Shown piece after piece: positions 1-19,096 of a stretch of 19,096 nucleotides of DNA (position 1 is the stretch's first letter; each line of letters starts with the position of its first letter). This DNA is from Candidatus Woesearchaeota archaeon (lineage in GTDB: Archaea; Nanobdellota; Nanobdellia; Pacearchaeales; GW2011-AR1). The stretch lies in contig CAYPBD010000003.1 of NCBI GenBank assembly GCA_964408905.1, positions 1 through 19,096 on the forward strand, read 5' to 3'. Below the pieces are notes generated by a model that had not been told where the DNA came from, searched no databases, and worked only from the letters and a program-made list of their open reading frames with translations. The translations under genes and the position numbers were made by a program.

Positions 1-1043
1 AATTCATTTCCAAAATTTTCAATTAAAGAATTATAAATTGTCCAAACTCCTTTACTATTAATTCCAATTCCTTTATACATTGAAATTACTTCATGTAAAG
101 GCAGCATCTTTACAAACATTTTTCCATCACTTTTATCACTTGAAGATAATTCTTCAACTCTGTTTTCAACACCAATAGTTAATTTTTTCCCACACTTAGG
201 ACAAATTCCATTCAATTTTTCAGATTCCAAAGGAGAACATGAAAAACCACAATTTCTATGTCCATCCCAATGATATTTTCCATAAGCAGGTTCGGTTTCA
301 ATAGTTCCAATAAAATCATTATTTCTAATCTGCCTAATAAGTTCTTCATAAGAATCTGTCTTCTTAAAAATAGTCGCTTCTCTTCCTAATCTCCAAGGCC
401 AAAAAGAATGGCTATCACTAAAACTAACAATTGATTTGTTTTCTAATTCTTTTATCTTCCAGTTCATTTCAGGATCAGAACTTATTCCAGTTTCAATAGC
501 ATGAATATTTTCAACCTGTGAACCAAATGCCTCCTTTAAAGAGTCAAATCCACTCATAGAACCAAAAACCCCAAAATAAGGCGTCCAAATATGTGCAGGA
601 ATAATTTCAATATCTTTAGAAATATTCATCATATCTAAAACAAATTGCTCACATGGGATTCCAAAAATAGGTCTTCCATCATAATCTCTTCTTCCTTTAG
701 TATCAAGATAAGCATTAATCTTTTCAGCAATCTCTATAGAAGGTAAAAGCAAAACCAAATGAACTTTTCTTCCTCTTCCTTGAGTATAAATAAAAGAAAT
801 TTCTCCTGTTATAATAAAAGGAAAATCCTCATAAAAATAAAGACCTTTTCCATTGGATTTCAACTTCTCTTTAATTTCTTTTAACCAAATAGGATGAGAA
901 AAATCTCCTGTTCCAAGCAAATTCAATCCTTTTATTTTAGCCCATTTAACTAAATTCTCAATATTCAATCTAGAACTACATGCTCTTGAAAATCGTGAAT
1001 GAATATGTAAATCAGCAATCATCCAATCTGATTTATTTTCCAT
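1..1043 (-). CDS. Endonuclease Q-like PHP-domain nuclease with Zn-ribbon; C-terminus runs off the window
   Basis: Absent from the ORF track because there is no stop in the window. The reverse complement from the ATG at 1043-1041 reads MENKSDWMIADLHIHSRFSRACS..KGLNLLGTGDFSHP..IIPAHIWTPYFG..SFSDSHSFWPWRLGRE..GKYHWDGHRNCG..CPKCGKKLTIGVENRVEEL, open down to position 1. The motif order matches the archaeal EndoQ / TIGR00375 family as I recall it. Confidence 0.75.
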   Translation of the reverse strand, partial: MENKSDWMIADLHIHSRFSRACSSRLNIENLVKWAKIKGLNLLGTGDFSHPIWLKEIKEKLKSNGKGLYFYEDFPFIITGEISFIYTQGRGRKVHLVLLLPSIEIAEKINAYLDTKGRRDYDGRPIFGIPCEQFVLDMMNISKDIEIIPAHIWTPYFGVFGSMSGFDSLKEAFGSQVENIHAIETGISSDPEMNWKIKELENKSIVSFSDSHSFWPWRLGREATIFKKTDSYEELIRQIRNNDFIGTIETEPAYGKYHWDGHRNCGFSCSPLESEKLNGICPKCGKKLTIGVENRVEELSSSDKSDGKMFVKMLPLHEVISMYKGIGINSKGVWTIYNSLIENFGNE

Positions 1044-1073
1044 AATAATCTAGAAATAAAATACTATAAATAT

Positions 1074-2648
1074 TTATTGTTGGGGTTTTTTCTTCATAGC
1101 AATTCCACCACCTATAATAGCAGCTAGAACAACTACTCCAATAATAATCCATAACCAAGTCAAATTTGTTTTTTCTGCCCCCTCTCCAGGTTCTCCTGTC
1201 TCAGATGGTTGTCCCTCTTCCCCTTCTTCCATTGCTTTTGAACTAATAGCAAAATAACTAAATGAAGTTAATTCAACATCATAGTAATAATAAGTATCAT
1301 CTTCATCTGTATAAGTAGTAGTCAATTCATTCCATTCTTCATTACTCTCATCAAATTTAAATAAAGCTATATTATCCTTATCAAGTCCATTATTAGAAAC
1401 CCAAGTTTTCTCAACTTGAATAGTTATTGTTGCTTTATCTAATTTATCCTCTAAATTTTGTGTATCAATCTTCAAATATCTATAGTTATCTCCTGTCTTT
1501 TCAGAAACCTCTGCAGGTTTAGTATCATATTTTGAAACTGTTACTTTAACATTTTGTGCTTCACTATTAACCTCAACTGCAATTTGTTTAATTCCTGCAT
1601 TTCCATCAACATTTTTAATTACAATTTCTTCTCCTGGAGTTATCTTTGGTAATAAATTTGTCTTTGTAGTAGGACCACTAGAACTACTTTTTTTCACATT
1701 TGATTCACCTGTAACTGTATAAGTATCAGTATTTGAAGCAACATTACCTGCATAATCATATCCCGTACAAGTATAGGTAAAAGTTCCAGTTAAAGCAGGA
1801 GAAGATGTTCCATCATCAGAAGTTGAAGATTGAGCATTCTTGCTTGTATTTATTCCAGAAGTGGCATCTGATCTTGTACATGAACAAGGAAAACTTTCTC
1901 CAACAACAACTGAACTTGTACAACTAGCTTGAATAGCAGGAGCAGTTGTATCTATTTCTACATATCTTCCTGTTTTATTCAGAAGAGAATTACCAGCACT
2001 ATCATTTGCATAAATAATAATCTGATGAATTCCATCTGTTGCACCAGTCAAATTCAAAGTTGTACTATTACACCAACCATTATTCGCTGAAACAGACTGG
2101 TTTGTTCCATTTATACTAAACCAACATTCATATATGGCTGAAGTAGAATTAACATCGGCAACAGAAACATTTAATGTTAACTGATCTGTATTTTTATATG
2201 CTTTATTAGTTGCTGAAGAATTTGTATATGAATTAAGAGTTATTGTTGAAGGAGAATAAATATCCATAATTATTGAAATATTACTTGCATTAAGGGCATT
2301 TGAATGAGGAACAGTAGCATTTACTCTCTGAACCATAAAAGTATAATTTGCATCTGTACTATTAGTATAAATAACCCCTGTAACAGAATCATTTTTTATA
2401 GATTTAAAGAAATTTAATCCGCCATCAACACTAATCCAAATAGTATAATTACCTGCATCTGTATCTCCTGCTGTCCAATTAATAGAAACTATACCATCTC
2501 CATCATAATAATCCGAAGTATTAAGTCCAAACATCACATGAGTAGGTGCTGCAGGAGTAACAGCAGCTGTAATAATTAAACCAATTATAATTAAAGTACT
2601 TAAAATAAAGATTCCATAAAGTAAAAATTTATTTTTATTTTCCATCAT
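1074..2648 (-). CDS. Secreted or anchored cell-surface (S-layer-like) glycoprotein with a PGF-pre-PGF-like domain and C-terminal TM anchor
   Basis: 524-aa ORF with an N-terminal signal/TM (FLLYGIFILSTLIIIGLIIT) and an S/T/N-rich, beta-rich body with many N-x-S/T sequons. The segment ATITIQVEKTWVSNNGLDKDNIALFKFDESNEEWNELTTTYTDEDDTYYYYDVELTSFSYFAISS resembles the archaeal PGF-pre-PGF domain. The C-terminal TM plus basic tail (WLWIIIGVVVLAAIIGGGIAMKKKPQQ) has no literal PGF motif. A GAGG Shine-Dalgarno-like element at 2651-2654 favours the second ATG (2645-2643). Confidence 0.7.
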   Translation of the reverse strand: MMENKNKFLLYGIFILSTLIIIGLIITAAVTPAAPTHVMFGLNTSDYYDGDGIVSINWTAGDTDAGNYTIWISVDGGLNFFKSIKNDSVTGVIYTNSTDANYTFMVQRVNATVPHSNALNASNISIIMDIYSPSTITLNSYTNSSATNKAYKNTDQLTLNVSVADVNSTSAIYECWFSINGTNQSVSANNGWCNSTTLNLTGATDGIHQIIIYANDSAGNSLLNKTGRYVEIDTTAPAIQASCTSSVVVGESFPCSCTRSDATSGINTSKNAQSSTSDDGTSSPALTGTFTYTCTGYDYAGNVASNTDTYTVTGESNVKKSSSSGPTTKTNLLPKITPGEEIVIKNVDGNAGIKQIAVEVNSEAQNVKVTVSKYDTKPAEVSEKTGDNYRYLKIDTQNLEDKLDKATITIQVEKTWVSNNGLDKDNIALFKFDESNEEWNELTTTYTDEDDTYYYYDVELTSFSYFAISSKAMEEGEEGQPSETGEPGEGAEKTNLTWLWIIIGVVVLAAIIGGGIAMKKKPQQ

Positions 2649-2739
2649 AACCTCTTTTAATAATTTAACTTAAGAAAAAATAGTTTATAAATCTTTTTTT
2701 TTGAATTTTCAAAAACATAAATCTTTTAAATAATAAAAT

Positions 2740-3231
2740 ATGACGACAAACATGGAAGAAAGAACTTTAGTTTTAATAAAACCAGATGGACTTGTTAAAA
2801 GTTTAACAGGAAATATTATTACTGCTCTCTCAGCAACACAATTAAAAATCGTCGGTGCAAAAGTTGTAAAAGTATCAAGAAAACTTGCAGAAAAACATTA
2901 TTTAGGATTAAAAGAAAAAAAAATAAAACAATTTGGGCAAAAAAAAGGAACTCAAGTTTTTGAATCAACATTAGATTATATTCAAGGAAAATTTCATACA
3001 GATAGAGTTTTAGCATTAATATACAAAGGAAAAGATGCAGTAAATAAAGTAAGACAAATTGCAGGAAAAACTAATCCTGAAAAAGCACATCCAATCTCTA
3101 TCCGAGGAAAATATGGAAGAATTCATTCTGAAACAAATGTTTTTGAAAATGTAATCCATTGTTCTGACAGCATCGATAATGCAGAAAAAGAAATTGCAAT
3201 GTGGTTTAAGCCAGACGAGATTGTCGAATAA
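2740..3231 (+). CDS. ndk: Nucleoside diphosphate kinase
   Basis: ERTLVLIKPDG near the N-terminus and the NVIHCSDS active-site His motif. Length is 163 aa with an ATG start. Confidence 0.93.
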   Translation: MTTNMEERTLVLIKPDGLVKSLTGNIITALSATQLKIVGAKVVKVSRKLAEKHYLGLKEKKIKQFGQKKGTQVFESTLDYIQGKFHTDRVLALIYKGKDAVNKVRQIAGKTNPEKAHPISIRGKYGRIHSETNVFENVIHCSDSIDNAEKEIAMWFKPDEIVE

Positions 3232-3235
3232 AATT

Positions 3236-4213
3236 TTAAGCTTTATCTTTAATTCCTGCATTAGTTACCCAATAAACAGCTTCGTTATCAGGAAGATTAG
3301 GAGAATCAATTAATTTTGCAACTCTTGAACCCTGCTTTCCTCTTCGTAAATACATTCTATAAGTTGAAGCATGTCCAACAATGTTTCCTCCAATTGCAGT
3401 TGTTGGATCTCCAAACATTTGTGCAGGATTTGACATAACCTGATTAGTCACATAAATTGCAAGATTGTGTGTCTCTGCAAGTTTCATTAAATCATGCATA
3501 TATCGATTCAACTTTTGTTGTCTGTCTGCAAGTTGTCCTCGACCAGAAAACTCTGCTCTAAAATGTGCAGTTAAAGAATCTATAATCATTAATTTAATAG
3601 GTTCACCATTCTTAACCATTTCCCCAACTTTTTCCAATAATAACATTTGATGGTCAGAATTAAAAGCACGAGCAACAAAAATATTTTTCAAAACTTTTTC
3701 AGGATTTGCTCCAAGCCCTTCAGCAATTTGTTTTATTCTTGCAGGTCTAAAAGTTCCTTCTGTATCAATAAAAACACATTTTCCATTTGCTCCTCCTTTT
3801 TCAGAAGGCAGTTGTACATTTACTGCTAAAGTCAAACCAAATTGAGTCTTTCCAGAACCATATGCTCCAAAAGCTTCTGTAATTGCTCGAGACTCTATCC
3901 CTTTTCCTCCCAGAAGATTATTCAACTCTTCACTCCCCGTAGTAATATTAATAACGTTCGCTCTTTTTTCTGCATACTGCATTCCATCAACAAAACCTAA
4001 ATCTAACATTTTTCTCGCAGCCTGAATTGCTTTTCTTGCAACAGCAGCACTAACTCCAGCAGCATCTGAAATTGTAGAAGGTGAAGAAACAGCCAAAGAC
4101 ATTAAATCTAAAATTCCTGCATTTTCTAATTTAGCAGAAACAGCCGGACCAATTCCAGGCAAATCAGTTAATTCAGGTTCTTTATCAGAATTCGCATCCT
4201 TTTTTGTTGCCAT
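3236..4213 (-). CDS. radA: DNA repair and recombination protein RadA
   Basis: N-terminal HhH (LTDLPGIGPAVSAKLENAGI), Walker A (GAYGSGKTQ) and a Walker B-like MIIDSLT. The 325-aa length is typical of archaeal RadA. Confidence 0.93.
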   Translation of the reverse strand: MATKKDANSDKEPELTDLPGIGPAVSAKLENAGILDLMSLAVSSPSTISDAAGVSAAVARKAIQAARKMLDLGFVDGMQYAEKRANVINITTGSEELNNLLGGKGIESRAITEAFGAYGSGKTQFGLTLAVNVQLPSEKGGANGKCVFIDTEGTFRPARIKQIAEGLGANPEKVLKNIFVARAFNSDHQMLLLEKVGEMVKNGEPIKLMIIDSLTAHFRAEFSGRGQLADRQQKLNRYMHDLMKLAETHNLAIYVTNQVMSNPAQMFGDPTTAIGGNIVGHASTYRMYLRRGKQGSRVAKLIDSPNLPDNEAVYWVTNAGIKDKA

Positions 4214-4234
4214 AAAAAATCAAAATTACTCTCG

Positions 4235-4242
4235 TTTATAAA
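4235..4242 (-). promoter_or_regulatory. TATA-box candidate (TTTATAAA) for radA, 21-nt spacer to the ATG (leaderless geometry)
   Basis: Exact TTTATAAA octamer 21 nt upstream of the ATG at 4213. The same geometry recurs at several other genes in the window. The AT-rich background weakens the significance. Confidence 0.45.
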
Positions 4243-4279
4243 GATTATTTAAATACAAGAGATAGTTTAGAAAATAGAA

Positions 4280-4987
4280 TTAAAATTCAACATCTCTCAA
4301 AATTTTTTTATCAATAAATTCATCATCTTTTTGTATCCTATCCATCTCAACCCACCTAAATTTTTTAGATTTAACAATATCTAACAAATGAGGAATGTCT
4401 GAAAAAAGTTTATGCTCAAACATTTCTTTTTCACTTAACCAAACATTTTCTCCTTCTCTCATCTTCTCTAAAAATTCCCCTCTAGGATTAGTACAAAGTA
4501 AAATAAACATTTGGTGGTTATAACTTAACTCACTATTATTATAAGTTTTAGATGACCAAATTCCTTTTAACTTTAAATCACACTCAAGCCCAGTCTCTTC
4601 CTTAATTTCTTTTTTTGCACATTCATAAATATATTGAGAAAACTCTAACTTTCCTCCAATAAACCCATAATAACCATAAAAAGGTTCCTTTAATCTCCTA
4701 CTCATTAAATATTTATTTTTCGCTTTATCATATATAACACAAATAATTCCAATTAAAGGAAATTTTGTTTTATTCCCACTTATTCCATCAACATATGTAG
4801 CATATTTCTTTCCCTTATGACTCAAACAATATTTACCTTCAATCTTCTCAACTAATTCATCTTCTTCTAAAATTTTTAAATGATATGCAAACTTATTACT
4901 ATTTCCATTTTTGCCCCAAAGTTCATTAAAACTCATACCAGAAGAATGCATTAATTTTCTTAATATACTTGCTCTATGTTCATGCAT
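4280..4987 (-). CDS. Fusion protein: N-terminal winged-helix (ArsR/MarR-like) DNA-binding domain plus C-terminal Nudix hydrolase domain
   Basis: The N-terminus (ASILRKLMHSSGMSFNELWGKNGNSNKFAYHLKILEEDELVEK) looks like a wHTH. The Nudix box GGKLEFSQYIYECAKKEIKEETGLE fits Gx5Ex7[RK]EUxEExGU with K in place of R. Confidence 0.8.
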   Translation of the reverse strand: MHEHRASILRKLMHSSGMSFNELWGKNGNSNKFAYHLKILEEDELVEKIEGKYCLSHKGKKYATYVDGISGNKTKFPLIGIICVIYDKAKNKYLMSRRLKEPFYGYYGFIGGKLEFSQYIYECAKKEIKEETGLECDLKLKGIWSSKTYNNSELSYNHQMFILLCTNPRGEFLEKMREGENVWLSEKEMFEHKLFSDIPHLLDIVKSKKFRWVEMDRIQKDDEFIDKKILRDVEF

Positions 4988-5008
4988 ACAAAAAAGAGAA
5001 AGTCATAT

Positions 5009-5016
5009 TTTATAAA
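5009..5016 (-). promoter_or_regulatory. TATA-box candidate (TTTATAAA) for the wHTH-Nudix gene, 21-nt spacer
   Basis: Exact TTTATAAA 21 nt upstream of the ATG at 4987. Confidence 0.45.
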
Positions 5017-5022
5017 CAAGTA

Positions 5023-5040
5023 TGTCAAATTAATTTGACA
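5023..5040. promoter_or_regulatory. Perfect 18-bp palindrome TGTCAAATTAATTTGACA: candidate operator (or rpa 3' hairpin)
   Basis: The sequence is self-complementary over all 18 bp. It lies 2 nt after the stop of the RPA-like gene and 6 nt upstream of the TATA candidate of the wHTH-Nudix gene. Confidence 0.5.
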
Positions 5041-5041
5041 A

Positions 5042-5968
5042 TTAATTTTCTAAATTCTTAACCAAATCATCTAAATTAATTTCCTTAGCATTATTCACAA
5101 TAAATTCAGGATTATTAAAAAATTTATTCATCCTTACACTACCTGAAAAAACAAATTCCTTTCCAAGTAAATCTTCTCTTTGAAAACTTAATTTTTCTGG
5201 GTCCTCTAAATTAGCTAAACCAATTTTTGGAAGATTTTCATGAAATAATACTGCTCTAATACTTTCAGTTCCATCATCTAAAACAATATTAATTAAAGCT
5301 TTTTTTTCAAAACTTATTCCTTGTGCTTTTTCCTCTTCTGTAATCTTTTTCCCAGTTGATTTATTAACTTCAAAAAATCTTGGAGGAAAACTTTGGACAA
5401 TAAATGCTCTCACACTTGCATTATCATTTACTTTAAAATCAGCAATATTTTTTTCCTTGACAATTCTTTCTGTTTTAACATTATCCAAAATTTCACTACT
5501 TAATTTTAATTCAGAAAAACTTCCTAAATGTAATTCATTATCCCTCATACTTGCATTTACAATCTCAATAACTTTATCTTTTACAATATCTCCTTTTTCT
5601 ATCAAAGCTATATGATTTGTATCCCACAAAACAACTTTAATATTTGAAGTATCATCTGCAATAAACAAATTAGTAACTTTGCCTTCATCACCTTTTTTTG
5701 TTGTAAATGTTCTTACAGGAGATAAATTAATAACTTTTCCAACAACATTAACTTTTCTCATACCCGGAAGCAATTCATTTATTTTTAATTTCTCATTATC
5801 AAAAGAAATTCCAAGTTCAGCAGCAATTATTTGTGCAGCGCCTTCTTTACTAATTAATCCTGAAAGCTTTGCTTTCTTAGCCTCAATTCTCCTTTCTATT
5901 TCCTCTTTTTCTAACCCAGAAGAATTAGCAATTTTCTCTAAAATTTTTTCATAATTTCCTTGAATCAT
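5042..5968 (-). CDS. Replication protein A-like ssDNA-binding protein (two OB folds)
   Basis: The N-terminal helical module (EKILEKIANSSGLEKEEIERRIEAKKAKLSGLISKEGAAQIIAAELGI) is typical of euryarchaeal-type RPA. Two OB-like repeats follow (VNVVGKVINLSPVRTF..KGDEGKV..LFIADDTSNIKVVLWD and ASVRAFIVQ..). Confidence 0.7.
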   Translation of the reverse strand: MIQGNYEKILEKIANSSGLEKEEIERRIEAKKAKLSGLISKEGAAQIIAAELGISFDNEKLKINELLPGMRKVNVVGKVINLSPVRTFTTKKGDEGKVTNLFIADDTSNIKVVLWDTNHIALIEKGDIVKDKVIEIVNASMRDNELHLGSFSELKLSSEILDNVKTERIVKEKNIADFKVNDNASVRAFIVQSFPPRFFEVNKSTGKKITEEEKAQGISFEKKALINIVLDDGTESIRAVLFHENLPKIGLANLEDPEKLSFQREDLLGKEFVFSGSVRMNKFFNNPEFIVNNAKEINLDDLVKNLEN

Positions 5969-5989
5969 AAATTAAAAAATTCCCGAACA

Positions 5990-5997
5990 TTTTTAAG
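5990..5997 (-). promoter_or_regulatory. Weak TATA-like candidate (CTTAAAAA on the minus strand) for the RPA-like gene, 21-nt spacer
   Basis: A/T octamer 21 nt upstream of the ATG at 5968. An alternative TTATATAA at 6001-6008 would imply a UTR of about 10 nt. Confidence 0.3.
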
Positions 5998-6013
5998 TAT
6001 TTATATAACAAAA

Positions 6014-6021
6014 CTTATAAA
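6014..6021 (+). promoter_or_regulatory. TATA-box candidate (CTTATAAA) for ef1b, 21-nt spacer
   Basis: Octamer 21 nt upstream of the ATG at 6043. Confidence 0.4.
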
Positions 6022-6042
6022 CCAATTAAAATAAAATAAAAT

Positions 6043-6312
6043 ATGGGAACTGCAGGAATTAAAATAAAAATCATGCCTTTATCTCCAGAAGTAAATTTAG
6101 AAGAAATAAAAAAAGAATCTCAGAAATTAATTGAAGAAAAGGGCGGAAAAAATTGCAGGTTTGAAGAAGAACCAATTGCATTTGGTTTAAAAGCAATAAT
6201 AACTTTTTTTGAATGGCCTGAAGAAAATGAAGTTGAAGAATTAGAAAGTGAATTAAAAAAAATAAAAGATGTTAATTCTGTTCAAATTATAGATATGAGA
6301 AGACTCATTTAA
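6043..6312 (+). CDS. ef1b: Translation elongation factor aEF-1 beta
   Basis: 89 aa. KIKIMPLSPEVNLEEI..EEEPIAFGLKAI..VNSVQIIDMRRL matches the archaeal EF-1beta pattern and size. Confidence 0.88.
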   Translation: MGTAGIKIKIMPLSPEVNLEEIKKESQKLIEEKGGKNCRFEEEPIAFGLKAIITFFEWPEENEVEELESELKKIKDVNSVQIIDMRRLI

Positions 6313-6313
6313 A

Positions 6314-6940
6314 ATGTTATCCAAAGAACAAGCCAATCAAGTAAAAAAACAATTAATTCATCAAATCGAATCAAATTTTCCAGAAGACAAAAAGGAAATA
6401 GCAATTCAGCAAGTTGAATCTATGAGTAATGAACAACTTGAGGAATTCTTAAAACAAAATAAGTTAATAAAAAATCAACAAGGTGAACCACAACAATGCA
6501 TCTTCTGTTCAATTATTAATGGAAAAATTCCCTCATATAAAATTGACGAAAATGAAAAAGGAATTGCAATTCTCGAGATAAAACCAATCTCTTATGGACA
6601 TACAATCATAATTCCAAAAGAACATATAAAATCTGAAAAAGAACTTCCAAAAGAAGCAATAGAATTAGCACAAAAAGTTGCAAAAAAAATTAAAGAAAAA
6701 TTAAATCCAAAAGAAGTTTCTATTTCTCCCATTAATATTTTAGGACATGAAGCAATAAATGTTCTCCCAATATATGAAAATGAAAACATGAATTCTCCAC
6801 GAAAACAGATTCAGCCAGAAGAACTTGAAGAATTACAAAATAAATTACTAAAAAAGAAAAAAGAAATTAAAGAAGAACCTAAGAAAGAAATAGAAAATAT
6901 TAACGAAAAAAATACATGGTTACCAAAAAGAATTCCATAA
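6314..6940 (+). CDS. HIT-superfamily protein with an N-terminal helical extension and a degenerate histidine triad
   Basis: CIFCSIINGKIPSYKIDENEKGIAILEIKPISYGHTIIIPKEH is a typical HIT-fold N-terminal half. HEAINVLP replaces the canonical HxHxHxx motif. The start is 1 nt after the ef1b stop. Confidence 0.75.
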   Translation: MLSKEQANQVKKQLIHQIESNFPEDKKEIAIQQVESMSNEQLEEFLKQNKLIKNQQGEPQQCIFCSIINGKIPSYKIDENEKGIAILEIKPISYGHTIIIPKEHIKSEKELPKEAIELAQKVAKKIKEKLNPKEVSISPINILGHEAINVLPIYENENMNSPRKQIQPEELEELQNKLLKKKKEIKEEPKKEIENINEKNTWLPKRIP

Positions 6941-7774
6941 ATCTATCCATTTATAAAATAATATTAAAACTAAAAAACTAATTAAAAAAACAGGAGTAAA
7001 AGGGATTCCTTGTTTTATCTTAACAGTTTTGTAATTTTTTTTAATTTGTCTAATATCTTTTTTACTTAAACCATCCCAATTTGATTTAATTAGTTTTTTT
7101 CCAACCCTTAAATCCCTATAAATCCAATCTCCTTCTGTTAATTGATTTGCTTTAATTTTTTTTACCATACAAGATTCATCAACAGCTTTTGCATAAATAT
7201 ACAAATAAGGTAAAATAAAAAATATAATTCCAAAATATAATAAAAAAACTTCTGAAAATATAAAACAAAAGACAAAAAAAGCAATTCCAGCCAATACAAA
7301 AGGATAAATAATTTTCTTTTTATTTTTAAGTTGTTTATTAAATTCCTTTTTAAATTCTTTAAAATTTTTCATACTTAAAAAAATACTAATTATTAAACTA
7401 TAAAGAGCACCGAAAGAGAAGAAAATAAGAAAGAATAATCCAAAAATATTTACATTATTAAAAAAATTCTCAGAAAAAGGTAAAATAGTTCCTAAAGCAA
7501 TCATTAATTTAGCATCCCCTCCTGCAAACATTCGTCCATAATAAAGTAGATTCCCAATAACAAAAAAAATTCCAAGACCAATCAATCCTTGATAAAAAAA
7601 AGCAAAACCATTTGCATTTTGAGAAAATAAACAATAAAAAAATCTAAAGCCTAAAGCAAAAATTATTAAAGAAAAATTAAGCCAGTTCGCAACTTCTCTT
7701 TTTTTTAAATCCTGAACAACAGCAAAAATAATCCAAACTATTGCCAACACTGATAAAAAAATAATCTCATACAT
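6920..7774 (-). CDS. A24-family aspartic prepilin/preflagellin peptidase (PibD/FlaK/EppA-like)
   Basis: Polytopic membrane protein with the first catalytic Asp in VVQDLKKREVANW near the N-terminus and the second in the GxGD-type motif FAGGDAKLMIALG. The C-terminal GIPFTPVFLISF is typical of the family. Confidence 0.85.
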   Translation of the reverse strand: MYEIIFLSVLAIVWIIFAVVQDLKKREVANWLNFSLIIFALGFRFFYCLFSQNANGFAFFYQGLIGLGIFFVIGNLLYYGRMFAGGDAKLMIALGTILPFSENFFNNVNIFGLFFLIFFSFGALYSLIISIFLSMKNFKEFKKEFNKQLKNKKKIIYPFVLAGIAFFVFCFIFSEVFLLYFGIIFFILPYLYIYAKAVDESCMVKKIKANQLTEGDWIYRDLRVGKKLIKSNWDGLSKKDIRQIKKNYKTVKIKQGIPFTPVFLISFLVLILFYKWIDLWNSFW

Positions 7775-7930
7775 TAAATCAAATATAATTTTATATTAAT
7801 AAAGTTTTAGAATTACTCTGCCAGGTTCTTTTTTTTCCGCCTTTTTTATAAGGATGTTTTTTCTTTTCCTTCTTCTTATCTTTTTTCTTTTTTCTTTTTT
7901 GAGAACAGGCATATTCTGACATTTTAAAAA

Positions 7931-8353
7931 TTAAGACATAATTTTAGGAACACAGCATCTTTGTCCTCCAACAACATTTGACATAGAAGTTATATCATCT
8001 TCATTAGAAGAACATTCATTCTTTACAACTCCTTTACCCATAATACTTGTACATTCAAAACCACATTCAATTAAAGAACATTCTTCTACTCCATATTTTT
8101 CATATGCAGAAATAACTGCAAAGGTAGCACAATTTGTTTCAATTTCTGTCTGCCCATCTTTTATGGTTCTAACTTTTGTACAATAATCATATTTGCTGTT
8201 TGTTTCACATGCAGTAGCACATTGATTTACAAGAGTATTAACATTATTTGAAGCAAAAATATTCCAACCTATCACCAACCCCAATATTAAAATTACTAAC
8301 ACAATAACTACTGAAATTAATACCACACTCATTCCTTTCCTCTTTTTATTCAT
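7931..8353 (-). CDS. Prepilin-like (class III signal) Cys-rich secreted protein; start revised to ATG 8353
   Basis: The track start at 8359 is a GTG. The ATG at 8353-8351 gives MNKKRKG|MSVVLISVVIVLVILILGLVIG, matching the locus-wide leader consensus, with a TATA-like octamer 20 nt upstream. The mature part has about 12 Cys. Confidence 0.75.
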   Translation of the reverse strand: MNKKRKGMSVVLISVVIVLVILILGLVIGWNIFASNNVNTLVNQCATACETNSKYDYCTKVRTIKDGQTEIETNCATFAVISAYEKYGVEECSLIECGFECTSIMGKGVVKNECSSNEDDITSMSNVVGGQRCCVPKIMS

Positions 8354-8373
8354 ATTCACACAAAGTTATTTTA

Positions 8374-8381
8374 TTTTAAAA
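8374..8381 (-). promoter_or_regulatory. TATA-like candidate (TTTTAAAA), 20-nt spacer to ATG 8353
   Basis: Lies in the 34-nt intergenic gap. The spacing fits the pattern seen elsewhere in the window. Confidence 0.35.
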
Positions 8382-8387
8382 ATGTTC

Positions 8388-9080
8388 TCATTGATTCTCC
8401 TTTTTTCCAAAAGCTTTTGAAAACATCTCTGCAATCTTTCTAAGAAAATGCCTGTCTATTTTTTCCTGCTGCTTTTCTTCCTCTTCTTTCTTTTTCTTAT
8501 GAATCTCTCCCATATAAGATGATAAATAATAAATTCCAATCATCCCCACAACAATTATAAATAAAATAACAAATCTCCACACATTAGATTCTTTCCAAAA
8601 AATAAGCCATGCAAAAAATTCAATGATTGCTCTTAAAATCTTAAATTGTGCAAGAATAATTGTTAAAACAAATCCTATAACCATAGAAGTAGTAGAAGAA
8701 AAACTAGAATAATCAGTAAGAATTTCACTCATTTTTAAAAAAAGATAAAACCATAAAAGAATTATAGATAATAAAACTAAAGATAATGAATAATGTTCTC
8801 CAAATAAAACAACAAAAACAATATCTATTTTTTTAAGAAAAGAATCCATAGCAGAAACAAATCTGTTCTCTAATAAAATTTTCTTCCATTCTTCACCAAG
8901 ATAATCCCATCTTTTTTGTTCTATATCTTCTTTTATATCTTCTGCTTTTCCAATACCTTCTTCTAATTGTTCTCCGATTCCTTCTAAACCTTCTTCAAGA
9001 CCTTGAGCTTTTATAAAATATATTTGTAAAAAAAACAAAAACACAAATAAAAAAATAAACAAAAAACCTGCTTTTTTCAT
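8388..9080 (-). CDS. Polytopic membrane protein with a Sec-like signal, paralog of 9122-9772
   Basis: Signal-like MKKAGFLFIFLFVFLFFLQIYFIKAQG, an acidic segment, about 4 TM helices and a KKKKEEEEK-rich tail. It shares ILTDYSSFSSTTSMVIGFVLTIILAQFKIL with ILSNFGMFSETTAWVIGVSLSIVVANLKVI in the neighbouring gene. Confidence 0.7.
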   Translation of the reverse strand: MKKAGFLFIFLFVFLFFLQIYFIKAQGLEEGLEGIGEQLEEGIGKAEDIKEDIEQKRWDYLGEEWKKILLENRFVSAMDSFLKKIDIVFVVLFGEHYSLSLVLLSIILLWFYLFLKMSEILTDYSSFSSTTSMVIGFVLTIILAQFKILRAIIEFFAWLIFWKESNVWRFVILFIIVVGMIGIYYLSSYMGEIHKKKKEEEEKQQEKIDRHFLRKIAEMFSKAFGKKENQ

Positions 9081-9101
9081 ACAAAAAATATATCAAAGAA
9101 G

Positions 9102-9109
9102 TTTTTAAA
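9102..9109 (-). promoter_or_regulatory. TATA-like candidate (TTTAAAAA on the minus strand), 21-nt spacer to ATG 9080
   Basis: A/T octamer in the 41-nt intergenic gap. Confidence 0.35.
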
Positions 9110-9121
9110 GATTTTGAGAAA

Positions 9122-9772
9122 CTATGGATTCTTACCACCAAAAGCATTTGATGCTTTTCTAAAGGCCTTAATAGCAGATTCAACAGCTCCAGCACCTTTT
9201 TTTACAGCTTGCGCTTTTTTCTTAATCTTTTTTTTAGTTGACCATTCTCCTAATGTTTGAGCCAAAAAGATATTTAACACTAAAAAGATAATAAAAGGAA
9301 CAATAATTCCCACCATAACAGAAAAAGCACCTACTCCAGCAATAATTCCAAAAGACCAAACTGCAACATACATTATTACTTTTAGGTTTGCTACAACAAT
9401 TGATAAAGAAACTCCTATAACCCAAGCAGTTGTCTCAGAAAACATTCCAAAATTAGAAAGTATATCTCCAAAGGTAAAACAAAACATCACAAATAAAGCA
9501 AGTATTACAATTGATGCACTAATAGATCCCACTTCATTAATTAAAAATTGAGGAACTCCTCCAGCAATATAATTAAAAAAATTTAGTGCATCCCAATTTC
9601 CTTCCCATTTCTCATTTGCTATATCTCCAAAACGTTCATATTCTATATCTTTTATTGAAGAAGTTTTTTCTTGTTTGAAATTTTGTATAATAATTATTCC
9701 AACAATAATTAAAACAATTATAAGAAATATTTTAGCTATTCCTAATATTGCCCCTTTTTTATTTTTTATCAT
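9122..9772 (-). CDS. Prepilin-leader-bearing polytopic membrane protein; start revised to ATG 9772
   Basis: The track start at 9778 is a TTG. The ATG at 9772-9770 gives MIKNKKG|AILGIAKIFLIIVLIIVGIIII. Three to four further TM helices and a basic tail (KKKIKKKAQAVKKGAG..FGGKNP) follow. It is a paralog of 8388-9080. Confidence 0.72.
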   Translation of the reverse strand: MIKNKKGAILGIAKIFLIIVLIIVGIIIIQNFKQEKTSSIKDIEYERFGDIANEKWEGNWDALNFFNYIAGGVPQFLINEVGSISASIVILALFVMFCFTFGDILSNFGMFSETTAWVIGVSLSIVVANLKVIMYVAVWSFGIIAGVGAFSVMVGIIVPFIIFLVLNIFLAQTLGEWSTKKKIKKKAQAVKKGAGAVESAIKAFRKASNAFGGKNP

Positions 9773-9794
9773 TTTCAAATCAAAAACTTTTATA

Positions 9795-9802
9795 TTTATA
9801 AA
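9795..9802 (-). promoter_or_regulatory. TATA-box candidate (TTTATAAA), 22-nt spacer to ATG 9772
   Basis: Exact TTTATAAA in the 56-nt intergenic gap. Confidence 0.45.
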
Positions 9803-9828
9803 TATTTCTTTAATTTACAAACTATTTT

Positions 9829-10290
9829 TTACTCTGCAATAAGCAAAGGATTTTCTTTTGAAAGCCCCCATTCATCTTCACCCTGTCCATCAACATAACA
9901 AGGTCTTCCATTAACTAATACTTCATCTTTAAGAGTTTGACATTGTTCCTTTGCCAACCTATCTACTTTAATTGAATCACATTCTTCACCTAATTTTTCA
10001 AACTCAGCATAATTTTCTAAATATTCACAATTTGCATATTGTTTTGTTCCTGAAATTTCAACTTTCTGAAATAAATCACAATAACTAGTCTTTAAATTTA
10101 CTTCCGGAGAAGCATAACTTCCACATGCCTGTGCAGCAATCTCTACACTAGAAAACTTTTCAAAAATTTCTCCGATTGTTCCAAAAGCACCAGAGAAAAA
10201 AAGAATTATAATAACAGCAGCAACTACCATTACAATTAAAGGAATAAACCATTTATCGAGTTGTCCTTTTTTATCCATCCTCTTTTTCAT
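9829..10290 (-). CDS. Prepilin-like Cys-containing secreted protein, paralog of 7931-8353; start revised to ATG 10290
   Basis: The track ORF starts at a TTG (10371) inside the upstream gene. The internal ATG at 10290-10288 gives MKKRMDKKG|QLDKWFIPLIVMVVAAVIIILFF, and TTTATAAA sits 21 nt upstream. Its Cys spacing (YC-x16-NC-x15-EEC) parallels the 7931 protein. Confidence 0.75.
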   Translation of the reverse strand: MKKRMDKKGQLDKWFIPLIVMVVAAVIIILFFSGAFGTIGEIFEKFSSVEIAAQACGSYASPEVNLKTSYCDLFQKVEISGTKQYANCEYLENYAEFEKLGEECDSIKVDRLAKEQCQTLKDEVLVNGRPCYVDGQGEDEWGLSKENPLLIAE

Positions 10291-10311
10291 ATTTAAATTA
10301 TGATTAGATAA

Positions 10312-10319
10312 TTTATAAA
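10312..10319 (-). promoter_or_regulatory. TATA-box candidate (TTTATAAA), 21-nt spacer to ATG 10290
   Basis: Exact octamer in the gap between the stop at 10325 and ATG 10290. Confidence 0.45.
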
Positions 10320-10324
10320 TGTTT

Positions 10325-11140
10325 TTACATAGGAACAAAACTAAATTGAAGATTATCAAATTTCCCATCAATTAAAAATCTTTTTTTGCTTACCAAAGTA
10401 ACAAGAAAATATTTTTCACCATTAGTTTTTTCTTTTTCTATAACACTAACATTAAAATTAATTAAATCTCCATAACAATCTTCCATATCTTTAACATTTT
10501 TACATTTCTCTTTAACATCATAAATTTCATAAAAACTATTTAACCCAATTTTTTTCAAATTAAATTTCAAGGAAATTTCTGGAATATAAGTCAAATTAAT
10601 ATTTTCTACAAAACTATTCATTTCTAAATTATCAATTGTTATTATCAAAATATCTTTATTCACAACAACCTCAAAATTTTCATTCAAAATAATTTGTTTT
10701 AAATTATTTAGATAATCTTCTTCAAAATTATAATTTCCAAATTCATTTTCAAAATTCTCAATAAACCTATTTCTAAAATTTTCATCAAGTCTGTTATTAA
10801 TATTTTTAAATTCAATTTCTTTACCAGAAGTTATTGGATTATTAATATAATCACTATTCTCAACAAATTCATTATAAGTTTCTACAATTGCTTTTTCTTC
10901 TGCCTGATTAAGATAAAATTCAATTAAATCTTGTTTGGAATAAAAATTATTTATAAATTGGGCATTTGAAATTTTTGCTTTAACTTTGCCAGAACTAATA
11001 ACAAGACTAAAAAGAGTTACAGAAGCAACAAGCAAAACTAAAACAACAAGTAAAAGTACTGATAGATCTCCTTTTCTATTTTTGGGGAAAAAATTAAATT
11101 GTAAATATTTTGGCTTTTTTTTATTTTGTACAAATTTCAT
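10325..11140 (-). CDS. Prepilin-like protein, 271 aa, long basic leader
   Basis: ..FFPKNRKG|DLSVLLLVVLVLLVASVTLFSLVI followed by an N/E/F-rich soluble domain. Its ATG overlaps the stop of the upstream amidase gene by 1 nt (TAATG). Confidence 0.65.
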   Translation of the reverse strand: MKFVQNKKKPKYLQFNFFPKNRKGDLSVLLLVVLVLLVASVTLFSLVISSGKVKAKISNAQFINNFYSKQDLIEFYLNQAEEKAIVETYNEFVENSDYINNPITSGKEIEFKNINNRLDENFRNRFIENFENEFGNYNFEEDYLNNLKQIILNENFEVVVNKDILIITIDNLEMNSFVENINLTYIPEISLKFNLKKIGLNSFYEIYDVKEKCKNVKDMEDCYGDLINFNVSVIEKEKTNGEKYFLVTLVSKKRFLIDGKFDNLQFSFVPM

Positions 11141-12363
11141 TATTTTTCAACCCTCAATTTTAATCTTCTCATAAACTCTTCCCAAGGAAAAGCAGCACCA
11201 GGGTCATGTTTATTATTTGTGATTTCATCATGACCAATAATGTGATTCCTATCAACAGGAATATTATTTCTTTCAACAATTCCTGCAACTAATTTAACTA
11301 AAGAATCTATTTGTTCTTTTGTATAATTCTGCCAATGTTTAACTATTGTATCAGCAGGATGTATAAGACCTACTCCATCTGGACAATAAGGCTTAATTTT
11401 CTCTGCCCCACATGCAGAACCCCAATTTATAATCTCAATTCCAATTCCCCTTTGATTAAAACCTTTAATACAACAAAGTCCTTTATTACATCCTTGTATT
11501 AATTTTCCTGAATCTGTAATACACTCAGAATCACATTCAGGCAATGCATTTTCACCAACTCCACATCCAGCATGTTGTGCAGAATTCTTTTCCCATTCTC
11601 CTGTAACATCAGAAACATCCTCTCTCAAAATACATTCCTCAAGTCGCCATGCATCAAGCACGCACTCAGCAACTTTTCCATCTCTCTGTAAAATATATTG
11701 AACACTTAAATCTTTTCCTTTCAAAGCAGACTCCACCCCTTTATAAGAACCTCCTCCTGCAGTATAATGAATAACAACAGTGTCTTTTTCCAATCCCTGA
11801 AGTGTTATTTCTTCTTTTTTTTCTGTCACTTCTTCTTCACTAATATACAACCCAACAGGAACTTCTTTCCCATCTAAAAAAAGAATTGTCTTAGGAAGAT
11901 TATACAAAACATTATCATAATCATAAACAGATACATCTTTATTTATCAAAATATAATCTCCAAATAAATCAGAAGAATCATAATCCACAGTAAACAAATA
12001 TGAGTTTATTTCTTCTTTATCTAAAATATTCTCAACCTGTTCTTTTATTTTTTCTTTAGCATCTTTATCATCTAACACTTTCCATTCTAAAATCAAATCT
12101 TTTATTGTCTCTCCCTCATCTGTAGGAGTATTAAGAACTCTGACAAGATTTCTCTGACTTTGTAAATCTTCTAAATTACTTTCTTCATCAAGAGTAATAA
12201 CATTTTTTTGAAAAGAAACAACTTTGCTTCCACTTAATATTATTGCTATAACAACCATTCCAGATATAACAAAAAATATCATAATAAATGATGAAACCCA
12301 TGTCAAAGTCTTGCCTAATGTTGCTTTTTTAGATTTCAAAAAAATTAATTTATTTATTTTCAT
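11140..12363 (-). CDS. N-terminally anchored (prepilin-like?) N-acetylmuramoyl-L-alanine amidase (Amidase_2/AmpD/PGRP-type) with a Cys-rich insert; start revised to ATG 12363
   Basis: The track start at 12375 is a TTG. The ATG at 12363 lies one nucleotide downstream of the upstream gene's stop codon. The N-terminus is MKINKLIFLKSKKATLGKTLTWVSSFIMIFFVISGMVVIAIIL. The C-terminal domain has TVVIHYTAGG..LSVQYILQRDGKV..AQHAG..NQRGIGIEIINWG..YTKEQIDSLVKLV..IIGHDEITNNKHDPGAAFPWEEF, the Amidase_2 motif series including the AmpD-like GH..K.DPG..FPW. Confidence 0.8.
   Translation of the reverse strand: MKINKLIFLKSKKATLGKTLTWVSSFIMIFFVISGMVVIAIILSGSKVVSFQKNVITLDEESNLEDLQSQRNLVRVLNTPTDEGETIKDLILEWKVLDDKDAKEKIKEQVENILDKEEINSYLFTVDYDSSDLFGDYILINKDVSVYDYDNVLYNLPKTILFLDGKEVPVGLYISEEEVTEKKEEITLQGLEKDTVVIHYTAGGGSYKGVESALKGKDLSVQYILQRDGKVAECVLDAWRLEECILREDVSDVTGEWEKNSAQHAGCGVGENALPECDSECITDSGKLIQGCNKGLCCIKGFNQRGIGIEIINWGSACGAEKIKPYCPDGVGLIHPADTIVKHWQNYTKEQIDSLVKLVAGIVERNNIPVDRNHIIGHDEITNNKHDPGAAFPWEEFMRRLKLRVEK
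11167..11784 (-). other. Amidase_2 catalytic domain region of the 11140-12363 CDS, with the Cys-rich insert at about 11413-11574
   Basis: Zn-ligand candidates are His in VIHYT, His in IIGHDE and Asp in KHDPG. The insert HAGCGVGENALPECDSECITDSGKLIQGCNKGLCCIKGFNQRG carries 7 Cys between the conserved HAG and GIGIE blocks. Confidence 0.7.
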
Positions 12364-12364
12364 T

Positions 12365-12889
12365 TTACCTAACAACAGAAACTTTCCTGCCTGCCTGATT
12401 CGATGCAGCTAAAATTTCAAGTGTAACCTCTTCAATTTTATTGTCTTTGTAATATAAAGCAACTTCTCTTTCTCTAACACATTTTGGATAATATTTCGCA
12501 GTCACTCCTTCTTCTCCCTCCTGAATCTCACAATCTTTCTCAAATGAAAAATCACCTCCTTCAACTTCCTTCATCAAATAATCTGTTTCATTAAAAATCT
12601 GAATATTAAAATAAAAATCACTTCCTTCTCCAAAAATTTCTTTATTTAATTGACATTTTTCAAAAACATCAAAATCTTTTTCAGTCAATTCATCAATTAA
12701 AAAACCTTGCTTTATAACACAACTAACAATTTTTTCATAAATAATATTTGCCTCTACTTCTCTTATGTCAATACCAACAGAATGATAAGCCAAAACAGAT
12801 AAAACCACTCCTGCCCCAATAACTGCAAGTGCAAAAATCCACCAAATAGAAAGTAATTTTTCTCCTCCCTTTTTATTTAAAAATATCAT
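12365..12889 (-). CDS. Prepilin-like protein, 174 aa
   Basis: MIFLNKKG|GEKLLSIWWIFALAVIGAGVVLSVLA with 4 Cys in the soluble part. There is an ATGA start/stop overlap with the upstream gene. Confidence 0.7.
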   Translation of the reverse strand: MIFLNKKGGEKLLSIWWIFALAVIGAGVVLSVLAYHSVGIDIREVEANIIYEKIVSCVIKQGFLIDELTEKDFDVFEKCQLNKEIFGEGSDFYFNIQIFNETDYLMKEVEGGDFSFEKDCEIQEGEEGVTAKYYPKCVREREVALYYKDNKIEEVTLEILAASNQAGRKVSVVR

Positions 12890-13293
12890 GCTTCTATATT
12901 AGGTTTATTTATTATAATAATATAATTCCCATCAAGAGATTCATCAGGATATGCATTTACATCAACATCACTAATAAAAGAATAAGAATATCCTCCTCTT
13001 TCCCCCAATTTTACTGTCACAACATTATCCTTAATTTTCACAATATCTTCAAAACTTATTTTATTTTCTTCAGCAAGTTCCATTCCTTCTTTCATATTTA
13101 ATTTAATTTCCATTACAGGTTCAGCAGAATCAATCAATAATGCAATTTGTTTTGCATATGCCTGTTCATAAACGATTACACCTCCAGAAGACCTAAAAAC
13201 AAATATCAACAAAGCAGAAATAAAAATTATATTTACAATAATAAAAATAACAGTAGGGTAAATTACATCTGTTGCTGCCCCTTTTTTGTTCAT
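12886..13293 (-). CDS. Prepilin-like protein, 135 aa
   Basis: MNKKG|AATDVIYPTVIFIIVNIIFISALLIFVF followed by a small beta-rich domain. A TATA-like octamer lies 22 nt upstream. Confidence 0.72.
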   Translation of the reverse strand: MNKKGAATDVIYPTVIFIIVNIIFISALLIFVFRSSGGVIVYEQAYAKQIALLIDSAEPVMEIKLNMKEGMELAEENKISFEDIVKIKDNVVTVKLGERGGYSYSFISDVDVNAYPDESLDGNYIIIINKPNIEA

Positions 13294-13315
13294 ATTTAAT
13301 TAAAACATAAAGAAT

Positions 13316-13323
13316 ATTATAAA
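13316..13323 (-). promoter_or_regulatory. TATA-box candidate (TTTATAAT on the minus strand), 22-nt spacer to ATG 13293
   Basis: Lies in the 41-nt intergenic gap. Confidence 0.4.
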
Positions 13324-13334
13324 CCTAACTAAAA

Positions 13335-14432
13335 CTAAGGAATACTTTCAATCACAGAACAATAACTTTGAATATCCTTTAAGTTATAATTAACTGCCCT
13401 AACAACACTACATCCATTACGTGCTTCTTCTCCAACAGAAATATCTCCACAATAACCTGCAGTCACTCCCCTATTATAAGCTACATTTAATTGTTGAATC
13501 CCTACTCCTACAATCGCTACAGCAAGGGTTATTAATCCCCCCTTAACGCCAATTGTTTTTAATCCTTTTACAGTTAATGAAGCTCCTGCAAAATGAGCGC
13601 CTACTGCTCCAATTCCAAGGACACCTTTTCCAATATTCAAAAGAGAATCCCCATGACCAGGAGCAGAAATCTGCATAAACAAAACAGCCATCTCATCTTT
13701 TGGTTCTTTCAAAGGATCTTCCCATTCATCCAAATTAGAAGAATCAATTGTAGTAGAATCTTCTTCACCAACTACAGGTATTTCGCCCTCTTTAGATTTT
13801 TCTTCTTCAATATCTTTCACTTCAATAGAATCAATATCAGATGCACTGAATTGACCTCCTTCTCCTGATAAATAAGCATAATAAGAAATATTCCCATTTG
13901 GAATTTTATGTGTTCTCATATATTCTAAAACATTTATATCATCTAAATCCAAATCCAACTTTTCATCAAATGCTATTCTTGAACATATTACACAAGTAGG
14001 GTATACTCCTCCAATTCCAAAAGTATCTGCCCAGTATTGAGAAAACAAAGATACTTTTCCTTCACCCATTGTTGTCCAACAATCCACAATTTCCTGGGAA
14101 ATTAATTTTTCAACATCTTTCACTTCACCAACTTTAGCTTTTGTAATTCCTTTTACATTCTTAAAATCTTCTTCACATTTCCCTCCAATAATTCCAGAAG
14201 TTACACAAATTTTAGAGGTCTTACACTTTAAAGGAACCAAACCCTGTGTTTCTGAAGGAACTGTTGCTCTTAAAACCACAGATTGATGACAGACCTCTCT
14301 GTCAATACGTCCTGTCCAGCTAATTTGAGAAAAAACAAGAAGAACAATTGCAAAACCAGCAATTAATAAAATTAATGTAACCAATTGTTGAGCAGTAATT
14401 GCTCCTTTTTTATTTATATTATTTTTTATCAT
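13335..14432 (-). CDS. Prepilin-like protein, 365 aa, with a Cys-rich domain, acidic linker and Gly-rich hydrophobic C-terminal module
   Basis: MIKNNINKKG|AITAQQLVTLILLIAGFAIVLLVF with 10 Cys overall. The acidic linker is DIEEEKSKEGEIPVVGEEDSTTIDSSNLDEWEDPLKEPKDE. The segment SLLNIGKGVLGIGAVGAHFAGASLTVKGLKTIGVKGGLITLAVAIVGVGIQQL follows. Confidence 0.75.
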   Translation of the reverse strand: MIKNNINKKGAITAQQLVTLILLIAGFAIVLLVFSQISWTGRIDREVCHQSVVLRATVPSETQGLVPLKCKTSKICVTSGIIGGKCEEDFKNVKGITKAKVGEVKDVEKLISQEIVDCWTTMGEGKVSLFSQYWADTFGIGGVYPTCVICSRIAFDEKLDLDLDDINVLEYMRTHKIPNGNISYYAYLSGEGGQFSASDIDSIEVKDIEEEKSKEGEIPVVGEEDSTTIDSSNLDEWEDPLKEPKDEMAVLFMQISAPGHGDSLLNIGKGVLGIGAVGAHFAGASLTVKGLKTIGVKGGLITLAVAIVGVGIQQLNVAYNRGVTAGYCGDISVGEEARNGCSVVRAVNYNLKDIQSYCSVIESIP

Positions 14433-14528
14433 TTAAATTCCTGTTAAAACTTTAATTACAAAATAAACTGCTGCACAAACTATAACAAAAAAGACAATCC
14501 ACAATAAAGTTTGCACAATTTTTTTCAT
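14433..14528 (-). CDS. Possible 31-aa single-TM micro-protein (not in the ORF track)
   Basis: The ATG at 14528-14526 gives MKKIVQTLLWIVFFVIVCAAVYFVIKVLTGI, with the stop at 14435-14433 directly abutting the ATG of the next gene. It fills an otherwise unexplained 120-nt gap in a tightly packed operon. No homology support. Confidence 0.3.
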   Translation of the reverse strand: MKKIVQTLLWIVFFVIVCAAVYFVIKVLTGI

Positions 14529-14552
14529 TGTTGTATTCTCTCTCCCATCATT

Positions 14553-15521
14553 TTATTCACAAATATAAAATCTTATATATCCTCCTATAGCTCTTTCTTT
14601 ATTAATTTGATTAAAACATATTTGTTTTTCTTCAAGAACAGAACAAGATTTTGTATCTCCTTCTGAAATGAAAATTGGATTATTAAACCAGATTGAATCA
14701 AATGTAGATAAAATTATTTTTCCTCCTTTTATTTCTTCTTTATTAATTAAATCTCTCAAATAATTTTGGAATTCTCCTTCAAGAACTTTTTTCAAATCTT
14801 TATTAACTTTTATTTCAGAACAATCACCAAGCAATTTCATAAAAAGCGAACTAACTTTTGTTTTCTCTCCTTCAAACTCAACTTCTTTATCTAAAAAATC
14901 AGTCAAAATATCAGAATCAATTTCTATATCAGAGATAGAAATATTATTTCCTTCTTTTTTAAAAGATAATTTTTTTGGAATTTCATAAAAAGAAATCCAG
15001 TTAACAAATGAAATTGTTGTTCCTTTAGGTAAAGGATTTTCCCTTCCTCCAAAATAAGCATCTCTTATTTTAATTCTATCATCAACATTCTTACAAATTC
15101 CTTCTTTTTCACATTTATCAAGTCCGCCAGTAGGATAGCCTGCTAATTCTTCTTTTGTATAAAAATAATCTCCATAAGGTGCACCATCCACTGTTGTAAT
15201 CTGCGCTATTAAATCTATTCCAGGACAAAGACACAAACAATTCTCTCCTTTGCATTGTGTAGGCATATTTTCTTCTCCATTATAAGAAACCAAATACCAT
15301 TCTTTAGGTGATGTAATAAGAAAATCTCCTTTTTCTCCATCTTCTAAACTATTAATTTCAGCAATAATCTGATTAAGATTTTCTTTTGCCTGTTCAACTT
15401 TTGTCTTTTGAATTGCAATCCCATACAAACTAAAACCCAAATAAAAAAGAAGACCTATACAAATAACTGCAATAATCATCTTCAATGCTTCAGATGCTAA
15501 AATTCCCCTTTTATTTTTCAT
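14553..15521 (-). CDS. Prepilin-like protein, 322 aa, Cys-rich
   Basis: MKNKRG|ILASEALKMIIAVICIGLLFYLGF, with Glu at +5 as in bacterial type IV pilins. Clustered Cys include TQCKGENCLCLCPG and KCEKEGICKN. The start overlaps the upstream gene by 11 nt. Confidence 0.75.
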   Translation of the reverse strand: MKNKRGILASEALKMIIAVICIGLLFYLGFSLYGIAIQKTKVEQAKENLNQIIAEINSLEDGEKGDFLITSPKEWYLVSYNGEENMPTQCKGENCLCLCPGIDLIAQITTVDGAPYGDYFYTKEELAGYPTGGLDKCEKEGICKNVDDRIKIRDAYFGGRENPLPKGTTISFVNWISFYEIPKKLSFKKEGNNISISDIEIDSDILTDFLDKEVEFEGEKTKVSSLFMKLLGDCSEIKVNKDLKKVLEGEFQNYLRDLINKEEIKGGKIILSTFDSIWFNNPIFISEGDTKSCSVLEEKQICFNQINKERAIGGYIRFYICE

Positions 15522-16515
15522 TTAACAACTCCTTAATTTCTTCATAATCTACTCTTAAATTTGACTCATAATAAGGTTCATAACCTCTCCTAAATTTCTC
15601 AGACACATCATTAATTATTGCAGTTGTAGTAGGTTCTTCAAAAGTGCTCATTCTTTCTGCAGTCAATTGTTCATCATCCAACCAAACAGAACCATCAGGA
15701 TAAATTCTTCCTAACCATTGAATATCAATAGCCAAAACACCTTCAACAGCGCCTTTAATCTCTAAATATTCTTTTCCATCAAGAACATATAAAAATTTAA
15801 CTTTGCTTTTGACCAGCAAAATAATATAAGGAGCAAAATCAATTTTCAAACCTTTATCAATTCCAAAAAAACCTCTTTTTACTTTTTCCAATCTTAACAA
15901 TTCTGTTTTTAGAATAATTGGATTTTCAGGAAAACCATAATCAATTTTTATCTCTTCTTCTTCATTTTTACATAAAAGATTATTTCCTGCATAAAAAGAA
16001 TTATTAAGTTTAATAAAATCAGAAATATCTCCCCCCAAATCAAATCTAATCTTTTGATAATCCTCAGAATCTAAATCAAATTCAGAATCAGAATTAAAAA
16101 AACCAGAATTTAAAGATATAACTCCTCCCTTAACTTCAGCTACTTTAATGTCTTTTTCTAAAAGCTTAACAAATCCTTCCTTTCTATCACCACTCCAATA
16201 CAAATTTGTTTTTTCATTATCCATAAAAATATATTGTTTACTTCCTACTCCAGAAACCCCTCCTTCTGGAATATTAATTTTTCCTATCATCACAGGACAT
16301 AAGTCTTTAATCTCTTCGTCACTTAATTTACTTACATCAATTTCAGTATCATTTTCAGGAACAGAATATCCTGGAAGATTTCTTAAATAACTATTAATAT
16401 CCACCTTAAATAAAAACATTGCAACAACAGCAATTACAAAAACAGCTATTATAATTGTAATTAATGTTTTATTTGCTATCCCTTTTTTATCAAAAACAAT
16501 TTTTTGTTTAATCAT
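15511..16515 (-). CDS. Prepilin-like protein, 334 aa
   Basis: MIKQKIVFDKKG|IANKTLITIIIAVFVIAVVAMFLF followed by a large soluble domain. There is an ATGA overlap with the mini-pilin gene upstream. Confidence 0.72.
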   Translation of the reverse strand: MIKQKIVFDKKGIANKTLITIIIAVFVIAVVAMFLFKVDINSYLRNLPGYSVPENDTEIDVSKLSDEEIKDLCPVMIGKINIPEGGVSGVGSKQYIFMDNEKTNLYWSGDRKEGFVKLLEKDIKVAEVKGGVISLNSGFFNSDSEFDLDSEDYQKIRFDLGGDISDFIKLNNSFYAGNNLLCKNEEEEIKIDYGFPENPIILKTELLRLEKVKRGFFGIDKGLKIDFAPYIILLVKSKVKFLYVLDGKEYLEIKGAVEGVLAIDIQWLGRIYPDGSVWLDDEQLTAERMSTFEEPTTTAIINDVSEKFRRGYEPYYESNLRVDYEEIKELLNEK

Positions 16516-16682
16516 CCTCTAAACCTAAATAGATTTTTTACAAATTCAATAGCACCACTCATTTTTCCTGAAAGAATCATATATCCTACAAACATTATTG
16601 CAACAATAATTAGGGCAAGCATCCATCCTTTAAACTCTTCTATTGCTACTCCTTTTTTATTTTTTAACAAACCTCTTTTCAT
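16512..16682 (-). CDS. Flp-like mini-pilin, 56 aa (not in the ORF track); candidate major filament subunit
   Basis: The ATG at 16682-16680 gives MKRGLLKNKKG|VAIEEFKGWMLALIIVAIMFVGYMILSGKMSGAIEFVKNLFRFRG, ending with TGA at 16514-16512 (ATGA overlap with the next gene). Its size and the G|xxIEEF motif resemble the Flp G|xxxxEY motif. It has its own TATA-like octamer 21 nt upstream. The 67-aa plus-strand track ORF 16504-16707 is its shadow. Confidence 0.65.
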   Translation of the reverse strand: MKRGLLKNKKGVAIEEFKGWMLALIIVAIMFVGYMILSGKMSGAIEFVKNLFRFRG

Positions 16683-16703
16683 AAAACAAAAAAAGAAAAA
16701 GAA

Positions 16704-16711
16704 TTAATAAA
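16704..16711 (-). promoter_or_regulatory. TATA-like candidate (TTTATTAA on the minus strand), 21-nt spacer to ATG 16682
   Basis: Lies in the 35-nt gap between the platform gene stop (16718) and the mini-pilin ATG. Confidence 0.4.
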
Positions 16712-16717
16712 TGTTTT

Positions 16718-18892
16718 CTAACTTGTTAATCCCCCCAATACTAGAGAAGTTAATAAAAACAAAGCCAAAGTTGCTATAAGAGCTGTGATAAAATAAAGAG
16801 TAATTCCTGCCATCAAATTTTTTCCTATTTTATTTGTTTTCTCAAGTTTATCTTCACCAGAATCAATAGTTACCAAAGAACCTGTTAAAATAAAAATTAT
16901 TTCAATTATATAAATTCCAATAGCAATTTGCAAATAATAAGGAGGAATCATATTTATTACTGGAAATATTCCTGTTATGGCTGTCACATCACCTAAACCA
17001 GTAATCTCTCCTACTCCTTCAAGTTGTGATAAAATATCTAATTTACTTAAAATAGAAGTTATCATTACAGCTAAACCAACAACAACACCAGAAAGTAAAG
17101 GTGCCAAAAAAGTCATATTACTTTTCATATCAGAGGCAATCTCTGCTAGCATATCTTTTAATCTATTAGTAATCTTCTGAATATTTTTTACATATTCTGA
17201 AATACTCATAAGACCCATAGCAGCAATTCTCAATCCTTTTTTTGCAGATTCAATAAGAATTCTCATGCTTGTTGCAATTAATTCAGAAGGATAATATATA
17301 ATTGCTCCTCGTCGGGGATCAAAGATAGCTTTCTCAACACTCATTCCCATTTGTCTTATATTATAATTCACTCTTCTGAAAAAATCTTCTGTTTCCAAAC
17401 CCCTAGATGATTCAGCAACTTTTCCAAAAATAAGTTCAGGAGGCATACCATTCCCAATTCTATTTCCTAACTGAAATAAAGAATTATTAAATTCTTTTTC
17501 AAGTTGTTTTGTCTTAATTCTTTCCTTAATCAAATCTTTAGTTCTTTCTTTAAATGAAAATGAAAAAAATAAAGCAATACTAAGAGGAATAAACATACTT
17601 AAAATCAAAGCAAATATTCCAAAGGGGCCAACAAAACCTCCTCCTGATTCTTTAAAATCAAAAATATATCCTTCACCTAAAAAACTTAAACCAATTTGCG
17701 AAAAAGTATAATCTTTTTGCAAACCTAATAATTCTGGAACAGGAGTATATTGAAAAATTAAAGGTAATAATCCAATTAGAAAAAAAGGTAAACAAATCAA
17801 AAAAGCATGTAGATAAGGTTTCCTACTTTGATATTTATGATAAAAAGGATTTTTTTCTAATAAACTTTTTTCACCATATCCTCCAGGCCTTAATAATAAA
17901 ATTTTATCTGTAAGATAAAAGACAAAAAAAGGAACAATCAAATTAAACAAAAGAAAAAGATGATACCATTTTAATAATCCTCCAAGCATTGCAGAAGCTA
18001 AAGGGATTAATGCCAATCCCAAAGTTGGCAAAACAACTCCAAGCATATAAACATTGGTCAAAGGACTTCTTACATTGTGTGTAAATTTTAACATCTTATC
18101 ATAAACACCATCAAGAACAACTTGTAAGGATTTCTCTAAAGTCGCAATTCTCCTGTCATTGCTTGGTTCAAATAAACTACTCTCAATCAAATGAAAAGAC
18201 TCGATAAATTCTGTAGAATAATCTCTCCATGTCTCAAGATAATTATCAAGACTCTCTTTTATTGTAGAAAATTTTCCAACAGAAACATCATAAAATACTT
18301 TTTTTAAATCAAGTGCAAGAGGAGGTTGCAAATGATCTGAAGCAAAAGCAACTGCCTTTTCCAAATTAGGAGTGTGTCGCATATAAACAACAATATATAA
18401 AATCGCAGGCACCATTTGTGAAGATGCCTTAAGTCTCCATTTATTTGCTAATCTTGCAGGATATCCATTAACAAAATAAAATAAGAATAAAGACAATATA
18501 ATTATTAAAAAGAAAAATAAGACAGGAAAATTAGAAAGTCCTCCTCTAATTAAAGTTATTGCAACAGAAATTAATAACCCAAGGAAAAAAACACTTACAA
18601 AAGTCATAATACTCAAAGTAATAGGTTGCCAAGGTTCTAAATCAAGATGAGAAATTTCTAGTTGCTTTTTAATTTTAGCTTCATCTTTTTTAGAAATCTT
18701 CAGTTTTATTATATTACCTAAACTACGGCACCATCTCTCATATCCTGTCAATTCAGGAGCCATCTCTTGTTTAAATTTAACATACTCTCGGCTATAATTA
18801 ACATCTTTAACACCTTTTGTCTTGATTTGCTTTTCAATTCTTGCACTATGTTTTCTAAGAATATCTTTTATATTTGGTTTTCTATTCACCAT
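16718..18892 (-). CDS. Type IV filament platform membrane protein (FlaJ/TadC/PilC-like, two T2SS-F-like repeats)
   Basis: 724 aa and polytopic. Two cytoplasmic helical modules each precede TM bundles: LEKAVAFASDHLQPPLALDLKKVFYDVSVGKFSTIKESLDNYLETW and ELIFGKVAESSRGLETEDFFRRVNYNIRQMGMSVEKAIFDPRRGAIIYYPSELIATSMRILIESAKKG. This fits a fused archaeal GspF-family architecture, and the gene sits at the head of the pilin cluster. Confidence 0.65.
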   Translation of the reverse strand: MVNRKPNIKDILRKHSARIEKQIKTKGVKDVNYSREYVKFKQEMAPELTGYERWCRSLGNIIKLKISKKDEAKIKKQLEISHLDLEPWQPITLSIMTFVSVFFLGLLISVAITLIRGGLSNFPVLFFFLIIILSLFLFYFVNGYPARLANKWRLKASSQMVPAILYIVVYMRHTPNLEKAVAFASDHLQPPLALDLKKVFYDVSVGKFSTIKESLDNYLETWRDYSTEFIESFHLIESSLFEPSNDRRIATLEKSLQVVLDGVYDKMLKFTHNVRSPLTNVYMLGVVLPTLGLALIPLASAMLGGLLKWYHLFLLFNLIVPFFVFYLTDKILLLRPGGYGEKSLLEKNPFYHKYQSRKPYLHAFLICLPFFLIGLLPLIFQYTPVPELLGLQKDYTFSQIGLSFLGEGYIFDFKESGGGFVGPFGIFALILSMFIPLSIALFFSFSFKERTKDLIKERIKTKQLEKEFNNSLFQLGNRIGNGMPPELIFGKVAESSRGLETEDFFRRVNYNIRQMGMSVEKAIFDPRRGAIIYYPSELIATSMRILIESAKKGLRIAAMGLMSISEYVKNIQKITNRLKDMLAEIASDMKSNMTFLAPLLSGVVVGLAVMITSILSKLDILSQLEGVGEITGLGDVTAITGIFPVINMIPPYYLQIAIGIYIIEIIFILTGSLVTIDSGEDKLEKTNKIGKNLMAGITLYFITALIATLALFLLTSLVLGGLTS

Positions 18893-18949
18893 CTTTTATA
18901 CTTCTATTAAATAAGAATGAAAATTAAATTAATAAATCTTTAGAAAAAA

Positions 18950-19096
18950 TTATCTATTATGTCTAGCATAAACAAAAATAAATACTAGTCCTAAGACAAA
19001 AAATAAAATTCCTAAAATAGAAAAATCATATTGAGTGCTTCCAACAACTGCTCCTGTAAAATTTACAGAAAGAAAAAATAAAGCAGATAAAAATGA
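18950..19096 (-). CDS. C-terminal fragment of a small membrane protein (N-terminus off the window)
   Basis: The minus-strand frame is open from 19096 and reads ..SFLSALFFLSVNFTGAVVGSTQYDFSILGILFFVLGLVFIFVYARHNR, with the stop at 18952-18950. It has two hydrophobic segments and unknown function. Confidence 0.4.
   Translation of the reverse strand, partial: SFLSALFFLSVNFTGAVVGSTQYDFSILGILFFVLGLVFIFVYARHNR

Follow-up and report, generated by a model that had tools for sequence, protein, structure and literature searches.

How does a murein amidase come to be encoded among the filament genes of an archaeon, and what would it act on? The question was raised by gene 3 of a minor-pilin-like cluster found in a 19,096-nt stretch of DNA (the window) from a DPANN archaeon of Woesearchaeales type (Table 1). 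The gene starts with ATG and has its stop codon at 11140-11142, and an in-frame TTG upstream at 12375 would add 4 residues to the product if used. A protein identical to the gene 3 product (P0001) was found in NCBI, JGI and Logan. The initial annotation had described the gene as separated by 1 nt from its upstream neighbor and overlapping its downstream neighbor by 1 nt, and both junctions read that way: the upstream stop codon TAA (12367-12365) is followed after a 1-nt gap by the ATG (12363-12361), and in the downstream TAATG, base 11140 is common to both genes.

Table 1. Features of the gene 3 product and of the surrounding filament locus, with positions in the window.
Feature	Position	Strand	Evidence
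Gene 3 (minor-pilin-like cluster), 407-aa pilin-anchored Amidase_2 protein	11140..12363	minus	ORF list and translation
Gene 3, basic leader, aa 1-14 (MKINKLIFLKSKKA), putative prepilin-peptidase site after Ala14	12322..12363	minus	read from sequence
Gene 3, hydrophobic N-terminal helix, aa ~15-44 (TLGKTLTWVSSFIMIFFVISGMVVIAIILS)	12232..12321	minus	AF2
Gene 3, carrier module, aa ~45-189, matching the body of a ~166-aa minor-pilin-like protein that stands alone in relatives	11797..12231	minus	alignment
Gene 3, Amidase_2 catalytic domain, aa 190-407 (~215 aa)	11143..11796	minus	Pfam, AF2, Foldseek, PDB-sequence profile
Gene 3, Cys-rich insert, aa 264-301, 6 Cys (C267, C277, C281, C292, C297, C298)	11461..11574	minus	sequence
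Gene 2, 174-aa pilin-like protein (KKG|GEKLLSIWW...)	12365..12889	minus	BLASTP and alignment
Gene 1, 135-aa pilin-like protein, most conserved small subunit	12886..13293	minus	alignment, metagenome scan
Gene 4, 271-aa pilin-like protein (..NRKG|DLSVLLLVV..)	10325..11140	minus	1-nt overlap with amidase stop codon
142-aa pilin-like protein (KKRKG|MSVVLISVV..), 'KRGQGLSTNAIILI' family	7931..8359	minus	family in all related loci
Prepilin (class III signal) peptidase	6920..7774	minus	Pfam Peptidase_A24 (PF01478), E 3.6e-11, 43.9 bits (cut-off 26.5)
Three pilin-like proteins of larger size (365, 322 and 334 aa) whose N-termini have K(K/R)G and a hydrophobic stretch	13335..16515	minus	
724-aa polytopic membrane protein, candidate filament platform protein	16718..18892	minus	synteny

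We examined the C-terminal domain by the HMM search and the fold prediction that the initial annotation had proposed. The Pfam Amidase_2 profile (PF01510) matched aa 194-389 significantly, with an E-value of 3.4e-20 and 73.1 bits (cut-off 26), and relatives of the gene 3 product scored 64 to 104 bits on the same profile. Because the match spans 196 residues for ~125 model positions, about 70 residues are insertions, of which the Cys-rich loop is only a part. The AF2 model of the domain was confident (pLDDT 82-98) and matched the T7 lysozyme/AmpD/PGRP alpha/beta fold through AmiD, AmpDh2 and AmpDh3, which Foldseek returned with E-values of 7e-7 to 3e-5. A Foldseek probability of 1.0 was obtained for AmiD (3d2y), AmpDh2 (4bj4/4bol), AmpDh3 (4bxj), the LysGH15 amidase-2, PGRP-LB and phage amidase lysins; the significant viral matches were, with one or two exceptions, muramoyl-alanine amidase lysins. 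The domain had been called AmpD type. However, a profile search against PDB sequences placed AmpDh2 (E 7e-22) much nearer than AmpD (E 7e-7), and AmiD/AmpDh2 are thus its closer relatives. The AmpD equivalog model (NCBIfam NF008758) was rejected as well, since it scored 28.5 bits where 143 are required and aligned with aa 345-403 only.

The five Amidase_2 motifs noted initially were all found, at aa 196, 222, 262, 306 and 375. The key residues of the domain are H199, Y223, E310, H378, K385 and D387; in 12 sequences that are only 30-47% identical, K385 was present in 11 and the others were invariant. H199, H378 and D387 are the predicted Zn ligands, in agreement with the His, His, Asp set already claimed and with the superfamily pattern His...His-x(8-10)-Asp/Cys, and E310 (in the GIE motif), K385 and Y223 were assigned by motif alignment as the catalytic Glu, Lys and Tyr. 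H199 in VVIHYT aligned with IVLHYT of AmpDh2, and H378 and D387 in IIGHDEITNNKHDPG aligned with IIGHSDIAPGRKVDPG. In AmpD, Tyr63 and Lys162 matter for function (PMC5036320). The data support the assignment of the gene 3 product as an Amidase_2 enzyme with an intact set of Zn and catalytic residues, and residue conservation and fold suggest that it is catalytically competent. PF01510 was the sole domain detected by Pfam in the gene 3 product, with no recognized murein-binding domain, and the C-terminal murein-binding domain of the AmiD/AmpDh2/AmpDh3 subgroup was absent, as the protein ends ~10 residues past the catalytic domain. The protein thus falls outside the definition of a "modular PGH" given by Strock et al. 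2025 (a catalytic plus a murein-binding domain).

All 10 Cys of the protein lie in the amidase domain, where they co-vary in pairs, and the N-terminal 189 residues contain none. An insert in the catalytic domain had been reported with 7 Cys; the insert is present (pLDDT 82-88), but the quoted 38-aa string holds 6. Within it, C267, C277, C297 and C298 are invariant, and C281 and C292 either both occur or are both missing. We propose that the amidase may be stabilized by up to five disulfides.

The N-terminus of the gene 3 product reads ...KSKKA|TLGKTLTW, followed by 22 hydrophobic residues. This is the layout of a class III signal peptide, namely a short basic leader ending in G, A or S before a hydrophobic helix of at least ~20 residues. 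The basic leader, transmembrane N-terminus and linker of ~150 aa described initially correspond well to MKINKLIFLKSKKA, a single AF2 helix at aa 13-43 (pLDDT ~80 over aa 21-40) and ~145 residues preceding the amidase domain. The leader agrees with the consensus (N/S)KK(A/G/S)|Q(I/V)GxT(L/I)TW, drawn from 72 representatives of the carrier family (50%-identity clusters), and deviates from it in having T at +1 and K where E, T or S is usual near the cleavage site. Cleavage would probably occur after Ala14. The pairing of the 10 Cys within the amidase domain and the fit of the leader to its family consensus are evidence of export. With its leader and hydrophobic helix, and with its 10 Cys in pairs, the protein does not fit the cytoplasmic location of AmpD.

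The residues between helix and amidase form a carrier module, which AF2 modeled with only moderate confidence (pLDDT 50-79). A 166-aa protein without an amidase, encoded at 4664-5164 of the related locus L086, is 48.6% identical to the gene 3 product over aa 2-176, and the N-terminal halves of two other relatives (P0005 and P0010) are 62% identical to it. Seventy-one of the 72 carrier-family representatives are shorter than 300 residues, and the carrier occurs as a separate subunit in most related type-IV-filament loci. The gene 3 product thus has the composition of a modular pilin, with a carrier that stands alone in relatives and a separable extra domain. The curated pilin models of Pfam and NCBIfam gave no match for it or for nine neighbors.

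The initial annotation had placed the amidase in an archaeal pilus operon, behind a pilin-like anchor. Pilin-like neighbors and a Peptidase_A24 gene in a type-IV-filament cluster supported this setting, and 10 of 12 consecutive genes encode [KR][GA] followed by a hydrophobic N-terminus. The gene 2 protein matched the N-terminal parts of P0011 and P0007 in BLASTP (E 7e-13 and 3e-13, respectively) and is homologous to the carrier of an internally inserted amidase in other lineages. Homologues of gene 4 occupy the equivalent position in L004, L086 and L003; the three larger pilin-like genes, whose products had no Pfam match, keep their order in L004 and L086. Peptidase_A24, encoded inside the window, shares 57-70% identity with its counterparts in syntenic loci. 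For the 724-aa membrane protein the identity is 73-82%, and in L003 and L009 its gene immediately follows that of a T2SSE ATPase; the ATPase was seen in these two loci only, outside the present window. Since the membrane protein had no Pfam, NCBIfam or PDB sequence match, its candidate role as a platform is deduced from position only. The related-locus search, built on an alignment of 12 sequences, showed the locus to be collinear in at least 8 DPANN MAGs (Woesearchaeota, Pacearchaeota and Nanoarchaeota), and its flanks are chromosomal housekeeping genes (RadA, EF-1beta and NDK) in conserved synteny.

Is the amidase then a fixed part of this machine? We sampled 41 loci in a metagenome scan anchored on gene 1, independently of the amidase, and only one had an amidase. 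Absence of the amidase from homologous loci had been named at the outset as an observation that would refute the claim, and it was largely what we found. Because only 1/41 loci has the amidase and 40 do without it, it is better regarded as an optional accessory, dispensable for the filament, than as a conserved machine part. L086 is collinear with the window and near gene 3 differs from it only by the absence of the amidase domain. This comparison revealed no candidate immunity gene linked to the amidase, which is consistent with a non-self target.

Where the amidase does occur, it is tied to pilin-like proteins. All of the ~35 family clusters (E<1e-28) have a pilin-like N-terminus, and beyond them the scores fell sharply to bacterial amidases with SH3 or PG_binding_1 domains. 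Two modes of grafting were observed, namely C-terminal fusion to pilin gene 3 and insertion inside the adjacent pilin gene 2; alignment of the gene 2 variants showed the amidase cleanly inserted between conserved N- and C-terminal pilin segments. The ~35 clusters fall into at least three carrier contexts, and in a crude NJ tree of the amidase domain, calculated without support values, the architectures were interleaved.

Other domains were found on related carriers. In the two near relatives P0005 and P0010, the collinear slot is occupied by a different Cys-His domain, which also terminates large polymorphic-toxin-like proteins. It had no Pfam match, phmmer and profile searches against PDB sequences gave chance matches only, and a word-indexed homologue search with the domain alone found no match. 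An AF2 model on a 2-sequence alignment was too low in confidence for use (pLDDT 37). An invariant Cys and His, together with a predicted helix followed by strands, allow no more than a guess at a papain/NlpC-like Cys-His hydrolase. Furthermore, an Aenigmarchaeota pilin-like protein carries SLT and Amidase_2 together, thus combining two murein-specific activities. The initial idea of a component or cargo of the filament is strengthened by the ~35 pilin-like N-termini, the two carriers and the swapped slot; display on the filament itself is what we infer from them. We propose that the amidase would be an optional, exchangeable effector module, because it is rare among loci, occurs on two adjacent subunits and is swapped for another domain in near relatives.

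Considering the predicted properties of protein and locus, we regard it as fairly probable that the gene 3 product is a modular minor-pilin-like protein which is exported and directs its pilin-anchored murein amidase against bacterial walls. Its N-terminal ~176 residues would begin with a leader of the class III signal type, continue through a hydrophobic helix and end in a small carrier domain. To the C-terminus of the carrier would be grafted an AmiD/AmpDh2-type N-acetylmuramoyl-L-alanine amidase that depends on Zn. The precursor would insert into the membrane, and the A24 peptidase of the locus would trim the leader after Lys-Lys-Ala14. The ATPase and platform could then bring the gene 3 product to the cell surface, where it would most likely form part of the filament as a tip subunit or one of low abundance. 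There, the exposed amidase would cut stem peptides off the murein glycan strands of a contacted bacterium, locally weakening the wall and resulting in attachment or access, or in peptide release. Both muropeptides and the polymeric sacculus are substrates of AmiD, AmpDh2 and AmpDh3 (PMC5036320), and murein transglycosylases have been noted earlier in Woesearchaeota and Pacearchaeota (PMC8204110, PMC9723730). However, all cultivated DPANN have archaeal rather than bacterial hosts (PMC11291902), which counts against a bacterial target. A broader and more tentative proposal is that the type IV filament of Woesearchaeales-type DPANN could be a contact-dependent weapon or feeding device, whose minor-pilin tip subunits carry exchangeable wall-degrading modules (Amidase_2, SLT with Amidase_2, or the Cys-His domain).

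Among the alternatives, a surface-tethered scavenging enzyme is the one that fits best, although we consider it rather unlikely. The N-terminus would only export and anchor the protein, which would never be built into a filament, and the amidase would process free murein fragments or dead-cell sacculi into peptides and amino acids for an auxotrophic cell. Such an arrangement would resemble the bindosome, since sugar-binding proteins of Sulfolobus have class III signal peptides and are not pilus subunits (PMC3047682). The optional occurrence of the amidase is also expected of a nutritional accessory, and the gene 3 product has no adhesin or murein-binding domain. However, the carrier is more than a signal, being a conserved ~170-aa subunit encoded among filament subunits, and the alternative graft lies within another conserved subunit, which makes sense if assembly of the carrier into a complex matters.

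The preferred reading, a bacterial wall as the target, must also be weighed against an archaeal one, for example the pseudomurein of Methanobacteriales as the wall polymer of an archaeal host, or another glycan-peptide amide. The known hosts of DPANN would fit it (PMC11291902), and the large lineage-specific insertions around the active-site strands could alter specificity. Every residue used by murein amidases is retained, however, in sequence as in fold all of the closest relatives are murein amidases, and the SLT lytic transglycosylase paired with the domain in Aenigmarchaeota is likewise murein-specific, so that we consider such a target improbable. We know of no report of Amidase_2 activity on pseudomurein.

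Two further readings appear very unlikely to us, to a similar degree. In the first, the amidase would open the wall of the producer itself for passage of the filament. A dedicated murein hydrolase is often encoded in the operons of bacterial type IV pili and type IV secretion systems, a parallel to gene 3, which is translationally coupled within its filament operon. However, 40/41 related loci have the same gene set without an amidase, L086, a close relative without it, is otherwise collinear, and murein synthesis is, to our knowledge, not known in archaea of the present group. In the second, the domain would be a non-catalytic, PGRP-like adhesin by which the filament binds bacterial walls without cutting them. 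The Amidase_2 fold does include non-catalytic PGRPs, and Drosophila PGRP-LB was among the fold matches. Non-catalytic PGRPs have lost a Zn ligand, whereas H199, H378, D387 and E310 were invariant in the 12 divergent sequences. The known modular pilins carry mostly binding modules (PMC8179133), which would favor an adhesin.

Finally, it is hardly credible that a phage or bacterial lysin gene was recently acquired and lies in the operon by chance, without a role there: the amidase domain is bacterial in type and missing from most related loci, but a tblastn search of 50,697 phage records (E<=1e-3) gave no match to the gene 3 amidase, its likeness to phage lysins is structural, at 10-18% identity only, its GC3 is host-like (0.161 versus a gene mean of 0.144, sd 0.022), the housekeeping flanks are syntenic, and in-frame fusions with conserved catalytic residues recur on pilin-like N-termini in the several carrier contexts, all of which agrees with the earlier view that this is not a stray phage lysin.

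We compared the predicted pilin-anchored amidase with known systems. Modular type IV pilins include PilB and PilC of Streptococcus sanguinis, with a vWA and a lectin module, respectively, and GspK, in which a domain is inserted in the pilin sheet (PMC8179133). Like gene 3, they join a small N-terminal pilin module to a grafted functional module, and the carrier, a minor subunit of low abundance, is encoded alongside the machinery. PilB and gene 3 have a C-terminal graft after a linker, and GspK and the gene 2 variants have a graft within the pilin body. However, the described modular pilins are bacterial and their characterized modules serve in binding, whereas gene 3 belongs to an archaeon and carries a predicted murein hydrolase, a module that can be exchanged between two neighboring subunits. 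In the accessible part of the supplementary text of the InterPro survey of modular pilins (PMC8179133), amidase or lysozyme terms were not found.

AmiD of Escherichia coli and AmpDh2 and AmpDh3 of Pseudomonas aeruginosa, the best matches in sequence and fold, share the Zn and catalytic residues of the gene 3 amidase. They are extracytoplasmic proteins of murein-containing bacteria, either lipoproteins or soluble in the periplasm, with an extra C-terminal murein-binding domain. The gene 3 product, in contrast, lacks a binding domain and is anchored by a pilin-like N-terminus; it also contains ~70 inserted residues and 10 Cys. Peptidoglycan hydrolases of archaea (Strock et al. 2025, PMC12352652) and giant lytic transglycosylase proteins of DPANN (PMC8204110, PMC9723730) are likewise murein-specific enzymes in archaea without murein, feature prominently in Nanoarchaeota, Woesearchaeota and Pacearchaeota, and have been read as anti-bacterial tools. 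The surveyed proteins combine catalytic and binding domains with Sec or Tat signals, or are very large SLT proteins, and these surveys (PMC12352652, PMC8204110, PMC9723730) make no mention of an amidase on a pilin-like subunit or in a filament locus.

In the Sulfolobus bindosome, proteins with class III signal peptides are displayed on the surface by a type-IV-pilus-like assembly system (PMC3047682). They resemble the gene 3 product as non-structural, functional archaeal proteins with this signal; however, their cargo consists of solute-binding proteins that work with ABC transporters, not of hydrolases, and is not fused to a conserved minor-pilin body. A further likeness is to amidase effectors that are attached to or delivered by a surface nanomachine and act on the wall of another cell. 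The T6SS Tae effectors are delivered murein amidases, and AmpDh3 has been reported as a T6SS effector. The exchangeable modules found here are reminiscent of polymorphic effectors, although the T6SS is a contractile injection system as opposed to a type IV filament, and bacterial effectors need immunity proteins, none of which is apparent at the gene 3 locus. Our literature search found neither a pilin-fused amidase in DPANN nor amidase or lysozyme modules in bacterial modular pilins, which does not prove their absence.

The findings bear on how uncultivated DPANN contact other cells and on whether any of them parasitize bacteria. Murein hydrolases of DPANN were earlier taken as hints of this, without a tie to a surface machine, whereas here an amidase is fused to subunits of a filament locus. 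The two independent graft positions and the alternative domain in the slot lead to a testable model of an exchangeable wall-degrading module displayed on the filament or the cell surface. At ~215 residues and rich in disulfides, as predicted, the amidase is compact. A preference for Lys-type or DAP-type murein would indicate which organisms are the partners. The concept of the modular pilin would be extended to archaea and to enzymatic, antibacterial modules. If the filament is indeed a weapon or feeding device, archaea would have their own counterpart to polymorphic effector delivery, and bacteria would be the hosts or prey of a subset of DPANN. These results suggest that some DPANN may use a filament or their own surface to present wall-degrading tools with which bacteria are attacked or fed upon.

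An in-frame TTG at 12375 is a possible alternative start of the amidase gene that would add 4 residues. The TAA of the upstream gene, at 12367-12365, lies 1 base ahead of the amidase ATG, and base 11140 is common to the amidase stop and the ATG of the downstream gene (TAATG); the 1-nt gap upstream and the 1-nt overlap downstream described in the initial annotation were thus both read at the junctions. The window has a G+C content of 28% and an archaeal gene content (RadA, EF-1beta, an RPA-like OB-fold protein and NDK), and the MAGs syntenic with it are labelled Woesearchaeota, Pacearchaeota, Nanoarchaeota or only "archaeon". A JGI metagenome contig (Ga0307436_1010223) showed 98.8% DNA identity to window positions 11382-14617, indicating that the window's population, amidase gene included, is present in several samples, Ga0315545 and SRR9700688 among them.

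Ten of the 12 consecutive minus-strand genes from 7931 to 16515 encode proteins whose short basic leader has [KR][GA] at its end and a hydrophobic stretch behind it, and these ten pilin-like genes had no match among Pfam or NCBIfam models. In the syntenic loci (L003/L006, L007, L010, L011, L004, L005 and L008), the gene order was T2SSE ATPase, small membrane protein, 720-aa membrane protein, pilin-like genes, A24 peptidase, HIT, EF-1beta, RPA, RadA and NDK. The ATPase is known from these loci, and its position falls just beyond the window; the 724-aa membrane protein of the window would be the platform protein, judging from its position. The order of the five small cluster genes was fixed in dozens of metagenomic loci.

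Features of the window and of related loci
Feature	Position	Strand	Description
Gene 1			About 130 aa; first of five small genes
Gene 2	12365-12889	minus	About 170 aa; N-terminus KKGxKxxSxYWF
Gene 3 (amidase gene)	11140-12363	minus	ATG start, 407 aa (ORF list, translation); KKAQxGxTxTW family
Gene 4	10325-11140	minus	N-terminus KRGDIPITILVIG
Gene 5			N-terminus KRGQGLSTNAIILI
Pilin-like gene with listed TTG start	9829-10371	minus	Internal ATG, MKKRMDKKG↓QLDKW...
Membrane proteins, 230 and 218 aa	8388-9080 and 9122-9778	minus	Polytopic
Prepilin peptidase	6920-7774		Peptidase_A24 (Pfam)
Membrane protein, 724 aa	16718-18892		Polytopic; no family match
Thr/Ser/Asn-rich protein, 524 aa	1074-2648	minus	No Pfam match
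Winged-helix/NUDIX protein	4280-4987	minus	Domain fusion
RadA	3236-4213		Uninterrupted
SLT + Amidase_2 pilin-like protein, 759 aa	L009 8225-10504		Aenigmarchaeota PFTQ01000044.1; N-terminus MRKG↓IGPFSILLIG...
Cys-rich pilin-like protein, 844 aa	L009 4415-6949		No Pfam match
Gene 3 with alternative domain	L164 3961-5088		Same slot as 11140-12363
Split RadA homologue	L007 16423-20424		Three tblastn pieces

With its listed TTG start, one pilin-like gene shares 47 nt with the upstream gene; its internal ATG is the likely true start, giving about 151 aa, as in L086 (the closest amidase-free locus) and the contig of the database protein P0005, and a further pilin-like N-terminus. The 230- and 218-aa membrane proteins within the pilin-like cluster were seen in no loci but those of the window's subclade (L086 and the contigs of P0005 and P0010), and most related loci lack them. 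The 524-aa surface protein has a hydrophobic segment at its N-terminus and, at its C-terminus, a membrane anchor with a basic tail. Its gene is conserved nearby in L003 (17447-19150) and L010, and the protein is possibly an adhesin or an S-layer protein. A winged-helix/DUF7347 DNA-binding domain is fused to a NUDIX hydrolase domain in a gene missing at the syntenic L003 position. The RadA homologue of L007 was recovered in three pieces (aa 1-123, 123-283 and 278-323) separated by about 1.5 kb each, which suggests two inteins.

We searched the protein against Pfam, and Amidase_2 (PF01510) matched aa 194-389 significantly, with an E of 3.4e-20 and a score of 73 bits (gathering score, 26). The five amidase motifs quoted in the initial annotation are all present, at aa 196, 222, 262, 306 and 375. 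In an AlphaFold2 model built on 16 homologues, aa 190-407 had pLDDT values of 82-98. The best Foldseek hits among solved structures were E. coli AmiD and P. aeruginosa AmpDh2 and AmpDh3 (probability 1.0, E of 7e-7 to 3e-5), and next came a phage amidase-2 lysin domain and then PGRP-LB; among predicted viral structures, the named fold matches were nearly all N-acetylmuramoyl-L-alanine amidase lysins, at 10-18% identity. The family profile matched the PDB sequences of AmpDh2 (7e-22), AmiD (1e-15), AmpDh3 (3e-13) and AmpD (7e-7), and the NCBIfam AmpD equivalog model failed with 28.5 bits against 143. These scores place the domain in Amidase_2, nearest to the extracytoplasmic AmiD/AmpDh2/3 subgroup and not AmpD, so the first half of the earlier designation "Amidase_2/AmpD-type" stands and the second does not. 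The AmiD/AmpDh2/3 enzymes are active on the polymeric sacculus (PMC5036320). By motif alignment, H199, H378 and D387 are the anticipated His-His-Asp Zn ligands; these three, E310 of the GIE motif and Y223 are invariant in 12 family members with mutual identities of 30-47%, and K385 is present in 11 of them.

The 38-residue string previously described as a 7-Cys insert has 6 cysteines. The amidase domain has 10 in all, and the N-terminal 189 residues have none. C267, C277, C297 and C298 are invariant in the 12 sequences, and C234/C244, C281/C292 and C318/C327 are pairs whose two members are kept or lost jointly, a pattern that would be expected for disulfide partners and an exported protein. 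The Amidase_2 match takes up 196 residues where the model has about 125 positions, so that lineage-specific insertions account for roughly 70 residues, and the inserted residues were modelled with pLDDT >80 (AlphaFold2).

The protein begins with MKINKLIFLKSKKA and about 22 hydrophobic residues, over which AlphaFold2 placed one helix (aa 13-43). P0005 and P0010 are close paralogues with 62% identity to its N-terminal half. With these two as queries, the carrier family was gathered by exhaustive HMMER search and reduced to representatives at 50% identity. Its N-terminal consensus was (N/S)-K-K-(A/G/S)↓Q-(I/V)-G-x-T-(L/I)-T-W, where the arrow marks the putative cleavage site, and its median length 181 aa, only 1 of the 72 motif-bearing members exceeding 300 aa. 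The collinear gene in L086 encodes a 166-aa protein with 48.6% identity to aa 2-176, which ends there without the amidase; the 407-aa protein is thus that subunit with an amidase at its C-terminus. The N-terminal part appears to be a filament subunit and more than a linker: the transmembrane N-terminus proposed initially agrees with the modelled helix, whereas the supposed linker of about 150 aa corresponds to the subunit body found alone in L086.

Two graft positions were observed. The amidase lies behind the gene 3 carrier module in the window, L004, L005 and L105, and is inserted within gene 2 in L006, L007, L008, L010, L011 and most database members. When unfused gene-2 proteins were aligned with the fusions, the two groups agreed in their N-terminal ~140 aa and in a C-terminal segment (FYxxD..NQYxIKIL..VGKxEKN), and these parts were separated in the fusions by about 220 aa of amidase. 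In L003, the gene 3 beside the fused gene 2 encodes a plain 162-aa protein. In a crude NJ tree of the amidase domains without support values, the two architectures were interleaved and the window's sequence clustered with the gene-2-insert forms; this topology suggests that the amidase moved repeatedly between neighbouring genes.

The carrier can also hold a different domain. The loci of the near relatives P0005 and P0010 (the latter L164) are gene-for-gene collinear (321, 334, 365, 143, 172, [373], 270, 151, 209 and 229 aa), and the C-terminal part of their gene 3 product is an unrelated domain of ~190 aa (aa 184-373 in P0005) with invariant Cys and His (GxPQC ... GHxAFVG ... VQAG). Searches of Pfam and PDB sequences gave no match to this domain. 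Its representative homologues number at least 60, and most of them form the C-terminal end of a protein, the largest of these having 2,557 aa. The domain is possibly an uncharacterised hydrolase or effector.

When 5.8 billion clusters were searched with the family profile, about 35 were returned at E<1e-28, with a pilin-like N-terminus in every full-length one. Next in score, after a sharp drop, were bacterial amidases that have SH3 or PG_binding_1 domains (E>=1e-22). Every family member that could be placed in context sits in this locus (the window, L004, L005, L006, L007, L008, L010, L011 and L105), and a more distant locus from Aenigmarchaeota (L009) also holds one. For an amidase-independent sample, metagenome contigs were anchored on gene 1. 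Of the 41 loci that extended at least 1.5 kb downstream, 1 had the amidase domain, and of the 27 reaching the peptidase none did; tblastn and HMM searches on six-frame translations agreed. As a graft on the locus, the amidase is thus rare and optional. The initial annotation had named its absence from homologous loci, taken as random insertion, as grounds against the claim; the absence was indeed found in most sampled loci, but random insertion is not implied by it. P0167, a fragment of a gene-2-insert fusion labelled "Patescibacteria group bacterium" at NCBI, probably comes from a mis-binned contig, judging from its DPANN gene-2-type pilin part.

From this solid anatomy we infer, by analogy with bacterial modular pilins (PMC8179133), that the amidase would be displayed on the surface or filament, probably as a minor or tip subunit, the leader being removed after Ala14. 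The exposed enzyme would then cut the MurNAc-L-Ala bond in the wall of a bacterial partner. Alternatively, it could be a tethered scavenging enzyme of a bindosome-like system (PMC3047682). The wall of an archaeal host could also be the target. However, the 759-aa protein of L009, whose gene lies downstream of those for a T2SSE ATPase and for a membrane protein of 651 aa, combines an SLT lytic transglycosylase domain (E of 3e-10) with Amidase_2 (1e-29), and these two murein-specific activities on one carrier argue for murein as the substrate. The same contig encodes the extremely Cys-rich 844-aa protein, with an obvious internal duplication of repeated CSYYRCK(D/E)GC...DFC(N/K)(K/Q)EWTDT modules.

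Self-remodelling would be another role for the amidase, but L086 is collinear with the window, and the sole difference near gene 3 is the absent amidase domain. No amidase-linked extra gene that could encode an immunity protein was evident in this comparison, which fits a non-self target. A PGRP-like module that only binds murein is unlikely considering the conservation of the Zn ligands, E310, Y223 and K385. A stray phage lysin, already disfavoured in the initial annotation, is at odds with the pilin-like N-termini throughout the family, with the lack of any match by tblastn in 50,697 phage records, and with the composition of the domain, whose GC3 (0.161) is within the range of the window genes (mean 0.144, sd 0.022) and whose higher total G+C (0.353) is equalled by RadA (0.357); nothing here thus points to a recent transfer. 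At greater depth, the amidase is presumably of bacterial origin.

Murein-degrading genes of DPANN archaea are already known as large SLT proteins (PMC8204110, PMC9723730), modular PGHs are prominent in Nanoarchaeota (PMC12352652), and modular pilins are established in bacteria (PMC8179133). We found no description of a murein amidase on a pilin-like subunit, archaeal or bacterial, in the literature examined, and neither amidase, peptidoglycan nor hydrolase is mentioned in a survey from 2026 that covers the type IV filament systems of archaea. Compared with the bacterial modular pilins, the protein described here would be a modular minor pilin carrying a different module, an exchangeable murein hydrolase, which is a testable idea.

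Follow-up and report, generated by a model that had tools for sequence, protein, structure and literature searches.

A DNA stretch of 19,096 nucleotides from a Candidatus Woesearchaeota archaeon (the window, hereafter) carries, at the head of a string of pilin-like genes, a 56-codon ORF that is a real and widely conserved gene of DPANN archaea, which are tiny symbionts, and most likely encodes a helix-only pilus subunit of 45 residues. We consider it probable that the gene product is a prepilin, belonging to a so far unnamed family of very short proteins that resemble type IV pilins, and that it works by the mechanism proposed below. The family is not detectably related to the bacterial Flp pilins, and its likeness to them is one of architecture only.

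Conservation of the Small Gene

The ORF lies on the minus strand (Table 1), and its coordinates, ATG start, and translation were all reproduced as the initial annotation had given them; the product reads MKRGLLKNKKG/VAIEEFKGWMLALIIVAIMFVGYMIL, with the slash marking the predicted cut. The gene order was also as described: the small gene directly follows a large conserved membrane-protein gene, with a spacer of 35 nt after the end of the 724-aa ORF at 16718, it overlaps the next gene, the 334-aa ORF, by ATGA, and it is overlain by an antisense ORF of 67 aa at 16504..16707 on the plus strand. The gene had been called unannotated, which is true for function only; gene callers at JGI, NCBI, and Logan already have the exact ORF, with no name and no Pfam domain. 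This sequence or a close one is found in the JGI metagenomes 3300031624, 3300031698, 3300031357, and 3300031563. An Rfam scan of the window found no RNA family.

Taken alone, the ORF is not beyond chance; by our own estimate from the 28% G+C composition, about five chance ATG ORFs of at least 56 codons are expected in the window. It is conservation that lifts the ORF, together with the promoter-like octamer in front of it, above chance: the homolog family comprises 218 clusters at 50% identity, dN/dS is 0.19–0.66, the gene is found in 70 of 80 species loci, and the spacing of the octamer is fixed. Conservation in related genomes was one thing that the initial annotation had asked for, and conserved the ORF is. 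The species loci were retrieved through the 724-aa protein (491 matches in a one-genome-per-species collection), independently of the small ORF, and then searched with the family HMM; 4 of the 10 loci lacking the gene have less than 250 nt of downstream sequence, so that the count among assessable loci is 70 of 76. The median distance from the 724-aa gene to the small gene is 47 nt. Members of the family are all 43–99 aa long, show in-frame length changes, and occur in genomes labeled Pacearchaeota, Woesearchaeota, or Nanoarchaeota. Among close homologs, the C terminus is the most conserved part of the protein, and in the C-terminal 24 codons, pN is 0.02–0.08 per site, well under the pS of 0.07–0.39. 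A peptide-pattern scan of the one-genome-per-species collection gave 57 pattern matches and 0 relatives confirmed by tblastn, the ORF probably being too short for such confirmation.

Table 1. Features of the small gene and of the pilin-like gene cluster in the window
Feature	Coordinates	Strand	Basis
724-aa polytopic membrane protein, presumed platform protein	16718..18892	-	Position, topology
BRE-like A-rich hexamer AAAACA	16712..16717	-	Between platform-gene stop codon and TATA box
TATA box TTTATTAA	16704..16711	-	Exactly 21 nt from ATG
Small prepilin-like gene, 56 aa	16512..16682	-	ORF and translation, family conservation
Predicted leader, aa 1–11	16650..16682	-	Predicted cut after G11
Predicted mature part, 45 aa	16515..16649	-	Predicted cut after G11
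Stop codon TGA of small gene	16512..16514	-	
334-aa pilin-like protein	15511..16515	-	N-terminal KKG, TM helix and FKVDINSYLRNLPGYS; family HMM at residues 7–35
322-aa pilin-like protein (MKNKRG/ILASEALK..., Glu at +5)	14553..15521	-	HMM residues 1–34; homolog in 59/80 loci
365-aa pilin-like protein (..NKKG/AITAQQLV..)	13335..14432	-	HMM residues 4–34; homolog in 64/80 loci
135-aa pilin-like protein (MNKKG/AATDV..)	12886..13293	-	HMM residues 1–31; homolog in 58/80 loci
174-aa pilin-like protein (..NKKG/GEKLL..)	12365..12889	-	HMM residues 2–29; homolog in 53/80 loci
411-aa protein, class III-like N terminus and N-acetylmuramoyl-L-alanine amidase domain	11140..12375	-	PF01510 Amidase_2, E 3.5e-20, residues 198–393
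271-aa pilin-like protein (..KNRKG/DLSVLLLV..)	10325..11140	-	Weak HMM match, residues 21–53
~153-aa pilin-like protein (MKKRMDKKG/QLDKW..)	9829..10290	-	HMM residues 28–64 of 180-aa listing
142-aa Cys-rich pilin-like protein (..KKRKG/MSVVLISV..)	7931..8359	-	HMM residues 3–29
A24 prepilin peptidase, 284 aa, presumed processing enzyme	6920..7774	-	PF01478 E 3.6e-11, weak Arc_PepC match

Promoter

The claim that the gene has its own promoter, with a TATA-like octamer 21 nt upstream, holds well beyond the window. In 69 of the 70 species loci, the ATG is preceded by a TATA-like octamer whose end is 21 nt (61 loci) or 22 nt (8 loci) away from it, which is leaderless spacing, and in 65 of the 70 the octamer is exactly TTTATTAA; this constancy points to a dedicated promoter and a presumably leaderless mRNA. 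The count of octamers is not significant by itself (TTTATWAA occurs 29 times in the window vs. 18 ± 5 expected), and only the conservation of its position is informative. The octamer is kept in loci where the upstream gene differs (L009 and L010), and similar TATA spacing is seen at other genes of the window, e.g., those of RadA and the A24 peptidase. Across five diverged close loci, AAAACATTTATTAA is identical, while the 21-nt spacer downstream of it varies; over the 70 loci, the A three bases 5′ of the TATA box is 95% conserved. Judged by the known structure of archaeal promoters, the AAAACA hexamer is a candidate BRE.

N Terminus and Predicted Fold

A basic leader ending in [KR]-[GA] and followed by a hydrophobic helix of ~20 residues defines type IV pilin-like proteins, and the small protein has both. 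The class III-type (prepilin) N terminus proposed for it is, moreover, a property of the family, of the same kind as in the larger pilin-like genes downstream: [KR][GA] precedes the hydrophobic helix in 145 of 155 members (~94%), with G (103) or A (42) at position −1, K/R at −2, K at −3, and N at −4, and several members without K/R at −2 retain the G or A at −1. Leaders range from 4 to 54 aa and predicted mature lengths from 42 to 48 aa (mostly 44–48; 42–45 in the species sample), and all of the length variation of the family falls N-terminal to the predicted cut site. The helix begins at +1 in 54 of 70 species (G/IISEYLPWLLIA...). Eight of the larger KKG proteins encoded in the window also match the family HMM in register at their N termini; against the TM helices of the 724-aa protein and of the peptidase, the HMM gave no match.

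Not every residue singled out in the initial annotation is equally constant. The Gly cleavage context fits, but the −1 Gly of the window protein is Ala in all five close homologs; Ala at −1 is acceptable for A24 peptidases. Similarly, F17 of the acidic-aromatic pair after the cut is Leu in the same five of five, though the main subfamily, with 54 of 70 species, keeps such a pair. In the subfamily of the window protein, the first eight residues past the cut are more polar than usual (E15, E16, and K18); such a polar stretch is unusual for a pilus core and counts against the pilin reading.

The suggested Flp-like size and helix-only build are borne out by the predicted mature length of 45 aa and by an AF2 model of helix-break-helix form (pLDDT 76.8), with helices at 10–37 and 40–54, a break at 38–39, and a disordered leader. 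A Foldseek search of the PDB with this model returned no matches, which is uninformative for a two-helix peptide. Existing pilin models do not cover the protein: Flp_Fap of Pfam gave no match and NCBIfam nothing, a Pfam scan of 133 members put no pilin family among the 25 that most of them match, and a PDB profile search with the small family returned only hydrophobic-helix noise (SecE and P14; E ≥ 0.04). We rate the family as probable short helix-only type IV pilins not matched by any Pfam or NCBIfam model.

Neighboring Genes

The 724-aa protein combines ~9 hydrophobic segments with two soluble parts of ~135–150 aa, and from gene context and topology, we presume it to be the platform protein of a type IV filament machine. 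It has more than 2,960 homologs, the top 120 at 73–100% identity, and a few are named TadB by JGI; it has no Pfam, NCBIfam, or PDB sequence match, and its halves gave no T2SSF match against Pfam at E ≤ 10. An hhalign comparison of the N- and C-terminal halves, made with alignments of very low diversity (Neff 1.5), found no internal repeat, and the AF2 model (pLDDT 44) was too poor for a structure search. The window ends before the position at which, in 67 of 80 related loci, tblastn finds a T2SSE ATPase (PF00437) upstream of the 724-aa gene on the same strand; the best solved relatives of a related-locus ATPase are afGspE 2OAP (3e-29), CpaF (4e-24), and then FlaI (4.5e-13). The A24 peptidase sequence includes VVQDLKK, with its Asp, and FAGGDAKL, with its GGD, at the places expected for the two catalytic Asp motifs of A24 peptidases. 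By tblastn, 48 of 80 loci have a homolog of the peptidase, 47 of them on the same strand; the homolog counts of the four pilin-like proteins in Table 1 (53–64 loci) are likewise from tblastn.

Among the larger pilin-like proteins, the amidase fusion has a 405-aa counterpart in L010 and is otherwise rare (2 of 80 loci). For the ~153-aa protein, translation probably begins downstream of the TTG at 10371 that is listed as its start, and a related contig has a 151-aa gene at the matching position. The N-terminal module of the 334-aa protein resembles a second small ORF that occupies this position in most other loci. That ORF, a paralogue of the small gene without leader (hhalign probability 94.8%, E 5e-8), lies directly downstream at a gap of −4 to +10 nt, and its presence in most related loci makes it less certain which protein forms the filament shaft.

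Relation to Known Short Pilins

The initial annotation had likened the protein to the Flp pilins, and family membership is what the profile searches speak against. The 56-aa protein had no match to PF04964 at E ≤ 0.1, and a second scan, in which it was the first of the family members, gave none at E ≤ 1 either; the 25 families mentioned above do not include Flp_Fap; in a positive control, 120 of 120 PilA relatives of 53–102 aa carry PF04964. When the small family was aligned with a Flp alignment by hhalign, the probability was 9.6% and the score 17.7, at the level of reversed-sequence controls (15.5–16.9).

What the two groups have in common, taking Caulobacter crescentus PilA (PDB 8U1K) as the example of Flp, is a short prepilin cut after Gly (here, a predicted cut), a mature part of 45 aa (40–60 aa being the Flp range) that is all helical, and the lack of a globular domain. 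A similar pattern follows soon after the cut site, with an acidic residue, then an aromatic one, and then a helix breaker: G/xxxxEYG in Flp, G/VAIEEFKG in the window protein, and G/IISEYLPW in the main subfamily. The register differs, as the pair is at +5/+6 in Flp and at +4/+5 in most members of the small family, and close relatives of the window protein have lost the aromatic residue. Counted from the cut, the window protein carries Glu (+5), Phe (+6), and Gly (+8); in the main subfamily, [ED][YF] occupies +4/+5 and Pro follows at +7 (54 of 70). A conserved Gly-Lys turn and a basic amphipathic C-terminal helix (IEYIKNLFRFGR or LIDxIKNLF) have no counterpart in Flp. Further, the host is an archaeon without outer membrane, whereas Flp/Tad pili belong to bacteria, and no secretin or Rcp genes were seen in the window; the ATPase of the related locus is, on the other hand, closer to CpaF of the Tad system than to FlaI.

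Closer to home, Methanococcus maripaludis EpdE (MMP1685) is a proven major pilin of 74 aa, 62 aa when mature (PMC3875500; bioRxiv 10.64898/2026.04.22.720090). Like EpdE and the short Epd pilins (arCOG06620; DUF361 / class III signal), the small family is archaeal, very short, and without globular domain, with a K-G cut (predicted in the small family) and an acidic residue near +5. EpdE, however, needs Gln at +1 for EppA, is N-glycosylated, and lacks the +6 aromatic and the Flp motif (PMC3875500), while most members of the small family have an aromatic residue, only 17 of 145 have Gln at +1 (Val in the window protein), and an N-x-S/T sequon occurs in just 1 of 70 (none in the window protein); nor was a DUF361 / class III signal match found in Pfam at E ≤ 1, and by these features the small protein does not look like an Epd-type pilin. 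Also, epdE is not beside its platform gene, whereas the small gene is almost always beside the 724-aa gene, and the peptidase of the window is a short A24 form of 284 aa, the EppA type being described in the literature as much larger. PilA-N of Geobacter sulfurreducens is another short helix-only pilin, with a partner gene immediately after it (PMC10710030), but it keeps the type IVa hallmarks (Phe1 and Pro22) and needs PilA-C as globular domain; unlike PilA-C, the downstream genes of the window encode hydrophobic N-terminal helices of their own and are, thus, pilin-like themselves.

The only Pfam match of the 56-aa protein is to TrbC (PF04956; E 0.012), and the TrbC/VirB2 conjugative pilins are likewise small and helical. 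We reject this identity: at 16.3 bits, the match falls short of the curated cut-off of 27.9, and it extends over the hydrophobic helix alone; TrbC was matched by just 9 of 133 members, amid many matches to unrelated families; and the context is that of a type IV filament (T2SSE ATPase and A24 peptidase) rather than of type IV secretion, with no T4SS genes seen in the window or in the related loci inspected.

Discussion

In the mechanism that we propose, a dedicated BRE/TATA promoter abutting the stop codon of the upstream membrane-protein gene would start transcription, and the leaderless mRNA would also read into the downstream pilin-like genes. The 56-aa product would insert in the membrane with its basic leader in the cytoplasm, and the A24 peptidase would cut after G11, leaving a protein of 45 residues: first the short acidic stretch VAIEEFKG, next the hydrophobic helix of ~20 residues, then a turn with the conserved SGK, and last GAIEFVKNLFRFRG, a basic amphipathic helix of 15 residues. 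Polymerization by the T2SSE ATPase together with the 724-aa membrane protein would then give a thin filament without globular domain, of which the 45-residue protein would probably be the bulk, and the larger downstream KKG proteins, including the one with the amidase domain, would serve as minor or tip subunits. What the sequences show is that the gene is real and that the family, its motif, the gene order, and the promoter are conserved; leader cleavage, polymerization, the leaderless transcription start, and the role of major filament subunit, which the initial annotation had already suggested, are inferred.

A reading that we think unlikely agrees that the protein is a genuine pilin-like protein with a class III signal but denies it the shaft: it could act as a priming or otherwise minor pilin, or as a core subunit consisting of helix only and dependent on a separately encoded partner. 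The bulk or an outer layer could then come from the leaderless paralogue, from the 334-aa protein, or from a pilin whose gene lies elsewhere. The second small paralogue immediately downstream in most loci would suit such a partnership, as would the large protein with the same N-terminal module that takes its place in loci of the window type, translationally coupled by ATGA, and there are precedents in Geobacter PilA-N/PilA-C (PMC10710030) and in M. maripaludis, whose major pilin is encoded away from the epd pilus locus (PMC3875500). Yet no other small gene of the cluster is present so consistently; the gene comes first in the string and has a nearly invariant promoter of its own, and Tad pili show that a 45-residue helix can make a filament alone.

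Much less probable, in our judgment, is that the protein stays uncleaved in the membrane as a single-pass accessory of the 724-aa protein or of the assembly complex, its basic N terminus being a positive-inside signal only. The tight linkage to the 724-aa gene, the C-terminal amphipathic helix as the most conserved part, and the lack of a matching pilin model are all in line with this; but a topology signal needs no G or A at one fixed position, as is found in 145 of 155 members, and would not confine length variation to the part before the cut position. The motif is, besides, common to ~10 larger proteins of a cluster that includes an A24 peptidase, and a promoter of its own, on top of transcription running through from the platform gene, hints at more copies than a stoichiometric partner would require. 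That the ORF is accidental, or that the antisense ORF of 67 aa is the real gene, is effectively refuted: ORFs of this length are indeed expected by chance from composition, and four of five close loci keep the antisense frame open, but L008 has a stop in it, the promoter and start context are conserved on the minus strand, and the family-wide conservation comes with in-frame length changes and dN/dS below one. As to the C terminus, which is expected to be surface-exposed in a filament, its strong conservation could likewise reflect contact between proteins within a membrane complex.

More speculative, and to us doubtful, is the idea that the small family and its leaderless paralogue together form the shaft of a minimal, globular-domain-free type IV filament in DPANN episymbionts, and that the family could be the closest archaeal counterpart of Flp and possibly a true relative. 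The 45-residue size, the acidic-aromatic-Gly/Pro motif, and the likeness of the associated ATPase to CpaF speak for it. If so, the proposal that Tad pili originated in archaea would gain an actual archaeal model, and the finding would suggest a host-attachment filament bearing enzyme-carrying minor pilins, such as the amidase fusion. Whatever its ancestry, the family is a new comparison point for the origin of helix-only pili (Flp/Tad and Epd).

Dependence on physical contact with host cells is assumed for DPANN archaea, and microscopy studies report contacts that look like pili (PMC9938205). In a previous census of type IV pili in archaea, the pilins belonging to one ATPase clade of nanoarchaeal genomes could not be identified (PMC4858521). 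With its ~45-residue mature part, clear processing motif, and nearly invariant promoter, the small family is a concrete candidate for a filament subunit and an example of how small-ORF length cut-offs can hide a core component of a gene cluster. Its predicted processing should be distinguishable at the peptide level, as VAIEEFK would mark the processed protein and the tryptic GVAIEEFK the uncleaved precursor.

The Small Gene and Its Conservation

The initial annotation had proposed an unrecognised minus-strand gene directly behind the presumed platform gene (724 aa), with a TATA-like octamer of its own, an ATGA overlap with the next gene and a longer ORF on the opposite strand. The observation as a whole is confirmed: the ORF starts with ATG, its translation is identical to the one then quoted, and the features around it lie where they had been placed. 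In the window, however, an ORF and an octamer alone are not above chance, with a G+C content of ~28%, numerous spurious ORFs of 40–90 codons in the ORF listing and 29 occurrences of TTTATWAA against 18 +/- 5 expected; the case for the small gene therefore rests on comparative evidence.

Features of the window and, in the last three rows, of related loci
Feature	Position	Strand	Remarks
524-aa protein	1074-2648	-	Ser/Thr/Asn-rich
RadA	3236-4213		read from sequence; archaeal marker
EF-1beta	6043-6312		read from sequence; archaeal marker
A24 prepilin peptidase	6920-7774	-	PF01478, E 3.6e-11
Pilin-string gene	7931-8359	-	GTG start at 8359 probably too far upstream; internal ATG gives MNKKRKG...
Multi-pass membrane protein, 230 aa	8388-9080	-	inside pilin string
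Multi-pass membrane protein, 218 aa	9122-9778	-	inside pilin string; starts MKMIKNKKG|AILG
Pilin-string gene	9829-10371	-	TTG start at 10371 probably too far upstream; internal ATG gives MKKRMDKKG..., ~153 aa, in agreement with the 151-aa gene of a related contig
411-aa amidase protein	11140-12375	-	PF01510, E 3.5e-20
334-aa protein	15511-16515	-	ATGA overlap with small gene
Antisense ORF, 67 aa	16504-16707		opposite the small gene
Small pilin gene, 56 aa	16512-16682	-	ATG start
TATA-like octamer TTTATTAA	16704-16711		21 nt before small-gene ATG
724-aa gene	16718-18892	-	35-nt spacer to small gene
Second small ORF, L013	12340-12532
Second small ORF, L025 (= L009 record)	~12754-12909
Second small ORF, L010	12780-12947

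The exact 56-aa protein has already been gene-called in several JGI and Logan contigs and also at NCBI, and five close homologues are 71–79% identical to it. When 1.84 billion representative proteins were searched with a profile (E <= 0.001), the small family came to 218 clusters, all of 43–99 aa. Across five diverged close loci, dN/dS of the gene is 0.19–0.66 and, in the C-terminal 24 codons, per-site pN (0.02–0.08) is well under pS (0.07–0.39); the antisense frame gains a stop in one of the five. A sample unbiased by the small ORF was obtained by way of the 724-aa protein: 491 stretches in a one-genome-per-species collection encode a relative of it, and 80 of these were fetched and an HMM built for the small family was run on their six-frame ORFs. 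The search found a member in 70 of the 80 species loci, in 69 of them on the platform-gene strand, the median distance downstream of the 724-aa gene being 47 nt. Four of the ten loci without a match have less than 250 nt of downstream sequence; in six of 76 assessable species (L038, L050, L052, L056, L059 and L089), the genes next in line after the 724-aa gene are unrelated ones and the HMM found no member in the available sequence, so that the pilin string presumably lies elsewhere in those genomes and the gene cluster can be split. On this comparative evidence the small gene is to be taken as real.

Promoter

Directly behind the 724-aa gene's stop codon come AAAACA, TTTATTAA, 21 nt and the small-gene ATG, and the 14-nt element formed by the first two is identical in the five diverged close loci, with a varying spacer downstream. 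Among the 70 species loci with the gene, a TATA-like octamer ends 21 nt before the ATG in 61 and 22 nt in 8, is exactly TTTATTAA in 65, and has an A three bases 5' of it that is 95% conserved; two related loci, L009 and L010, retain the element despite a different upstream gene. In archaea the TATA box has its centre ~26 nt ahead of the point where transcription begins, and the spacing thus argues for a leaderless mRNA, as had also been proposed initially; by promoter geometry, transcription would start at or near the ATG.

Several window genes, RadA and the A24 peptidase among them, are preceded by an octamer of this kind with roughly equal spacing. TTTAT[AT]AA ends ~21–22 nt before the start codons at 4213 (RadA), 4987, 7774 (A24 peptidase), 9778 and others, with no Shine-Dalgarno-like sequence ahead of them, and the pattern suggests that leaderless transcripts may be the norm in this genome. 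Seeming exceptions with 5' leaders are the 724-aa gene (TATA ~41 nt upstream) and the 524-aa gene (~39 nt, with AAGAGG).

Predicted Processing Signal and Shape

A [KR][GA] motif stands ahead of the hydrophobic helix in 145 of 155 small-family members, position -1 being G in 103 and A in 42, with K at -3 and N at -4. Several exceptions keep the G or A and miss the K/R, and a few members start only past the predicted cut site, which we attribute to start-codon calls placed too far downstream. Leaders range from 4 to 54 residues and the part after the motif is mostly 44–48 residues long (42–45 in the species sample); a leader that is cut off, with constraint on the mature part alone, would produce this pattern. 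The family HMM aligns in register with the N-termini of the 334-, 322-, 135-, 365- and 174-aa window proteins, and likewise of the 153-, 142- and 271-aa ones, and has no match to the membrane-spanning helices of either the 724-aa protein or the A24 peptidase; the in-register matches point to a signal type common to the small protein and the larger pilin-like proteins.

Of the Gly cleavage context initially described, the G/A site stands but the Gly itself is not conserved, all five close homologues having Ala at -1; A24 enzymes accept Ala as well as Gly. The acidic-aromatic pair after the cut also needs correcting: "EF" is not conserved in the protein's own subfamily, since each of the five close homologues has Leu in place of F17. 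In the main subfamily, however, 54 of 70 species show the motif G|hh[SA][ED][YF]L[PIA]W, where an acidic residue stands at +4, Tyr/Phe at +5, Trp at +8 and, in most cases, Pro at +7.

The AlphaFold2 model (pLDDT 76.8, from 133 family sequences) has a disordered leader, a helix at 10–37, a break at 38–39 that coincides with a conserved S-G-K turn, and a helix at 40–54. This second helix is amphipathic (hydrophobic moment 0.41 vs 0.11 for the membrane helix) and the most conserved part, GYMILSGKMSGAIE[YF]VKNLFRFRG being almost invariant among close relatives. An N-glycosylation sequon is present in only one of 70 members.

Comparison with Known Pilins

Flp/Tad pilins are helix-only proteins of 40–60 residues with the motif G|xxxxEYG, mature C. 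crescentus PilA having 45 residues (PMC10710030). Its sequence agrees with PDB 8U1K. The small protein is alike in size and architecture, and loosely so in motif, but the earlier description as an Flp-like pilin fails as a statement of family membership: the Pfam scan of the protein gave no PF04964 match, Flp_Fap is not among the 25 families matched most by 133 small-family members, and hhalign of the small family against an Flp alignment reached a probability of 9.6% and a score of 17.7, near the 15.5 and 16.9 of reversed-sequence controls. As a positive control, PF04964 was found in all 120 PilA relatives retrieved. The small protein plausibly works like an Flp pilin, even if these searches do not identify it as one. 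A TrbC/VirB2 identity was also rejected, the weak Pfam match being hydrophobic-helix noise. Compared by published description, EpdE of M. maripaludis comes closest among archaeal precedents; it is a proven major pilin of 74 aa (62 mature), with Gln at +1, glycosylated and without the aromatic residue (PMC3875500). According to a recent census, the Epd pilin arCOG06620 has no globular domain, like Tad pilins (bioRxiv 10.64898/2026.04.22.720090). The small family most likely belongs with the short type IV pilins built of helix only, and it is matched by no model in Pfam or NCBIfam.

That the small protein is the major subunit has, in our estimate, an even chance. A second small ORF of 48–57 aa directly follows the small gene in 54 of the 65 species loci that could be assessed, with the consensus M(A)ELTIxQLIKIILG...FFKNYVIDFFKNL and with neither a leader nor a K-G cleavage site; most genomes thus offer two or more candidates for the shaft of the filament, and a two-component arrangement like Geobacter PilA-N/PilA-C is conceivable. 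The second-ORF family can be aligned to the mature portion of the small family (hhalign 94.8%, E 5e-8; reversed control 8%); judged by its sequence, it is a paralogue of that portion and looks pilin-like, though of a kind on which the prepilin peptidase would not have to act. The second small ORF is absent from the window. Its place is taken in window-type loci by a protein of 78–557 aa, mostly at least 250 aa, here the 334-aa protein, whose N-terminal module (a transmembrane helix plus 'FKVDINSYLRNL') is similar to it; with its transmembrane and 'FKVDINSYLRNLPGYS' N-terminus, the larger protein resembles a fusion between the second small ORF and a large C-terminal domain. The loci are of two types, the window type having the small-gene subfamily '...GAIEYIKNLFRFGR' (the window, L019, L023, L028, L033, L048, L074 and L079).

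The Gene Cluster

We consider it quite probable that the small gene is a real, conserved, pilin-like gene with a class III signal and its own leaderless promoter, heading a type IV filament cluster. The small family would then provide a pilin candidate that had been missing from a DPANN gene cluster of very wide distribution, and the pilin reading is directly testable by proteomics. The minus-strand string runs from the 724-aa gene down to ~7931, most of its products opening with a basic leader, its last residues KKG, KRG or KKA, ahead of a hydrophobic helix. In related loci, a T2SSE-family ATPase of ~760 aa lies roughly 2–5 kb upstream on the same strand, its nearest solved structures being Archaeoglobus GspE2 2OAP (3e-29), the Tad ATPase CpaF (4e-24) and then the archaellum ATPase FlaI (4.5e-13). 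Among the 80 loci, many of them incomplete, tblastn found homologues of the ATPase in 67, of the 365-, 322-, 135- and 174-aa proteins in 64, 59, 58 and 53, and of the A24 peptidase in 48. The window's peptidase has an Asp and a GGD where, we presume, the two catalytic Asp motifs should lie.

The 724-aa protein is highly conserved and has some nine hydrophobic segments along with two soluble regions, each of ~135–150 aa. The genomes that encode its homologues carry the labels Pacearchaeota, Woesearchaeota or Nanoarchaeota (all DPANN). Among the best 120 matches, the other 119 are 73–88% identical, and a few homologues are named TadB by JGI. As it has no match in Pfam, NCBIfam or PDB sequences and an AlphaFold2 model with a pLDDT of 44, "platform gene" is a context-based name, the function being that expected from position and topology; if a platform, the protein is too divergent for the T2SSF model.

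The 230- and 218-aa membrane proteins have Lys-rich C-terminal tails and no family match. In the 411-aa protein, an N-acetylmuramoyl-L-alanine amidase domain is joined to an N-terminus of class-III-like type (..KSKKA|TLGKTLTW and a transmembrane segment); the protein has a counterpart in L010 and is otherwise rare (two of 80 loci). A peptidoglycan-cleaving domain on an archaeal pilin-like anchor hints at a possible action on bacterial cell walls. The 524-aa protein, with an N-terminal hydrophobic segment, a C-terminal transmembrane anchor and many N-x-S/T sequons, is possibly an S-layer protein or surface adhesin.
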